A stretch of 64,000 bases of DNA from assembly GCA_964019425.1 (NCBI GenBank), contig OZ025797.1:558001-622000 (forward strand), in the 5' to 3' direction. The notes below the pieces were generated by a model. It was not told where the DNA came from and did not search any database. It worked only from the letters and a program-made list of their open reading frames with translations. A program made the position numbers and the translations under genes. This DNA comes from Flectonema sp. DT1601. Taxonomy: Eukaryota. How positions within the stretch are numbered: the stretch's first letter is position 1; each line of letters begins with the position of its first letter. Positions 1 through 64,000 of the stretch are shown in pieces.

Positions 1-6
1 AATGAT

Positions 7-3000
7 GTGGATAGGTTACTTTTTCAAATTATAATTCTCAAATGTCTGGTTGACAGTAAATCAAAGGCTCACGCTTTCAACATACGCGTTGTTATTGAAG
101 CACAGCGTAGTACGGAACTACTAGATTTATTTAACAAACGAGTTGTTGATCTCGAAACCTGGAATCGTAAAAACGTTATCATCACAACAACGAAGGAGGA
201 CCAGAAAGAGGACCTTATGAAAAGACTTGGTACGATGCCCATGACGCAATGGAGGACACTCTCAGCTTTTTATGATGTCCATAGCGGCGTAGCGGATGAA
301 GATATCATCGAAAAGATTATGAAATCAAACAATACTCAAACCTATCCTTTCTTAAAATTAAAGAATCCAATTATTGATAAATACAGAAACCAGTCTATTC
401 CGATTGGCTATCCATCTTTCATATGGACTCGTGAACTCGCTGATTTAATGGTTCAGTTAGACACTTGGTACACAGCACGGATTCCTATTATATTGGAGGG
501 TGAGACTGGTTGTGGAAAAACCTTCTTAGTAAAGTGTTGGTGTGCTCTTCGTAACTTATCTCTGGAAGTGATTACTATTCATGGTGGATATGATATGTTT
601 CGAATTAAGGAAATGTTGAGGGAGAGAGTTAAGAAGGCACTAAAAATATACCGAAGTACACCATGTCGAAAAAGAACTGTGATATTCCTGGACGAGATGA
701 ACACAACTTCTTCAGTTGATCTTCTGAAAGAAGCAATTTGTGATTTCCGTCTTGATGGTAAGACAATGATAGATTCGCAGAAAGATACTTGCTTGCATCA
801 TGTGACCTTTATTGGTGCGATCAACCCTGATCGTAAACGAACCGAAAAGGAATTAGAGAGATATCGTCATCAGGGATTACAAGTGTTGTCAGGAAATTCA
901 ACAAATCTCGCGGACAAGGTTTATCGAGTTCACAGTTTACCTGAAACACTTAAACAATATTGTATAAAGTTCCCTGACATGGGTGAAGACATTATGGTTC
1001 GGTCTATTGAACACACAATCGAATCGGAGAATATTAAAAATGATTATTTTATTAAATTAATTAAAGCCGCTCACTTTTATATGATATCTGACGACAGCGA
1101 CTATCGTGTTGCGAATATTCGAGACGTGAAGCGAGTCGTATCTGTGTATAAGTTATTCATGGGATTACATAAGTTATGCATGGGATCACTCTGTACTGAG
1201 TTAGAGATGACACCAGATTCAGCGAGTATGGTCGCAATTCATGTTGTTTATGTTTCTAAATTAAATAACAGAAGCGGTCTTTACTCAAAACTCGGAGATA
1301 CTTTTGAGAGTACAGTTCTACAAGTTCAGAATCGTTTCATGGAATTCATTAAACTACCGAAAGGTATAGTTCTGAATGATGCTCTTAGAGATAATGTGTT
1401 TATGATGATTGTTGGAATTACTCTTAAGATTCCAGTCTTTATTATCGGACCTCCTGGTACCAGTAAGTCTTTATCAAAAAGTATTGTCTCTGAGGTGATG
1501 ATTGGGATTGCGAGTCAGAATTCTTTATTTCAAAAATTACCAGAAGCAACGTTAAGAGTTCTACAGTGTTCTCCTCATACGACAGCAAAAGATTTGTCTG
1601 ACCATTTTGATGATTGCTCTCGAAACAAAAACGACGTCGTCGTTCTGGAAGAAGCAGGTCTCGCTGAAATGAGTCCAGAAATGCCTTTGAAACTTCTTCA
1701 TGAGAAGTTTGATGAAAGCGAATGTCCCTGCATCCTGACTTCAAATTGGAATATTGATCCAGCAAAGATGAATCGAGGTCTGTTCTTAACTCGTAGTATG
1801 CCATCAGATGAAGTTTTATTAGAAACTGCGAAGCTATTTGCTGGAAGTAGTCATCAAGTGTTGGAGAAGTTCTTAACTGGTCTTTCAATTGGATTTAAGG
1901 AAGCCGCTGAATTCATGAGAGGAATGAAAGAATTTCCAGAAGGAGCATTCTACGCTTTGAGAGATTTCTACAACTGCGTGAAGATGATTGTTTCACTACC
2001 TGATCCAGTTCCTCATTGTATTCGAACTATTGTCCATAAGAACTTTTCAGGACTTCCTGAAACTCCTCAGTTGGAGGTGGATAAGATATTCGAATCTAAA
2101 ATGGAAATCCCAATCCGGAAATTTAATTTTACTCTTTCTCAAATCGAAATCTCAAATTCGTTTCAAGACATCGACAACGGAAGGTTTCCACTGATTGTGT
2201 CGTCGAATATTTCGTCGACACTTTATTACTTAAAACCTGAACTAGAAATACTGCTTCCCGACGGGTTTGAAGTTGTTTCAGGAAGTGGGTTCTCAAGAGA
2301 TTCAGACCTCGAGTACACAAAGAAGTTGATATCAAGAATCCGTCCAATCTTAAACAGCGGTCGTGGATTGGTTTTATTAAATGCGAACACTTCTTATGAA
2401 AGTCTTTATGATTTATTTAATAAACACTTTACTGAATTCGATGATCAACAGTTTGTAGACATTGGTCTTGGAAGGACTAAAATAAATGTTTCGGTTCATA
2501 AAAACTTTAAACTGGTGTTACTTGTGAATCGCTGGGATGCGTATCATGCTTTTCCACCACCGCTTTTAAACAGATTTCAGAAGCACTGTTTCTTCGTGGC
2601 CGATGATGAAGCAACTGCTCTAAAGAAATGGATCATTAAGGAAGGGAACGTCCGTGGTCAATGTCACGGACTTGGTAAACTTGATGATGAATTAACATGC
2701 ACAGATCCACCAGCTGATGAACAGCTGGCAATGTTACTTTCAGTTTGTGGTTCAGCAGACGAAGCTAAGAAGTCTTTGAAACATTGTTTTGCTGTCCCCT
2801 TAGACGCAAAGCATACCAGTCTGGAAAGCGTTTTAAGTCTTGGGGGACCAATGCATGTGACAGTTGATCAAAGTAAGCATCTCTTTGAAAGTAAAGATAG
2901 CGACATCGTATTGATTGATGTCGGTGCCGTTAAAACAAAAGAAGAACTGATTAATGAATTGTCATCTGTTGCAAGCAGCAATGCAAAATATATAATTATT

Positions 3001-6000
3001 TGTTTGTTTAGTGATTCTTTACATGTCTTCTCAACAGTAGACTTGGCTATCAGAGAGGAACTACCAAAAGAAAAAACAATTCTTGTAACCGACCCTTCTG
3101 TGATAAGATCCTTTGATGGATACTACTCACATCACCATGTCACTACTGCTGTGAAACATGTTTGGAGTGGACTTGATGACCATTTATTTAATATTGATAA
3201 AACGAACCTTTGGAATGCAGTTCTCCACACAATAGAATCTGATGATCTGGTAGTTAATAATATTATTAAATGTAAACCTGAGTGGTGTATTTCATATTGT
3301 GAGAGTCTCTTGTCTGATGGTTGGTTTTCTGAATGTATTCTGTCGGGTACATTAGAGAGTCAAACAATAGATAAAAAAATTATTAATTATCTACAAAATG
3401 AAATGATAAAACATTTAAAGGATCACCTGACTATGGAATTACCAAAAACAAAAAGAACCCTTAAAATGATGCCTGAATTTCTAAGATTTCCCTGGCTCAA
3501 TGAGGGAACTATCGACTTGCTTGTCCAGGAGGCGGATATTGATGTCGAAAACTTCTTTCCTTTCGCTGACGGGTTGGCTGTTGCCATAAGCAAGCTTATC
3601 CCAAATCCGGGCAGTAAACCTTTTGCATCGTTGTCGGGAATTACTAAGACACTAATGGGAGATTATTGTATGAAGTCCGATATGGCTAAACGTTATTTCG
3701 AAACTCGTCATAGCGCCACTGCGGATGAAATCGACAGGCTCAGCAAATGCTATGAGGATGGAAACCCTGCCACGCAACTAATTGCCGGTCACATAATATC
3801 GGAGACTAGGCCTCCAGGTGTTGTTGTAGATCATTATCCTAAAGAGGTAACTCCTGAATCACTTTGGAATGTATTTGTACTGGATGAGGAACATCAGTTA
3901 AATGACGTCCATAAACTAAACGAAACAGAGTCAGAATCAGTGCCACACGGGGAGTCAGATTCGGAAATAGGACGTTCCGAACTGTTAACACAACAAAAGG
4001 AAATCGATCCGAATGAAGTACTGCAAGACATTCGAGAAAGTTTTGTTACGGTTGGGGAAAACGCTGAGAACATGAAACAAATGCTGCACAGAAGTATCGA
4101 GTTGATAGCCACAGATGCAGTAGCTTCAAGATTTCATTTTGTTTTTGAGTTGCTGCAAAACTTCGATGATGCCAAGTACTCGTCTAAGGTGATTCCAACT
4201 GTGATGGTCGTCACAAACAGAACAGAATATTCGGAATTTGCTGTTTTCGGATCGAATGAAATCGGGTTTACGAAAACTGATGTTCGATCCATCTGTAATG
4301 TGGGTTTAAGCACCAAAAAGGGACGAGAAGGATTCATCGGTGAAAAAGGGATTGGGTTCAAGTCAGTTTTTGCAGCAACGAATAATGCATCTATTTCTAG
4401 TAATGGGTACAATTTTAAGTTTGAAAAGGACAAGTCTGATTTGGGAATGATTTATCCTCTTAGTTGCGATACTAAAGAAATTGATTTCCTATCAGACTTA
4501 CGCGAAACAAATGAAATACAAACCTGTATTGTGTTGAAGGGTTCTGTGCCGGTAGATGCGATCAACAAAATAGACGAGAGGTCTTTATTGTTTTTCAGGA
4601 AAATTAAAAAGATCAATATCGACTCAACTACCTGGCATCGCATAGAAGAAGAAGACAATGAAATAGTTCTTCGTAATGAAGTGACAAAGGATAACAAACG
4701 TTTTCATATTATCCACAATGTGATCAACGATGTTGAAGTGACTATCGCATTTCCGTATTCACCATCGGTAGCGATATCGTATCCAGTTTTTAGTTACCTT
4801 CCGATAAGGAAAGCTGGTTTTAATTTTATTCTGAATGCCGATTTCAAATTAACCTTAAATCGTTGTGATATTCACAACGATTACGAAAGTAATAAAAGAA
4901 TCAAAGATGTTTTCACTACAACATTTGAACAACTTCTGGTTGACGACAATTCAAATTTTCCAGCAGTTGCGTATCTGCCAGTAGATGCAATAGATGATGA
5001 CTTCTTTGGGGATTCAGTTAAGGAATTGTTACAAAAAGTTTCGACAATGAAATGTATAAAAACAACTGACGGAGAGATGTCTATTCCGAGTAAAGTTGTT
5101 ATCATTCAAACAGATGATAGCTCTTGTTTGGATTGGATTAAAAAGTTTAAAGGTACAGATCAGGTTTGTTTTGCTCATCCAGACATCGCAAGACGATTAT
5201 CAGATTCAATCATCAGAACTTTAAATATTAAAAGATGGTCGTTAGAGCAACTATTGGATCTCATCTCATCTAATTCTCATCGGTATTGTAATGAGGATTC
5301 TGATTTCTTCATTGAAATGATAAAAGTAATGTTTAATAGTAATAAAATAAGAGGTCAATCAATTACTCTTTATAAACTGTGGCCTCGTGAAGGAGATTCT
5401 TCAAAACTATACACATCCACACTTTTGAGTATTTCAGACCTCCGAAGAGATGTTTTTGACAAACTCACCGACGAGTTGAAAGAGTTTCTGACTCGAGAAA
5501 TAGGTCTCACAAACATCTCGGGCCAGTTGCTTACTCCGCAGGGATTGATTGATACGGCAGCTTCTCGTGATCCGAGTGAGTCATTGGCGTTTTACATCTC
5601 ATGTGTTGAAAAGAATTATGACGAAAATACTTTGAAACAAATTAGAAAAAAGGTTCAGCTAAAAAGTGCTAAAGAGGAATACGAAAGTGCAAACTCTCTC
5701 TTTGAAAGTAAATTCAAAAATATTTTAAATAACTCGTCAGTAGTTTGGGATGGTTACAATCATTCAGAGCAACGATACTTTGAAGATCTCGGTGTTGCTT
5801 CCTCTTTGAGAATATCACCAATGGGATATCTCTCTGAAAGTATCTTGCAAGGTGGAAATATTATCGAATTTTTGAAATACGTAAATTCGAATTTTTCAGA
5901 ATTTAAATACGATTTTCACGCAAATTGGTGGACAGTCCTACCCGACACGATCCAAAATACAAAAATTGAAACAAACTTGGGATCATATTCTCTCAGAGAT

Positions 6001-7269
6001 GTGTATTTTATCAAAGGACTCAGCGGGTCTAACCGTATTTCTGATACGATAAATTCGCATTTTCCTATCGCTGAAGTCGATATTATTGGTTGTGAAATTT
6101 TAGCAGAACAACTCAACGTAAAGATTATTGACATTGACAATTTGGATATCGGCGATGGTAAGGGTGATTTATTTTCGTTAATAACTCAAAATCCAAGACT
6201 ACAGGAGTTAAGTGGTATTCATGTTCCTCTTGTTGGAGGAGGTACGGCCGCACCTGATAAAGAGTTGTTGATTTGCGATATAGAAGACGCGGATCCTGCT
6301 GACATTCTTGAGAATTTTAATATCCAAGTTGCGGATGTCTCACCTGATGTGATATCAACTTTATTAAAACGTCCTAAATGTAAACGTTTATCGAGTAAGA
6401 CAAAAATAAAAACAAAACCATGTCAACCTCACTACAGCTCACCACTGCGAGCGGCAGCTCTCCTAACTCGTTGCTCTGAAAGGTGCGATGGAGAATTTGT
6501 ATTTATTGGAAAAGCGTCTGGTTACATTGTCCCTCCTGGATGTGGAAAGCTGAAAATTGGGTTCCATTGCGAACCGACGACTTCTTTTCCAGGAAAACTG
6601 ACTGAGTATAGTAAAATATATTTCTTTAATAAACTGATGGAGTATGCTCTTCCTTACACAGTTGCTGGGGAGGAGGACGGTGATGACGCGCACAAGTTCA
6701 TGGCATATCGTAAATCAGACAAACTATTGTTTGTCGGTGAAGGCAACTATTCCTTCTCGAATTCAGTAAAAGAAAATCTGAAGAGCGACAACGTAGCTGC
6801 GTGTGATATTCGGTCCAACGGAAGAAACGGAACTTACGGTGACGCTACTGACAGCAAGATCTACCGAGGCGGTTATTATGATTTCATTATATTCAACTTC
6901 TTGCACACATTCGGAAGTCAAACAGGTTCAGCTGATGTTATGAATTTGTCGATAGAATCAAATCGGGAATTAATAAATGGATTCTTCAGGGCTGTTCCTA
7001 AAACGAACTTCACAAAGATCCACGTGACTTTGAAAACAACTTTCCCATATTCTCATTGGGATTTAATTGATATTGCTAAACGTTGTGGTTGGGAGTGTGT
7101 CAGATCATTTCCATTTCCTGAATCATTCTATCGCGATATTGGATATCGTCACACAACTACTAATCCCAAATTGAGAATTTCTGGTGGTGTCAGCTTAAAG
7201 GGCGCTCTGACGTTTGAATTTGTAGCCATTCTTGGGAGTGATTCTGCGAGTGTTGTGAGGAATCATTAA
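7..7269 (+). CDS. Giant RNF213/mysterin-like multi-AAA+ protein fused to a sacsin/NO VEIN-like GHKL ATPase and a C-terminal BMT5/DUF2431-like methyltransferase domain; probably 5'-truncated by the window edge
   Basis: Walker A GETGCGKT with Walker B IFLDEMNT; second AAA GPPGTSKSLS and SNWNIDPAKMNR, plus FPPPLLNRFQKH (RNF213-like). HFVFELLQNFDDA and GEKGIGFKSVF are sacsin/Nov GHKL motifs. LLFVGEGNYSFS, DFIIFNF.H and VTLKTTFPYSHW are DUF2431-like. 2420 aa open frame with no introns. Confidence 0.8.
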   Translation: MDRLLFQIIILKCLVDSKSKAHAFNIRVVIEAQRSTELLDLFNKRVVDLETWNRKNVIITTTKEDQKEDLMKRLGTMPMTQWRTLSAFYDVHSGVADEDIIEKIMKSNNTQTYPFLKLKNPIIDKYRNQSIPIGYPSFIWTRELADLMVQLDTWYTARIPIILEGETGCGKTFLVKCWCALRNLSLEVITIHGGYDMFRIKEMLRERVKKALKIYRSTPCRKRTVIFLDEMNTTSSVDLLKEAICDFRLDGKTMIDSQKDTCLHHVTFIGAINPDRKRTEKELERYRHQGLQVLSGNSTNLADKVYRVHSLPETLKQYCIKFPDMGEDIMVRSIEHTIESENIKNDYFIKLIKAAHFYMISDDSDYRVANIRDVKRVVSVYKLFMGLHKLCMGSLCTELEMTPDSASMVAIHVVYVSKLNNRSGLYSKLGDTFESTVLQVQNRFMEFIKLPKGIVLNDALRDNVFMMIVGITLKIPVFIIGPPGTSKSLSKSIVSEVMIGIASQNSLFQKLPEATLRVLQCSPHTTAKDLSDHFDDCSRNKNDVVVLEEAGLAEMSPEMPLKLLHEKFDESECPCILTSNWNIDPAKMNRGLFLTRSMPSDEVLLETAKLFAGSSHQVLEKFLTGLSIGFKEAAEFMRGMKEFPEGAFYALRDFYNCVKMIVSLPDPVPHCIRTIVHKNFSGLPETPQLEVDKIFESKMEIPIRKFNFTLSQIEISNSFQDIDNGRFPLIVSSNISSTLYYLKPELEILLPDGFEVVSGSGFSRDSDLEYTKKLISRIRPILNSGRGLVLLNANTSYESLYDLFNKHFTEFDDQQFVDIGLGRTKINVSVHKNFKLVLLVNRWDAYHAFPPPLLNRFQKHCFFVADDEATALKKWIIKEGNVRGQCHGLGKLDDELTCTDPPADEQLAMLLSVCGSADEAKKSLKHCFAVPLDAKHTSLESVLSLGGPMHVTVDQSKHLFESKDSDIVLIDVGAVKTKEELINELSSVASSNAKYIIICLFSDSLHVFSTVDLAIREELPKEKTILVTDPSVIRSFDGYYSHHHVTTAVKHVWSGLDDHLFNIDKTNLWNAVLHTIESDDLVVNNIIKCKPEWCISYCESLLSDGWFSECILSGTLESQTIDKKIINYLQNEMIKHLKDHLTMELPKTKRTLKMMPEFLRFPWLNEGTIDLLVQEADIDVENFFPFADGLAVAISKLIPNPGSKPFASLSGITKTLMGDYCMKSDMAKRYFETRHSATADEIDRLSKCYEDGNPATQLIAGHIISETRPPGVVVDHYPKEVTPESLWNVFVLDEEHQLNDVHKLNETESESVPHGESDSEIGRSELLTQQKEIDPNEVLQDIRESFVTVGENAENMKQMLHRSIELIATDAVASRFHFVFELLQNFDDAKYSSKVIPTVMVVTNRTEYSEFAVFGSNEIGFTKTDVRSICNVGLSTKKGREGFIGEKGIGFKSVFAATNNASISSNGYNFKFEKDKSDLGMIYPLSCDTKEIDFLSDLRETNEIQTCIVLKGSVPVDAINKIDERSLLFFRKIKKINIDSTTWHRIEEEDNEIVLRNEVTKDNKRFHIIHNVINDVEVTIAFPYSPSVAISYPVFSYLPIRKAGFNFILNADFKLTLNRCDIHNDYESNKRIKDVFTTTFEQLLVDDNSNFPAVAYLPVDAIDDDFFGDSVKELLQKVSTMKCIKTTDGEMSIPSKVVIIQTDDSSCLDWIKKFKGTDQVCFAHPDIARRLSDSIIRTLNIKRWSLEQLLDLISSNSHRYCNEDSDFFIEMIKVMFNSNKIRGQSITLYKLWPREGDSSKLYTSTLLSISDLRRDVFDKLTDELKEFLTREIGLTNISGQLLTPQGLIDTAASRDPSESLAFYISCVEKNYDENTLKQIRKKVQLKSAKEEYESANSLFESKFKNILNNSSVVWDGYNHSEQRYFEDLGVASSLRISPMGYLSESILQGGNIIEFLKYVNSNFSEFKYDFHANWWTVLPDTIQNTKIETNLGSYSLRDVYFIKGLSGSNRISDTINSHFPIAEVDIIGCEILAEQLNVKIIDIDNLDIGDGKGDLFSLITQNPRLQELSGIHVPLVGGGTAAPDKELLICDIEDADPADILENFNIQVADVSPDVISTLLKRPKCKRLSSKTKIKTKPCQPHYSSPLRAAALLTRCSERCDGEFVFIGKASGYIVPPGCGKLKIGFHCEPTTSFPGKLTEYSKIYFFNKLMEYALPYTVAGEEDGDDAHKFMAYRKSDKLLFVGEGNYSFSNSVKENLKSDNVAACDIRSNGRNGTYGDATDSKIYRGGYYDFIIFNFLHTFGSQTGSADVMNLSIESNRELINGFFRAVPKTNFTKIHVTLKTTFPYSHWDLIDIAKRCGWECVRSFPFPESFYRDIGYRHTTTNPKLRISGGVSLKGALTFEFVAILGSDSASVVRNH

Positions 7270-7928
7270 ATTGATTATCGTTTTGTTGCTATTCAGCAAT
7301 CAAATACTTTTTTTATCTTTCCTAATATTATTCGAGAATTATGTTCTTTGCAGTAATCTTACTTTATCTTGACCTTGTAAGGCTAGACTGACTTTATGAA
7401 GAGCAAGCGCTAATCAGTTTGTAAAGCATCCGATGCCTTTTTTCTTGGGTCACTAGTTTTCTTTTTTACTTTAGTAACGTGTGTTGGATTAAGCCGATGA
7501 AAAAATAGAGAATCCTCGAAGGAGACCTCTGTCCCCATTCGAAGATACTCTCAATCGGCTTTGACTTATCAGTTTTTATTTTTATTTTATCTCAATCTTA
7601 CGGATTTAATAAACCCCCAAAAAAAAAAAACAATAAATAAATCCGAAAAAAATTTTCAGGGGACATGTCCTCAAGAAAGAAAAAAAAAGAACGGAAAAAA
7701 AAAGGTAGTACCCATAAAAAACATAATATTATAGTTGTATGGGATCTTTTTTCCCCCCCTTTTTACGAACATCTTAGATACTCCTTCGACTCCTGTTTTA
7801 CATGATTTTGAAGATGTATCAGATTATGCATCAGATCTTGATAATTAATCATCTTATACTTTCTACATTTATTGTAGAAGAGTGCTCCACTAGTAGTGCG
7901 CTACGAACTAGTAATAACAAGAAGAATG

Positions 7929-8291
7929 TTTTTTTTATAAACATTATAACAAAGTAACTACATCCTAGTCTTGCTAACTAAGATGCTTCAGTCACAACAG
8001 ATGATTGACTTACTTCTACACCATAACTGATGATGAGAGAATAGAGGTAAGAGGTATATGGATTACTCTCGAAACCTAATAGTTACTTTAAAAGGCTAAG
8101 TTAAGCATCACACCTAGTCACTGTATCTCAGAACTAATGTTAAATTATCGTTATGTTTTTTATGATACAAAACATTTGTATTTTACGTACAAAATCAAAC
8201 AGTTAACCCCCCTTTTTTTTTTTATAAACATTATAACAAAGTAACTACATCCTAGTCTTGCAAACTAAGATGCTTCAGTCACAACAGATGG
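7929..8291. repeat. Two near-identical ~72 bp direct repeats (~7929-8003 and ~8217-8291)
   Basis: ttttataaacattataacaaagtaactacatcctagtcttgc(t/a)aactaagatgcttcagtcacaacagatg occurs twice. Confidence 0.85.
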
Positions 8292-9667
8292 CATAGTGAA
8301 TAACGAGGAGAGATGGTAGCGAGGGAATCATATCCGAGCCCCGTTTCAAGTAATTGAATAACTCGATTCCGTACTCGCACTGAATGACAACACGGAAACA
8401 GAGATGAGTCTACAGAACTAAGTCACACGCGGATTGTTTACCAATACTAACATTACTCAACTGTATCATGACTATCGTTTATTTAGTTAACTCTGGTACA
8501 AGACGGATATTTATTTCTTCATAAACATACTCAAAACATTAAATCCTTCCCTCCTTCCCAGCCTGGTTTTATTTTATTTGTGTTTGCGAATTATCTTTCA
8601 AAAGTGTGAGAACTCATTACGTGAATCTAAAGTAGGATCAGTCGTACGACTTTTTTCATTCTCTTGAGCTCGTTGAATCTTCTCTCTTTGTTGTTGTACA
8701 TTGTACTGCCATTTGGGGTTTGGTCCCATTTTATTTTGTTGAAAAGAAAGAAAAAAACGAGTGCAAGAAACAAAGTGCGTGTTTTCTTTCCCTTTAACTA
8801 TTATAATAAAAGTCATATTCTAACTACAAGATTTTTAGAAAAAAAAACATAAAAAAAAAACAAAGCAGGGGGGATCCTCCCTGTGCCATTGTTTAAAAAG
8901 TAATTTAAAAAAAGAAATCCTGCTCTCCAGCAAACACAAAAAATACAAGATAAGAAAACCGAATTTTCGGATCCCACATCACAAGAAAGGGATAACAAAG
9001 AAAGATGTTTCCATTTTATTTTCCCCGAAAAGAAAAGACAACAATAAAAAATAAAACTAATGAATGGAGTAACTAATGCACTCCAAAATAAAATATCCCA
9101 AAAGAGAAACATCCTCGTAGAGCACAAGTAGTAACACAACAATCAACTTATTATTCAAAACAGTGAGAGGAAATAGAAACATGTTTCATTGGCAAAGGGA
9201 CATCTCATGGGAAGCAGAGGTTCTGATTTTATCAACTGCGAGAGAGACTTCCATGCAGACTGCGAACTGTGAGTTTCTTTATTACACTCAAAACACTTTC
9301 ATCATATTTTAGAGATTTCTTTACTTCAGGTATCTCACGCAAGAGTCTCGCCTGTTCAATTTGTTTGTTCTTATTTTGTTTAATTTTAATCTCTTCAAGG
9401 AATCGATTACTTCTCTTAACGATCAACACGTCAGGTGAGCTGAAGGATGAACACGGAGATTACAACACAGCAGTCGAGGGTATCAAATCGACGTTGTTTG
9501 TGGACTTGTAAACAATCATATTAGGAGAGATTTATAATATTGAGATCTTGTCTTCTATGCCCAACTACCAACTCTTTTATCAGGCAACAACCACCCCAAC
9601 AAAACAAAACAAAAACCATGACATCTACATCAAGTGAAGTGCAGGGTGACAATGATTACAAAAAACA

Positions 9668-10772
9668 ATGGAAAATTGTGATAAGATTGAAGTAATTGGC
9701 AAATCAATCGAGAATCTAGATGACACCCATGACACAATCGAGCTAAAGAAACTGAAAAAACAAAATCTGACACCTGAAGAAACCCTTGCTGATCAGAAGT
9801 ATGCTAAGCTAACAACAGAACTAGAGAGACTGCAGGCAGAAGCGAAAGACTACAGGGATATATTGAAGAAGCCTACTGAGGTATACCTTTTACTTTTTGT
9901 TTGTAACGCATTTCGGGGTAAACCTGTCTGATCGGGTCCGACCTTTTTTTGTATTGGTCACCGACAGCCCTTCAGCGGACGGCCCTTAGATTATTTTGTT
10001 CTCTTACATGTAGATTTGCCTTTAAAACATATCGGATTCTACCAAGTCGTCGACAAAGCAACCGAAAAACCTTAATCCTAAAAAGAATTACCGATGATAT
10101 CTCAATTCTCTCAGACCCAATCCCCTTACCTTAACTTCGTGAACTAAGGGGTGTATGCCCATCAACTTAACACAGGCTTCGGATGACACCTCGCAAGTAC
10201 TCCAGAAGATCCTGCGCAGTCAGGAGATCTTGCAACGAGGTCAGGACGTCCTGCAACTTGACGTCAGTGAGCTGCGAAAAGAAACAGAGGAACACCGGAG
10301 TAGGGAACTTGATGCCTGTTTTGAGTCGACACATTCCGATTCATTGTCGCACAGACGTGAAAAGCCAATTGTCAAGGATTACATTGCTGAAGATTTATTT
10401 TGCATGGCTTGCGGTTCACATAAAGAAGTGTCAATTGTACACATTTTGAAGACCAAGAAGGATTGTGCACGTAATAATGTCAAGTGGGCAGAGCAAGATG
10501 ACATTAGCAACTTTTTGACGCTTTGTGGGACAAAAGGAAAAGAAGATACATGTCATGACTTATTTGATAAGTTTAAACTGGGATTTTGTTACCATGAAGT
10601 TGAATGTAACTGGAAAATAATGTCCCAGAATAGACTCAACGGAAGTCCTGCTGATCTTCGCAGTAACCCACACCGTGCTATACTTCATACACACTTGAAA
10701 GAGTCGATCAGTGCGATTGCATACTTCAACACGGACCATAAGAAGAGATCAACAGTGCAGGCAGGGCAATGA
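9668..10772 (+). CDS. Spliced coiled-coil plus HNH (treble-clef) endonuclease-like protein, Crinkler-effector-like; exons ~9668-9880 and 10176-10772
   Basis: CxxC..H..NFLTLC...CHDLFD pattern (CMACG, IVHI, NFLTLCG, TCHDLFDKF) resembles the HNH_2 family. GT at 9881 and CAG at 10173-10175 join the two ORFs in phase 0. Confidence 0.55.
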
Positions 10773-11192
10773 AGCTTTTGGTTGAAGAACAAAAGAGGAA
10801 GACAAAGGGAGCCACTAGAAGGGCAGGTGAAATCTGGGAGACCAACCACCTTAACCACTGATGGGGAAGCGGGTGCTCGATTTAATTGAGAATATCCGTG
10901 CCCATGGTGGCTCTGTGTTTGCTTCTCTTCTCTGGTTTCAAGCACAGGTGATACGCCGGAACGCATGCCCTACAAGCAACATGGACCTACAAGTTCCTGG
11001 AACAGTGGAACCACTGTGAAAGTAGCGCCCGAAGCAGAACTCCTATCAGCTGGGCAATAGCCAGGAGTTGGGATCACCTGGCCTCGCAGTATATCCGCAA
11101 ATATGACTGAGTAATTAGCCTTCCTATACTGTATGCACCTGGGAAAGAGAAGTATACTTAATTGAATGAACATGCAGTTAACAAGTCTGAGA

Positions 11193-12053
11193 TCACAAAG
11201 AAGAATCTACACTGTGGTGCAGATTACTTCTGCGTAGGGGTTGTACCGGGCTGTTTCGATTCGACGGGACACCGGCACCACCACCACCACGCGAGTTAAA
11301 GAACGACCCCAACGCTTGTTCAACCTTCGCTCTCGTTCCGTGTGAGACTTCCTCTCGAGAAGGAATGTCTGCTGGGTTTAGCTTCGTGCTTACCCAGGCA
11401 AGGGAGTAGGAACATTTCAAAACTAAAAGGCATTCAATCGCAGTTATCAAACACCTGTTGAGACTGTGTGAGCGAACACACATCTTCTTCCTAAAAGCAC
11501 CACAAACTGTAGTGTTGTCAACCCAGATGGAAAGGTGGTCGGCCTTTGCAATTCCTTTGAGTGTCTGTCCAAGAGCGTCCGCTTCAAGGATATTTATATG
11601 TCGGTCTTCACCAGCAGGCCATGCCGCACCAAGAATTTCCAGCTCACCTGTTTTCCAAACGATGACACCTCCCCATCCCTGCAATGAGGCATCTACAAAC
11701 ACTTCGGCAGTCCTCCCCTCTTTCTGCTCAGGCATAATTATTCTCTCCTTCTGCACAGCACCGATCCACATTTCTAATTCCCTCCTTACTGAACGGGGCA
11801 ATTTTAGTACCTGCTGTACTTGTAGGGTCCCCTTGTTCAAGTAATTTGTGACCCTCGGGACCTCTCGTGGGCTCGGAAGCCTTCTGTGTCAGGCCGCATG
11901 TCGTGTCTACAATGAAGTGTCAACTTGGAACTGTTACGAACAAGAGGAATCCAACTGGTTAATTAAACCACAGCATGTCGCTTCATCACAGCGGTGGCGA
12001 GTGGCATGTGACTTCTGCCCAGTGCCCTGAATGCCAACGCTGAGAGATCAGGT

Positions 12054-12088
<35 letters not shown>

Positions 12089-22037: not shown

Positions 22038-22116
22038 GGCTATATAGCTCAATTGATAGAACGCCGGTCTGCAAGAATGGCGGTCGAGGGTTCAAAACCC
22101 GCTGACGGTGGTTTTT
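22038..22116 (+). promoter_or_regulatory. Degenerate tRNA-like sequence (A box, B box, T5 terminator), divergent from the LINE 5' end
   Basis: TAGCTCAATTGATAGAAC D-arm, ccggt-CTGCAAG-aatgg anticodon-like arm, GGTTCAAAACC T-loop, then TTTTT. The acceptor stem does not pair. Confidence 0.5.
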
Positions 22117-22140
22117 GTTTGGTGCTCAGTTTCGGTGGCA

Positions 22141-22928
22141 AATTACCTAAATGGAATTTTGAGAAATCCATCAAAAAGTGACCATCGACTTACCGGCACA
22201 TATCCATCAATACAACAAACTGATGGGTGGTGTTGACCTTGTAGACGGTATCAGGGGGAAGGCAAGAAGAACTCTGATGACAAAACGCTGGACCCTGAAA
22301 GTCTTTCACTACTTGTTAGAGATTTCTATCTTCAATGTTTTCACCCTCCAAAAGAAGTCTGAAAAAGACGTCGTGACATATGCTCAGTTCAAAAAAAGGC
22401 CATGTTCTCAACTTATTGATCATGGAACACACCAAACTCACACAAAATGTCACTACCTACGAAAATTTGATATTTTTGGGGACTGCAGTTCACGGATTTG
22501 TTCTCAAAAAAAGTAAGGTCATCGACTTCTTGTTCAAAAAGCGAGGTTTTCTTATGCATGGATCCCTGCTTCGAACAATATCACGAAAATATTGACAAGT
22601 ATTCAGCCCCTGTTTGCAACAACCATACCTTTGCCCACAATCATATCCCACCGAAAAACATGAAACGGAAGCACTCTACTCCTACAACATTGCTAAAATC
22701 AACGCGAACCCAGGGGTCCTAAGCAACAGTGTTTTTTTAGGCTGTTGTTTCATTTTCTCAAGTTATTTTGGCCCCCTTGCGGGCTGACCTCAGTTTTTTT
22801 TCAATGCGCGGGGGGGTGTCTTTCACCCTGTAATTTTTTTGCATTTTTCCCCACACCCCTTTTCCCCTTTGTCAAATTTTTCGATTTTTCTCAAAAACAG
22901 GGTTTTCGGCCTCTTATTAAAGGGTTAA
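22141..22928 (+). mobile_element. 3' remnant of a piggyBac DNA transposon (frameshifted transposase C-terminus and right end)
   Basis: YNKLMGGVDLVD and KRW..KVFHYLL motifs; Cys-rich tail RIC...CSKS.VFLCMDPCFEQYH split over frames; terminus ...AGGG followed by TTAA at 22921-22928. Confidence 0.85.
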
Positions 22929-23361
22929 TTTAACAGGTTTCCAACCTGTGGTCGGTACCGGCCCCTGTCGGAATCGTAAAGTAATAAAGAAAAACCGAAA
23001 AGCAGGTTGCACTTCCATCAAATACCCATCAACCCAACTGTAAATGGAGTTATTTTTAGTTTTAGGACACTTCATACAAATGGGTTAATACCATAAAAGC
23101 TGTTTATACAAAAAGGGTAAATAGGGTACTCGGTTGTTCTTTCGTTATTCGGAAAAGTTCTTTTAATTAAAAACAGATGCTGGCCGATGAGCATTCACAT
23201 CTACTTCAACACGTAAATAGCAACCAGCCAGGGAAGAGGAATAACACCTGTTGGTAACAGGATGCGTGTCTTTCTTCGTTTTCTTTTCTTTTCATTTTTT
23301 TGTGTAAATGACAATGTCAAAATAAATTTTAAAAGGAAAATGATAATCTGGTGGATCCACT

Positions 23362-26300
23362 TCACAGCTGATTATTTGCTGCTTGAGAATTAGTAGCTTG
23401 AACCCTCGCAACAGTCGCCGCTGCCTCATATCTGGCAAGTGAGAGTTCAGCTTTACTGAGTCCCGTCGCCGGATCATAAAAACAAGAATAGTCAGTTGTC
23501 GATGTGTTTACCGGAATTGAGACACGACGGAAATCAGTTGGTGTTATTATTTGAAGCAGAACCTGTTCTCGGTAACAAGATTCACAAAGATCGTAATTAT
23601 CATCAACAAGGGAGTTATAACGAGCATTGCGAAGGTACTGACTCTGACAACCATCACAGAAATAGCCTCGTGTTGAACACATCATCGAAGTATTGAATGT
23701 GTTTGACTGCACATCGATAGTTGACACACTCTTAATATTATGATTAGCATTATCCGTAATACGAGCTACCTCATCTAATACTCTTTGAGATAACGATGTT
23801 GGTGCTGGGATCTGATAGGCTGACTTCCTTTCTGTGGATTTTGTAATCTTCGGTACTGCCCCCCCTCCATTTACTCCTTCCATTCTAACAACTGGATGGA
23901 CTTTTTCGTTGCCTTGCAAAGAACTAACCTCCGTTACCAAATTAGTATTTCTCTCATGGGTTCCAACTAACGTTGTCTCGCAAGAATCGGTTTTCTCTGT
24001 TGTTTTGACAGTTGTCATGTCTTTTCTCTCATTTATTCCTCCAATCTTAACAACCTGACGAACTTCTTTGAATTGCTGCTGTGAAGTGATTGCCTCCGAT
24101 GTGTTGTGTCCATCTTGATTGATATCATTCTCTTTGATGTCTCCCGTTGTATTAATAATCTGACAACAGTCTGCTGTCTGAGGGCGAGGAGAAGACTCAT
24201 TCGCTTCATTCAGATTTGAGTTATTTTCGACTTGTGCAACTTCGGATTCAACCGCATGGGAATCTTCATTCGGACGGCCTTTTTCAGAAGGTTCCTTACT
24301 TTGAAGTTGGTCCGCAAACTCTTCACCAGAGCAAGAGGAATTATCATCGATTTGGATATTTCGATTAGTTTGTATTATCGATTCCGCCGACCGCTCCTTC
24401 TGCTGCTCCTGTTTAATTTCACGAGAAAGGGTTGCCTGCAAGGTATCGTACTGAACTTGATCTTGTTCTGTTTGTTCCGTTAGTTGTTTGAGTTCTTGCT
24501 TAACACTTTCGATTTGATTTAATATTTCTGATGCGGACATCTTCGGAGAAGGAGGAGGTTTACTTTCATCAGATGATGCCTTCGGTTGGATTGGGGAAGT
24601 AGTTTTCGTCATTTGAACATCCGAACCTTCAACAGGAAGGTGCTCCATTTCAGAGATGATAGACACTTCCGGATGCCAATCAACAACTGTGTCAGATATT
24701 GTTTGACACGGTTCACATTGAGATATTGACTCCCAGTACATCCTCTGAAGAACTTTATCGTACGACAATCTTGTTGCTACTGTCGGGTCGAACATTAATT
24801 TCTCAGTTCCAAATCCCTCCGCAAACAATGACACAGCCAATTCACCTATCGTGTCGTTCCCAAGTCTTCTGAGAGGATAATACTTTTCAGGTGTTTCTGC
24901 CCGACGAGGGAGTCGACGGATGTCTATGTCAAACCAACCAAGAGGTGCGCTCTTCCCTTCCTCGAATAATTCGATTCTTAAGTAAGGCATACTAGTAGGG
25001 TTAATCGAATCCCTTCCGTAAGGATCAAATCCAAACTTCAGTTGTGAATAGAATTGCGGTGCCGTGGGATGCTTTTTCTTTTCACTTGTGAAACTATGTC
25101 CGGATATGGTTGCCTTGACCCAAGTAATCCTGCTGCTGAGTCGTTTTACTTCACCACACGCGGATTTTAAATTCTTACAACTCAGAATGTTAACTGTGAG
25201 ACGAGGTTTGGTAGCTCCAGAGTCGGAGTACTTCCGATCACGAGCTCGACATGCTTCGCGGGAAGCTCTTTCTAGTTCGATGTCGATCAGTACCTTTCTT
25301 GAGGTATTAAGCTGCCTTGCGATACCAACAGGCAACCACAACGGAGGATCAATCAGTTTCCCTGAGCGGTCTTCTCTTCGTAGAAGACCTCCTACAGTTC
25401 GGGATGCCAATTCTTTCTTTATTGCATCGGAGATTTTTGTTGCAAGAATGGGATTGTCAAATTGTTCCGTCACATCTTTTTGAATTTGTGACTTAAGGCG
25501 ATAGACACCAGCGTCTGGATCTGTTTGCTTGTGAAAGATGTCAATTGACCAGGTGCCTCTAATTAGAACAGAATGAATAATGTATTGTTCGTGTGAGTGG
25601 ATAGTGGTGTCGGCTGTGGTAGTACTTTCGGTAGTTGAGGATGGGAATATCGAGGTGTCGAGTACTTCAAATAAATCTTTTCCAAGACTCGCAGCCGTGT
25701 TACCCGAGTCAAGAACTGATAAGAATGTCAACATTGAAACCGAAATATTCTTCTTAAGATGTGCAGATGCTTCCTTCATGGTCGAGTTGTAACCCAACCA
25801 CGCAGGCAACCACCTCGTTGACAGGGTCAGGTTACATATAAGTAAACCAATCAAATCCCCAACTTGGTAATATTTTGCGATATACGGAAACTGTTTATAA
25901 ATTGGATACAACGTGAATAAGTAAATTATTCCTAATGTAGATACATATGGAGCAGCTGGTACAACAACAGCACCTAAAACAGTTCCGATGTACGGAATCG
26001 CCAACACAAGAGCTACAGCAGTGCAGGCGATTGTGATGGTAGCGGACTCCCTTGGCCTTTTCCACATTAATATATCATGAAGGGAATCTAGTGTAGCTAC
26101 AATGTTTCCCGTGATAATTTGAATATCTGATCCCAGGCGTTGTAATTTAACTAAAATGAATTCACTTTCATCGACAGACTGCGCGTTGTCAGTTTTAACA
26201 TCGTTACCAATATCGTCAGGTTGGATTAATTCGTATCTCGGAGGTCCTGCTGGTCCCCATCTCCACCACAGGTACCAATTACGAAGCATCCCAAGTGTTA

Positions 26301-27045
26301 ATGAGAAAGGGATAAATGATAAAAGTAAACCTTTCTTAAGCAAGAATAACACCAACAAGAAAACAATGCAAGACTCGGCCGGGTTTTCCCAAGCTAAAAG
26401 GGAACCTATGTAGTCGAGGGGCCTGAGGAAATCACTAATTCGTCCTTTAATTCTTTTAATATTACCCTGGAGAATGTCGAAGCTGAATTCTTCGGTTGGT
26501 TTTAATTTTGATCCTCCCTCAAGCGACAATTCTTCAAGACGGGCCGTGAGCATTCCACCAAAGTAGCTGTAGCTATAAACCCAACGGATATACAACTTCC
26601 CAGCTGGTGTGTTAGTTTGTTTATCAAACAAGTGAATTGTTGCTTCAGATTGATTTCCTGCGGGTTCCGAATGAGATACTCCCAGCTGACGAAGTTTAGT
26701 CAGTTTTGTTTTCATGTCGTCTCCGGTTTTATCATCAGCGAAGATCAGACTTGTTAACTTTGATGGAGTTCCAATCCAAATATATCCTTCACACATGTAA
26801 TCATGTTCACCAAGAACGTCGTGGTCGTATAAAACAAAATCTAATTTATCGCACTCATTACTCGTCTTCAATTGAAAGGTTTGATTCCAAACGGGATTCA
26901 AAGTATTTGATCTCACAGCTGATTGTTTCTCTTGTGTGTTACTCCCACCACCAAATGTCACAATCACATAGGGATCTGATGCACACCAATCTTTCTTTGG
27001 CAGGTCCTCACCCCGTAAGATTTCTAGCTGAACGAATCCACTCAT
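23362..27045 (-). CDS. C2-domain transmembrane protein (MCTP-like) with a second C2 domain and a C-terminal ZZ zinc finger
   Basis: SDPYV...TLNPVWNQTF...YDHDVLGEHDYM (C2); hydrophobic segments after LAWENP and LMWKRP; CDGC..RY...NYDLCESCY (ZZ). Likely ATG at 27045. Confidence 0.75.
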   Translation of the reverse strand: MSGFVQLEILRGEDLPKKDWCASDPYVIVTFGGGSNTQEKQSAVRSNTLNPVWNQTFQLKTSNECDKLDFVLYDHDVLGEHDYMCEGYIWIGTPSKLTSLIFADDKTGDDMKTKLTKLRQLGVSHSEPAGNQSEATIHLFDKQTNTPAGKLYIRWVYSYSYFGGMLTARLEELSLEGGSKLKPTEEFSFDILQGNIKRIKGRISDFLRPLDYIGSLLAWENPAESCIVFLLVLFLLKKGLLLSFIPFSLTLGMLRNWYLWWRWGPAGPPRYELIQPDDIGNDVKTDNAQSVDESEFILVKLQRLGSDIQIITGNIVATLDSLHDILMWKRPRESATITIACTAVALVLAIPYIGTVLGAVVVPAAPYVSTLGIIYLFTLYPIYKQFPYIAKYYQVGDLIGLLICNLTLSTRWLPAWLGYNSTMKEASAHLKKNISVSMLTFLSVLDSGNTAASLGKDLFEVLDTSIFPSSTTESTTTADTTIHSHEQYIIHSVLIRGTWSIDIFHKQTDPDAGVYRLKSQIQKDVTEQFDNPILATKISDAIKKELASRTVGGLLRREDRSGKLIDPPLWLPVGIARQLNTSRKVLIDIELERASREACRARDRKYSDSGATKPRLTVNILSCKNLKSACGEVKRLSSRITWVKATISGHSFTSEKKKHPTAPQFYSQLKFGFDPYGRDSINPTSMPYLRIELFEEGKSAPLGWFDIDIRRLPRRAETPEKYYPLRRLGNDTIGELAVSLFAEGFGTEKLMFDPTVATRLSYDKVLQRMYWESISQCEPCQTISDTVVDWHPEVSIISEMEHLPVEGSDVQMTKTTSPIQPKASSDESKPPPSPKMSASEILNQIESVKQELKQLTEQTEQDQVQYDTLQATLSREIKQEQQKERSAESIIQTNRNIQIDDNSSCSGEEFADQLQSKEPSEKGRPNEDSHAVESEVAQVENNSNLNEANESSPRPQTADCCQIINTTGDIKENDINQDGHNTSEAITSQQQFKEVRQVVKIGGINERKDMTTVKTTEKTDSCETTLVGTHERNTNLVTEVSSLQGNEKVHPVVRMEGVNGGGAVPKITKSTERKSAYQIPAPTSLSQRVLDEVARITDNANHNIKSVSTIDVQSNTFNTSMMCSTRGYFCDGCQSQYLRNARYNSLVDDNYDLCESCYREQVLLQIITPTDFRRVSIPVNTSTTDYSCFYDPATGLSKAELSLARYEAAATVARVQATNSQAANNQL

Positions 27046-27902
27046 TTTGGTATTTCCCTTACTAGCTGAGAAATGAGTGAAATAAAAAACACAAACTGTG
27101 AACAGAAATACTTTGGTGGTCCTCTTTCCACTAAACACATTCGTTGATTGTGAGAACTGCCTGATCTGCATCCTGCTTAATTTAATATAAAAAAAAAAAA
27201 AGAATACTCACGACAAGAGAAATAGCAGCCTGATAACACAACTAACGTAATTGATGATAAAAGTGAGACAGATGAGGCAAGTTTATGTGGTACCTTATGT
27301 TTTTTTTTTTTTTTTCTCTTCTTCCAAAAAGTTCCACTCTGGCCGAAAACAAATAAAAAGCAGAGTCCTGCAAACTAAGTGACGGCTCAGTAGTACAATT
27401 CTTGATACAGTATTTGATAACATACTGGCGAATTGCACAAATGACACAAAAGAAATAACGGGAGGAGGACCTACAACGGAAATGCAAGGAAAAGCGTGGG
27501 GGGAAAAGGGGAAAGAAAATTATTATGTGCAGAGCTGAATATACGAAAGTTGTCAGGGGCAACTGACAAAGTCGCATTAGACTAACAAAATGACTCACAA
27601 CAGGACTTTGTGATGTAATAAATTAATTTATTCGGCAAGGTATCTTCCTCTGAGGACTGAAATAAATAAAACTCATCGATGTCGCATTGTGTTGATTTAG
27701 TCATCAGCTTACTATGAAGGGAGGCTGAACAACTACAAGCGTCGTGCTCTCTTGCCATCGGAGGCTGTCGTTGTAGTCCTCTTCAGGTATTCGAAGTGTT
27801 GAATAAATAATGTCTAACTTTGTGTAAAGAAACGTCAGATAGCTGACCTCCTCCCCCACCTACTTAATAAATAACCAGCAACCAGTAAGCTTTGAAATCT
27901 TT

Positions 27903-28956
27903 TTAAGGCTGGTCATCGTGACGAGTAACAAGGAAGTACTTGGTAGGTCTTGGAGGCTTTCTGCGAACCAAAGCGGTGGTCGCAGGGATGATGTTACGAG
28001 CCTGAAATGATTCGAAACGACATTTGAGTGGTTCCTGAACGCTGCTCAATATATCACCCTGCTGTCTGAGTGATGGGCGAATGTCTTCAGTTGACTGAAT
28101 GTCCATCACACCTGGCCTGTAACGTTTTCTACCAATTCTCGTAGTCAGCTTTCGTTGACGTGAAGCCTTGCGCTCTGCTTGTTTCACAGCTGAAGCCTCT
28201 CTGGCACCATTGATCTCACCCATTAGTTCATCAATACGATCAGCGTCTCTAACAATAGCCCTGCGCTGTGCCACTCGTTTCTGTTTTATTTATTTCGAAG
28301 AATTATAAAATGAGAACCCACAAAACCATTTCTACACATACCTTAAGCTTATCAGCGAGTAGCTGTCTAGCCTGTTTGTTCTTTTGCTGGCGAGTCTTGC
28401 GTTGCTGTGGCTTTGTTGGTGGTGCAGGTTCCTGTTTTTATTTGTTTTAAGAAAGTGTAAGCAGTCAATGAATTCATTATTTGTATTAAAAACAAGTCGT
28501 CGTATTTAAGTTTAGAAACAAAGAGAATATAACACAAATACGCACCCCAACTAACTCTGCAGACCAAGAGGTTCCAGTGATGTCATCTCCAACAATTGTT
28601 TTCTTAACGATCGGGTCAACCTTTACTTTAGCAGCAATAGCCTTTAGCTGAGCTTCCTTCCTTTCAAGGAGAGAGACGGTGTGCTGTACTGCCCTTTGAT
28701 GCTGTTCAGGGACTGGGTTGTATGACTGCGCTCCTGACGGAACATTTGCAGCCTTTAATGCCTTGGATGTTCTTTCAATCATTTGCTGTTTGACCTTACC
28801 GTGAGTTTTATTTCTTGGACGTCCTACAGCCTCAACGAGCCCTTCTTCCCATAAGTCTCCAAGTCCTACAGCAGCTACTCGAGTTATCTGAGCCTGGGCT
28901 CTCTTTTTCTGGGCACTCGTGTCTACGAGTGACTTATTGATTTTTCGCTTAACCAT
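27903..28956 (-). CDS. NOP53: Ribosome biogenesis protein Nop53/GLTSCR2-like, at least 3 exons (junctions approximate)
   Basis: GAQSYNP..EQHQ motif, middle exon RKTRQQKNKQAR, and C-terminal SLR...RFESFQARNII. Confidence 0.7.
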
Positions 28957-29100
28957 TTGTTACTTGATGTGGCTGGAGGGGGTTTTTGAAAAATAAGAAC
29001 AAAAAATCCTATTGATTTTCACAGTTGTCACGAAAACAGAAGAAAGAGACGACAGCAATCTTCTTACAACTTCTTCATCGCCAACGGGGGTCGAGAGTCC

Positions 29101-29781
29101 TCACAAAGTAGATATCCAGTCGAGGATCACTTTATTGAATTCATCAGGAGATTCAAGAGGCAGCATGTGACCAGTATCAGGGAAGATACGAAGAGAACTG
29201 TTTGGAACATTCTGATGAATCGATCTAGAGATTAGTGACGGGATAACAGCATCTCTATTACCGCAACACAGAAGTAGGGAGGGGTGCGAGGAACGGAAAA
29301 CATCCGTCGAATCGCGACGTTGCATTGCCGCATGCTGTTGGTTCACAAATCCCGACACTCCTACTTCGAGTGCCATCTGTTGCAAGTTTGGGAACAGGTG
29401 TTGATTATGTGCAGCTAATAAAATATTTTTTTGAAGACTCAAAACAGCAGCAACTCCCTTTGATTCTGCCAACCGAACCAGCTGTTGCCTTTTGTTACGC
29501 GTCTGCTCAGAATCATTGCGAAGTTGAGAACCAACCAGCGCTAATCCTTTTATTGAACTATTCTCTCTCACTGCTTCTGCACCAACGTAACCACCAAGAC
29601 TGTGACCTACCACTACATCAGGTCTCCATGCTGCTAGTTCTTTACCCGCAACAATTAAACAATTATTATTATCATATCTCCACAATCCAACATCATGCCC
29701 CAGATCTTTGAGTGCTTCAGGTAGAGCTCTTCCCCACAACTTCTCCGTGCAGAGGGTGCCGGGTACCAGAGCTATTCTCAT
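29101..29781 (-). CDS. Alpha/beta-fold hydrolase
   Basis: GHSLGG nucleophile elbow; CGNRDAVIP (catalytic Asp); GHMLPLESP (catalytic His). Confidence 0.9.
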   Translation of the reverse strand: MRIALVPGTLCTEKLWGRALPEALKDLGHDVGLWRYDNNNCLIVAGKELAAWRPDVVVGHSLGGYVGAEAVRENSSIKGLALVGSQLRNDSEQTRNKRQQLVRLAESKGVAAVLSLQKNILLAAHNQHLFPNLQQMALEVGVSGFVNQQHAAMQRRDSTDVFRSSHPSLLLCCGNRDAVIPSLISRSIHQNVPNSSLRIFPDTGHMLPLESPDEFNKVILDWISTL

Positions 29782-31341
29782 TACTGGTGTCTGTTCAAAA
29801 AATCAAACAGCTAACAGCTGCATCAGAGGAACCCAACTGTCGGTGCGATAGTGGCAGTAATTTTTTAGTAAATTGACCTCAACAATATAAAAAAAAACAG
29901 AACTTCTTCCACAACAACTCAGGTAGTTAATGAAAAGGTTTTGAACAGAAAAACAGATCTTCGAAAACTCTCAAAATATTTTGTCAAATCACAAGTGGGA
30001 ACACCTGTTGAGAATAAAAGAGTTCAGTACCCAACAGTAGGCTGTACTGAAAGATGTAATTAGTTACCACAAGGTGCTTTGACTCCAACTGAGTAGTGAA
30101 GACTTCACATCGTAAGTTATGTTTCTGCTGGGAGAAGTTATATCTAATTATGAAATACTCTACTAGAGGCACTCAATGCATAAAGACGCAACAAAGTACA
30201 AGAAACGCACCTTACCAAAAGAATAAATTGTAAGATGCAGTTAGTATTAATAATTATCAGTCAGATACAGTCAGTTAGTTTATTAAGAGCAACAACACTC
30301 TTTGAGGGTAAACAGAAAATACAATCCTGTCGTGTCTTCGGCAAATGGAGGATTGCTGAATCAGCTTCAGCTGAAGGGAATTTAATTAAAGAACGCAAGT
30401 TTTCACAGTTTTTAAAAGCATCGCAGCTCTCTAAAAAAACAGTAAGGGTTTTCTCGTGTCAAGGACAACGAAAAGATAGAAAAGAAAGAACCGCCCGGAC
30501 GATCGCTACGCTTCCACAATTCTCATTCGTTCGTAAAACATTAAAAAAAAAGGAAATTAACTCCGCACTAACTTGTCGGGGAAAACGGTCGAATTCCGAA
30601 TTATTTCAGCGATCAATTATCATCATGTTCTCTGAACTGAGTGGGTAGCAAAGAGTCAAAGACGTTTGTTGCGAACGAAACTAAAAGAAACAACTGTCCT
30701 AAAAAAAAGTAAATATCTGTCTTCCGATCAGTAACGGTAGGTCGCAGATTGTTGACAATAAAAACTGCAACAGAAGAACAATAAATAGTATCTCGTGTAC
30801 ACTACTAATCACAAAACTAGTGCTCCCAACACACAATGGGGCACACGTTGAGATGAGTCGCGTTGTGAAGAAAAGGAATAGAATAAGAAAGAAACACTAC
30901 TATGAACGAAGTGCTGCTGAGGTAGGAAGAAAATACTTTTCAGAAACAAGAGTGGAAATGGAAGATTATAAAATAAAAGAGAACAAAAGTGAAATTGAGA
31001 ATAAAACAGACAATCAGGCGGCAGTGCAGTACAATCAGCCTGACGAGTCGTGTAAATTAGAAATGCATCCGACGATAACCATCAGACCTGCTTTGAGTTA
31101 TTGAGTTCAATAGACTTGCGGCACTGCAGTCAAACAATTTGTGTAAATAATTGAAATAGTTCAAAGTTCTCCCTTTCGTAAAGTTATCAAATGAAATCAA
31201 ACTAGTGATCTCAAGTTGATAGTTTGGAGACCTTCTTTGATGTGAAGAACTTTGAGATCACTCCATCTGATCGCAGTAGAGATACCTGTCAACTAGTTCA
31301 GTATTCCCGAACTGAGTGACTCGGAACGAAGCTAACGAGAG

Positions 31342-32268
31342 CTACTTCAGTAAGTTGACATAGAAGTCGGTGACGGTAATCTCGAGATTCTTTACAACCA
31401 TCAGCAGATAAATTATCAGCGGAACGGTGATGGCATTCCAGGCTATGAGAACATTTCGGTGTTGCAGAACCTTGTTGAGTTCAATATTATTAATGTCAGC
31501 AACTACCTGACTGGGATCAGGTCCCAGCCAGTAGTACAATTGTTGTGATGTCAGATTACGAGCGAGGAACCTTTCACCGAAAGTATTATGAAACGCGTAC
31601 TCGAGTCGCATTATTTGATTACTGCGAACGTTCCAACTACACGCCTGAAGTAAAGTATTCGCAAAGAAACTATTCCGCGCCACATACGAATAATTACCAG
31701 TAGCTAACCCCCTGGCGAAGATTGACGAGTAACCATCACCAACTAACTTACATACGACGTGTATGTAGGAAGGGTTGTCTTCACAAGTAGCAATCGGGGC
31801 AATCAGTAGATTTGTCCCCTCGTCAGGTACATTCACAACTGAAAGGTATTCCATCATCGGAGAACAAGAATAGTTTGTCACCAACAGAATCCTATCCGAC
31901 TCTTGAGATACGTAACAAGGACCTGTAGCCGTCCCAACAGGTGTTGAATATAATAATGAAAGGGTGCGATATCGACTCCAAGACACGTTGGGTTCTGTTA
32001 ATAATATCACCTGCTCGTGAACAAAAAGAATTACCAACAAACACATTGCTGTTTTACCAACGAGTGGTCTAAAGCGAATATCTTGCACAAACGTTATGCC
32101 AACATACATCACTACTGTGCATCCAGGAAAAGCCCAGGCCAGTTCATGACCAGAACAAGCCCCCTTCCCGCAGACCTCCAACATCCATAAGAACAAAATT
32201 AGAATCGCTATTCCTGACCCCCACATGAACAGCAATGCAGCTGCGGCAACTTGTTTCTGGGTGCCCAT
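31342..32268 (-). CDS. Hypothetical multi-pass membrane protein
   Basis: ~310 aa ORF with three N-terminal and one C-terminal hydrophobic segments, co-oriented with its neighbours. Confidence 0.5.
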   Translation of the reverse strand: MGTQKQVAAAALLFMWGSGIAILILFLWMLEVCGKGACSGHELAWAFPGCTVVMYVGITFVQDIRFRPLVGKTAMCLLVILFVHEQVILLTEPNVSWSRYRTLSLLYSTPVGTATGPCYVSQESDRILLVTNYSCSPMMEYLSVVNVPDEGTNLLIAPIATCEDNPSYIHVVCKLVGDGYSSIFARGLATGNYSYVARNSFFANTLLQACSWNVRSNQIMRLEYAFHNTFGERFLARNLTSQQLYYWLGPDPSQVVADINNIELNKVLQHRNVLIAWNAITVPLIIYLLMVVKNLEITVTDFYVNLLK

Positions 32269-33936
32269 GCGCAACTACGGGCTGAGGGGTTATAATTAAG
32301 GATAAGAAACATTAAGGATAATAAACAACCAGAAACACCACTTTATGTCTCTACTCTGATCCGAACACTCGCCATGTAGATGAGCTGCAAGTTGATAAAA
32401 AGTATTCTTAGTCAGCACCACCATCACTCATGTGATAGACATCAAGTGAACTAATAAATAACACCAACAGGTGGAGATTCTGCGGACGGCACCCGCCACC
32501 TGTTTGGCGACAGTAACAGAGAAAGAAATAACCAATATAAATAAATCCTATCCTCGCTAAGGAGTCCCTCGAGACCTTCCCTTCTTATGAAGTCAACTCA
32601 CAACAAGAACACATTGAGTGACCCAAAGCTCTGTTGAGTTTGTCTAGTCCGATTGGTATTACCGACCGTAACGTTATTTACTTAACCCCGACAACAGTAA
32701 CCTACAAGATGATGTGACTACACAACTCAGAGGTATAGTTTCTGGTTCTTACTTGAGCAGCAGATTGACGGCTGCATGACGGGGAAGAAGAATTAAGAAT
32801 CAAATGAGGCACTGCAGGGGAACAATAAATTTACATGTCACCAGGAAGAGAAACAAAAAGAGTAAACTACGGTTCTCTATCACAGTTGGTGAAGACGGGT
32901 AGAAACTTTCGAACAAATCAGAAAGGAGTTGAAAAAGGGGAAAAGTAATCGCAAAATCAGTTGCTGTCTGCAACTATGCCGCAAATCTACCGAGTGCTTC
33001 ACAAGAACACATTCATGAGATGAGAGTGTTCGGCATAAGAATTAGAATGCACCTTTTAGTAGAATCTCCCTGACAAAAATCGCACTAACCAGCCCAACGG
33101 GAATCCCAGAAGGGAACTCGTGAGCTTTGACAGATTACAAAAGAAATCTCACACACCTTCAGGCTGCTGCTATCGATAAATAATAATTTAGAAACAACGA
33201 GGATGATATTATTCTGCCTGACGAACTCCTCAACAATTTAATGAACAGGTCTCGCATTCCGAGACCTCAACAACATAAATGAGAATATTATTGTCCTTCA
33301 AGTATAAGTAAGATTGAGATGCAATCATTACTACCTCCTCTCGCGGAAGTAGTAACGAGAGAAAGAAGGAAATAAAAAGGGGGAAATATCAACTCGCATA
33401 GCATATGGGAACACTACAAAATGTTTGTGCACCAATAGTAAACCACGTAAAGGTAGAATAGCTGAGGAGAGGTTGCAGGTTTGGCATGCCGTCATTATTT
33501 TGTATAATATTTTCTAAAAGTGCAAAAAAAAAAGAACAAAAAGAACAAAAAAAAAAAAGACTAAAAAAAAAACAATAACAACTCACCCAAGTAATAGACA
33601 TTGATAATAAAGAAATATTAATACTTACATAAGTCTTTGAGGGTCACAAAATACGAAACAAATACAACTATCCGATTGTGGAACCAGTGAGTTACTCGCA
33701 CAAATAAATTGACTGGCACACTAAATAAGAATAACAAAACAGACACTGATAGGGACATAAAATAAAACATAACAATGTGGCTACTAGTTATCTGGCCTGG
33801 CCTGGTCCAGCAGGCGAGCCAATTACCTTCTCGCTATCGGATGAATTTTCTTATTCTTCTTTTTGGAAAGATACTGATTAATAAGAGTCTGATTAATAAG
33901 AGTGTTATCTTTTTTTAATTATTTTTTTCCATCTCA

Positions 33937-35737
33937 TTATTTACGTATCTCTCCACGCTTCTTCTTTATCATAGAGGCCTGTCTGGTGGTGCTTTGATCG
34001 ATCTCACGAGCTTGCTCGATCTTTTTCCACTCAGCGTCAGATATTTTTAATTCCTGTTATTAATTTATTACTATACTTATTGATCACCCCAAGAGTACAA
34101 AGATGTGTAGCATCTCACTCGGTCAGGTTGATTTATCAAATTCTTGGTGACATGAACGGGTGGCGAACTCCACAGAAGGGTCGAAGGAACTCCCACTAGC
34201 TAGAATCAACTTAATAATAATAATGAAGTACCTGTAATATAAATATAAAACATACAGAAGGAATAGTTTCCAATGAGAACATCTTCTCATCTTCGGTGTA
34301 CTGTTCGAAGGAGTCGTTGCTGTAGTCGTCTTCGAAAGAGTCGTCGCTGTAAGTGTCTGAAGGTGGAGCTGGAAGAAGATTCTTTTTAGACTTCCGACGA
34401 TCTTTAATTCCTCCAACAGTAGGAGGAGGTGAGCAGCGTTTCTCAACACGTGAAGACCCATCTTGATTGAGAGACGGCATTTTTGCGAAAGAATCATGAG
34501 GACGTTTACCTGACCGTTCATGAGGACGAGAGTCGGTAACAGGCGGAGGTGTTGTTGGTTGACGCGGCTGTCGTTTTCTCGGTCGCTTCTGAGCACCTTC
34601 AACCAGCATACACTTTGAAGGAAGAAGTTGATACTCGACTTCAGGGACATCCACCTGGTAAATTGGGATCTTTGGTTTGGATTTCTTCCGATCTGATTTC
34701 GATCCTCCCGTTCCGTTCATCGTACCGGATTTTGATTTCTTTTTCCCACTCAAAGTATTCTCAGGTGATCCTCCTTCTGATTTTGACGTACGGGGTGACT
34801 TGCCTCTTCCCTTTACGGGTTTTCCATTATTATTATCGAGATTAACAGCCCAGTTCGCATAGCAATCTCGAATATCTTTGGGACCCAGGCCGTCAACTTC
34901 TGGACTAGGAAGTGATGCTCCTATCCCAGTGTAGAACTCTTCGATAATTTCTGAAACAGTTGCTCTGTCTTCTGGTTGGATGACTAACATACGTCTAACC
35001 ATTCTCGATAACTTTGTGTATCTCTTTTTTAAAGGAGTGTAGACACCATCAGTGACCCTTCTAACAACAGCGAGGATATTCGTACCCGTGAAAGGTTTTT
35101 CCAGCGCTGCGAGTTCGTATAAAACACATCCAGCAGACCAAATATCTGCTTTATTTGTGTAAGGTTGTGATTCGCATATTTCAGGAGCGATGTAGTACGG
35201 AGTCCCAACAACTGATTGAGCGACACTAGAAGTCGATACCAACTTTGATATTCCAAAGTCTGCTATTTTTAAAGTGTTGTCACGAGTTAGAAATATATTT
35301 GCTGGTTTCAGATCTCTGTGAATGATATCAATCGAGTGAATGTATTTCATTCCTTGCATTAGTTGAAAAGCGTAGAATGCGATTTCTTCTTGAGAAAAGT
35401 GACTGCCAGTTTCTCTAAGGCGATCTATGCACTTTGAAAGGTCACCCTGAGAGCAATGTTCCATTACAATATTTAAATACCCATCAGTATCAACAAAGTG
35501 ATCTCTGTACCCGACAACATTCGGATGATCTAATAAAGACAGGACTTGAACTTCATTTATTGCTCCTTTTAGTTCCGCGTCAGCAAGTTCTGCAACTTGA
35601 ACTCTTTTTATAACATGTTGTCCCTCTTCACCACCTTCTCCACCTTCAACTAGAAAGACTTGACCGAAACTACCGGCGCCAATAGTTTGAAGTTTTCTAT
35701 ATCTTGTCCACGTAGACACTACTGGACATGACGTCAT
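33937..35737 (-). CDS. NIMA-related (NEK) Ser/Thr kinase; 3' exons approximate
   Basis: GAGSFG, HRDLKPANIFL, DFGISK and GTPYYIAPE motifs. GTATGT donor near 34255; probable last exon ELKISDAEWKK...RK* ending at 33937. Confidence 0.88.
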
Positions 35738-36087
35738 ATCTGAAGTGAGAATTAATTTATTTATTTATAAAGTCATCAGATTGGTGGCATTCTAAAGTGA
35801 AAGATTAACTTGCAGCTGTAAGAGAAGAATAACAGTTAAAAAATTGTTCACAGTCTCATCACAGACCTGGAAACAGAATTTTGCATATAAAATATAATAT
35901 TATTTGCGAGAGAATGGGCAAGTTCCTAAGGGTTGAGACGAGTAACGGGTTATTCGGCGGGTCTGAGCGCGGACCAAAAAGTATAGTTCTTTTTTTTCTT
36001 CTTTTTTTTGTTGCTCTTACTCCCATTTACTTTTAAAAAATAAAGTTTTTTTTAAAAATTCCTTCTAATCTGCAGCCTAGCGGTTTC

Positions 36088-36122
<35 letters not shown>

Positions 36123-36387
36123 TTTCTTCCCCCTCATTCGTATAACAAGCACAAAAGAGAAAGAAAAAAACGCACTGCATCAGAGTACAGCACACTACCA
36201 ATATATATATATTTTTTTCCCCTTCTCGCTGAGCTCCCCTGCTTTCCCTCGGAACATGAACTCAAGCATATCTGGTTGTTATTGGAAAGGTCAAAATGAT
36301 CAAATCCGACGACAGCAGCTGTTTTTACAGCTCCAAGTTGCCCAGCGCAAAATTAACTGGGCAAGCACCAGTGCTTGCTCAACAGGT

Positions 36388-36419
<32 letters not shown>

Positions 36420-38953
36420 GTTTTTTTTTTTTTGTTCGAAACGGTGTTCGTGAATTACAGACCTTCACTGGCTCAAGACGGGGGGAAAAGAAATTTCGTG
36501 GGGATTTCATGGGAAACCCTTCAGTCAAGGGTCTACTACACTTTAGGTTTGATTCTACTAGTCATTTTCTGGTTCATTCTTTTCATCATTAATCATTCGA
36601 AAATATTCTTTTTTTTTTCTTTTTTCTTTTTTTTTCACTCTCCCTCCACGTTCCCTCTCCATTAAAAAAACTCTCCTCCCAATAGGCCATGCCAAGAGAA
36701 GGATTTTCCGTTTTTTTTTTTGTTTTTTTTTTGCTGTTTTTTTTTTTAATTTGTCTCAATGTTGGAGCAAAAGATTGCGAACAATGAACACAAAAAAGAA
36801 AGTTTTCTTTTGGGTTTGTCCCTCCTTTTAAATAAGAACTAACCCTTTGTTATCTCATCGAGAACAGCAGCACTCAACCAGATTCACGTGCACCACATCA
36901 CGTGCTGGGAATGGGAGAGCAAAAAAAAAAAAAAAAGAAAAGTGAGGGGAGAGCTATAATAGGGGTAAGTGATTGTTCTGGTCTAAAAGGGAAAAGATAA
37001 TGCAACCCTCGTATTAATATATTGCTTTCAGACATCTCAGAAAGCTATTTAAAATAAGTTATTTCCAGCAGTGCCTCGTAGGTAACTGAAAGTTGCAAAA
37101 CAGTTGTCCTGTCAGTTGAGCTGTACTACTGCAGTGCAGCTTATTTTTGAGTGAATAACCACAAGGAGGATTACATGAGTCTTTCAACTTTAACTGCATA
37201 ATCAATCAGGTAGAGCTATGAATGTGTATAACTGTTACCCCAAGGGCTGGCACATAAAGTCCTCAGTGCGGCTTAAGGGTTTGTTTACGGGTTGACACCC
37301 TAAACCTTGCACACGTGTTAGTATTTTTTGTTCTTAAAAAAAAGGTTAAAAGGTTTTTTTTTTTACTTTTTGTTTTGTTTTGTTTTTTTCTCTCTTTCCC
37401 CCTATCCCATGCTAAGAAATGGTACAGTCGAAAAGCAGCTTAGAACAGGGGAAGGATCGTTATCAGTTTTTTTAAAAAACGTGAACATTAGCAAACGAGA
37501 GAAGTATAAAGAAAATATAATAAATAATTTTTTTTTTAAAAAAAATGTAGCAAAGAGAAAAAAAAAAAACAACGAGGGATGGGAATCACAAAATAAAAAA
37601 GGGAATGGGAATTCTCTAAAACAACCAATGTGGGAAACACGACGGGGACGCTAAACAGTAGAGAGAAGAGGGAAAAGAAAACATGTTACTCAGTAGACGC
37701 AAAGAAAAAAGAAACGGCGGTGGGAAAGGAAAATAAGTGAACACACACTTCTACACGGAAATGTCTCTGGAAGAAATGAAAACATTGCCGAAGTAACTTG
37801 ATGACTCATTAAAGTCCAGACTGACTAATCTAATCAGCAACAACACTTCCACTTCCACTCCCACCTCTGTTATCGTTTAGAGGGATCGAAACCTCATGAA
37901 CTTCGATGTACTTGAAATGAATCTGAGGTCGACACTCGATAACAAAATTAAATAAAAGACCTGAAAAATCTAAAGAACAGGAATACTCCTGCTCTCCATT
38001 ACTATTCCCACAGCGCCAACAAGACAGACTTGTCATCGTAGGAAAGAAATGCAAAAACAAGACCAACAAAGAAAAGGACATGACATATATAAAAAGATAA
38101 CACCTTTCATGTTATGCCTAAACACTGTCGTCTATTTCTGTGTGTCATGAAACAGCTACCCCAGTTGGGGTTATTGAACAAGAGATACCATTTATTTATT
38201 TATCTTTCTTATTATTTTGTTTTTTTGTTTTCTTCGCTCTGGAAAAGGCGTTGATTAATCGTAAAATGAAGATTACTCTTTCAGGATATCACTGTGTATC
38301 AAGTGAGTATTTCTCTTTTGGATCACATCTCCAAGTGATGTAGTAGGTCGGCTTAAATCGTCTTTTTTCAACACCGACAACCCATATCCCAGTCATACGA
38401 CTTGTGAGATTAATCTATTTATTTTTTTCAAAGTAATTTCCAGAGGAAAGGAAAAAAGATTTTTTTAAAAAAAAAAAAAAAAAAAAAAGGGGGGGACTTG
38501 GATAAATAAATCAAGGGGGGGGGTGGGGAAAGAGCTGCTAATTTACGCATTCAAACCAGAAAGCACCGCAATAGCAAAGTACGCACTTGTTGGGTCTGCA
38601 AACAGCAGCCAACTATTTTCGATGGTTAACTCTTTGTCGTGCATAAGGTAACATCAGTACGCTACCGATGCTTAACTTTGATCCTTAAAGTTATTATTTA
38701 GTTTCTGAGTGGTCCAAATACTGAAGGATGAATTCAACTTATCAAAACTCCGACAAGAGACTCACTGCCGCCCTCCGTGCTATTGAAAACGGAGGATGGT
38801 AAATCAGATTAGAAGAGGGATAAACTTTAAAAGTTTTATTTTGATCGCGTTAGTTGTGAGCGAGGAAAAAGTCAAGAAGAACGACTAGAGAAATAAAATG
38901 TGCTGGGGAACAAAGGTGTGGCGAAAGGAAAGGAAAAAAAGCTGGTTGTTGCT

Positions 38954-38985
<32 letters not shown>

Positions 38986-39380
38986 GAGAGGGAACGAACA
39001 CATCCGAAATGAAATGCACTTATAGTAAATGCTCTGGGACGGGAGACTTTATTTTCATATTGTGTTTCCCTTCTTGCAATGTCGTGCTACGGTGGGGTGG
39101 GAGCGTGAAGGAGGGATTTATTTTTTTTGCAAGTTTTTTTTTTATTTTTTTGTTTTTTTTTGTTTTTTTTTTTTTGCTTATTTTTTTGGAAAAAAACCCC
39201 CCCCACCACAAAGTTTCCGAAATCACTGTACTTAAAATCAAACCAAACCGACCAAGATTCCACAGAAAATGTATTTTGGATCCCAACAATGAAACGCCTA
39301 AGCTGGTTTCTTCTTGGGATGCCTGTCGTTCTTAGCACAGAAATGTTTCGCGGAAACTTTTGTGTTGGAATCAGGAGTTT

Positions 39381-39423
<43 letters not shown>

Positions 39424-40913
39424 TGTCTCGCTGTTTTACTAGGGTTGACATAAACAAATTCCAAAAGAACTTCCTTGACCAGCGTTATACTGAACCAGAG
39501 TGATAAGTATTTTCTACGGAAATAGGTTCGGTACTTGTTTATGCCATCCTGTTCTCAGCTTGTAATTTTGTTTAGTTTTTTTTTTTTTTTAATTGTTTTT
39601 TTATTGTTTTTTTTTTTTAACGTGCTTATTTTTTTTTTTTTTTAAATTCTCGTTTCTCTTTTCAATAACTTTGTATTACTTTTTTTTTTTGAAATCCTTT
39701 CACCTTTTTCTGGTATATTCGGCACAAATAAAAGATAAAATCGCAAAAAAAAAATAGGAAAAAAAAAGATTAAAAAAAAGTGCATTGTAGGAAGCGACTC
39801 ATTTCTACACTCAACAGGGGTGAAACTTTGACAATGTAAAAACAGTAACAACCTTGGGTATTAATATAAAACTAATATCAAGCACTTGACTCCATTTCTA
39901 CACTCAACAGGGGAAAAATAAAAAAAACACTGGAAGAAAAAAAAAGAAAGGGGTGGGGATGTCTTTCAATAATGACCTGTACAGTGTTGTCTTATTGGTA
40001 GTATCTTCAGCCCGGAGGAGCAGAAGAAGTCTCATCAGGGAAGGAAGAGGGGGAAAAAACTAATATCGTAGTAAACAGGAATCGAGCTGTCATCCTGTTC
40101 TCAACTAATGTTTCTCTCGGGTATAATCCTTCATCGGTGTGGTTACTTCTTCTCTTTCTTTTTTTAAATTTTCAGAGTTATCCCACGACATGCATACAAT
40201 CACGACCACACTTCATTGCATGCCATGATCTGCCGCTTGAAAAACGGCTGAAAAACTCCGTTCACGAAATTGTTTTTTTCCTACAAGAACTTGGCAATGT
40301 ACCCCGTCTTCCTTTTTTTTTTTTTTTTTAAAAAGTCAAAACAACGAAAATGAGAATTGTGTTTACAGTACTTGTAAGGTCGCACATGAAAAAAAAATAA
40401 TAACCAATACAGTATGCGAGGGGAAAACCTTATTTAAATAAAGAGAAATAAAAACACGAAAAAAGTTGTGGGTGCACGATTTTTTGTTTTTGTTTTTTTT
40501 TGAAAAAAAAGCTTTCAGTTCATCCCGTCTAACCAAAAGCTGAGGCGGCGGGGGGAGAAAAGTACCAAGCCAACGAGCTCTGAAAACTAACAGAAATTTT
40601 AGGTGCAAACAAGATTGAACACAAAAATAAAAAAATAAAATAAAAAACAGAAAGAGATTTTTCACTCTGTAGACCTCCCCCCGCCACATAAATAGAATTT
40701 TTTTTAAAAAAAAAAAAGGGGGAGAGAGAGGAAAAAAATAAATACCAGCTCAGACGGGGGAAACATGTGCAAATAAAATAAAATAAAATAAAATAACAAT
40801 AATAATATCATTGGGATGTTCCTTTACCATTCTGCTGGTAAGCTCCGTGTCGTTGCGTGGCAACATAATACGAACAAACAATGATGAATTTCTTCCCTCA
40901 TCGCTGAATCTTC

Positions 40914-42107
40914 TTAGCGGTTGGGCTGTTTTTCTTTACGTGAGAGTTACATCGAATTCTTGTGAACGATTATTAATAAAAAGTAACTAATTGTAAGTGA
41001 TACGTACCTCGTCTTCCTTGCACACTGACCAGGCGCTGTCAATTTGGTCTTGGCTCGGGTTAACTGCCTTACCACAACATTTAATAAAATACTCTTTGTC
41101 AAAGTCAGGTACAAAGAACGGATGCTCAATCATCTGTTTGAGTTGAGTTGAGTTGAGGGAAACTAATTTTATAATTTACGTAATAATGATAAACACAATA
41201 CCTGTTCTAATGTTATCCGTTTATCAGGATCAACAGTAAGCATTCTCTTAATGAAGTCAGCAGCGTTTGGACTGAACTTCCGACTCATTCTGTACTCACC
41301 TGCTTCAATCTGTTTAGTTGTTGTTGTTATATTGGACTTCACAAATAGTTGACAACTTGTTATAAAAAAGTAATATCTCAATACCTTATCACAGAGGACG
41401 TTCATATTTGGATCATCAAAAGGAAGGTATCCCGCAAGCATCGCGTAAAGGATTACTCCAGCTGACCAGATGTCAGCTTTCTTACCGTCATATCCTTTTT
41501 CTTTTAAAACTTCTGGTGCCATGTAGTTAGGAGTACCACAAACAGTATTAAGGAGTTGTTGGTTATTCAGTAAACGAGAGAAACCGAAATCAGCGATAAA
41601 AATAATGTTGTTAGTATCAAGCAAAAGGTTTTCCGGCTTTAAATCTCTGTGAGCGATTCCTTGGGCGTGGAGGTAGTAGAGTCCAGAGATAAGCTGCTGG
41701 AAGTATTTGCGAGCAACGTCCTCTTCGAATCTCTTCGCCTGCTCTAATCTGTCGAAGAGATCACCTCCAGTCAACAGGTCAAGGATTAAATAAATATTCT
41801 TACCAGTCTGTAGCACGTCAACCATCTTTAATACGTTTCGGTGATCGAGTAATTTCATAATTGCGATCTCTCGCTTGAGTTGTTGTTCCATGTGTCCCTT
41901 AGTTAGTAATTGTTTGTCAACAATCTTGACTGCGTACTTAGTACCATTCTCAACATCACATCCTTCTTTTACCTGTTTGTGAGTTTTGGTATTTGTTGTT
42001 CCCCCTCACAGGAAGACTAAATCAAAATATATAACAAACAATACCTTTGAGAATGTTCCAGCTCCCAGGGTCTTACCCAATTCATACTTGCCGATGCGCT
42101 TTGGCAT
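40914..42107 (-). CDS. SNF1/CIPK-like (CAMK group) Ser/Thr kinase, about 5 exons
   Basis: MPKRIGKYELGKTLGAGTFSK, HRDLKPENLL, DFG and CGTPNYMAPE motifs. GT-AG introns link exons ending ...HPFF...KEDE|PNR*. Confidence 0.88.
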
Positions 42108-42499
42108 GTTGTCAGCTGTGGAGCGGGGGAGGGGGAGGGGCTGGAATTTGATAAAAAACTTGATCACCTAACAGAGCAGACTATATCTTAATTTTTAGAA
42201 AACAATTGCTACCTTTGAATGAATTGTTTTATTCATTTCTTCCATTATAAAAAAGAAAGTAGAATGAGAAAGTCCGCAATAATTTGATATTGTTTTATTT
42301 TAATATTTTTACTCAATACTTCGTTGAGGGAATCCATTGTACGCAGAGCGCGTCTTGTCAATCGAACATAAAACTAAATTTTAAAAGAATAACTTTTTTC
42401 TTTTTTTTGAAATAAAAATAAGAAATAAAAAAAGGACGTTTTACATCAAAGGATGCAGCTGTTCAAATGAAATAAATAATCACCAGAGACAGGTCCTCT

Positions 42500-43410
42500 C
42501 TATAATTCACCACAGTCTTCAATAATGACATCCTTGTCAGTAGAACCGTCAGACGTTCCAACGGACTCCATCTTCTTTACGATATCTAGTCCCTCAATAA
42601 CCTCACCAAAGACAACGTGTTTTCTGTTTTTTTTTTTTTTTTTTTTTCTTTCCCTCCAACATCAACTAAAAACAATAAAATCAATTATAATAAATTAAAA
42701 ACACACCCATCAAGATGAGGAGTAGGTACAGTAGTAATAAAGAACTGAGAGCCGTTGGTACCCGGACCGGAGTTGGCCATGGAAAGAAGACCACCCTTGG
42801 TATGTTTAACGCGGAAGTTCTCGTCGTCGAATTTCTCACCGTAGATAGATTCACCACCAGTACCGTTACCAGCAGTGAAGTCACCACCTTGACACATGAA
42901 TCCAGGAATGATGCGATGAAATTGATTTCCTTTAAAGTGAAGAGGCTTTCCAGATTTACCATCACCCTTCTCTCCGGTACAAAGCGCGCGGAAGTTCTCA
43001 GCAGTCTTTGGGACAACGCTGCCGAAGAGCCCGAAGACAATACGTCCTTTTTCTTCTCCGATTTTCATGTCAAAAAAGACCTTTGAACTTGGAGCAGTGT
43101 CAGGAGGAACATCATCCTTCTTTAACATGTATTCCCAATGACCTCCAACACCTTCTGCGTCTTTTGCTTTTACTAAAGTGCAGATCATGTGACGCTCTCC
43201 TTTTATTTCTTCAATCTCCCAAAGACTGTCATCAACCTTAACAGTGCGGTACAGTTCTTCTTCTTTAATTACCTCTTTTCCTCTAATTCCAATGGAGACC
43301 ACTTTAGGAGCGATCTTCCAGGTGAGGTCCTTCCCTTTTATCGTACCGATTGGGATCTTTATAATTACATTCCCAGTGTCCTGTTCCCATTCGTATCCTC
43401 CGATAGACAT
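42500..43410 (-). CDS. CS (p23/NudC-like) domain-cyclophilin fusion PPIase, 2 exons
   Basis: YEWEQD...VDDSLWEI...LVK (CS domain); [48 protein letters not shown] and second-exon HVVFGEV (cyclophilin). Confidence 0.92.
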
Positions 43411-44090
43411 CTTTACTTTTGTTGTTCTAACGTGTGAAGGATTTTAATAACTTTATGTAGATAACTATTTCCCCATAAAGTGATCAAGTTGGTTATAACT
43501 TCCCCAGGTATTCGATTCTTATTCTGTGATTGGTCACTGTTTGAAAGGTGGAAAAAACAGAAGGGGAGAAATGCAACAAAAACTATAACACAACACCCTA
43601 TTCAGATTGCTAACACTCGAAAAGAAAAGAATTAAAAAAAGGGGGAAAAGAAGAAAAAAACTAAACGGAAGAACACAAGCTACGGAGAAGGGCGTAAAGG
43701 ATGTCTTTCGTGGTTGTAAGGCATTAATAACACTGTACGAGGGTTTTGGGAGATAAAGAACATTCAGTTTGAGGGTTGTTTTTTTGTAATCCCTCACCCT
43801 TTTCAAAAGCAGTTGTTACATCCGCAGTTTCTTTTTTTTTTTTTTACAACTTCTAAAACACTGTCCAAAGCGATGCATTGGTTGGTGATGTGTATTCACA
43901 TCGACAGGTCTTTCTCAATTTCAGTAGGAAGTTACTCAAAGTGAGTAATCTCAGAAGACGACACCATCACTCCCTCGGCGCCGAGAATTCCCCCATCAAA
44001 GACGATCCGTAGTACAACATTTTTGAGTAAAAAAAAACAATAATAAATCTCACCAGCGGCAAAGAGAACAAAGCAATGAGTGTCCGCGTC

Positions 44091-47000
44091 TTAAATCTTT
44101 ACGGCTCCAGGTACAGCTTTGCCATCGCGATTTCCCCTGTTGTGTTTGATTTTTTTTATGCACCCCCCCCCCTAGGGGAACTTTGATACGATACGAAAAG
44201 ATTTATCTGGGAAGAATACTGCAGGTCTTTGCACAAAAAAATAAAAATACTGTCACCATGAAACAGAAGGCGTTGAACATTGCCTGGTTTCTTTGGTGGA
44301 GGCCACGTGAACGTAGTTGAGCACCTCTTGCCTACGCTACCGTAACAGTGAAAAACAGCTGTAAATTAAAATCAATGTGAAAAAAATAAAATGAAACCAA
44401 AGGTTAACAGTGGACGAATCCGACGTAAGGCTTTCCTAGACTACTCGAGTCTTCAGCGGTCCGCTCGGTGATAGCAGCCTAGGAAGGACAAGCTCACCCA
44501 TCTGCCTGGAGACCATTCAAATTGGCTCGCTCTAAATTGGCGACCTAAACGCTCTACCCTATCGCCGCGATTGCCACTGACAACCTCTAACCAACTATAC
44601 TACGACCAAACATAAGGGGAAAGGGGAAAGTGTGCTTATACCTGTACAGCCACGACTCTCGATTTCCGTAGTGGGGGGACTTTGATACGATACGAAAAGA
44701 TTTATCTGGGAAGAATACTGCAGGTCTTTGCACAAAAAAATAAAAATACTGTCACCATGAAACAAAAGGCGTTGAACATTGCCTGGTTTCTTTGGTGGAG
44801 GCCACGTGAACGTAGTTGAGCACCTCTTGCCTACGCTACCGTAACAGTGAAAAACAGCTGTAAATTAAAATCAATGTGAAAAAAATAAAATGAAACCAAA
44901 GGTTAACAGTGGACGAATCCGACGTAAGGCTTTCCTAGACTACTCGAGTCTTCAGCGGTCCGCTCGGTGATAGCAGCCTAGGAAGGACAAGCTCACCCAT
45001 CTGCCTGGAGACCATTCAAATTGGCTCGCTCTAAATTGGCGACCTAAACGCTCTACCCTATCGCCGCGATTGCCACTGACAACCTCTAACCAACTATACT
45101 ACGACCAAACATAAGGGGAAAGGGGAAAGTGTGCTTATACCTGTACAGCCACGACTCTCGATTTCCGTAGTGGAGCCCCCCGCGGCACTCCCTATATAGT
45201 GCACTATGCTTGACTCTTTTGCTATATAACTTGTCCCTTGGGCTATATAGGAAAAGCAGCAAAGAACTCAACATGGAAAAAGCCGTTAAAACATTTGTCT
45301 GGTTAAAACGGATCGGTGGGTAAAATTACGCAAGAACAACCATAAGGTCTCCCACGGTTTAATGTAGCACATCTCCACGCCAGTCTCAATGACCGAGGTA
45401 ATGTACTAAGGGGGAACTTTGATACGATACGAAAAGATTTATCTGGGAAGAATACTGCAGGTCTTTGCACAAAAAAATAAAAATACTGTCACCATGAAAC
45501 AAAAGGCGTTGAACATTGCCTGGTTTCTTTGGTGGAGGCCACGTGAACGTAGTTGAGCACCTCTTGCCTACGCTACCGTAACAGTGAAAAACAGCTGTAA
45601 ATTAAAATCAATGTGAAAAAAATAAAATGAAACCAAAGGTTAACAGCCGTAGTGGGGGGGGGGTACAAGCTGTCGATAAAGTACTTTTTCCGAATTTTGG
45701 TAAATATAACCTTCCCGGGGGCAAAAAATACCCAGGACCCCATCAGAACCCCCAAAAATGTGATTTCGGGGCCGAAAAAACCTCGATTTGGCTGATTTCG
45801 GCAAAGGAATGAAAAATCTCAAAAAGTGTGGACCGTGTGGTACCTGGGGGTCCAATTTTGAGGCCTGTGAAATGCACCTTCAAATAATTTTTTTTTACAA
45901 TGAGAAGAGGTGAGTCTTGGTGTGCCCCTGTATGCGCAGTTTGCTAATATACCATTTCCGTATCAGTTTCCACCTCAAGAACACGCCACGAAAAAGAACA
46001 GCGCTCTCGCTCGGCCATGCTTGAGGCCACGAGGCTCACGGGCAGGATAACGCAGCGGAAAACAACGTTCTGCAGGGCAGCTCACAAAGTCATTCTGCGG
46101 AGGAGAGCATTGATCCCAGAGTGCATGAAAACACCTCCCGAGGCATCTCTGAAGTCACGCAACAACACTTGGACAGTCAGAAGTAAGATACGCGCGAGAA
46201 AGGGGTTCAGAAACGTCCAGTATCTGAATCGTGATCACAGAAGGCTCACAGAATGGAGAAAGCGCCACGTCAGTACCCCAAACAGGGATAATCCTGAAGA
46301 CAGCTGTAGTGGTAGTGCGTCAAATAGCAGTGCCATAGATAAGCAGCAGCGACATAGGGCAACATGCCCTATCCAAAAAGCCGTTCAAGGCATCACTTAA
46401 GACCCAACCATACTCACCAGCAGGGCATACAAGACACTCTAGTATATGCAGCATAAGGAGAAGTACGAAAGACACACCCGCTTGCAACTGTACCCAAACG
46501 AGGGAGATATACTCCTGGAGTCTTGGAGTCGTAACAACACTGCAGATATTGCGGCAAGAAGGGATCGCCGCAGAGACATGCAACAAAGTCCTGAGTGAGT
46601 GACATAGTTGAAGCTGTCGCAGGTGCGCAGACAGAAGGGAAGCGGGTCGAAGTCACCAACTATATCTCGAAGGACAGTCCGACTTGTTGATGGATTCAGG
46701 TGATCTGTCGGTGACCTGACTTCTTGAAGCAGCAGCTTCCTCTTCACCCTCCGTCACATTGCTGCAGCATGATACTTCCTCTAGTCCCCGTCGTGCTCGT
46801 GGGATGAAGCTAACAACCGTTGTGTTCGTTGTCATCCTGCACCCCTCAAGGGATGGGGAGGTTATTCAGTGTTGTTGATAGTTCTTGGTCAACTGATGGA
46901 ACCAGTGGCGTGAATGTTGCCCTACTGATAACGTACAACATATTCCAGAGGCACACGGGCTTCCAAAGGCTACCACATCAACGCAGGACCACCGACCCTC

Positions 47001-48291
47001 TTCAGATTGGCAAGAACAAGCACAACAGGAGGCGCTACAGGGGCTGAACGTACCACCCCGTCCTCACAGGGAAGACCTCTAGACAGCAAGGTCTAATGCT
47101 AATCTGCCGTCTGCATCCAAGGATTGGTCCTCTGTCTATCTTGTACAGAAAGAAGCACAGCTTCGGGCCGAATTTCGAAAGCTGAGCACATGAGATGCTC
47201 AAGAGAAGGCCAGTAGCCTAAACATCGGACAAGGGGGAATTAACACGCCGGGTCTCGTGTAGCATATTATTAAGGTTCAAATCAGGTCGATAAAAATAAA
47301 AATTGGGTTCCCTTTTCATCCCCCACTCAACTCGGAGGGAAACCCTGGTTATGGATTGCTCAATGCACGGAATTACTTGTAATTTTTGTGAGCCCTCCTA
47401 ACACACCCCCTGTTTTCACCCCCCTCAGGTACCACACGGTCCACACTTTTTGAGATTTTTCAAAGACTTGTTCTAAAGTGCCGAAGAACTGTTTCTTTGG
47501 ATCGCAATCCCCATTTTTGGGGTATATGTTGCAGTTTTCATAATTTGGGTGCACAAAAAACTTGTTCTCCGGAAAAAAACCGAAAGTGCCCAAAATCTCC
47601 GTAAAATCGATGCTTGTACCCCCCCCCTACCCCAGACGAATAAGAAGCTAAGAATATTTTTATTTCTCACACCAATCCAATACTAAATAACAAAAACATA
47701 CATCAAACACGGATCAAGTGAAGTGTTCTTTGGCTGTACACCAGTACTGGGGAGTAGGTTAGCATCGAATCCGGGAGTCCAGCCAGGCTTTCTTTTGAAA
47801 TGAGTTCTGCAGTATTGACACATGGCAGTACGGTCTGGAGGTACAAAAATCCACGACATGTGGTGACGGTTAGCACGCTCACTTCCTCCAGTTTGAGTTT
47901 TAAGTGGAGTAAAGTAAGTATTATTAGACGATCCTGAACCAAAACAGGTCACAGTCGTTGCCTCAACTTCGATTGCAGAGTCTGGAGTCTGTCTGCCAGC
48001 CCAGGCCATGTCGGGATTACTTTGAGCACCCGATTCTCTAAAAATAGATCGAGTTGATGTTGTGAAATGACCGAGTCCTCCCGATGGTTTACTAACTCTG
48101 AAGTTGTTACTCATCTCTCTTCTTGTATAATATTCTTCATCAAAATGTGAATCTGACTTACCACCCCAAACTGGGTTCCAAAAATTCCAGGCAGCGGTCT
48201 CATTGTACCTAGTAGTCCCCATCCCATCAACATTTACAGCGAGTTCTTTCGGTTTTTCAGCTAACCGAACCCCGCATCGCCGCAGGGCCAT
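44091..48291 (-). CDS. Mitochondrial zf-CHCC protein (NDUFS6/COX5B-like zinc-binding subunit); exon 1 48291-47702, predicted exon 2 44136-44091
   Basis: MALRR presequence-like start; VTCFG...H..WIFV...CQYCRTHF. GTATGT donor at 47701 and CAG acceptor at 44139-44137 join in frame to give MGNRDGKAVPGAVKI*. Confidence 0.6.
44175..45655 (-). mobile_element. Head-to-tail array of a 499-bp non-coding element (44175-44674, 44675-45173, internally deleted copy 45410-45655); putative non-autonomous Penelope-like element
   Basis: Near-identical direct repeats with a 499 bp period. Motifs are shared co-linearly with both ends of the PLE at 58.4-63.6 kb. Confidence 0.7.
45654..47627. mobile_element. ~2 kb non-autonomous TIR DNA transposon with G-run termini and a probable TA target duplication
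   Basis: Ends G10TACAAGC...GCTTGTAC9; ~40 bp inverted subterminal match between 45812-45850 and 47421-47460; TA at 44173-44174 and 47628-47629; no intact transposase. Confidence 0.75.
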
Positions 48292-49899
48292 ATTCTTATT
48301 ACTGCTTTGAGCTAACTGAGAAAGACTTATTAACAAACAAAATAAATTGCAGAACTATCCGTTATTTCATAGAACACTTTCGTGTCCTAGCTGGTTATTT
48401 AATATGAAAACAAAACGTACAACGTAACTGTTCTGAAGGTGTAAGACAATCAGTTTGATAAAACAACAAAAGTAAGAATCATAAAACTATTCTTTCCCCA
48501 ATCCCCAATGAAATCCTGGAAAGTCTGAAGTACAAATATCGGAAGGATCGATGTCAATATTCCTTCCTAAGTATTGAAGTAAAAATATCTGTTTGAGGAT
48601 AGCTTCTTGTGAGACTTTATTCCATTCTGTTATTTCTGTTTTCAAGATGTCAGTTCTCAAGATGATTTCATTGAGAGATAAACACCCAACATGTACAAAT
48701 AACAGAGAAGGAGACACTTCGCTCAGTAATGCCTTTCTCGTCAGGCTTTCCTCCCTTTTTATATGTTGCATCTCATTCTTGAGGGGGATAAGATAAGTGA
48801 ACTAATCCTAACTCACGAGTGTATTGTAGTCGGAGCCGATCACTAGTAAAAGTAATGAATTCCCTTATTAAGAAACAGCCTGTTCTTTAAGAACGAATAT
48901 TGTTGAAGGACCTGTTTGCTCAAAAATAATATTTTTTTTTACGACACCTTCGACAATACACATCTGTTGGGTGAACTACTATAATTTTTATAACTCGTTT
49001 CCTTAGAAGGTTTGATCTTCATTAGTGGTATCTCAACTAATTCTAATTTATTAAATACATACCTCTCGATTACAGAAGTCATTCAGATTTGTGACTTCTG
49101 ATGTTATCGAATCACTTGCTGTAATTCAGTGATGTCATCAGATTTCTCCTCAAACTTGAAATCCGATAGCTGCAGGATGCACTCCTCGTCTTGTGTGGCT
49201 CTCAAGAGGTTTACTCTACCTGTTGACTTCACTTCATATATGTACCATTTTGAGTGCTGTCATTCAGGCTTGCTAGCACGGTGAGATGACGAGGCACTGG
49301 AACCTGTTGACTTCACTTCATTCTTAAGCCGCCTGTCTACTCTGTTACGTAGTCGAAGTCTTCACATTCACATCTCTGACAACAAACTGACAAAGAGAAT
49401 GTTTATTATGAACGAAGTCAGTAAATCTAAAACAAGAACTTCAATATGAATACCTCCGATGCAGTGCAATGATAATAATTGTCTACTTTTGGGATAGCTC
49501 ACACGCAGTCCACGAAGTCTACAGATTTGTTCAGCCCGAAGCTCAGTCAGACTCTTGGAATGTGGCTGTGACTGTGACTGGTATGATTCACTTCAGTAAT
49601 GTTACTACAAATACCAAAACTCGTACGATGTACCAGCACACACGATAGAGGGATAACTTAATGATATGATCAATACAAACATGTTTGATCAATTCTTGTA
49701 GACATCCTTCCAATTAGCACCCAAAACCTAAAATGATTCATTCTGTAATAGTAAGGCTGTTCAATGTCATTGTGATTACGCCTCCCACTCTTTGACAAGT
49801 GCGGTTTATGAGTTTGTATTTATTTTGAAATGGTTTTCCCTTATCTTAAGAAGGGTGTCGCCTTCCCTAACGTCAAGTTTTTTAATCAAGTGAGGGTTA

Positions 49900-51576
49900 C
49901 TATGCTTTGTTCCATGAGAAGAATCCTTTTTCATCTTTTGATGGAGGAGTTGCATTCAATATAATATCACCATCAAGATCAGAGTAGATGACACCAGACT
50001 CTGTTTCAGTATCACAACCATCTTCAGTAGGTTGTGTTGTTTGTACTTCAGACTCAATGAAATCGACGTGAACATTGTAGCCGGCGCCAATACGTTGCTG
50101 TTCGTGTTCTAATGCAAGTTTAGAGACAACAGTTCTTTCGATTTCATGAGCTAAAGAGCGAGCACCATATCGAACATTGTAACCACCTTTGAGATATCTA
50201 ATTAAGTCTTTTGACCAAGTTAGAGTCATGTTGTGTTGTTTAGTCGCCTTCTCTTTCCAAAATGTTAATTCTTTGTCGATCAAACTTTCAATCTCCTGAT
50301 CAGTAAACGGAAGAAAGAAAACCGTTTCATTAATACGACCGAGGAACTCATCTCTTTTAAATGCTCGTTTTAGAATTGGTTGAACAGTTTGGTCTCTAAA
50401 CTTACGAGAGATTAATGATCTGTTGGAGGTTATTTGATTTTGTTGTTGGGCTGCGGATGCTCGGAGGCGGATAGCTTCATCAGCGATTTGTGTTTGAGCA
50501 AGATTAGAAGTCATAATAAAGATAGCATCACTACAGTCAACAGTTGTTCCTTGTCCATCAGTTATTCTACCATCATCAAATACTTGAAGAAGGATTGTTA
50601 ACACATCCGGATGAGCCTTCTCTACTTCATCCAACAGTACGATTGATTTCGGATGGTCAGTTAATTTCTTAGTTAGTTGTCCACCTTGTTCATGACCAAC
50701 ATATCCAGGTGGTGATCCAATAAACTTAGAGACTTCATGAGAATGTTGATATTCACTCATATCAATTCTTATAAAAGTAGTGTTGTCACGATCCTCGAGA
50801 TACTTTGACACTTGTTTACCTAATTCAGTTTTTCCTATCCCAGAAGAACCCAAAAATAAAAACACCAAAGGCTTTGATGTATCACACCATCCGTTCTCCT
50901 TTCTCCGTATCGCAGAACCGACGGCATGAATTGGTCCCAACTGACCAACGATTTTCTTCTTTAAATGTTCTTCAACAGGATATATGCGTCGCTGTTCTTT
51001 TAACTTTATTTGATAAGCATCTTGTGAATCATTTACCTTTGACATTATCTCTTCTAACATGTTAGGGTCACGTTCATAAAGATGTTGAACGAGTGTTTCT
51101 GGAGTGGCGATGGCGCCTGTTTCGCGAGTGATATCGGCACCTGCGGAGATGATATCGCAGGCAATGTTTATGTTCTGACTTAGTATTGCGAAATGTAATG
51201 CTGTGAACCCCTTCACAGTAGACACGGAGTTTACAGGGAAATTATGGAACAGATTCGGGTGGGGCTTCTTACCGCTGGCTTCAACGTTCACAGATGCGCC
51301 ACTCTCTAAGAGAATAGTAACAGCTTGTCTATTACCTGACCAGGCTGCAATCATTAATGGTGTCCATCCCAGTGGGTGTTTGGTATTGGGATCGATGTCT
51401 GTTCCGATCTTCTTTGCAATGAGATCGTCTTGCTGAACTCCACGTTGGGCACACCACTTCCACAGTGCAATACTAGAACGGTCTTCAGCTCTAACAATCT
51501 GTTCTCCTCCTACCCCCACTGCGAAACCAACACCAATACCTGCAAGCAGTCGTGCTGACCGCACTCTCCAACTCAT
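49900..51576 (-). CDS. CLPB: Skd3/CLPB-type mitochondrial ankyrin-AAA+ disaggregase
   Basis: Ankyrin repeats HPLGWTPLMIAA and GFTALHFA fused to a single ClpB-D2 AAA+ domain: AIRRKENGW, FLFLGSSGIGKTEL, DEVEKAHPDV, FKRDEFLGRINE, YGARS. Confidence 0.9.
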   Translation of the reverse strand: MSWRVRSARLLAGIGVGFAVGVGGEQIVRAEDRSSIALWKWCAQRGVQQDDLIAKKIGTDIDPNTKHPLGWTPLMIAAWSGNRQAVTILLESGASVNVEASGKKPHPNLFHNFPVNSVSTVKGFTALHFAILSQNINIACDIISAGADITRETGAIATPETLVQHLYERDPNMLEEIMSKVNDSQDAYQIKLKEQRRIYPVEEHLKKKIVGQLGPIHAVGSAIRRKENGWCDTSKPLVFLFLGSSGIGKTELGKQVSKYLEDRDNTTFIRIDMSEYQHSHEVSKFIGSPPGYVGHEQGGQLTKKLTDHPKSIVLLDEVEKAHPDVLTILLQVFDDGRITDGQGTTVDCSDAIFIMTSNLAQTQIADEAIRLRASAAQQQNQITSNRSLISRKFRDQTVQPILKRAFKRDEFLGRINETVFFLPFTDQEIESLIDKELTFWKEKATKQHNMTLTWSKDLIRYLKGGYNVRYGARSLAHEIERTVVSKLALEHEQQRIGAGYNVHVDFIESEVQTTQPTEDGCDTETESGVIYSDLDGDIILNATPPSKDEKGFFSWNKA

Positions 51577-52782
51577 TTTATTATTTCTGAGCGAAGGACT
51601 TAAAGTTTTAATTTACGTTAATGAAATCAAAAAAAAATTATTTGAACTGCTGTTCTCTTGATAGACAATTTCGATGAATAACAACAACTTTACGTGCTCA
51701 ACTAGCAGTGTAAACAATACGCGCGATAAGCTTCACTTCCAAACAGCAAACACACAAAATAATTACATCAAAAGGTAGATTGCAACCGTCGACACCCCGA
51801 AACTATCTTCGTCGACCTGTTCAACATCAGGTCCGACCAGTGGGAAAAGTCAGGTCAGCTACTTGTTTTTGTTTCAAGTTTCGGGAAAGAACAGAAAAGA
51901 GGGGGAAATAAAAATACCCATTTCATGGGAAGCAGGTAAACGCTGTCCAAGTTCTGTAGTAAAATCGAAGATCAGTTTTGTTTACCTACCAAACCTGATA
52001 AGAAGCTCACGGAGCAAACATACCAACTGTACCAGAGATGAGATCTGTGTAGTAATTGTCAGTTTGTATTAGTCACATCCAATCGGTAAAACAACTCCGC
52101 ACACATCCAAAGGTCTCGCCGTTAGAATGTGATGTGATTTTTTTTTTTTTTTTTTTCGAAGAAAAGCAGTTCGCAACAAACATCTCCGCAAAAACAAGGA
52201 AAGAGAATACTGACCTACCTCTCCAATTGACTGAATTACTATCTAACTGAGCTGGACTGGTGAGTAAAACAACTGCTGTGGTACCAATGGACACACCGAA
52301 GAGTGATAACTCCTCAGGACCTCCCAGGTCAGCCGTCTAATTATTTCATCAGTTTCCGTAAGAAAGATGACGTTGGAGCGAAACAATAAAAGTTGGAGCA
52401 AATTCAAAAGAATATTTTCCATTTTAATAAAATAAAAAAAAAAACGAAACTAACACGCGAGGGCATCAGAAACGTTCGGTTTGTTTGTTCATCATTTCCC
52501 TCTTTAAAAGCACAACAAGTTGCCTGGGATCGTTTTTTTATTACTTTGAGAAGCCATCAAGCTCCAAGGGGGAAAGCACAGGCGGAGTACAATACACATC
52601 TGCAAAAGTATAAGATAGAATGTGAGTTTATTATAAAAAAGTGCACTAAAATAAAATATAAAAAAGAAAAGTTATAAAAACACATTGTTAAAAGTATAAG
52701 ATAGCTAAAGAGTAATAAGGGTAGTTACAAAGTGTTATAAAATTATTATTGTGAGTATTCCTAAGTTAGAAACACTCACACC

Positions 52783-54180
52783 TCACAACCTGGAAGTGAC
52801 GTTGCCGTATTCCTTTTTATCTGTGACATTCCTGGTGACGTATTTCTGTACCCAGGGATGTTGCTTCTCAAGTTCTTTCCATTCGTCACCGTGTTTATTA
52901 ATCGGTTGAACAGCTGATTTTGTTTGCCAAAATAGAAAACGTGTTTTTGGATTTAAAGCCAACTCATCGAGCATTACTGCAGCAGACTTACTTGTGAAGG
53001 TGCTGCACAGCCACAGAGGTTGAGGAGGTTCATCTGAGTCAGAATGAAGAGTTGAATTCGATAAAATATTTTCTTTTGCTGCCCGGCTGTGAGAAGAGTG
53101 AGCACCGTACTTTGGACTTCCGTATCGGCTACCACTGTAAGGAGTTATTTTCAGGAGGTTCGAATCATTGACAATTTGAATGGCTCGCTGTTGGACGGCC
53201 AGTGGGATGGCACCGCAATTGATGAGAATCTGAGAAGCGTCTTTCACCAGCTGCTGTACAAACTTCCTGACAACACCAAGAAACTTCTGAGCCGTTGCGA
53301 ACCCATGATGGATAACTACAGCGTGAATGACAACGGGATTTCCAATCGTCAGGTGCTCAGCAAGAGCTGCACCCAAAACCATTCCAGCAGTCGTACATCC
53401 CGAGCCCAGAGGAAGGATGATGACATCGACTGGTTCCGCGTCTCCCTTTTTCACCTGCTCAACAAATTCTAAAAACCCTCCGACATTACCCAGCACTCCA
53501 ACAGGATTAGCACCTCCTGGAAACAAGACTGACGAACTGTCAACTTTCTTATTAATATTCCACAAAGTTGAAAGTTTATTTTTAGCAAATAAAGGAAGAA
53601 TAGTATTAGAAGGGAAGGATATAAATGATAAAATATTCAAAGCGTTGTCCCTGTCATTCGCTTCTTTTTCAACATAAATCCCAGTCACGTTTTCCGATGT
53701 GTGAATTGAGGTGGCGAGGATTTGGTTGCTGCCTGGAGCACCAAATGTGCTGATTTCTTTATTTTTTTGTTCTGGTCCAGGTAATAAGAATTCCAAAGAA
53801 CGGATTTTGTTCCCTCCGTAAGTTTCGTTGCTGAGGTCTTCTCTTTTAACTTGAATTTTAATTTCATTATCGTCTTGTGATAAGTGAAGTTTATGAACAG
53901 GAGTTGGATAATTACCGAGTTTCTTCCAACCAATACTTCCTCTGATCTCGGGTAAGAATCTCGCTAAGACGCAACCATCGTAAGACATGTTGTTACACAA
54001 GGTGGCGGGACTAACTCCATGTTTATAAACTCTGAAGAAGGTTCGAATGGCAACAAATATCGTAGTCGCGACACCACCTCCAATCACTGTAAGTACAGCG
54101 ACCAGAAGGTTTGGACTGTACTTCCACAGACATACTCCACACACTACTACAGTTATTGCTTTTATTAATCTAATTATCAT
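52783..54180 (-). CDS. PLP-dependent D-cysteine desulfhydrase / ACC deaminase family protein with an N-terminal membrane anchor
   Basis: PTPVH, KREDLS..YGGNKIRSLEFL, PGGANPVG and GSGCTTAG motifs. Likely ATG at 54180. Confidence 0.82.
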   Translation of the reverse strand: MIIRLIKAITVVVCGVCLWKYSPNLLVAVLTVIGGGVATTIFVAIRTFFRVYKHGVSPATLCNNMSYDGCVLARFLPEIRGSIGWKKLGNYPTPVHKLHLSQDDNEIKIQVKREDLSNETYGGNKIRSLEFLLPGPEQKNKEISTFGAPGSNQILATSIHTSENVTGIYVEKEANDRDNALNILSFISFPSNTILPLFAKNKLSTLWNINKKVDSSSVLFPGGANPVGVLGNVGGFLEFVEQVKKGDAEPVDVIILPLGSGCTTAGMVLGAALAEHLTIGNPVVIHAVVIHHGFATAQKFLGVVRKFVQQLVKDASQILINCGAIPLAVQQRAIQIVNDSNLLKITPYSGSRYGSPKYGAHSSHSRAAKENILSNSTLHSDSDEPPQPLWLCSTFTSKSAAVMLDELALNPKTRFLFWQTKSAVQPINKHGDEWKELEKQHPWVQKYVTRNVTDKKEYGNVTSRL

Positions 54181-54640
54181 TTTATTTATATTTCTGAAAA
54201 TAAAATAAAAAGGCGACCTTCCCCACAAGACCAGCCACTCACTAACACACTACAAGAGGCTGGAAAGTGTCATAAGTCATGGTTTGAATATCTTTGATAT
54301 ATAAATTAAATAATTTGATATTTACTCCAACTCCGAATCCCTTCACAAAATAATGATTCGTAACAAGTAAGTGATTGCAGCAGTGAATACAACTCCTTTT
54401 GATGTTTTTTCTTTGTTTTTTTTTGTTTTTTTGTTTTTTTTTCTTTTTTTTATAACGGGGCAAGAACCTCAAACAAAACAATGGGGTGATGGACAGGAAA
54501 AAAGGAGCCATAAAAGGTAAGAAAAAATATTGTGTTCACATTACAGAAGAGCATTTACTCTCCACTCGGAGAGGAGCTGATTGTAAATAAAACACCAACA
54601 AAAAATAATTATAAAGTTGTCTCATTAGCGAATGACACAA

Positions 54641-56962
54641 CTAATCGAGGTCTCGATCGTGCATAGCAGAAGACCCAACAGCGTCATCAATCTTCGCATA
54701 TTCAATAACAAGATGTCTAGAGTAGATATGAGTGTTGGACAGCTTCTGTCTGGCATTTGCTGCCTCTTGAGCGCTCGTAAATTCAACGAAAGCGAATCCT
54801 CGATGAGGACGTTTTGCAGCTCCAGTGCCAGAAGCACCAATTGCTTTACGAGGAAGACGAACAGACTTAACCTGACTGAACGCAGAGAACAAGTTAGCAA
54901 TGTCTTTTCTAGTTGCTTCAAAGGGAACGTTTTTAATTGTGAGTTTGAGTGGATTGCAACCTTCAGGGCAGTCAGTTGAAACTGTTTTCTTATTTTGTTT
55001 GCTATCTTTAGCGAACTCTACAGACAGGTGTCGCTGCATCAAAACCTTACCCTGAAGCTGTGTCATCGCCTTAGCCGCCGTCTTGTGGTTTTTAAGTTGA
55101 ACGAATGCGTAACCCTTCGTCTTCCTCTCTGTGTCTAAAGGTAAGCTGATGGATTTAATGTGAGAATCCTTATCAACACAAGACTGGAGAAGTCTTTCAA
55201 GGTCTACCTGAGAGATATTAAAAGCGATGTTAGTGATGTATAAAGTCTTCTTATCTTCGTCAAATATATCTGTCGAGGATTCGGTTGTTGGATTCTCAGC
55301 TTTAGTTCTGTTTGTCTCTTCTCTCTTCTTGTCGCGAATCTTTTCATCGACGTCCTTCAATGCTCCAACAGGAGCCCACTCAAGGAATAAAGGAACTTTA
55401 TTAAATAATCGAAATGCGAGTTTTCGGAATGCAACTTTCGCTTCCTGAGCCGTCAAGTAACTAACCAGAGCGATGGTAGTATCCGGAGGGGCGACTACCC
55501 GTTCGACTGCTCCGAATCCGTCAAACAATGCAGTAACGTCTCTTATGTTTGTGTTCTTAGGGATGTTCTTAACTAATATTATTCTATCTGATCGTTGCTT
55601 TACTCTACTAGAGTCTGTTAAGGCAGAGAGGTCGAGACCTTCTTCACTAAATATTTCTTTTACTTCACTTGTTAAGTGTGCCTCACCCATTGCAAGACGA
55701 GTAGCAATATTCTCAGCATTTACATCAACAAGCTCACTCTTATCAACTTTCAGTCTTTTTGAGAGAGCGGCAGCGACGGTATCTCCCGACATGAACACAC
55801 TGTTCCAAGAGCCTTCATTACCTCTCTCAGCCTTTTGTTTTAATTCTTTCATTCGCTTGTACGAACTCTTTGCGCTTGACGTGTCTTCCGATTCGAAAGG
55901 GTTTGCCTTACCAGCCTGAATGACTAACATACGACCTTGAAAAAATGATCCTGCTAAATCTTCATAAGCTTTAACAGCATGTTCAGGAAGACTAAATTGA
56001 ATAAACCCAACACCCTTTGATTGTTTACTATCACGAGTTAGTGGAATGTGAGCCTCAACAATCGGTCCAATTCTTTCAAAAAACTTTCTGAGTTCCTCTT
56101 CTGTTGTAGAATACGGTAAGTTTGATACGAACAACCGACCGCTTTCTGAGATGATCTCTTCGTTGTCTTCGTCTTCAAGTTTTTGAAGAGCGGGGATGTC
56201 ATTAATTTGAATAGTTGATTTCCTTGTTGTTGTTTTCTTATTTATGTCTTCCTTTAATCTTTTTGACGGTGATGATCCCGGAGAAGGTGGAGGGGGGTCT
56301 TTACTTTTTTGTTTCGATTTAAAGAAATCCATGTCAGACATGGTCTGTAGTTTTTGCTGACGATCTCTCTCATCGTCGGAATCGAGAGAAAGCGCTTCAG
56401 ACTTTGTGGGTGAGGGAGGAGGCGATTCAGAATCAGATTCCTGGTTAATAATATCACCCGGTCCTTCCATGTCGTTTTCCCAAATACGTCGGCTGGAACC
56501 TTTTCCTATTTCCATAAACGCTTTGATGGAGTCTTCTTTATTTTTATTCTTCAATCTGTTTTTCTTTTCCATCTCAGCTACTTCCTTGTCATGCTCTGCC
56601 TTTCGAGCTGCAATCGCAGCCTGTTCTTCAGCTTGTTTTTGATTACGCTTTTCTTCTAACTTCTTCTTAGTGTGTTTACTCCAGGCCTTTTTATTCGCTT
56701 CTTCATCACCGTACCGGACGGCAAATTCAACGGTGAGTCGTGCGGTTCCTAAGAAAGCTTTGTTAAGTTTTTTTACTGCCGCCTCCGCTTGTTCGGATGT
56801 CTTGTATCCCAGGAATGCCATCCTCGGGCGACCACTTCCCTGACTTTTGATGACCGCACAATCCGTAACTTCACCGCATCCTCCGAAAAGTTCCTTTAAT
56901 CTTTTTATATCAACCTTACTAGGTAGGCCAACCACTCGAACTCGAGTGGTTTCCTCTGCCAT
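54641..56962 (-). CDS. MRD1: Multiple-RRM ribosome biogenesis protein Mrd1/RBM19
   Basis: Five RRMs; ESGRLFVSNLPY, WNSVFM, RLAMGE, PLFLEWAP, KNVPFEAT and HRGFAFVEF match the Mrd1 architecture. Confidence 0.9.
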   Translation of the reverse strand: MAEETTRVRVVGLPSKVDIKRLKELFGGCGEVTDCAVIKSQGSGRPRMAFLGYKTSEQAEAAVKKLNKAFLGTARLTVEFAVRYGDEEANKKAWSKHTKKKLEEKRNQKQAEEQAAIAARKAEHDKEVAEMEKKNRLKNKNKEDSIKAFMEIGKGSSRRIWENDMEGPGDIINQESDSESPPPSPTKSEALSLDSDDERDRQQKLQTMSDMDFFKSKQKSKDPPPPSPGSSPSKRLKEDINKKTTTRKSTIQINDIPALQKLEDEDNEEIISESGRLFVSNLPYSTTEEELRKFFERIGPIVEAHIPLTRDSKQSKGVGFIQFSLPEHAVKAYEDLAGSFFQGRMLVIQAGKANPFESEDTSSAKSSYKRMKELKQKAERGNEGSWNSVFMSGDTVAAALSKRLKVDKSELVDVNAENIATRLAMGEAHLTSEVKEIFSEEGLDLSALTDSSRVKQRSDRIILVKNIPKNTNIRDVTALFDGFGAVERVVAPPDTTIALVSYLTAQEAKVAFRKLAFRLFNKVPLFLEWAPVGALKDVDEKIRDKKREETNRTKAENPTTESSTDIFDEDKKTLYITNIAFNISQVDLERLLQSCVDKDSHIKSISLPLDTERKTKGYAFVQLKNHKTAAKAMTQLQGKVLMQRHLSVEFAKDSKQNKKTVSTDCPEGCNPLKLTIKNVPFEATRKDIANLFSAFSQVKSVRLPRKAIGASGTGAAKRPHRGFAFVEFTSAQEAANARQKLSNTHIYSRHLVIEYAKIDDAVGSSAMHDRDLD

Positions 56963-58433
56963 GTTCTTGTGTTGGCTGGTGGGGAATTGTTTTCAAATAA
57001 TTATCAAAAGATCTGTACATCACGAAGTAAGAAGGAAGAATAATAAAAAACATCCATTCACATGTTTGCTAACAGAAAGCTTGCAGTGAAGAATTGATAG
57101 TTTATGATTCGTCATCAGATGACAAACAGAACAAACAAGTATCGATTTCTTGTTTGTTCTGTTTGCCGAAGAGACGGCAACAGAAGTCTAAAGGGAAGGA
57201 AGGTTCGCACTGCTCAGCAGGAAACCCAAGATATACGTCAAGAGTATTTTTGACCAAAAGAAAACATCTAAGAGTCGAAAGAACAGCTGTAGTGACTAAC
57301 CAGTTTTAAGAAGAGAACTTCAACATGGAAGGTACTCTCTGATATTAATCACGTGTTAAATCAGAAAGTAATGATGTCAGCTAAGGACGCAGCAGACTAA
57401 ATGATAAAGGACAAGAATAACGTAGAAAAGGTAAATAAGAAAGATATGAGGACATGTCAAAAGTCTGGTGTGGGATCTCACTTTACTCGTGATCTTTGTT
57501 TACAAAAAGAAATCCTGCATTTTTTGCTTGTGTTACAACAGACTTGTTGAGGTTCATTATCATGTAGAAGAGTTTAAGAGACAGAATGCAGTCTATTCAG
57601 AAAACACTTCTGACACGGAGATTATAACACTTGATTATAAGGTTCCCTACCACAAGAGTCATGATCACAGTACAGTTGTCTGGGTATAACTATGCATTTC
57701 AAGTTGCACAATGGACTCAACAGCAATTGACTTTCTCCTGCCGCATACAAATCAACTCAAAGCTGATGGAACTCTTCCGAGAGTTACTCAGAACTCTTGC
57801 GATCAGAATGTGATACGTCCAAAGGAAACGCAAAAAGTGTAGAACGTGGTGCTAAAAACTAATAATAATCATCACGTTAAAAGTATTATTTTACCGATAA
57901 TTCCATTTATTTTTATAATGAAAGATTAGAATACAGATTTAGGGGATGATACTTTTAGCAAGGCTGCATATGTTACGTTTGAGTTTCTCTGTAGCCACAA
58001 GCAAGTTCTCCGTAAGCCCAAGCAAAAAATGCAGGATTGTGATGCGTAACTTAGCCTTTTAAAGTAACTATTGGCCCGGGGGGAAGACTGTTTGATTAGG
58101 TGCATACGAATATAAATCTCTGTATTGTATCAGAACTCAATAATAAAATTAAAAAACTCATGACTTGCTAGTTCGTAGCACACTACGTAGCACTCACCTT
58201 AAATAAATTAAGGTAGTAATGTCCAAAATAAGTTGGAATAATATGAGAGGATTACGTAGTTCAACATTAAATGTTGGGGCATCAACAGGTTTAGAGTGAG
58301 AGAATTTTAATGGCAAAGTCCAGAGTGGGGAGGTTTTACCTAAATAATACCATCTTCTGTGTCCTTCTAAGTTCTATGCGAGAACTACAAGAGATCTTTG
58401 ACATGTTCTCATATTGAAAAGAGAGGGGGGGCC

Positions 58434-61400
58434 GGGGGGTAACTTGATACTAATATTAAATGGAAAGCAACTTGAAACTGGCAAAAACGAGAATAGGGTT
58501 CGGCCAAACCTGGTTGCAATATAAGAAATCAACAGTTGGTATCGATAGAAAATCCCATATGTGCTGTCGAATATGGGGATTCGGGGGCCACGTACTACAG
58601 GTTGAGCACCCCATGCCCTGTAGCCCGTTACAGCTTAAAATAGTATTCCTTCACACTTCAAAGGTAAATAAATATTAAAGGAAAATTAAAAAAAGAAAAC
58701 TATTTTTGCAAAAATAATAAAAGAAATAAAGAATAAAAATAAAATATAAATTATTTCTGGTTCGTAGCACACTACCAGTGGAGCACATCTCGCAATACTT
58801 TGCTGCGAGTGATAATTAACTACGTTCGCTTTGCTCTCGAAAGACTGTACAATGAGTTTGGTGTGATCTTAAGCCTCGTAAATTAAATTGTCTTCCGGCC
58901 TGAGATTCCGTGGCACCACACGCAGTACAGATGAATAATCCCAAACAACTCAAACAAACATCATAATCACAGTCTTTTTGTCTACATTGGAATGCAAGAT
59001 TATAAGTGGTTTGTGGCATGTTGCGATCACAGATATTACAGTACATATTACTACTTACCTTCGCAAATTTCAGGTTGTGTCTTGCTGGACATAAGTGGAG
59101 CTCTTCTTTAAAGATTAGAATGTCTGAATCTTCTAATAAATTAATAAGTACATCCACAACTAGCTCTTCATCAATCGTATTAGAACTTGAGGAAGTAGTT
59201 GAGGAAGATGAATCGGAAGAGGTCACAGATACGGTTTCTGAGGTTAAATCTGAGCAACTTGACATTGTTGTGGCTGCTTTCATTTTGATCTCATCGAAGT
59301 ACCAGTAATGCAACAGTTCGTAAACATCATAATTAACGTTGTCGAAGGTTAAAAGGTTCATAGTGGCACCCGCTTTCGATAGAAGAGTATCAGCGTCGAC
59401 AAAATTAGGACACATTTTCGCTAATTCAGGTACTATTAAATTCATGAAAGCCTCATAATTCCATTGCGACATAGTAAATATGGTGCATTGTTTTCCGTGA
59501 CTTCTCGGTAAAATTGGCATATAGTGCTCAGAAGTAGTATGGTACGCCATTACACCGATCGTACCCCAAAAATATGTATCTTGTGTACTGGCTGGGGAAA
59601 TCCATCGTAAACTTTTTTCCTGCACGCTATTAATAGTGATTAGTATTAAAGAACAACCCATTTCATCTAAGAAAGCTTGAATATACACATGATCTGTATA
59701 TGTATTACTGTCAAGTACATCTTCTGTGAATTTTTCATAATCTGTGTCTACAAAACTTTGGTATTGCGCCTTCTTTAAAGTCAGTCTACGATGTATAACT
59801 CTACGTACCCATTCAGCGTTTATGACTCCATTTTGACAAATTATTAGTGCCATAGATTCAAAGAAACAATTACCTGCTGTGTTTACCGAGGGTATTGTTA
59901 AGTCCCAGTCCATAGTTTCTAGTAGAGTTTTCATATCCCGAAACGTAAAATAAGAAACCAACTCGTCCAAATGTCCCAGATTCACCTTGGCATCCGAATT
60001 GGTAGGGGATGACAATTTTTGAACTAGGACAGCTGTTCTGTCGGTTTCAATTTCATCTTTTTCGATGGGCGGGTACGTTATATAGTTTCTTTCACCAGTC
60101 GGGTAGTAATAATCTTTCTTCAAGCCTTCAAGGATCCGGTAGAAAAGATTGATGCATCTTTTATTGACAAAAGGATATTCTTCATAGAATTCGTCACAAA
60201 ATTCCTTGTAGCCGGTTGATATGTGATGCTTTTTAAATTTTCTAGTAATCATCCGATAAATTATCCATTCAAACTCTATTAGTAGGTCAGAGAGGTTGTT
60301 ACAAATCATGCTGGCTCTATACATCGCTCCTTTAACTATACCTTTGGGTATGGAATCAGGCATCGTGGAGTCTGCATGCACGTACTGTAAAGGTTTGAAG
60401 TTCCACTCTTTCCGATGAACGGAGAGACGAATAAATTTCTTTTTCACTTTCACTTCTTCCCTTGCAATGTCTTCCTCGACCCGTATCCGTGCACCAAGAA
60501 ACACCACATCATTACTATCTAGGGAGGTATCTTTGTAGTCCATGCCGTACATCTTTTGCGGCGGTGGTTTTGTCCCCCAGCATAAAAAATCATCAATATA
60601 TCTTACTGTTAAAGTATGTGACTTCGCAATTTCCAGAGTTGACTGTTCTATAAATTTCTTCTCAACTGCATAACAATACAAGTTAGCTAGAAGCGGGGAG
60701 GCATTACCACCCATGGGTATCCCTTTCGTTTGACGGTAGCATTGATGACTACCAATCGGTTGGATTAAAGAATAGTCGATACACATGTCAATTAGTTTAC
60801 CAATCATTTCGGAAGTGTATTCCTTTGTGTTTGCATCAACTCCGTCTGTGAAAAAGAAAGTCTTGGACTTTCCACGTGCTCTGCTATTTCGTGCAATATG
60901 TTTCTTACCGGAAAATCTAAAAGCTTCATCTACTGCTTCTTTGCAATTTCGTTTAAGTACCTTATGCTTCAGGTTGCTGTACATGGTGGTGAAGTCATAA
61001 GTTTTGGGTTCAGCGTATTTTAAAAATTCAGGGTAGTTGGATTTAATCCGTTGTATTACCTCATCTACTGAGTCAACAATAAAATATTTTCTAACACCAG
61101 TCTTTACATATTCCATATGGTCCTTTGATTTTAGTGTGAGCAGTATTAACTTAATAATTCCAGTAAGTTCTTGTTGAGCGTGTGTCATTACATTGGATCG
61201 AAAAACTCTCTCTCTTGTATTGGTCACCTTCTTTGATTCGTCAGTCTCTTTGTCAGGTTCATTCGTTTCCTCAATCAAAGTTTCACAGTTGACAGAAGTA
61301 CCTGCAATCCATCTAAGGCGGATGTCTGGGATCTTATGCAGTTTAAAAATCCCATATAAGTACGGCACTGCGCCAGTGATTTTTGGAAATTTGAGTTCCT

Positions 61401-63560
61401 TATTTGTTTTCATTAACCCGTCTGTTAATACATTTTCTACTTGTTCGTAACTTTCCATTTCATTTTTCAATAGCTCACAATAATAAGCTTTGCACATTAC
61501 TGCGCAATCATGTCTTGCTTTATCCACTGGGAGGAATAGGACATGTTTTTTTAGGTCCTTTAATTCTCTCATACACTTTGCTAAAGTTGCATCGTTGGGT
61601 AAGGGTTTTAATTGTATTTGTGAAGTGAATTCTTCCTTCAGCCATCTATTTAAGACTTCGGCGTTTGCTTCTCTGTCGCTTTTAGTTGTCCCAATCATGA
61701 ATCTCGTTACTTTTTCGGTAAATCTATCAGCTGCTTCATGAAGTTCTTGTGTCATCTCATGTTGTGAACAGTGAATACGGTAAAGCATTCCTAACTTTAG
61801 TACCTCTTTTAGTTGATCACTACATTTCAAAGAAGAACAATGTCCTGCAACATGTTTGGTATTACAATTATCTTCTTTGTATTGATAACAAGGACATTGT
61901 TTATCATTTAGTGGAGGTGACTTTTCTAACTCAATCGTATTTGTGTTAAATATTTTCGATCCTAAAGTTCTGCTGAGTCCATAGGATGTTTTGGTAGGTA
62001 AACCAGAGGGTAGTAACTTCTTATACTTTTCTTTTATGAATACTGCATTAAAGTCCATTTTCTTCACACAAGGGTGCAGCATCTTCAGACAAAACCAGTG
62101 GCAATCAACCACACGATTCTTTTTTCTTTCTCTTTTAATTTTAAGAGCCTCGTTGAGTGCTACAATGATTGCTTGCATTTTATTATTTTCTTTCACTTCG
62201 TGACTTGCAAATCTTCGGATCCAGTGAAACATTCGTGAAATTCTTGTGAAAGACCAGTCTTTAATAACTTCAACATTAAGTGCTTCAAGATTGCATAAAT
62301 GCTGTAGTTGTTTCCTTAAGCCATAGAATAGGCGAAACTTTGGGTTCGGTCCGACATCAGTGATGATCACTCGACCATTATTTATTTTCGTCCAATTTGA
62401 AGGGGGTTCGTTAGTATTCTTTTTCCGTCTTCTTCTTTTTATCTTTTCCGTCGGGACTTTCGTTCGTGTGGATGCTTTTTTGTTATTTTGTACTTTCTTC
62501 TTTCCCAGTATATTATAATGCGGTTTGAAATGACTGATCCAAAACCTCTCGGCTGGGTCAGCCATATTACGGAATAGGAAACTGTTGTTTTTCAGGAAGT
62601 CGGGTTCATTAATTACTTCCAGTGTCACTGGGAATAATGGATATTTTCTCTTACGTATGAATTTGTATAATGGTTGAGTACATTTCCCCTGTACTGAGCG
62701 ATTGCTCCAGTGTTGTTTTTCTCGATCTCTCGCAGTTTTATAAGTTTGACCAACATAACGGATATGTCCTCTCTCACACAATAAACCATAAATTACACCT
62801 TTACAATCTTGAGGCTGTGCTTCAAAAGAGAGTCCACGTTGTTGGCGTGCTGTCCTTAACTTCTTTGAATAGTTCTGTTCAAACTTTCGTCTTGCTTCTT
62901 TTAATGAAACTTCGTACTGATCATCTCTACGTTGGTTCTTTTCTAAGATCTTCCGGTCTTTAAATGCAACAGTGTGAACAGAACTTTCATCTTTGGCTCT
63001 GCGAACTACTGATTTGGCAATTCCAAACGGTATATGGTCAAGAGCTAAAGATAATTGGGATTTGGGAGGTGAAGTATTTTGGGATAAATTATAATTTTGC
63101 ATGAGTGTTATTAATAAAGGTAACTGTTAACTCTAAAATAGTTAACTATTTTTTTGGGAAGCTTGACCCTAAAACTGCTTTTTTAAGAAAATAAAAATAG
63201 TAAAAATTAAATAAAAATAATGAAAAGAGATTAAAGCTTTCTCAAGAAGGCTAAGGAAATGAAAGGGAAAAAGGTTGTCAGGGGATTATTGAAAGCAGGG
63301 GATGAAGGTCGGGTCAGGGCTACTTCCCAGCCACAAAACCTTCATCCTAAAACCCCTGCAGCACTTGATGACTGCTCCTCATCTAATATGGGATCTAACC
63401 TACTAGTCCGCAGACGACTACCCTACTGACGGTGTTCCTATTAGTCAGTCAATAGTGTCCATCTACGACAGCGGGTCATCAAATACACAAGATAATAGAA
63501 AGAGAAAGAAAAGAGAGAATTGACTAACCCTGTACTGAACAACCATCTCAGAACGGAAGA
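58434..63560 (-). mobile_element. Penelope-like retroelement with N-terminal endonuclease (Naiad/Chlamys-type domain order); boundaries inferred
   Basis: Single intact ORF with GIY-YIG before RT. Ends inferred from motifs shared with the 499-bp repeat and from a G-run at 58425-58439. Confidence 0.8.
58816..63102 (-). CDS. PLE polyprotein: GIY-YIG endonuclease, reverse transcriptase, OTU-like cysteine protease and zinc fingers
   Basis: GVIYG..RYVGQT...R.KQH...AERFWI..YN (GIY-YIG); PVDKA, YDFTTMYS, QTKGIPMGGNASPLLANLY, RYIDD and VFLG (PLE RT); AGNCFFESMA...VRR...HYMPI (OTU-like); Cys clusters at the C-terminus. Confidence 0.88.
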   Translation of the reverse strand: MQNYNLSQNTSPPKSQLSLALDHIPFGIAKSVVRRAKDESSVHTVAFKDRKILEKNQRRDDQYEVSLKEARRKFEQNYSKKLRTARQQRGLSFEAQPQDCKGVIYGLLCERGHIRYVGQTYKTARDREKQHWSNRSVQGKCTQPLYKFIRKRKYPLFPVTLEVINEPDFLKNNSFLFRNMADPAERFWISHFKPHYNILGKKKVQNNKKASTRTKVPTEKIKRRRRKKNTNEPPSNWTKINNGRVIITDVGPNPKFRLFYGLRKQLQHLCNLEALNVEVIKDWSFTRISRMFHWIRRFASHEVKENNKMQAIIVALNEALKIKRERKKNRVVDCHWFCLKMLHPCVKKMDFNAVFIKEKYKKLLPSGLPTKTSYGLSRTLGSKIFNTNTIELEKSPPLNDKQCPCYQYKEDNCNTKHVAGHCSSLKCSDQLKEVLKLGMLYRIHCSQHEMTQELHEAADRFTEKVTRFMIGTTKSDREANAEVLNRWLKEEFTSQIQLKPLPNDATLAKCMRELKDLKKHVLFLPVDKARHDCAVMCKAYYCELLKNEMESYEQVENVLTDGLMKTNKELKFPKITGAVPYLYGIFKLHKIPDIRLRWIAGTSVNCETLIEETNEPDKETDESKKVTNTRERVFRSNVMTHAQQELTGIIKLILLTLKSKDHMEYVKTGVRKYFIVDSVDEVIQRIKSNYPEFLKYAEPKTYDFTTMYSNLKHKVLKRNCKEAVDEAFRFSGKKHIARNSRARGKSKTFFFTDGVDANTKEYTSEMIGKLIDMCIDYSLIQPIGSHQCYRQTKGIPMGGNASPLLANLYCYAVEKKFIEQSTLEIAKSHTLTVRYIDDFLCWGTKPPPQKMYGMDYKDTSLDSNDVVFLGARIRVEEDIAREEVKVKKKFIRLSVHRKEWNFKPLQYVHADSTMPDSIPKGIVKGAMYRASMICNNLSDLLIEFEWIIYRMITRKFKKHHISTGYKEFCDEFYEEYPFVNKRCINLFYRILEGLKKDYYYPTGERNYITYPPIEKDEIETDRTAVLVQKLSSPTNSDAKVNLGHLDELVSYFTFRDMKTLLETMDWDLTIPSVNTAGNCFFESMALIICQNGVINAEWVRRVIHRRLTLKKAQYQSFVDTDYEKFTEDVLDSNTYTDHVYIQAFLDEMGCSLILITINSVQEKSLRWISPASTQDTYFWGTIGVMAYHTTSEHYMPILPRSHGKQCTIFTMSQWNYEAFMNLIVPELAKMCPNFVDADTLLSKAGATMNLLTFDNVNYDVYELLHYWYFDEIKMKAATTMSSCSDLTSETVSVTSSDSSSSTTSSSSNTIDEELVVDVLINLLEDSDILIFKEELHLCPARHNLKFAKVSSNMYCNICDRNMPQTTYNLAFQCRQKDCDYDVCLSCLGLFICTACGATESQAGRQFNLRGLRSHQTHCTVFREQSERS

Positions 63561-64000
63561 CGGTTGTTGACAATAAATATTTATTGAACATTTTAAAAAA
63601 ATAAAAAAATAAAGAAGTAAACTTAAACTTAATCTTCGTTGAAGATCTCGAAATTAATTCGTACTCATATCTCTGAATAAGGTACATAATATTATGTGTC
63701 CCAAATTCCAATTAAAATTCATAGTAATTCATCATGGCGGTACATTTGTACTCCGAATCAGCCAAATTATTCAGTACCAATTGGTACTTAGGACTAAGTA
63801 TACAGCTTTGAATTGTATATACTCTTCTTAGCTGCAACTGCCTCTAAATAAACATTTAAAATCAACCAAATTATTATTGAAAAACACAGTAGAAACGATT
63901 ATAACTTTAAAACAAATTTCTTCCAAACAAACGAACGATAACCAACCGAAGATACGCCCTTAAAGAAACAGGTAACAAAAGCTACCGTTTAGTTCAAATC

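Follow-up and report, generated by a model that had tools for sequence, protein, structure and literature searches.

A conserved protist protein that joins an RNF213-type AAA motor and a Tiamat-like GHKL ATPase to a predicted BMT5-like methyltransferase domain

Background

RNF213 (mysterin) forms a coat on bacteria and on parasite vacuoles, a process that is cooperative and depends on ATP (PMC11549300). Mutations of the Walker A and Walker B motifs in its AAA3 and AAA4 modules affect the protein, and it is ATP binding at these modules that switches on its output (PMC12075652). A second immune scaffold is that of the anti-phage protein Tiamat (TmtA), which needs its catalytic glutamate, is predicted to form a dimeric clamp and shows frequent swaps of its nuclease, a domain predicted to double as a C-terminal dimerisation domain (bioRxiv 10.64898/2026.09.30.754977). 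For the eukaryotic Tiamat homologues NO VEIN and sacsin the accessible text of that preprint gives roles outside defence, and an antiviral role of eukaryotic homologues is posed there as an open question (bioRxiv 10.64898/2026.09.30.754977). The third protein of relevance here, yeast Bmt5, is a nucleolar enzyme that acts on 25S rRNA, where it makes N3-methyluridine (m3U2634), a modification that blocks Watson-Crick pairing (PMC3950682). As the loss of Bmt5 is without effect on the growth of yeast (PMC3950682), m3U on rRNA is not known as a toxic modification.

The gene described here lies at the beginning of a 64,000-nucleotide stretch of Flectonema sp. DT1601 DNA (contig OZ025797.1, positions 558,001 to 622,000), which is referred to as the window and to which all nucleotide positions below apply. 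Its product almost certainly combines an RNF213-type AAA motor, a Tiamat-like GHKL ATPase and a BMT5-like domain in one protein, a conserved and apparently undescribed combination of two immune scaffolds that terminates in a new kind of domain. The initial annotation of this DNA had allowed for the architecture being widely annotated already; no description of it was found in the literature, nor was the fusion of these three parts, in a search that covered subscription journals thinly. The main text of the Tiamat preprint (bioRxiv 10.64898/2026.09.30.754977) contains no mention of RNF213, BMT5, dynein, Diplonem or Cymbomonas, and a term search of the accessible text of PMC8195603 and PMC7159879 returned no mention of RNF213.

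The gene and its genomic setting

The gene occupies positions 1-7269 of the plus strand as a single intronless frame of 2422 codons that is open at its 5' end and closed by a stop codon at 7267-7269; the chance of 2422 codons without a stop at this composition is about 1e-77. The frame is identical to the last 2422 residues of the ENA protein P0002 (3611 aa), and thus represents residues 1190-3611 of that protein. The initial annotation was right in seeing one intronless frame of 7.2 kb, although the gene start that it placed at base 7 is merely an in-frame GTG: base 7 is not the true start, since P0002 continues for 1189 residues upstream of the window frame. These residues supply the N-terminal sequence that the annotation had proposed to retrieve.

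Codon composition is even along the gene, with a GC3 of 0.31-0.38 across its domains vs 0.31-0.39 in six neighbouring housekeeping-type frames. The transposon-rich setting suggested at the outset is borne out by mobile elements at 10-22 kb, after the frame, and the opposite orientation of the housekeeping cluster by the long housekeeping-type frames that follow on the minus strand. The mobile-element block extends over 10143-22125 (no single strand assigned), between the gene and the minus-strand gene cluster, and comprises an HNH-like frame, a broken RT/RNase H element and an APE-RT-RNase H LINE. The LINE, with its APE, RT and RNase H domains and a 678-aa frame upstream, is found at 16175-22125 (minus strand). 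A eukaryotic LSU rRNA fragment of about 300 nt (Rfam RF02543, 228-236 bits) at 11839-12160 (plus strand) lies inside the broken RT/RNase H element, which is on the minus strand, with the RT piece of the element (12120-13028) on one side and the RNase H-like piece (11193-11888) on the other. Downstream of the gene there is also a 75-nt direct repeat, its copies (7929-8003 and 8216-8290) being 99% identical and 287 nt apart, and at 58816-63126 (minus strand) the window holds a frame of 1436 aa that has an RT and, at its N-terminus, a weak match to GIY-YIG.

An RNF213-type motor without an E3 module

The window opens in the end of an AAA1/AAA2-like region (1-453, plus strand), recognised with a profile of P0002 residues 1000-1325 that matches 79 of 124 RNF213-like proteins and 0 of 124 when these are reversed; the AAA2 Walker A motif, GDAGCGKT at P0002 residue 1138, falls just upstream of the window. 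There follows an RNF213-type AAA3-AAA6 core at 454-2631 (plus strand, residues 152-877), which phmmer matches to RNF213 structures at E 4e-93, in good agreement with the RNF213-type AAA modules first noted at about 470-2600. A profile of this core matches RNF213 at E 6e-150 vs 5e-18 for midasin. By alignment, AAA3 (499-702, plus strand) has intact Walker A (GETGCGKT, 499-522) and Walker B (IFLDEMN, 682-702) motifs, and AAA4 (1447-1662, plus strand) has GPPGTSKS (1447-1470) and VVLEEAGL (1639-1662) in these positions. The Walker A lysine and Walker B glutamate of both modules align with the residues that RNF213 needs, the catalytic glutamate of AAA4 being kept within an EE, found in five of five aligned family rows, where RNF213 reads DE. 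The AAA4 region (1309-2133) is a mosaic with respect to the related ENA protein P0003, with 97% identity; 5 of 115 otherwise free columns differ there vs 24-51% in most other regions, a pattern that suggests gene conversion or recombination between copies.

The likeness of P0002 to RNF213 spans from about residue 1000 to the end of AAA6. Beyond AAA6, profiles of the next two regions matched 0 of 124 RNF213-like proteins, and positions 2632-4020 (plus strand) hold a post-AAA region and linker that is conserved within the family. No RING or RZ finger (PF20173) was detected in P0002-P0005, P0123, P0182 or P0330, in scans in which P0007 and others were RZ-positive, and P0002 has no CxxC motif. Replacement of the E3 module of animal RNF213, as had been proposed initially, is thus upheld by the lack of any RING/RZ match or E3-module likeness after AAA6. 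At the other end of the protein, a profile of the first 1000 residues of P0002, the portion that would include the RNF213 stalk and CBM20, matched 0 of 124 RNF213-like proteins. A model of the Cymbomonas N-terminus built from a four-row alignment has a six-strand beta domain of low confidence (pLDDT 52) and no Foldseek match at E<=0.001; CBM20 rows came in only at ranks 20 and 50, in the company of many beta-sandwiches. Sequence, profile, PDB, Pfam, Atlas and Foldseek tests gave no usable support for CBM20. An N-terminal CBM20-like sensor is a possible reading, prompted by the impression of a CBM20-like pattern.

A Tiamat-like GHKL module and spacer

Positions 4021-5100 (plus strand) encode a Tiamat/NO VEIN-type GHKL ATPase with its transducer, as judged by Pfam, NCBIfam, PADLOC and alignment. 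Pfam reports SACS at E 3.6e-10 and the NCBIfam model P_loop_sacsin is above its cut-off; the best match of the GHKL part is the PADLOC profile TmtA (Tiamat), at E 7e-55 over residues 1354-1967 (nt 4060-5901) and aligned up to position 708 of 1302. Of the sacsin/NO VEIN-like ATPase that the initial annotation placed at about 4060-4900, the GHKL part therefore stands, but the specific likeness of the C-terminal half to Tiamat had been missed, and it is this likeness that strengthens the idea of a defence function. The motifs are ELLQNFDD (4147-4170), GEKGIGFK (4339-4362) and an arginine (4861-4863), all on the plus strand by alignment; the GHKL glutamate, asparagine, Gly box and this one arginine show no variation across the 33 rows aligned, and from its position the arginine would be the transducer arginine.

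A Tiamat-core-like spacer follows (5101-6690, plus strand), the proximal part of which aligns to Tiamat, the distal part not, with the PADLOC match ending at 5901. A profile of 89 Tiamat bodies is covered over positions 4-616 of 1493 in the window protein and 28-897 in Cymbomonas P0330, and a profile of the spacer matches 13 of the 89 Tiamat bodies, with its proximal part alone, and none reversed. Pfam detects no DUF3684 in the spacer, and Atlas gives weak DUF3684/DUF8348 leads. J and HEPN domains are likewise without a Pfam match, and there is one SACS stretch vs the three ATPase repeats of sacsin. The NOV_C nuclease (PF13020) is present in none of the family members scanned, the BMT5-like domain being terminal instead. 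The C-termini of 21 scanned GHKL relatives carry NOV_C (15), HET (1) or SACS alone (5), and the NOV_C and HET endings mark the C-terminus as an effector slot. Two further Tiamat-like proteins have internal insertions, a RING finger in P0305 and a PAZ domain in P0221.

A BMT5-like tail

At 6691-7227 (plus strand) Pfam, a structural model and a fold search all point to a BMT5-like class I SAM-dependent methyltransferase fold. The Pfam match to BMT5-like (PF10354) has an E value of 4.5e-17 and 63 bits vs a gathering cut-off of 24.7; with motif I at nt 6736, it bears out the DUF2431-like SAM-binding domain, another name for the same family, that had been placed at about 6720-7230. The model is a Rossmann fold (pLDDT 78) whose best fold match has a Z of 11.8 and an rmsd of 3.1 with 135 residues aligned, and the top matches are all methyltransferases, among them small-molecule O-methyltransferases and protein and RNA enzymes, which singles out no substrate. 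By alignment the tail carries GEGNYS (motif I, 6736-6753), an aspartate after strand 2 (6805-6807) and NFLH (6895-6906), all on the plus strand, and among the residues it retains are those of motif I, the acidic one that follows strand 2, the asparagine and the DAT-type aspartate. SACS or AAA labels occur in 0 of 53 BMT5-like matches under 2288 aa. The diplonemid Namystynia and Euglena possess other BMT5-like proteins; one protein of Namystynia karyoxenos (P0133, 1014 aa) has a BMT5-like and a second methyltransferase domain.

The substrate of such a tail might be something other than RNA. The presence of small-molecule and protein methyltransferases among the top fold matches, together with the coating of bacterial surfaces and vacuoles by RNF213 (PMC11549300), would suit a role in defence in which a lipid, glycan or protein at an invader's surface is methylated, as a counterpart of the LPS ubiquitylation by RNF213; yet the named sequence relatives of the tail are all Bmt5- or FDXACB1-like and Tiamat acts on nucleic acid (bioRxiv 10.64898/2026.09.30.754977), which makes a non-RNA target distinctly improbable.

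A different concern is raised by the tail in the lineage of the window. The spacing from motif I to the NFP motif is 46-52 residues in this lineage (52 in the window, where it is measured to NFLH) vs 73-91 in 11 other rows measured, reflecting a deletion of about 25 residues between the motifs that is found in four of four rows of the lineage and is in frame in several genes. NFLH for NFPH is a feature of the window alone, a leucine replacing a nearly invariant proline; the Diplonema and Cymbomonas tails are full-length with NFPH. In six post hoc Fisher tests that compared the divergence of tail and GHKL domain, the tail was in excess for P0003/P0004 (34/164 vs 13/328 sites, p 1e-8) and P0002/P0003 (55/164 vs 46/329, p 9e-7), with no excess in the other four pairs, which include the Cymbomonas pair and a deep distance. 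Fast divergence of the tail would be as compatible with relaxed selection as with an arms race, and the deletion and NFLH may represent decay. These are the features to be expected if the protein serves in defence with a tail that is no working RNA methyltransferase, binds SAM or RNA or provides a dimerisation contact, and is perhaps decaying in the lineage of the window; the nuclease of Tiamat, too, is a predicted C-terminal dimerisation domain (bioRxiv 10.64898/2026.09.30.754977). Nevertheless, the SAM motif I, acidic residue, DAT-type aspartate and asparagine are all kept in a fold predicted to be intact, the deletion stays in frame across several genes, and the full-length tails of Diplonema and Cymbomonas keep NFPH, so that a non-working tail appears unlikely.

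Distribution and probable shared origin

AAA, SACS and BMT5-like domains were found together in P0002, P0003 and P0004 (ENA) and in Cymbomonas CYMTET_51899 among the matches listed (120 of 209, 1332-4239 aa), and in one of six proteins of 4240-5000 aa, Diplonema papillatum KAJ9466027.1, which carries the database name 'putative E3 ubiquitin-protein ligase' and has no detectable E3 module. When cluster representatives were searched by HMMER with the last 1082 residues, the best 150 of 4144 matches added CYMTET_37677 (second model P0330) and a solo tail domain of 195 aa (P0190). The fusion architecture is therefore present in at least six genes, the window's included, from ENA, NCBI and EukProt records, and two of these are paralogues in Cymbomonas. 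The closest named relative for every domain is D. papillatum, among the matches listed, which would make a diplonemid the probable host. Paralogues with swapped C-terminal effectors, a search for which had been suggested initially, were not found, the members found all sharing the same effector.

The domain trees were all midpoint-rooted. In the AAA tree (50 rows selected from 131 cores) the five fusion rows form one clade (98/95), the sister of which is a Paulinella protein with an RZ finger, P0007 (100/100). The GHKL tree (42 of 152 rows) likewise has a fusion clade (98/93), with two proteins as its sisters, one of them with a RING finger, and so does the methyltransferase tree (99/95), which comprises 40 rows; of 53, 18 near-duplicate FDXACB1 rows and two badly bounded matches were excluded, and yeast Bmt5 is absent from it. 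The three trees agree on ((window+ENA, Diplonema), Cymbomonas).

It might be argued that a gene adjoined by mobile elements owes its unusual composition to an assembly chimera or to gene calling. The same domain order in five other genes shows that it is no assembly chimera, an eventuality that the initial annotation had considered; with six genes of this order from ENA, NCBI and EukProt, congruent trees and a single frame with even GC3, an artefact is scarcely credible and has in effect been refuted by independent assemblies. Read most simply, the trees would reflect a single event in which a Tiamat-like module took the place of a protist RNF213's E3 module, with later transfer or patchy loss. 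Two more specific proposals on ancestry lost support: a eukaryotic origin of the GHKL module, with a support of 97 in a FastTree analysis of 152 rows, fell to 69/61 in the careful 42-row tree, and a link of the tail to Namystynia P0133, with 85 in a quick tree, was gone in the careful one.

Pattern scans able to detect close relatives of the window protein's C-terminal half found none in viral contigs or prokaryote genomes. Scans with family alignments returned 64 metagenome loci and one locus from a viral collection, and in these, many of which are short or intron-split, tblastn found the GHKL-methyltransferase half in 0 of 65. A contig labelled as a giant-virus MAG (IMG/VR; L065, 876-14159) encodes an RNF213-like protein of 4427 aa that has both the AAA core and an RZ finger; since this protein groups with protist-type proteins, host DNA in the bin is possible. 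In a further locus (L063, 663-19075) an RNF213-like AAA core is split between two long frames that overlap; a vWA domain precedes the AAA part in the first of them. The solo domain P0190, which the methyltransferase tree places as sister to the P0004 tail (100/94), might represent either a gene remnant or an orphaned tail cassette. P0004 itself is without some 370 spacer residues (at P0004 3082-3110), its methyltransferase directly following the proximal core, either through a natural deletion or through an effect of gene calling.

Proposed function

A defence role of the fusion protein is, on balance, probable. The parents RNF213 and Tiamat are both immune proteins in the accessible published accounts, and this counts for defence, as do the gene duplicates (two Cymbomonas paralogues and the solo tail copy). 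The full proposal, cell-autonomous defence in phagotrophic marine flagellates with RNA methylation as its output, is more tentative, and we would assign it a probability of roughly 0.4. On a single occasion, a protist RNF213 that bore an RZ finger would have given up its E3 module and acquired a Tiamat-like one. As in RNF213, the N-terminal region and AAA ring would recruit the protein to an invader or to the compartment that contains it, the AAA motor acting as an ATP-gated sensor and recruitment concentrating the protein. The GHKL domains of neighbouring molecules would then dimerise on ATP and clamp nucleic acid or an RNP, as proposed for Tiamat, and the methyltransferase, in the position of Tiamat's nuclease, would N3-methylate uridine in the clamped RNA. 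As N3-methyluridine blocks base pairing, the RNA of the invader might be disabled or translation stalled.

The same parts could also belong to a housekeeping or exapted factor for RNP remodelling, for instance in pre-60S maturation, in which an AAA motor and rRNA methylation were joined as they occur separately in midasin and Bmt5. Midasin has a related AAA ring, yet the core is much nearer to RNF213 (6e-150 vs 5e-18); Bmt5 is nucleolar and acts on 25S rRNA (PMC3950682), yet Namystynia and Euglena have other BMT5-like proteins. Exaptation has precedents in NO VEIN and sacsin (bioRxiv 10.64898/2026.09.30.754977), and the host-like codon GC and the lack of an effector swap between diplonemids and Cymbomonas are what such a factor would lead one to expect; a fusion known, among the matches listed, from two distant lineages only, with duplicates and a solo tail copy, would be unusual for a core factor. 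We consider this explanation fairly unlikely. At the other extreme, the defence proposal can be enlarged to an immune machine in which an RNF213 motor and a bacterial-type Tiamat clamp wield RNA N3-uridine methylation as a weapon, passed as a unit between green algae and diplonemids and with exchangeable methyltransferase tail cassettes. Exchangeable tails are suggested by P0190, whose sister is the tail of P0004, a tail attached to its chassis across a deletion of 370 residues; the enlarged version as a whole seems rather doubtful.

If the architecture is as described, the motor of RNF213 can be detached as a module and given an output other than ubiquitin; in these free-living flagellates its partner is a homologue of a bacterial anti-phage protein, and the fusion offers a natural experiment on how an AAA ring signals to its output. 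The database label of D. papillatum KAJ9466027.1 as a 'putative E3 ubiquitin-protein ligase' is corrected. Diplonema papillatum is genetically tractable, and the joining of a Tiamat module to an RNF213 motor in this species makes the question of eukaryotic antiviral function testable. Were the reading as an RNA-methylating immune machine true, it would provide both the first case of an RNF213-type motor whose output is not ubiquitin and the first Tiamat scaffold to carry a base-methylating effector.

Comparison with known systems

With RNF213 and its RZ-bearing protist relatives the fusion shares the dynein-like AAA1/2-AAA6 core, the Walker residues of AAA3 and AAA4 and a long N-terminal region; it differs from RNF213 in being without RING, RZ finger or likeness to the E3 module, in the EE instead of DE of AAA4, and in that stalk and CBM20 are undetected. 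Sacsin resembles it in the SACS-type GHKL domain, but the fusion has one ATPase repeat, not three, and no J or HEPN match, and the sacsin repeats in the PDB match weakly (E 0.02-0.8). The yeast Bmt5 and FDXACB1 N-terminal domains (PF10354) share with the tail the Pfam match, motif I and the predicted class I Rossmann fold, whereas the tail is terminal in a giant protein, forms a separate clade and, in the window, has the deletion and NFLH.

Tiamat (TmtA) and NO VEIN are alike to the fusion in the GHKL ATPase with catalytic glutamate and putative transducer arginine, followed by a stretch that aligns with part of the core; compared with strict Tiamat, the core is shorter and the PD-(D/E)xK (NOV_C) nuclease is lacking. 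Neither a methyltransferase effector nor an AAA-ring N-terminus figures among Tiamat types I-XI as given in the accessible text of the preprint (bioRxiv 10.64898/2026.09.30.754977). The fusion fits the effector-swapped 'Tiamat-like' class, judged by domain order and not by the preprint's HMM threshold, since a different domain follows its ATPase and core where the nuclease would be.

Follow-up and report, generated by a model that had tools for sequence, protein, structure and literature searches.

The Chlamys clade of Penelope-like elements (PLEs) targets (C)n or (CA)n and, as described in the part of PMC8557442 drawn on here, has no canonical hammerhead ribozyme; what substitutes for the hammerhead in Naiad and Chlamys elements is treated there as an open question. 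In many PLE hammerheads stem III is missing, and these are weakly active in dimeric form (PMC4209133); in the one PLE studied in vitro the hammerhead is protein-assisted, and insertion can do without its cleavage (PMC11167929). Chlamys elements are already known to have non-autonomous partners, such as MRC1, that lie head-to-tail and resemble them at the 3' end (PMC8557442), and tandem retrozymes have been argued to derive from PLEs (bioRxiv 10.64898/2026.07.22.740005).

A second body of work concerns small self-cleaving RNAs. In the twister-sister ribozyme, loop L1 is formed by G5-C6-A7-A8-G9 and G59-C60-U61-C62^A63-U64, with the P1 stem adjoining G5 and U64 (PMC5660989). In their minimal form the human lantern ribozymes have the corresponding loop G36-C37-U38-A39-G40 / G7-C8-U9-C10^A11-A12, which is conserved while their stems covary, and the single mutants U38A and A39U have relative activities of 0.47 and 0.8 (PMC11620745). 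A second stem is present in all of the twister-sister and lantern ribozymes described in the relevant sections of these two papers, and the human twister-sister-like ribozymes are presented in PMC11620745 as having no clear function.

Here we compare these systems with a 64,000-nt stretch of the Flectonema sp. DT1601 genome (the window, meaning the whole stretch analysed), which holds a PLE and a cluster of short non-coding repeats. The repeat is a likely PLE partner, and the covarying stem that it shares with the element, whose loop matches twister-sister, is a predicted minimal self-cleaving ribozyme, a reading to which we assign a probability of roughly 0.5. The novelty lies in a hammerhead-less PLE that carries a covarying stem together with the catalytic loop of twister-sister; an earlier note on this DNA had missed both the stem and the match of its loop. 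Outside subscription papers and bioRxiv supplements, we found no report joining twister-sister with Penelope, a retrotransposon or a retrozyme, and none of diplonemid Penelope elements.

The autonomous element and the repeat cluster

Element and repeat are both oriented along the minus strand, which also carries all of the long host ORFs at 23-57 kb of the window. The parts of the element are these:

58819-63099, minus strand: intact ORF of 1427 aa, Chlamys-type PLE
aa 101-196 of the ORF: GIY-YIG domain, N-terminal to the PLE-type RT
aa 402: CxC motif (CPC), before the RT core
aa 525: DK motif (VDKA; DKA at 526), before the RT core
aa 701/793/834: RT motifs A/B'/C
aa 1076 and aa 1192: Cys motif and His motif of an OTU-like domain
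C-terminus of the ORF: C1-like Cys cluster
58433-58815, minus strand: 3' UTR, with the 3' terminus GUAUCAAGUUACCCCC adjoining a G-run
63100-63570 (outer limit provisional), minus strand: 5' UTR, with hairpins, a pyrimidine tract and short 5' motifs

Judged by ORF domain order and motifs, this is a Chlamys-type PLE. The intact ORF bears out the earlier note's proposal of an autonomous Penelope-like element. The extent to 63560 given there is provisional as a 5' boundary. [quoted passage not shown] That tail is OTU-like and C1-like in our element and Josephin in Chlamys-1_cBra. The RT3-RT4 interval, where Chlamys-type PLEs have an insertion-in-fingers domain, amounts to 92 aa, counted between the YDFT and GIPMGG motifs and not by alignment to reference PLEs. 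GVIYG and YVGQT motifs are found in the GIY-YIG region, and the endonuclease has no CX2-5CxxC and no CCHH, the feature that separates Chlamys from Naiad. The GIY-YIG and OTU matches fall below curated Pfam cut-offs, as does the C1-like tail match; the OTU cut-off is passed by a sister protein, P0018, that can be aligned along the element's entire tail. No pLTR or partial tandem of the element was found within the window, of which 900 nt remain on the upstream side of the ORF.

The closest named relatives of the element protein are from Diplonema papillatum (39-42%), DIPPA_16664 among them, which points to a diplonemid-like protist as the likely host. Such protists are not among the hosts of PMC8557442, and the name 'Diplonema' does not occur in the portion of its supplement covered. 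A search for PDB relatives found none, and the protein's Atlas neighbours (<0.8) serve as leads only. Its cluster has 29 members, and among the 15 listed are full-length, near-identical copies, which marks the family as young. An X4 contig that matches 58433-58507 exactly and has different flanks supports the 3' end of the element independently. Matches of the contigs of runs X3 (from a close relative) and X4 used throughout have a depth of 2-7 on real pieces and include many low-complexity matches, so that gaps in their coverage carry no meaning. The fold of the 5' UTR has a z of -2.0 (5 of 100 shuffles are equally stable). Just past the element's 3' end, nested inverted repeats at 57444-58414 (57444-57471/58387-58414; 57511-57530/58019-58038) are possibly further small DNA elements.

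The repeat cluster and its surroundings comprise the following:

44175-44673, minus strand: repeat copy 1
44674-45172, minus strand: repeat copy 2, head-to-tail with copy 1
45173-45410, minus strand: 5' extension of copy 2, of which at least the first 25 nt are part of the repeat and the remainder is likely so
45411-45653, minus strand: repeat copy 3, its 3' 236 nt (45411-45646) fused to a 7-nt 5' tip
44433-44485, minus strand: long hairpin of the repeat, both arms of which lose 10 nt in X3
44600-44647, minus strand: GUACAGG, pyrimidine tract and GUCGUAG, in the same order at 63463-63535; possibly splice signals
45654-47627: target element, TA-flanked (TA at 44173-44174 and 47628-47629), with terminal inverted repeats

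Copies 1 and 2 are 99.6% alike, and the repeat unit had been taken as fixed at 499 bp. That figure is one truncation point: in contigs of other runs (X3) the repeat continues as far as 45178 and about 45198 and then meets the following copy head-to-tail, which gives junctions with longer 5' ends, and the flanks differ as well. The 5' extension of copy 2 sits within the cluster, which is bounded by G-runs, and copy 3, which the first description overlooked, keeps the 3' module discussed below and none of the 5' motifs. Copy 1 as a whole folds with a z of -1.45 (equalled by 6 of 100 shuffles).

The match between the 3' termini (GUAUCAA) of repeat and element was confirmed where it had been placed. 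In the window the terminal motif is found at four places, namely the 3' ends of the three repeat copies and of the element, against 0.02 occurrences per shuffled window, for a pattern that had been written from those same four ends. G-runs adjoin all four, in keeping with the (C)n insertion of Chlamys, and repeat insertions have a fixed 3' end, variable 5' ends and a G-run as target. Here the cluster has split the G-run at the left end of the TA-flanked target element, itself 1.97 kb long, with G-rich terminal and 41-nt subterminal inverted repeats and without a long ORF. Truncated proteins of the element's own family start after poly-Pro, i.e. after a C-run, in 2 of the 14 listed, as does 1 of 11 in a sister family, and such poly-Pro junctions are present in P0012 and P0013.

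Target-primed reverse transcription by a Chlamys-type protein leaves just such traces: a constant 3' end, ragged 5' ends and (C)n targets. A role as non-autonomous partner of Chlamys-type PLEs is therefore likely for the repeat. An arrangement of element and partner is of a sort already known from MRC1 and retrozymes. Like MRC1 and other non-autonomous Chlamydomonas Chlamys elements, the repeat is non-coding, lies head-to-tail and resembles an autonomous family at its 3' end; unlike in MRC1, for which the part of PMC8557442 consulted describes nothing of the kind, the shared part can be narrowed down to a covarying stem whose loop is ribozyme-like. Non-LTR retrozymes (bioRxiv 10.64898/2026.07.22.740005) are likewise small, tandem, non-coding, PLE-dependent units with one putative ribozyme each, truncated such that a dimer would be needed in both cases. 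The repeat differs from them in having no type I hammerhead and in its variable unit junctions.

A shared 3' stem and its twister-sister-like loop

The sequence common to repeat and element is concentrated in a 51-nt module, which we call module B:

44298-44348, minus strand: module B of repeat copy 1; also at 44797-44847 and 45534-45584
44338-44332 with 44310-44316: 7-bp stem, repeat
44331-44327 and 44322-44317: loop strands GCAAG and GCUCAA, repeat
between 44319 and 44318: predicted cut in the repeat, inferred from published twister-sister/lantern cut sites
58583-58633, minus strand: module B of the element
58624-58617 with 58594-58601: 8-bp stem, element
58616-58612 and 58607-58602: loop strands GCAUG and GCUCAA, element
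between 58604 and 58603: predicted cut in the element, inferred in the same way

The sharing of the motif ggccacgt...acag, reported before, is confirmed, and it conceals a covarying stem beyond chance. A local alignment of the repeat (44175-44420) with the element (58400-58815) has a score of 58 that none of 500 shuffles reach, and among 616 other window segments the module's top match is the element 3' UTR. The module pattern occurs four times in the window and not at all in 100 shuffles. Repeat and element align without gaps over the 51 nt, and nearly all of their differences fall in two 7-nt blocks that pair with each other in both. Six consecutive stem pairs carry a change in each strand, and one more double change, the seventh, belongs to a pairing between the loop and sequence downstream. 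These seven double-change pairs are reached by 2 of 500 shuffles and slid controls give 0-1, in a count based on two distinct full sequences from which the structure was also drawn. As a further null, 31 chance matches to the flanking motifs (3 in viral DNA and 28 in GTDB) have a mean of 2.3 of 8 stem pairs and a maximum of 5, against 7 and 8 here, and a stricter pattern scan of viral and GTDB DNA gave no matches. The shared 3' module is real and above chance.

Folding predictions are less distinctive. The stem has a probability of 0.82-0.87 in the full repeat unit, and in the element of about 0.9 within a 200-nt stretch and 0.35 in the whole 3' UTR; the fold z of the module is unremarkable (-1.27, +0.40). 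The G.U pairs of the module point to the minus (sense) strand as the one that carries it. In the X3 comparison, which has a contig depth of 2-7 and left two 1-nt insertions unscored, nine substitutions lie near the repeat module, five of them on paired columns (three keep or gain a pair, two break one), and two lie in the element module, one of them compatible with pairing at column 33, the other breaking the closing pair. X3 breaks the closing pair of the stem in the repeat and in one element contig, plus one outer pair (depth 2-5), and the 11 loop letters are untouched by substitutions at a depth of 2-7. The U>C change at 58608 is compatible with a 30-33 or a 33-53 pair; a model of a 3-bp GCA/UGC local hairpin is broken by it and was rejected.

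The loop itself reads GCAAG-AGGU-GCUCAA in the repeat and GCAUG-GGGU-GCUCAA in the element. Against the twister-sister L1 strands, GCNAG and GCUCA(U/A), the repeat matches at 11 of 11 positions and the element at 10 of 11 (A8U), in register with P1: the stem that adjoins G5 and position 64 is present, with 7 bp in the repeat, 8 bp in the element and the six double changes between them. The repeat loop is also the lantern loop with U38A, and the element has A39U in addition. Within the window, both loop strands closed by at least 5 pairs occur only in the four modules, and closure by at least 7 pairs was seen in 4, 3 and 5 of 20000 UTR-sized shuffles. Two such closed-loop matches, both with long spacers, occur across 204 kb of bacterial and viral loci that are mostly GC-rich, and of 25 chance matches in a scan for the loop pattern none has a stem run above 5. 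The match was noticed after the fact, so a factor of tens should be allowed on these odds. Against the predicted cut, one RNA contig copy ends at 44323, five nucleotides beyond it.

Module B shares with twister-sister (PMC5660989), the lantern LINE-1-rbz and the lantern OR4K15-rbz (PMC11620745) both L1 strands, the stem register and the combination of a constant loop with a covarying stem. It differs in that the second stem is replaced by a 4-nt loop and the SL4 stem-loop is absent. Across L1 the repeat and element form no pairs of a second stem, for which the four-nucleotide link between the loop strands (AGGU, GGGU) leaves no room locally; UGCAA lies downstream in both, but without the stem of SL4. 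An Rfam search of repeat and element gave no match, and we do not class module B as a twister-sister ribozyme proper. A further difference concerns conservation: module B is kept on the sense strand of two mobile elements that have diverged from each other, and the human lanterns are described in PMC11620745 as not conserved.

Two other ribozyme classes were considered and rejected. Loose descriptor fits to the nested double pseudoknot of an HDV-like ribozyme, as in L1Tc/Ingi Pr77, differ between repeat and element and are not common to them, and a type I hammerhead in the repeat would rest on a lone CUGAAGA...GAAA core at 44456, whose stems are weak and whose cleavage position is occupied by G. 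The near-hammerhead core in the long hairpin of the repeat (44428-44485; CUGAAGA, GAAA and a 5-bp stem III) is partly removed in X3, where GAAA is deleted.

Possible mechanism and competing explanations

Cleavage by module B is predicted at about even odds from its loop and stem. Both RNAs would be made by minus-strand read-through together with host genes, and cutting at GCUC^AA would free units from a long precursor. The RT/GIY-YIG protein of the element's or a sister family may then nick a G-run, at which the C-run at the RNA 3' end would anneal and prime reverse transcription; repeated insertion into the leftover G-run would give rise to the tandem. Since only AGGU or GGGU joins the loop strands, the second stem would be needed in trans, supplied by strand swap with a neighbouring tandem copy or with the help of the element protein. 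The missing stem has a precedent of the same class, as PLE hammerheads lack stem III. It is possible, though less likely than not, that in this Chlamys-type lineage the hammerhead was replaced by a stripped-down twister-sister completed by tandem strand swap, and that the repeat is retrozyme-like.

Columns 30 and 33 of the module (A-U in the repeat, G.U in the element, G-C in X3) would suit a strand-swapped dimer, and pairing to a downstream CCY fits them equally well. The central RGGY contains no Watson-Crick palindrome, and a swapped dimer would have two G.G mismatches. Dimer folding comes out 6.7 and 8.8 kcal/mol below two monomers, a gain that holds for most hairpins and that we do not count as evidence. 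The varying tandem junctions between copies argue against one fixed circle or circular template.

If module B does cleave, the twister-sister/lantern loop would have a conserved function in a eukaryote, and the substitute for the hammerhead in some hammerhead-less PLEs would be explained; a 51-nt module under visible selection ties that question to the question of what twister-sister-like ribozymes do. If it does not cleave, the module would still be a precisely mapped candidate RT-binding element in a clade without biochemistry.

Which protein drives the repeat is a separate matter. The earlier note saw it as a minimal RNA mobilised by "this PLE family"; what stands of this claim is a partner inserted with the signature of target-primed reverse transcription, whose driver could be a sister family. 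We put a sister Chlamys family as driver only a little short of an even chance; this is compatible with our preferred reading of repeat and ribozyme and changes the partner alone. At no variable stem position do repeat and element agree, and outside short motifs they cannot be aligned; the proteins of three other families appear to share an assembly with the element family or with each other. One sister family, 38% identical over 1085 aa, has an OTU tail and likewise a poly-Pro junction. Pulling the other way, the 3' terminus and the module match the element in the window.

Module B may alternatively be a non-catalytic handle for the RT, made of a stem and a conserved loop and perhaps an RGG/CCY pseudoknot, with the twister-sister match due to chance or a vestige; this is possible and would be our second choice for the module's function. 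It fits all of the conservation and covariation data, among them the loop-to-downstream pairing, where one pair is doubly changed and two X3 changes are consistent. The absence of a second stem and of SL4 favors it, as does the dispensability of PLE hammerhead cleavage for insertion in vitro (PMC11167929). The R2 protein, which is reported to bind a pseudoknotted RNA (PMC12222951), would be a precedent. However, it leaves unexplained why 10-11 of 11 catalytic loop letters lie in register, and outer-stem pairing and the pseudoknot compete, the latter, as we infer, appearing sterically strained in a monomer.

The full model of the earlier note, in which modules at both ends of this very family are cis-elements for its RT and endonuclease, is unlikely as a whole. 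Every 5' motif quoted there was found where it had been placed, and in co-linear order; the significance of this order ranges from borderline to none. The 5'-side local alignment score is reached by 281 of 500 shuffles. A co-linear chain test is reached by 2 of 300 with 5-mer seeds and by 135, 138 and 161 of 300 with 6-/7-mer seeds, and global alignments of the 5' side by 5 and 6 of 500, in windows picked after seeing the motifs; p is therefore about 0.01 in some tests, and further tests are not significant. A strong hairpin does stand beside the same motif in both RNAs (44433-44485; 63295-63359), as had been said, but the two have no sequence in common, and the 5' motifs pair with different partners in repeat and element RNA. 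One PLE tested in vitro has a protein-binding region 5' of its ORF (PMC11167929), which agrees with the model. Against it, X3 shortens the hairpin and mutates two motifs (ctacgac and ctacccta, each with one T>A change at a contig depth of 3-5), copy 3 has no 5' motifs, and the repeat unit exceeds 499 nt. The pyrimidine tract and first AG look like an ordinary splice acceptor, the plainest reading because they resemble sequence upstream of host genes; GUCGUAG holds that AG, which is missing in an X3 relative. Reading the 5' motifs as a cis-intron is a poor fit (observed host introns end in A-rich ...ACAG). The chance that the 5' motifs are homologous and functional is about one in three.

Finally, that the repeat is unrelated to PLEs, being a satellite or part of the neighbouring inverted-repeat element and similar by chance, could draw on its single 17-nt BLASTN match to the element and its position inside a DNA-transposon-like end, and is largely refuted, to the point of being very improbable, by the covariation and null sets, the common 3' terminus and the insertions themselves, whose 3' end is fixed, whose 5' ends vary and whose flanks are different in other runs.

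Distant relatives and other features of the window

A protein-based locus scan found 10 distant loci (26-42%) in metagenomes and nothing in viral contigs or GTDB. Module B is absent from these 10 loci, five of which include a 3' UTR, by alignment score, descriptor and covariance model, and it appears to be lineage-restricted. Four motif searches for it in the supplement of PMC8557442, the text of which has line breaks that may hide a match, returned 8 matches, none of the 7 shown being the module, and Penelope or GIY-YIG were not found in the portions covered of 7 supplements of PMC10161547.

Different 3' structures exist among the distant loci. The Chlamys-type L008 (1565-1740) and L004 (1975-2150) have in common a different structured 3' UTR, in which 4 of 39 pairs are double-changed and for which Rfam gave no match; L008 is a head-to-tail tandem. 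The 3' UTR of L007 (2160-2225) has two crossing complementary segments, read by eye as a possible H-type pseudoknot. Protease-like tails vary among the relatives P0016-P0179: of 49 scanned, 11 have USP, 5 Josephin, 3 OTU and 1 Ulp1, which suggests that this PLE clade has captured deubiquitinase-type domains repeatedly.

Several other features of the window deserve mention. A 22-36-nt motif just downstream of the element stop codon (58754-58775) recurs at 58165-58186 and, on the opposite strand, at 7882-7917, and these two further sites are without module B. Overlapping minus-strand ORFs at 11193-15694 encode an RT by Pfam; with their RNase H-like and recombinase-like look, we take them to resemble a DIRS/VIPER/TATE-type element. 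A LINE that looks intact, encoding AP endonuclease, RT and RNase H, occupies 16175-22125 together with an upstream 678-aa ORF, and a large ORF at 1-7269 has AAA, sacsin-like and BMT5-like methyltransferase domains.

Follow-up and report, generated by a model that had tools for sequence, protein, structure and literature searches.

A pseudoknotted motif resembling the twister-sister ribozyme core in the 3′ UTR of a Chlamys-type Penelope-like element and in a 499-bp repeat

We analyzed a 64,000-nt stretch of contig OZ025797.1 (the window; all positions are given in its coordinates). Its minus strand carries a Penelope-like element (PLE) with an ORF that contains an N-terminal GIY-YIG domain, CxC, DKA, RT, and a long C-terminal extension with Cys/His motifs. 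Pfam placed RVT_1 at aa 758–849 and, weakly and under the cut-off, GIY-YIG at aa 109–204 (E = 0.0023); in an alignment the GIY-YIG domain N-terminal to RT and the CxC and DK(A) motifs were all present. Judged by domain order and motifs, the PLE has the N-terminal-endonuclease layout of Chlamys/Naiad and is of the Chlamys type. The closest named relatives of the ORF came from Diplonema papillatum (30–33% identity, 10 matches among 4029 candidates), and the host of the PLE appears to be a diplonemid-like protist. In the consulted parts of PMC8557442, Chlamys and Naiad PLEs are described as mostly lacking canonical hammerheads, and Chlamys elements prefer (C)n and (CA)n targets. The CUGANGA core of the hammerhead is absent from the 3′ UTR of our PLE, and no pseudo-LTR (a second copy of the PLE 3′ end) was found within the window. 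A compact pseudoknot motif lies 212 nt past the ORF stop. The ORF, the parts of the motif, with their proposed equivalents in twister-sister (TS) and TS-like ribozymes, and the 3′ end are as follows:

58816..63126, minus strand: PLE ORF, 1436 aa from stop to stop, first Met at 63102
58584..58633, minus strand: whole motif with its conserved 5′ flank, in the PLE 3′ UTR
58617..58624, minus strand: stem 1, 5′ strand, equivalent to TS-like P2
58613..58616, minus strand: GCA plus a variable base, putative upstream half of the TS short strand (G36, C37, A38 in LINE-1-rbz numbering)
58608..58612, minus strand: stem 2, 5′ strand, equivalent to TS-like P1, immediately 5′ of G7
58602..58607, minus strand: invariant GCUCAA loop, with the predicted cut between 58604 and 58603
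58594..58601, minus strand: stem 1, 3′ strand
58589..58593, minus strand: invariant ACGUG linker, whose final UG is the putative downstream half of the TS short strand (U39, G40)
58584..58588, minus strand: stem 2, 3′ strand
58434..58450, minus strand: PLE 3′ end, a terminal word common with the repeat and then a C run, where several contigs cease matching

The pseudoknot itself occupies 58624–58584 (minus strand), and the range 58633–58583 also takes in the 5′ flank. Contigs of two sequencing runs contained identical copies of the PLE motif, at low depth and with zero variants. Upstream of the ORF lies a GC-richer stretch with several apparent inverted repeats (63250–63480, minus strand). The C-terminal extension shows a Cys..His pattern and Cys/His fingers (59500–60100 and 58819–59100, minus strand). 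We take the Cys..His pattern to be suggestive of an OTU-like protease, for which Pfam returned no match in the extension. The relatives P0002, P0003, P0005, and P0009 carry PF00443 at the place of this extension, and protease modules seem to be swapped among these PLEs.

The motif recurs in a noncoding 499-bp repeat on the same strand, in three identical copies whose GCA loops begin at 45567, 44830, and 44331 (minus strand):

44175..45173, minus strand: two tandem 499-bp units, with 2 differences between units
45411..45660, minus strand: third copy, 5′-truncated and pseudo-LTR-like, 737 bp from unit 2
45535..45584, minus strand: motif copy in the 5′-truncated repeat copy, predicted cut between 45555 and 45554
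44798..44847, minus strand: motif copy in unit 2, predicted cut between 44818 and 44817
44299..44348, minus strand: motif copy in unit 1, predicted cut between 44319 and 44318
44911..44961, minus strand: in unit 2, a motif that imperfectly resembles a type-I hammerhead; its cut is predicted after 44916, 98 nt 5′ of the TS-type cut
44412..44462, minus strand: the same imperfect type-I hammerhead-like motif in unit 1

Because the repeat and the PLE have their terminal word in common, the repeat is likely a non-autonomous PLE. Non-autonomous Chlamys elements likewise resemble their partner elements at the 3′ end (excerpts of PMC8557442). The initial annotation had placed the motif ~120–150 nt from the 3′ end, and this is confirmed: the predicted cut and the common terminal word are 162 and 139 nt apart in the two window versions. 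Beyond the loops, both versions keep a 5′ flank ending in ACGG and, at the 3′ end, the terminal word with a C run after it. Where the 5′ flank can pair with sequence farther 3′, whether adjacent or distant, the pairings are short. A hairpin with a T-loop-like word (UUCGA or UUCAA) lies 3′ of the motif in both versions (58545–58582 and 45495–45530, minus strand); it could be a stand-in for the P4 loop of TS, and such words are frequent by chance.

The motif had been annotated as a covarying H-type pseudoknot on the sense strand, and its strings were found as written in the PLE and the repeat. All 24 cells of that structure were paired in the two window versions, with 12/12 pairs kept in each, a count that comes from two sequences only and from a structure derived from those same sequences. 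Between PLE and repeat, 7 of the 12 pairs had changed on both sides (6/7 in stem 1 and 1/5 in stem 2), and shifting the partners by 1–3 columns as a register control gave 29–50% pairing. An H-type pseudoknot of such size is by itself not rare: a loose descriptor matched 30 places in the window, 26 of them off the motif and four of them the motif copies, i.e., about one per 5 kb. This frequency, together with ordinary nested folding z-scores (0.58 and −0.80), is what can be said for the view that related 3′ UTRs pair here by chance, without selection for a structure. In sequence comparison, what stands above chance is the pairing of fixed loops with changing stems. Loop-letter matches in prokaryote and virus contigs reached at best 8 paired positions among the 160 listed (40 viral and 120 from prokaryote genomes, where the total was at least 120), vs 12–13 in the motif, and both stems together were absent among these 160. 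None of 60 viral pattern matches had a stem 1 of ≥6, and in 91 further ones the best stem 1 was 6, found in one, with none reaching 7.

The same motif occurs near the 3′ ends of three Chlamys families of Chara braunii, namely Chlamys-1, Chlamys-4, and Chlamys-6 (excerpts of the PMC8557442 supplement), at ~310, ~235, and ~180 nt from the 3′ end, respectively, as counted by eye. In that supplement one loop word occurs at 76 places and the linker word at 80; every place was inspected, and three held the motif. Since word searches miss motifs that are split by line ends or have altered loop letters (Chlamys-4 was found by one word only), the absence of the motif from the other supplement families is soft. 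The three families are the ones for which the listing gives a Josephin-like extension and no hammerhead, and the consulted parts of the PMC8557442 text contain no description of the motif. They share with our PLE the N-terminal endonuclease, the C-terminal Cys/His extension, the lack of a canonical hammerhead, the motif in the 3′ UTR and, by eye, a similar RT stretch past the DD motif. They differ in host, a charophyte vs the diplonemid-like protist here, so that the hosts of the motif span two eukaryotic supergroups. Searching metagenome contigs for related RTs yielded 36 loci of N-terminal-endonuclease PLEs out of 140 candidate stretches; the motif was found in none of the 36 loci, many of which are without a 3′ UTR. 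In viral contigs there were no relatives among 69 candidate stretches.

Five families carry the motif; Chlamys-1 and Chlamys-6 share a single core, which leaves four distinct cores. Within the window the support for stem 2 amounts to one double change, and the Chara homologues settle the stem. Over the four cores 20/20 cells of stem 2 pair, with the Chara pairs read by eye; at four of the five positions both partners change, and the fifth is U.G in the window versions and C-G in Chara:

Stem 2 pair 1 (outermost): repeat G-C, PLE G-C, Chlamys-1/6 C-G, Chlamys-4 C-G
Stem 2 pair 2: repeat A-U, PLE G-C, Chlamys-1/6 U-A, Chlamys-4 U-A
Stem 2 pair 3: repeat G-C, PLE G-C, Chlamys-1/6 C-G, Chlamys-4 G-C
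Stem 2 pair 4: repeat G-C, PLE G-C, Chlamys-1/6 G-C, Chlamys-4 C-G
Stem 2 pair 5: repeat U.G, PLE U.G, Chlamys-1/6 C-G, Chlamys-4 C-G

Stem 1, 7–8 bp long in the window and 7 bp or 5+2 bp in Chara (by eye), also changes in Chara yet pairs, with a single bulge in Chlamys-4. The words ACGG, GCA, GCUCAA, and ACGUGG are invariant in all five families, so that the loops GCA, GCUCAA, and ACGUG, said by the initial annotation to be conserved while the stems change, are kept in Chara too. Homologues with stem-breaking substitutions, which that annotation had set against its own structure, were looked for, and the Chara homologues keep both stems paired. Four distinct cores are too small a number for a covariation statistic. 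Full compensation over four cores and two supergroups, with none of the 160 listed decoys having both stems, speaks against chance pairing; the Chara sequences largely refute it, and we give it hardly any probability.

The initial annotation recognized no known ribozyme core, a statement that does not stand, since the loops and stem registers match the catalytic loop of TS and TS-like ribozymes. In the minimal TS-like core (excerpts of PMC11620745), G7 C8 U9 C10^A11 A12 lies opposite G36 C37 U38 A39 G40, with the pairs C8-G40, U9-A39, A12.G36, and A11.C37. U38 is flipped out in the TS-like core, and TS itself has A at 38. Among the TS-like mutants reported there, A39U retains 0.8 of activity and U38A lowers it to 0.47, the minimal cores being slow. 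GCUCAA in our motif is identical to the TS-like long strand and invariant in 5/5 families. Stem 1 starts directly after A12 and ends directly before G36, as in the TS-like core, and G7 follows immediately on the 5′ strand of stem 2, as it does on P1 in the OR4K15 core. The stem next to G7/G40 has 5 bp in all cores, if the final linker G is G40. Two of the three TS members listed from Rfam have exactly GCAAG and GCUCAA, the loops of the repeat, and crystallized TS sequences contain the same loop words (excerpts of PMC7373991). A TS-core descriptor (both orders, gap ≤120, stem ≥5) had four matches in the 128 kb of the two strands, which are exactly the four motif copies, all in sense; 200 shuffles gave 0.005 compact matches per shuffled window.

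The likeness is incomplete in the short strand and in topology. A contiguous short loop GC(A/U)AG is exact in the repeat, has one change in the PLE (GCAUG), and differs in its last two bases in Chara; a contiguous TS short loop was thus not found throughout, and the motif agrees with it only as the split GC(A) + UG. In TS, the P4 loop UGCAAG makes contact with the flipped-out A. The TS P4 loop word, CGU(G/A)CAAG, occurs shortly upstream in 3/3 Chara copies (one with G>A) and is not evident in the two window versions. The P3–P5 three- or four-way junction of TS is absent from the motif, as is the nested two-stem lantern topology of TS-like ribozymes, the stems of the motif crossing instead. An Rfam search, as proposed in the initial annotation, returned nothing relevant to the motif and no TS (RF02681) match at E up to 10. 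Compared with RF02681 (PDB 5T5A, 5Y87), the motif shares the words GCA(A)G and GCUCA(A/U) and the A at the flipped-out place, but differs in having no junction, a pseudoknotted order, no Rfam score, and a eukaryotic retroelement as host. With the LINE-1 and OR4K15 minimal ribozymes (PMC11620745) it shares GCUCAA, two stems in register, and the lack of P3–P5, and one of these also sits in a retrotransposon. As described in the excerpts, theirs is a nested hairpin with a whole 5-nt short strand and is poorly conserved, whereas ours is pseudoknotted, has an apparently split short strand, and is kept, with covarying stems, in 3′ UTRs from two supergroups. On the sequence evidence, then, the motif is TS-like by sequence and register and outside RF02681 on topology. 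A 2017 review states that TS cannot form the twister pseudoknot (excerpts of PMC6154101).

We consider it probable that the motif self-cleaves, and we favor, at a probability of roughly 0.55, the reading that it is a non-circularly permuted, pseudoknotted TS core with a split short strand. The TS short strand (GC-N-A/U-G) would be interrupted where its flipped-out base lies, with one half to each side of the long strand: GC would be supplied from upstream and UG from the downstream linker, with the two-stem TS core closed by the pseudoknot. The resulting order of pieces, stem-GC(A), stem-GCUCAA-stem, UG-stem, would be that of a classical H-type pseudoknot whose junction holds the TS core. Scission is predicted between C and A of GCUCAA, i.e., between 58604 and 58603 in the PLE.

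Alternatively, a TS-type self-cleaver could use a whole upstream short strand (GCA-A/U-G), with stem 2 capping the loop or joining two copies as a dimer. The upstream words GCAAG in the repeat and GCAUG in the PLE are both tolerated in TS-like cores, and PLE hammerheads often act as dimers (excerpts of PMC6765202). In Chara, however, the upstream position of G40 is a C that is paired in stem 2, and the downstream UG is invariant, which favors the split core. Rough A-helix distances, calculated with generic helix values, point the same way: with a split core, the 2-nt loop 1 would cross ~10–12 Å over 6–7 layers, whereas a whole short strand would leave no loop base to cross the groove, at ~13–15 Å. 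We therefore regard the whole-strand arrangement as quite unlikely. The split core in turn would have a linker of 3–4 nt if stem 1 is whole, vs ~34–37 Å to span by the same rough estimate; this is too short, so that 1–2 end pairs of stem 1 must open. The linker CGU is complementary to an invariant ACG in the 5′ flank, and the nested folding prediction pairs the two. This pairing would compete with the pseudoknot and, if formed, would block the proposed TS core.

The same ACG/CGU pairing enters a different explanation, an exoribonuclease-resistant RNA like the class 3 xrRNA of plant viruses, which would guard the last 150–300 nt from 5′-to-3′ decay. The outline matches, from a short basal stem (ACG/CGU) through a purine mismatch and a main stem to a 15-nt loop (4+5+6) whose middle pairs with the 3′ tail, as in the stem-loops of Tombusviridae and Solemoviridae (excerpts of PMC6299227, PMC7668246, and PMC12397905). 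The location in the 3′ UTR and, in the repeat, just behind the predicted hammerhead cut would also suit such a role. The details differ: the L2B T-loop UUGCAA, present in 5/5 listed xrRNAs, is replaced by GCUCAA, the AGY docking motif is missing, a single base separates basal stem and knot, and Rfam gave no match. We judge an xrRNA unlikely.

Other self-cleaving classes were compared with the motif and set aside. The hammerhead core (CUGANGA + GAAA) is not in the motif. The HDV-like fold, a nested double pseudoknot with P3, P1.1, and P4, found no room between the stems and no Rfam match, which agrees with the initial annotation in calling the motif too compact for HDV. The core words of twister, pistol, and hatchet are absent, for pistol also in comparison with a sequence.

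The split TS core has a parallel in the type-SGC hammerheads, to which non-circular permutation has hitherto been confined in the reports consulted (excerpts of PMC10085705). In these, too, a catalytic core is rebuilt from reordered blocks and pseudoknots are needed; they are another ribozyme class, and that study, which reports only hammerheads, detected no rearranged twisters. In the literature searched, mainly open-access, we came upon neither a PLE with a TS-type motif nor a TS with a pseudoknot.

Hammerheads of this type turned up among the relatives of our PLE. Sense-strand hammerheads were found in 11 of the 36 metagenomic loci (L061, L063, L066, L069, L072, L073, L076, L079, L083, L085, and L092; e.g., L061:5310-5400), nine of them behind the ORF stop, vs one match on reversed sequence. 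In all 11 the order is cleavage site, GAAA, CUGANGA, i.e., type SGC, and in several stem II is, by eye, split into a junction with upstream strands. Three of the carriers (L061, L063, and L073) are of the nearest RT type. With hammerheads in 11/36 relatives, nine behind the ORF, the place of our motif is that of a ribozyme slot, which thus appears to be filled, in the autonomous elements observed, by a ribozyme of either the one or the other class.

In a further explanation, which takes up the RT recruitment suggested in the initial annotation, the RT or endonuclease picks its own RNA by a knot near the 3′ end and the TS likeness reflects a reused structural module. Such a binding signal would fit the presence of the motif in both the autonomous PLE and a noncoding repeat with the same 3′ terminal word, and the 3′-end resemblance of non-autonomous Chlamys to their partners (PMC8557442) is of the same kind. 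It would also fit the retention of the motif in the repeat despite the hammerhead-like motif there. That motif lies 98 nt upstream, and a second cutter at this place requires explanation; it makes the either-or pattern less clear and allows for a role of the pseudoknot in binding or protection. Its descriptor matched 0 of 20,000 shuffles of the unit, having been composed after the motif had been noticed. On the other hand, relatives of the same RT type have a hammerhead where our PLE has the pseudoknot and no such knot themselves, and the letters that never vary belong to a known catalytic loop and stand in its register. A protein-binding signal is, in our view, improbable. RT recruitment and RNA stabilization, the two roles put forward in the initial annotation, gained no specific support from any result, and the analogy with telomerase drawn there was borne out by none. 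As a separate observation, the predicted cut of the hammerhead-like motif falls a few bases before the start point of the truncated third copy.

For other PLEs, it has been proposed that the hammerhead cleaves transcripts of tandem copies and that circles may result (excerpts of PMC6765202 and bioRxiv 10.64898/2026.07.22.740005). Our motif resembles the pseudo-LTR hammerheads of PLEs and the non-LTR retrozymes described there in its position near the 3′ end and its tandem non-autonomous units, and differs in having no hammerhead core. By analogy, a self-cleaving split TS core would process tandem or read-through transcripts to unit length before they are reverse transcribed; cuts between 58604 and 58603 in the PLE and at 499-nt spacing in the repeat would free such unit-length RNAs, and the 499-bp units would be retrozyme-like passengers. 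The broadest form of the proposal is that a ~45-nt, non-circularly permuted TS with a pseudoknot, conserved in PLEs from diplonemid-like protists to charophytes, is the missing ribozyme of hammerhead-less Chlamys and drives its own retrozyme-like tandem repeats; we hold this at a little under even odds. A TS-type cutter, if true, would account for RNA processing in one branch of the Chlamys/Naiad elements, which are described as mostly lacking canonical hammerheads. Different ribozyme classes would then be interchangeable in the PLE slot, a class found among bacterial sequences would have a conserved eukaryotic home, and non-circular permutation would reach beyond hammerheads. The motif also offers natural covariation on the disputed active site of TS.

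Several other features were noted in the window. Two 41-nt inverted repeats (45810–45850 and 47422–47462, 98% complementary, 1.57 kb apart) likely represent a small DNA transposon that adjoins the repeat array. Overlapping ORFs at 11193–15694 (minus strand) gave weak RT and viral-polymerase C-terminal matches and include one that we take to be recombinase-like; this element is likely of the DIRS/TATE type. Inside it, Rfam scored a piece of LSU rRNA at 11839–12158 (plus strand). An intact two-ORF non-LTR retrotransposon with AP endonuclease, RT, and RNase H, and with short tandem repeats in ORF1, occupies 16175–22125 (minus strand). Finally, a 2422-aa ORF at 1–7269 (plus strand), open at its 5′ end, contains AAA, sacsin-like, and BMT5-like domains.

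Follow-up and report, generated by a model that had tools for sequence, protein, structure and literature searches.

The 64-kb window (the whole stretch of DNA analysed, 64,000 nucleotides) carries on its minus strand an intact PLE ORF of 1428 aa (58816–63102) with a GIY-YIG domain N-terminal to the RT, so that the original identification of the element as a PLE stands. A profile search combined with motif reading of the protein placed the GIY-YIG domain at residues 101–196 (E 0.0023, below the cut-off), with GVIY at 102 and YVG at 116, and the RT domain at residues 750–841 (E 2e-5, also below the cut-off). The protein further possesses a CxC motif (CPC, 403), DKA (527), the RT signature YIDD (835), a C-terminal GNC motif which we take to be cysteine-protease-like, and a Cys-rich end. 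No CxxC finger precedes the nuclease, as there is no CxxC before residue 1355, and the Naiad zinc finger CX2-5CxxC is missing, while GIY-YIG, CxC and DK(A) are all present. The absence of a CxxC finger before the nuclease is the state described for Chlamys (PMC8557442), and by its motif features the window element is probably a Chlamys-type PLE with an N-terminal GIY-YIG. Its 3' terminus (58433–58450, minus strand) consists of GTATCAAGTTA followed by C runs.

We found the identical PLE protein on three contigs and, in total, a cluster of 29 members; the family thus has multiple copies and is probably of recent origin. Four of the 10 top relatives inspected carry a species name, and all four are Diplonema papillatum proteins (30–43% identical to the PLE ORF), which makes a diplonemid the probable host. 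The Chlamys and Naiad PLEs, as far as they are covered in the consulted parts of PMC8557442, resemble the window PLE in the N-terminal GIY-YIG, CxC and DKA, and also in C-run insertion sites, partial tandems, non-autonomous relatives, the lack of a canonical hammerhead and a probable 5' UTR intron. In contrast, the host here is probably a diplonemid (the string "euglen" has no match in the main text of PMC8557442, and "Diplonema" none in one of its supplement files), and neither an upstream pseudo-LTR nor a copy of the 3' UTR was found within the 430 bases left upstream of the PLE in the window.

The second element of interest is a 499-bp repeat on the same strand, present as two tandem units (44175–45173), in which a 5'-UTR-like part is joined to a 3'-UTR-like part with no ORF, and as a third, partial copy (45410–45655) that retains only the 3' half after the unit's first 9 bases. 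Read along the minus strand, the array starts with the partial copy (45655–45410), followed by 237 unrelated bases and the two 499-bp units (45173–44175). The earlier claim that the repeat is related to the PLE holds, since its 3' half aligns to the PLE 3' UTR better than in any of 200 shuffles (0/200); in addition, it ends in GTATCAAAGTT and then a C run, where the PLE has GTATCAAGTTA and a C run. From its sequence, the repeat is most readily understood as a relative of the PLE that is non-autonomous and has undergone internal deletion, and non-autonomous relatives have been reported for Chlamys (PMC8557442). It provides a natural comparison, as features kept by both elements are likely to be under selection.

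The region flagged in the original prediction (63294–63540), located 190–440 bases upstream of the PLE ORF, had been described as an unrecognised structured RNA domain at a place where a hammerhead might be expected. This expectation was reasonable, because canonical PLEs have a hammerhead at the start of the ORF as well, brought there by the pseudo-LTR (PMC11167929). Folding and shuffling recovered on the minus strand the long hairpin that had been noted (63295–63359), with an 11-bp inner helix of pair probability 0.95 and z-scores of -2.5 on the minus and -3.1 on the plus strand. Likewise present is the 118-nt domain (63365–63482) closed by TTGATGAC/GTCATCAA. Its closing helix reaches 12 bp on the minus strand, where the domain folds with a z-score of -3.08 (2/300 shuffles) versus -0.56 on the plus strand, and has a probability of only 0.28 in longer context. 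The folded domain as a whole (63361–63486, minus strand) includes UAGGGUAG (63425–63418) and AGAUGAGGAGC (63384–63374), and a further 5' hairpin of 12 bp (63538–63568, minus strand; p 0.94, z -3.3) is positioned directly before GUACAGG. The repeat counterpart of this 12-bp hairpin is weak (z +0.1). The repeat's own hairpin has 13 bp, including minus-strand G-U pairs (z -1.96), and is enclosed by a long-range stem (44395–44592, minus strand; z -3.8) that is not common to the PLE. Taken as a whole, the 261-nt PLE 5' region has a z-score of -1.39 and its repeat counterpart of -0.26, i.e., no clear excess fold. In the PLE, GUCGUAG and UAGGGUAG fall within one long local hairpin, whereas the UAGGGU of the repeat finds its partner past the 13-bp hairpin, within the long-range stem; imposing the repeat's pairings on the PLE 5' region costs 11.5–14.4 kcal/mol. 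The region is thus structured on the sense strand, as had been stated, but not as a fold shared by the two elements, which pair their common words into different helices.

These words, GTCGTAG, TAGGGTAG and AGATG-N2/3-GAGC, are located at 63469, 63425 and 63384 in the PLE and, as noted before, recur in both repeat units (44606/44561/44503 and 45105/45060/45002). Taken overall, local similarity between the two 5' regions falls short of significance (130/2000 shuffles), and global alignments were equalled by 9, 62, 16 and 1 of 500 shuffles under four parameter sets. The word chain was matched by 70/500 shuffles, and the longer colinear chain GTACAGG, GTCGTAG, TAGGGTAG, AACCTTT, TTTCATTT by 4/2000 (words of at least 7 bases), the boundaries for the latter having been set after looking. 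Judged by this comparison, the colinear words represent real but modest conservation.

The AG at the end of GUCGUAG is, in both elements, the first one downstream of a pyrimidine tract, which makes GUCGUAG a likely splice acceptor; the AG-free runs before it extend over 59 nt in the PLE and 33 nt in the repeat, and a GT donor lies just upstream, AG/GTATAAG in the repeat and G/GTTAGT in the PLE. The PLE stretch composed of GUACAGG, a pyrimidine tract and GUCGUAG (63463–63535, minus strand) would accommodate a likely 66-nt 5' UTR intron (63528–63463) or a trans-splice acceptor, and the corresponding repeat stretch GUACAG/GUAUAAG, pyrimidine tract, GUCGUAG (44600–44647, minus strand) a likely 42-nt intron (44641–44600) or, again, a trans-splice acceptor. 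Introns in the 5' UTR are documented for Penelope and Chlamys-3 (PMC8557442), and diplonemid introns have median lengths of 37–107 nt (PMC12621601). A second pyrimidine tract with AG is found, with the AACCUUU...UUUCAUUU words common to the repeat, at 63251–63276 (minus strand), about 150 nt before the ATG. The AG/GTA donor of the repeat agrees with four of five host intron donors read by eye; the host intron acceptors, also read by eye, end in an A-rich AAACAG, unlike GUCGUAG, and pyrimidine tracts with AG were found upstream of host genes as well, so that a spliced-leader acceptor is as likely as one acting in cis. GUCGUAG would then be used either in removing a short intron from the 5' UTR or in the trans-splicing of a spliced leader, in each case as the acceptor. 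UAGGGUAG and AGAUG..GAGC have no place in the splice reading. The contigs of one sequencing run (0.48 of the words; 80% likeness; depth of about 2 at close matches) showed no joints, nor did either motif appear there in a variant form. In all likelihood, the flagged 5' region represents an untranslated, structured leader that includes a splice acceptor; its helices would be family-specific leader structure, and a role in splicing or translation would be plausible.

That the 5' domain itself (63294–63540) is a new self-processing ribozyme, with GUCGUAG, UAGGGUAG and AGAUG..GAGC as its core, appears very improbable. The colinearity of the words in both elements (the 4/2000 result) and the occurrence of the two-word pattern only at these three places speak in its favour, as do the good sense-strand folds of both regions (z -3.6 and -3.8), and a pseudoknotted common fold would escape the folding programs used. 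Yet, no helix is common in register and no ribozyme core is shared between the PLE and repeat 5' regions, the words being largely paired in each predicted fold with differing partners, at the energetic cost given above when the repeat-like pairings are transferred to the PLE; GUCGUAG is, moreover, accounted for as a splice acceptor. The descriptors for hammerhead, SGC-hammerhead and TS-like ribozymes are empty in the PLE region, the SGC-hammerhead descriptor having no match anywhere in the window, and an HDV-like descriptor, for a nested double pseudoknot P1–P4 with J4/2 C and run without a shuffle control, gave one weak match (4-bp P2) in the PLE 5' region and none in the repeat. The original observation that a CUGANGA/GAAA hammerhead core is absent was reproduced with a descriptor that allowed helices I–III in any order, on both strands of 63100–64000, and Rfam returned no match near the gathering score for the whole window or for three zoomed regions. 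Box C/D snoRNA, SECIS, spliced-leader RNA and the VS, pistol, hatchet, hairpin and twister ribozymes were dropped as candidates for the domain by eye from their cores, with short words searched for only in the case of twister, pistol and hairpin. About as improbable is a decayed type I hammerhead, represented in the repeat by CUGAAGA (44456)...GAAA...CUU^ (cut between 44400 and 44399), with the PLE hairpin as its dead counterpart. Hammerheads with a long helix III have been published for protist PLEs (PMC4209133), and a relaxed descriptor with helices of 6, 2 and 2 bp was matched by 2/500 shuffles, with the threshold equal to the observed value and six region-strand pairs scanned; against this, the arrangement is absent from the PLE, its cut triplet is CUU, three of the six helix I pairs are G-U, and the energy penalty of its fold, 9.8 kcal/mol in the shortest construct, rises to 19–35 kcal/mol in context.

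The idea of a ribozyme replacing the hammerhead gains support not at the position originally proposed but in the 3' UTR, 4.7 kb away. There, the PLE contains a motif (58563–58634, minus strand) in which a 7-bp helix (58623–58617/58601–58595) closes a loop composed of a short strand, GCAUG (58616–58612), GGGU and a long strand, GCUCAA (58607–58602), with a predicted cut between 58604 and 58603 (GCUC^AA); a downstream GGCCCC (58589–58584) is a possible pseudoknot partner, and an outer helix and a hairpin are also present. In the first repeat unit the motif (44249–44349, minus strand) has GCAAG as its short strand (44331–44327) and a predicted cut between 44319 and 44318, and an identical core is found in two more repeat copies, with predicted cuts at 44818/44817 and 45555/45554. 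The motif is 70–100 nt long. The predicted PLE cut lies 212 nt after the stop codon, and the predicted cuts precede the 3' ends of the PLE and the repeat by about 160 and 140 nt, respectively; no genomic copy starting at a predicted cut was seen.

The PLE and repeat 3' UTRs align here as an ungapped 66-column block, in which every pair of the 7-bp helix (PLE, CUACAGG/CCUGUAG; repeat, AGCGUAG/CUACGUU) can form in both elements, six of the seven having changed on both sides, and the 15-nt loop reads GCA(U/A)G-RGGU-GCUCAA in both. A second pairing, GRGGU/GCCYC plus one C-G pair, is kept in both (6/6), with one pair changed on both sides. The covariation of helix and pseudoknot together was matched by 4/500 shuffles, and slid controls were 35–54% paired, the independent sequences being two only (PLE and repeat). 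In context, the helix has a pair probability of 0.78–0.81 in the PLE and 0.93–0.99 in the repeat, and opening the loop costs 1.3–1.8 kcal/mol; one PLE window folds otherwise (z -0.38). A loop-and-stem descriptor, written after the match was seen, has only four matches on both strands of the 64 kb, i.e., the four motif copies. With a stem of at least 7, it is matched in 5/20000 shuffles of the 371-nt PLE 3' UTR and in 12/150 shuffles of the whole 64-kb window; given the latter figure, the case for the motif rests on its place and covariation.

The loop letters correspond closely to those of twister-sister and TS-like ribozymes. The LINE-1-rbz loop, as taken from residue names in the text of PMC11620745, comprises G7 C8 U9 C10^A11 A12 and G36 C37 U38 A39 G40, from which twister-sister differs by U38A and A12U, and the relative activities given there are 0.47 for U38A and 0.8 for A39U. 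The repeat deviates from this loop by U38A only (10/11 positions alike), and the PLE by U38A and A39U (9/11), no published activity value for the double change having been found in the sections of the sources covered. The twister-sister loop comprises G5 C6 A7 A8 G9 and G59 C60 U61 C62^A63 U64, with A8U reduced but active (PMC5660989). The repeat loop is thus exactly the twister-sister short strand combined with the TS-like long strand, and the PLE loop is the repeat loop with one change that is tolerated singly in LINE-1-rbz. With the TS-like (lantern) ribozymes LINE-1-rbz and OR4K15 (PMC11620745), the window motif shares an internal loop of 5-nt and 6-nt strands with tolerated substitutions, the C^A step, the absence of SL4 and, by the OR4K15 numbering in the part of that paper considered, the strand order stem-short-...-long-stem. 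It differs from them in that no second Watson-Crick stem lies between the strands, which are joined by only 4 nt with one possible pair; its place may be taken by a pseudoknot or by a helix between copies, for which there is one compensatory change. It differs further in that it is conserved with covariation within the 3' UTR of a retroelement that is intact and multi-copy, while the human ribozymes are called poorly conserved and of unclear function in PMC11620745. The four-way junction form of twister-sister (PMC5660989) is matched in the L1 letters G5 C6 A7 (A/U)8 G9 and G59 C60 U61 C62 A63, in the C^A step and in P1, but not in U64, for which the motif has A, nor in P2 with its three- or four-way junction, in the P2-side junction or in an SL4 docking on L1, and the Rfam models gave no match. 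No conserved SL4 loop was detected, with GTGCAAG absent and GTGCAA in the repeat only. The loop is flanked by two stems in all twister-sister and TS-like RNAs tested in the covered parts of these papers, whereas the window motif has one stem, with at most the possible pairing just described as a second. Because P2 and SL4 are lacking, we do not file the motif as twister-sister.

A protein-led metagenome scan yielded 18 loci encoding proteins 21–33% identical to the PLE. Eleven of them carry an SGC-order hammerhead core (site-GAAA-CUGA) on the sense strand, with none antisense and none in 360 shuffles, by a descriptor tuned on these same 18 loci. This order is that of the validated type SGC (PMC10085705), from which the relatives' cores differ in the helix II strand. 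Most of them lie either within the 3' UTR or within the upstream repeat of that UTR, and in the six relatives with a clear stop the hammerhead-type cut site falls 68–293 nt after it, compared with the predicted 212 nt in the window PLE. It thus seems that the 3' UTR, not the flagged region, is where this clade keeps its ribozyme. The twister-sister-like 3' motif itself was found in 0/18 relatives (best covariance-model E 0.5), and Rfam had no match to them at the gathering score, including no twister match on zooming into one locus (L016). Pattern scans for the motif gave no match in metagenomes, and two loci in prokaryote genomes and five in viruses that all lacked the helix (1–4/7 pairs); scans of viral sequences produced six loci and one locus, taken as chance from context, and none of 20 candidates from a protein-led scan of viral contigs was confirmed. 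Searching the window with a covariance model built on the two sequences brought up no additional copy (the next best match had E 0.07), no tRNA was found, and a PDB sequence search returned no relevant match. In the freely accessible literature covered, no twister-sister or TS-like ribozyme is reported in a PLE, nor is one in the considered part of PMC6765202.

The pseudo-LTR hammerheads of PLEs, as described in part of PMC4209133, are similar to the window motif in their position near the 3' end, in tandemly repeated copies and in that the monomer lacks one helix, a property of the minimal hammerheads that depend on dimers. They differ from it in their core, as no CUGANGA/GAAA core is present on the sense strand of the PLE or repeat 3' UTR. 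Under the proposed mechanism, the second stem would be replaced by pairing of the loop GRGGU with the downstream GCCYC, either as a pseudoknot within one molecule or between tandem copies, and this helix would stack in place of P2. Five of the six pairs are invariant, and the linker is 4–6 nt long. By pseudoknot geometry such a linker is short for the span, which makes inter-copy pairing an equal option. Dimer co-folding gains 8.8 and 6.7 kcal/mol over two monomers (-8.8 and -6.7), a gain open to any hairpin and hence not diagnostic. Inter-copy pairing would parallel the dimer-dependent PLE hammerheads (PMC4209133), by analogy with which the function of the 3' UTR cut would be to release RNA of unit length from read-through or tandem transcripts.

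Alternatively, the 3' motif could lack catalytic activity and serve as a recognition structure to which the RT of the element binds, its twister-sister likeness reflecting a reused structural module or a dead relic, with the 5' region still a structured leader; we regard this as the main rival, less likely than the reading given below. A non-autonomous element must keep a signal for mobilisation in trans, as is established for non-LTR elements, and the second stem and SL4 are absent from the motif, both points agreeing with recognition. Moreover, for a PLE studied in vitro, reverse transcription began in a template stem-loop and did not require hammerhead cleavage (PMC11167929). On the other hand, the invariant loop letters fit the catalytic loop of LINE-1-rbz to the extent given above, each difference is singly at a change-tolerant position, and the motif sits where the relatives have a ribozyme core. 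Recognition and cleavage roles are compatible and not mutually exclusive. Our main reading, to which we assign a probability of about one half, is that the 5' region is a structured leader with a splice acceptor and that the self-cleaving RNA of the PLE is the twister-sister-like 3' UTR loop, with the predicted cut GCUC^AA. More tentatively, diplonemid Chlamys-type elements as a group may use a pseudoknotted or dimer-activated twister-sister catalytic loop, devoid of P2 and SL4, as their self-cleaving RNA.

If this is true, selection would maintain a twister-sister-type ribozyme in a mobile element of a eukaryote. The natural occurrence of a covarying core of the twister-sister type that lacks SL4 would have a bearing on whether the loop alone is the catalyst, and also on the relation of the human TS-like ribozymes to twister-sister. 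Craig et al. (2021; PMC8557442) found no canonical hammerhead in most Naiad and Chlamys elements and considered that hammerheads may be dispensable passengers. If another ribozyme is kept at the same place, self-cleavage would more likely be a needed step of PLE retrotransposition and, together with the SGC-order hammerheads of the relatives, the "hammerhead-less" PLEs would possess a swappable 3' UTR ribozyme slot occupied by different classes.

Complete hammerhead cores in the order site-GAAA-CUGA were detected by descriptor scan in 11 of the 18 loci related to the Penelope-like element (PLE) of the window (collected by a protein-led metagenome scan), always on the sense strand and, judged by eye, representing about seven distinct families. 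The CUGANGA box lies at position 4095 in L008, 4496 in L009, 5385 in L010, 3560 in L012, 5761 in L014, 4409 in L015, 137 in L017, 1933 in L018, 3209 in L019, 5172 in L020 and 3427 in L025. None of 360 shuffled sequences matched the descriptor, which was tuned on these loci. Among the seven loci that gave no match, at least three (L011, L013 and L024) stop short of the 3' UTR.

This core order is that of type SGC of PMC10085705, the main text of which names Penelope only within a reference. In the PLE loci, a G-initial strand upstream of the cut site pairs with the C that precedes GAAA to give helix II, whereas the published block model uses the strand following CUGANGA. In L016, a twister-like motif was noted by eye at ~3030-3085, in the interval from an RT ORF to the start of the following GIY-YIG; it found no match in Rfam.

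Several other features of the window were recorded. An intronless, open-ended ORF of 2422 aa with two Walker A-like motifs occupies 1-7269 (plus strand). Host introns at 40960-42710 (minus strand) are ~70-85 nt long; their donors are of the type AG|GTATTG, their 5' halves are rich in U, and their acceptors end in A-rich AAACAG. A-rich tracts have been reported from some diplonemids (PMC12621601).

Labelled by eye, a tyrosine-recombinase-type retroelement (11193-15634, minus strand) carries RT/RNase H-like ORFs, which are overlapped by a divergent eukaryotic LSU rRNA fragment (11839-12158, 228 bits), and a two-ORF LINE (16175-22095, minus strand) comprises one upstream ORF and a 1305-aa ORF in which an endonuclease region is combined with RT and RNase H-like regions. 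The left end of an element at 45652-47632, with terminal inverted repeats starting in G runs (45810-45850 matching 47462-47422), adjoins the array of 499-bp repeats.

Short motifs occur repeatedly at 58786-58751 and 58208-58165 (minus strand) and 7882-7917 (plus strand), and likewise at 58072-58038 and 8078-8112. One of them directly follows the PLE stop codon, and they are found again at two other places; these motifs are probably remnants of related elements.
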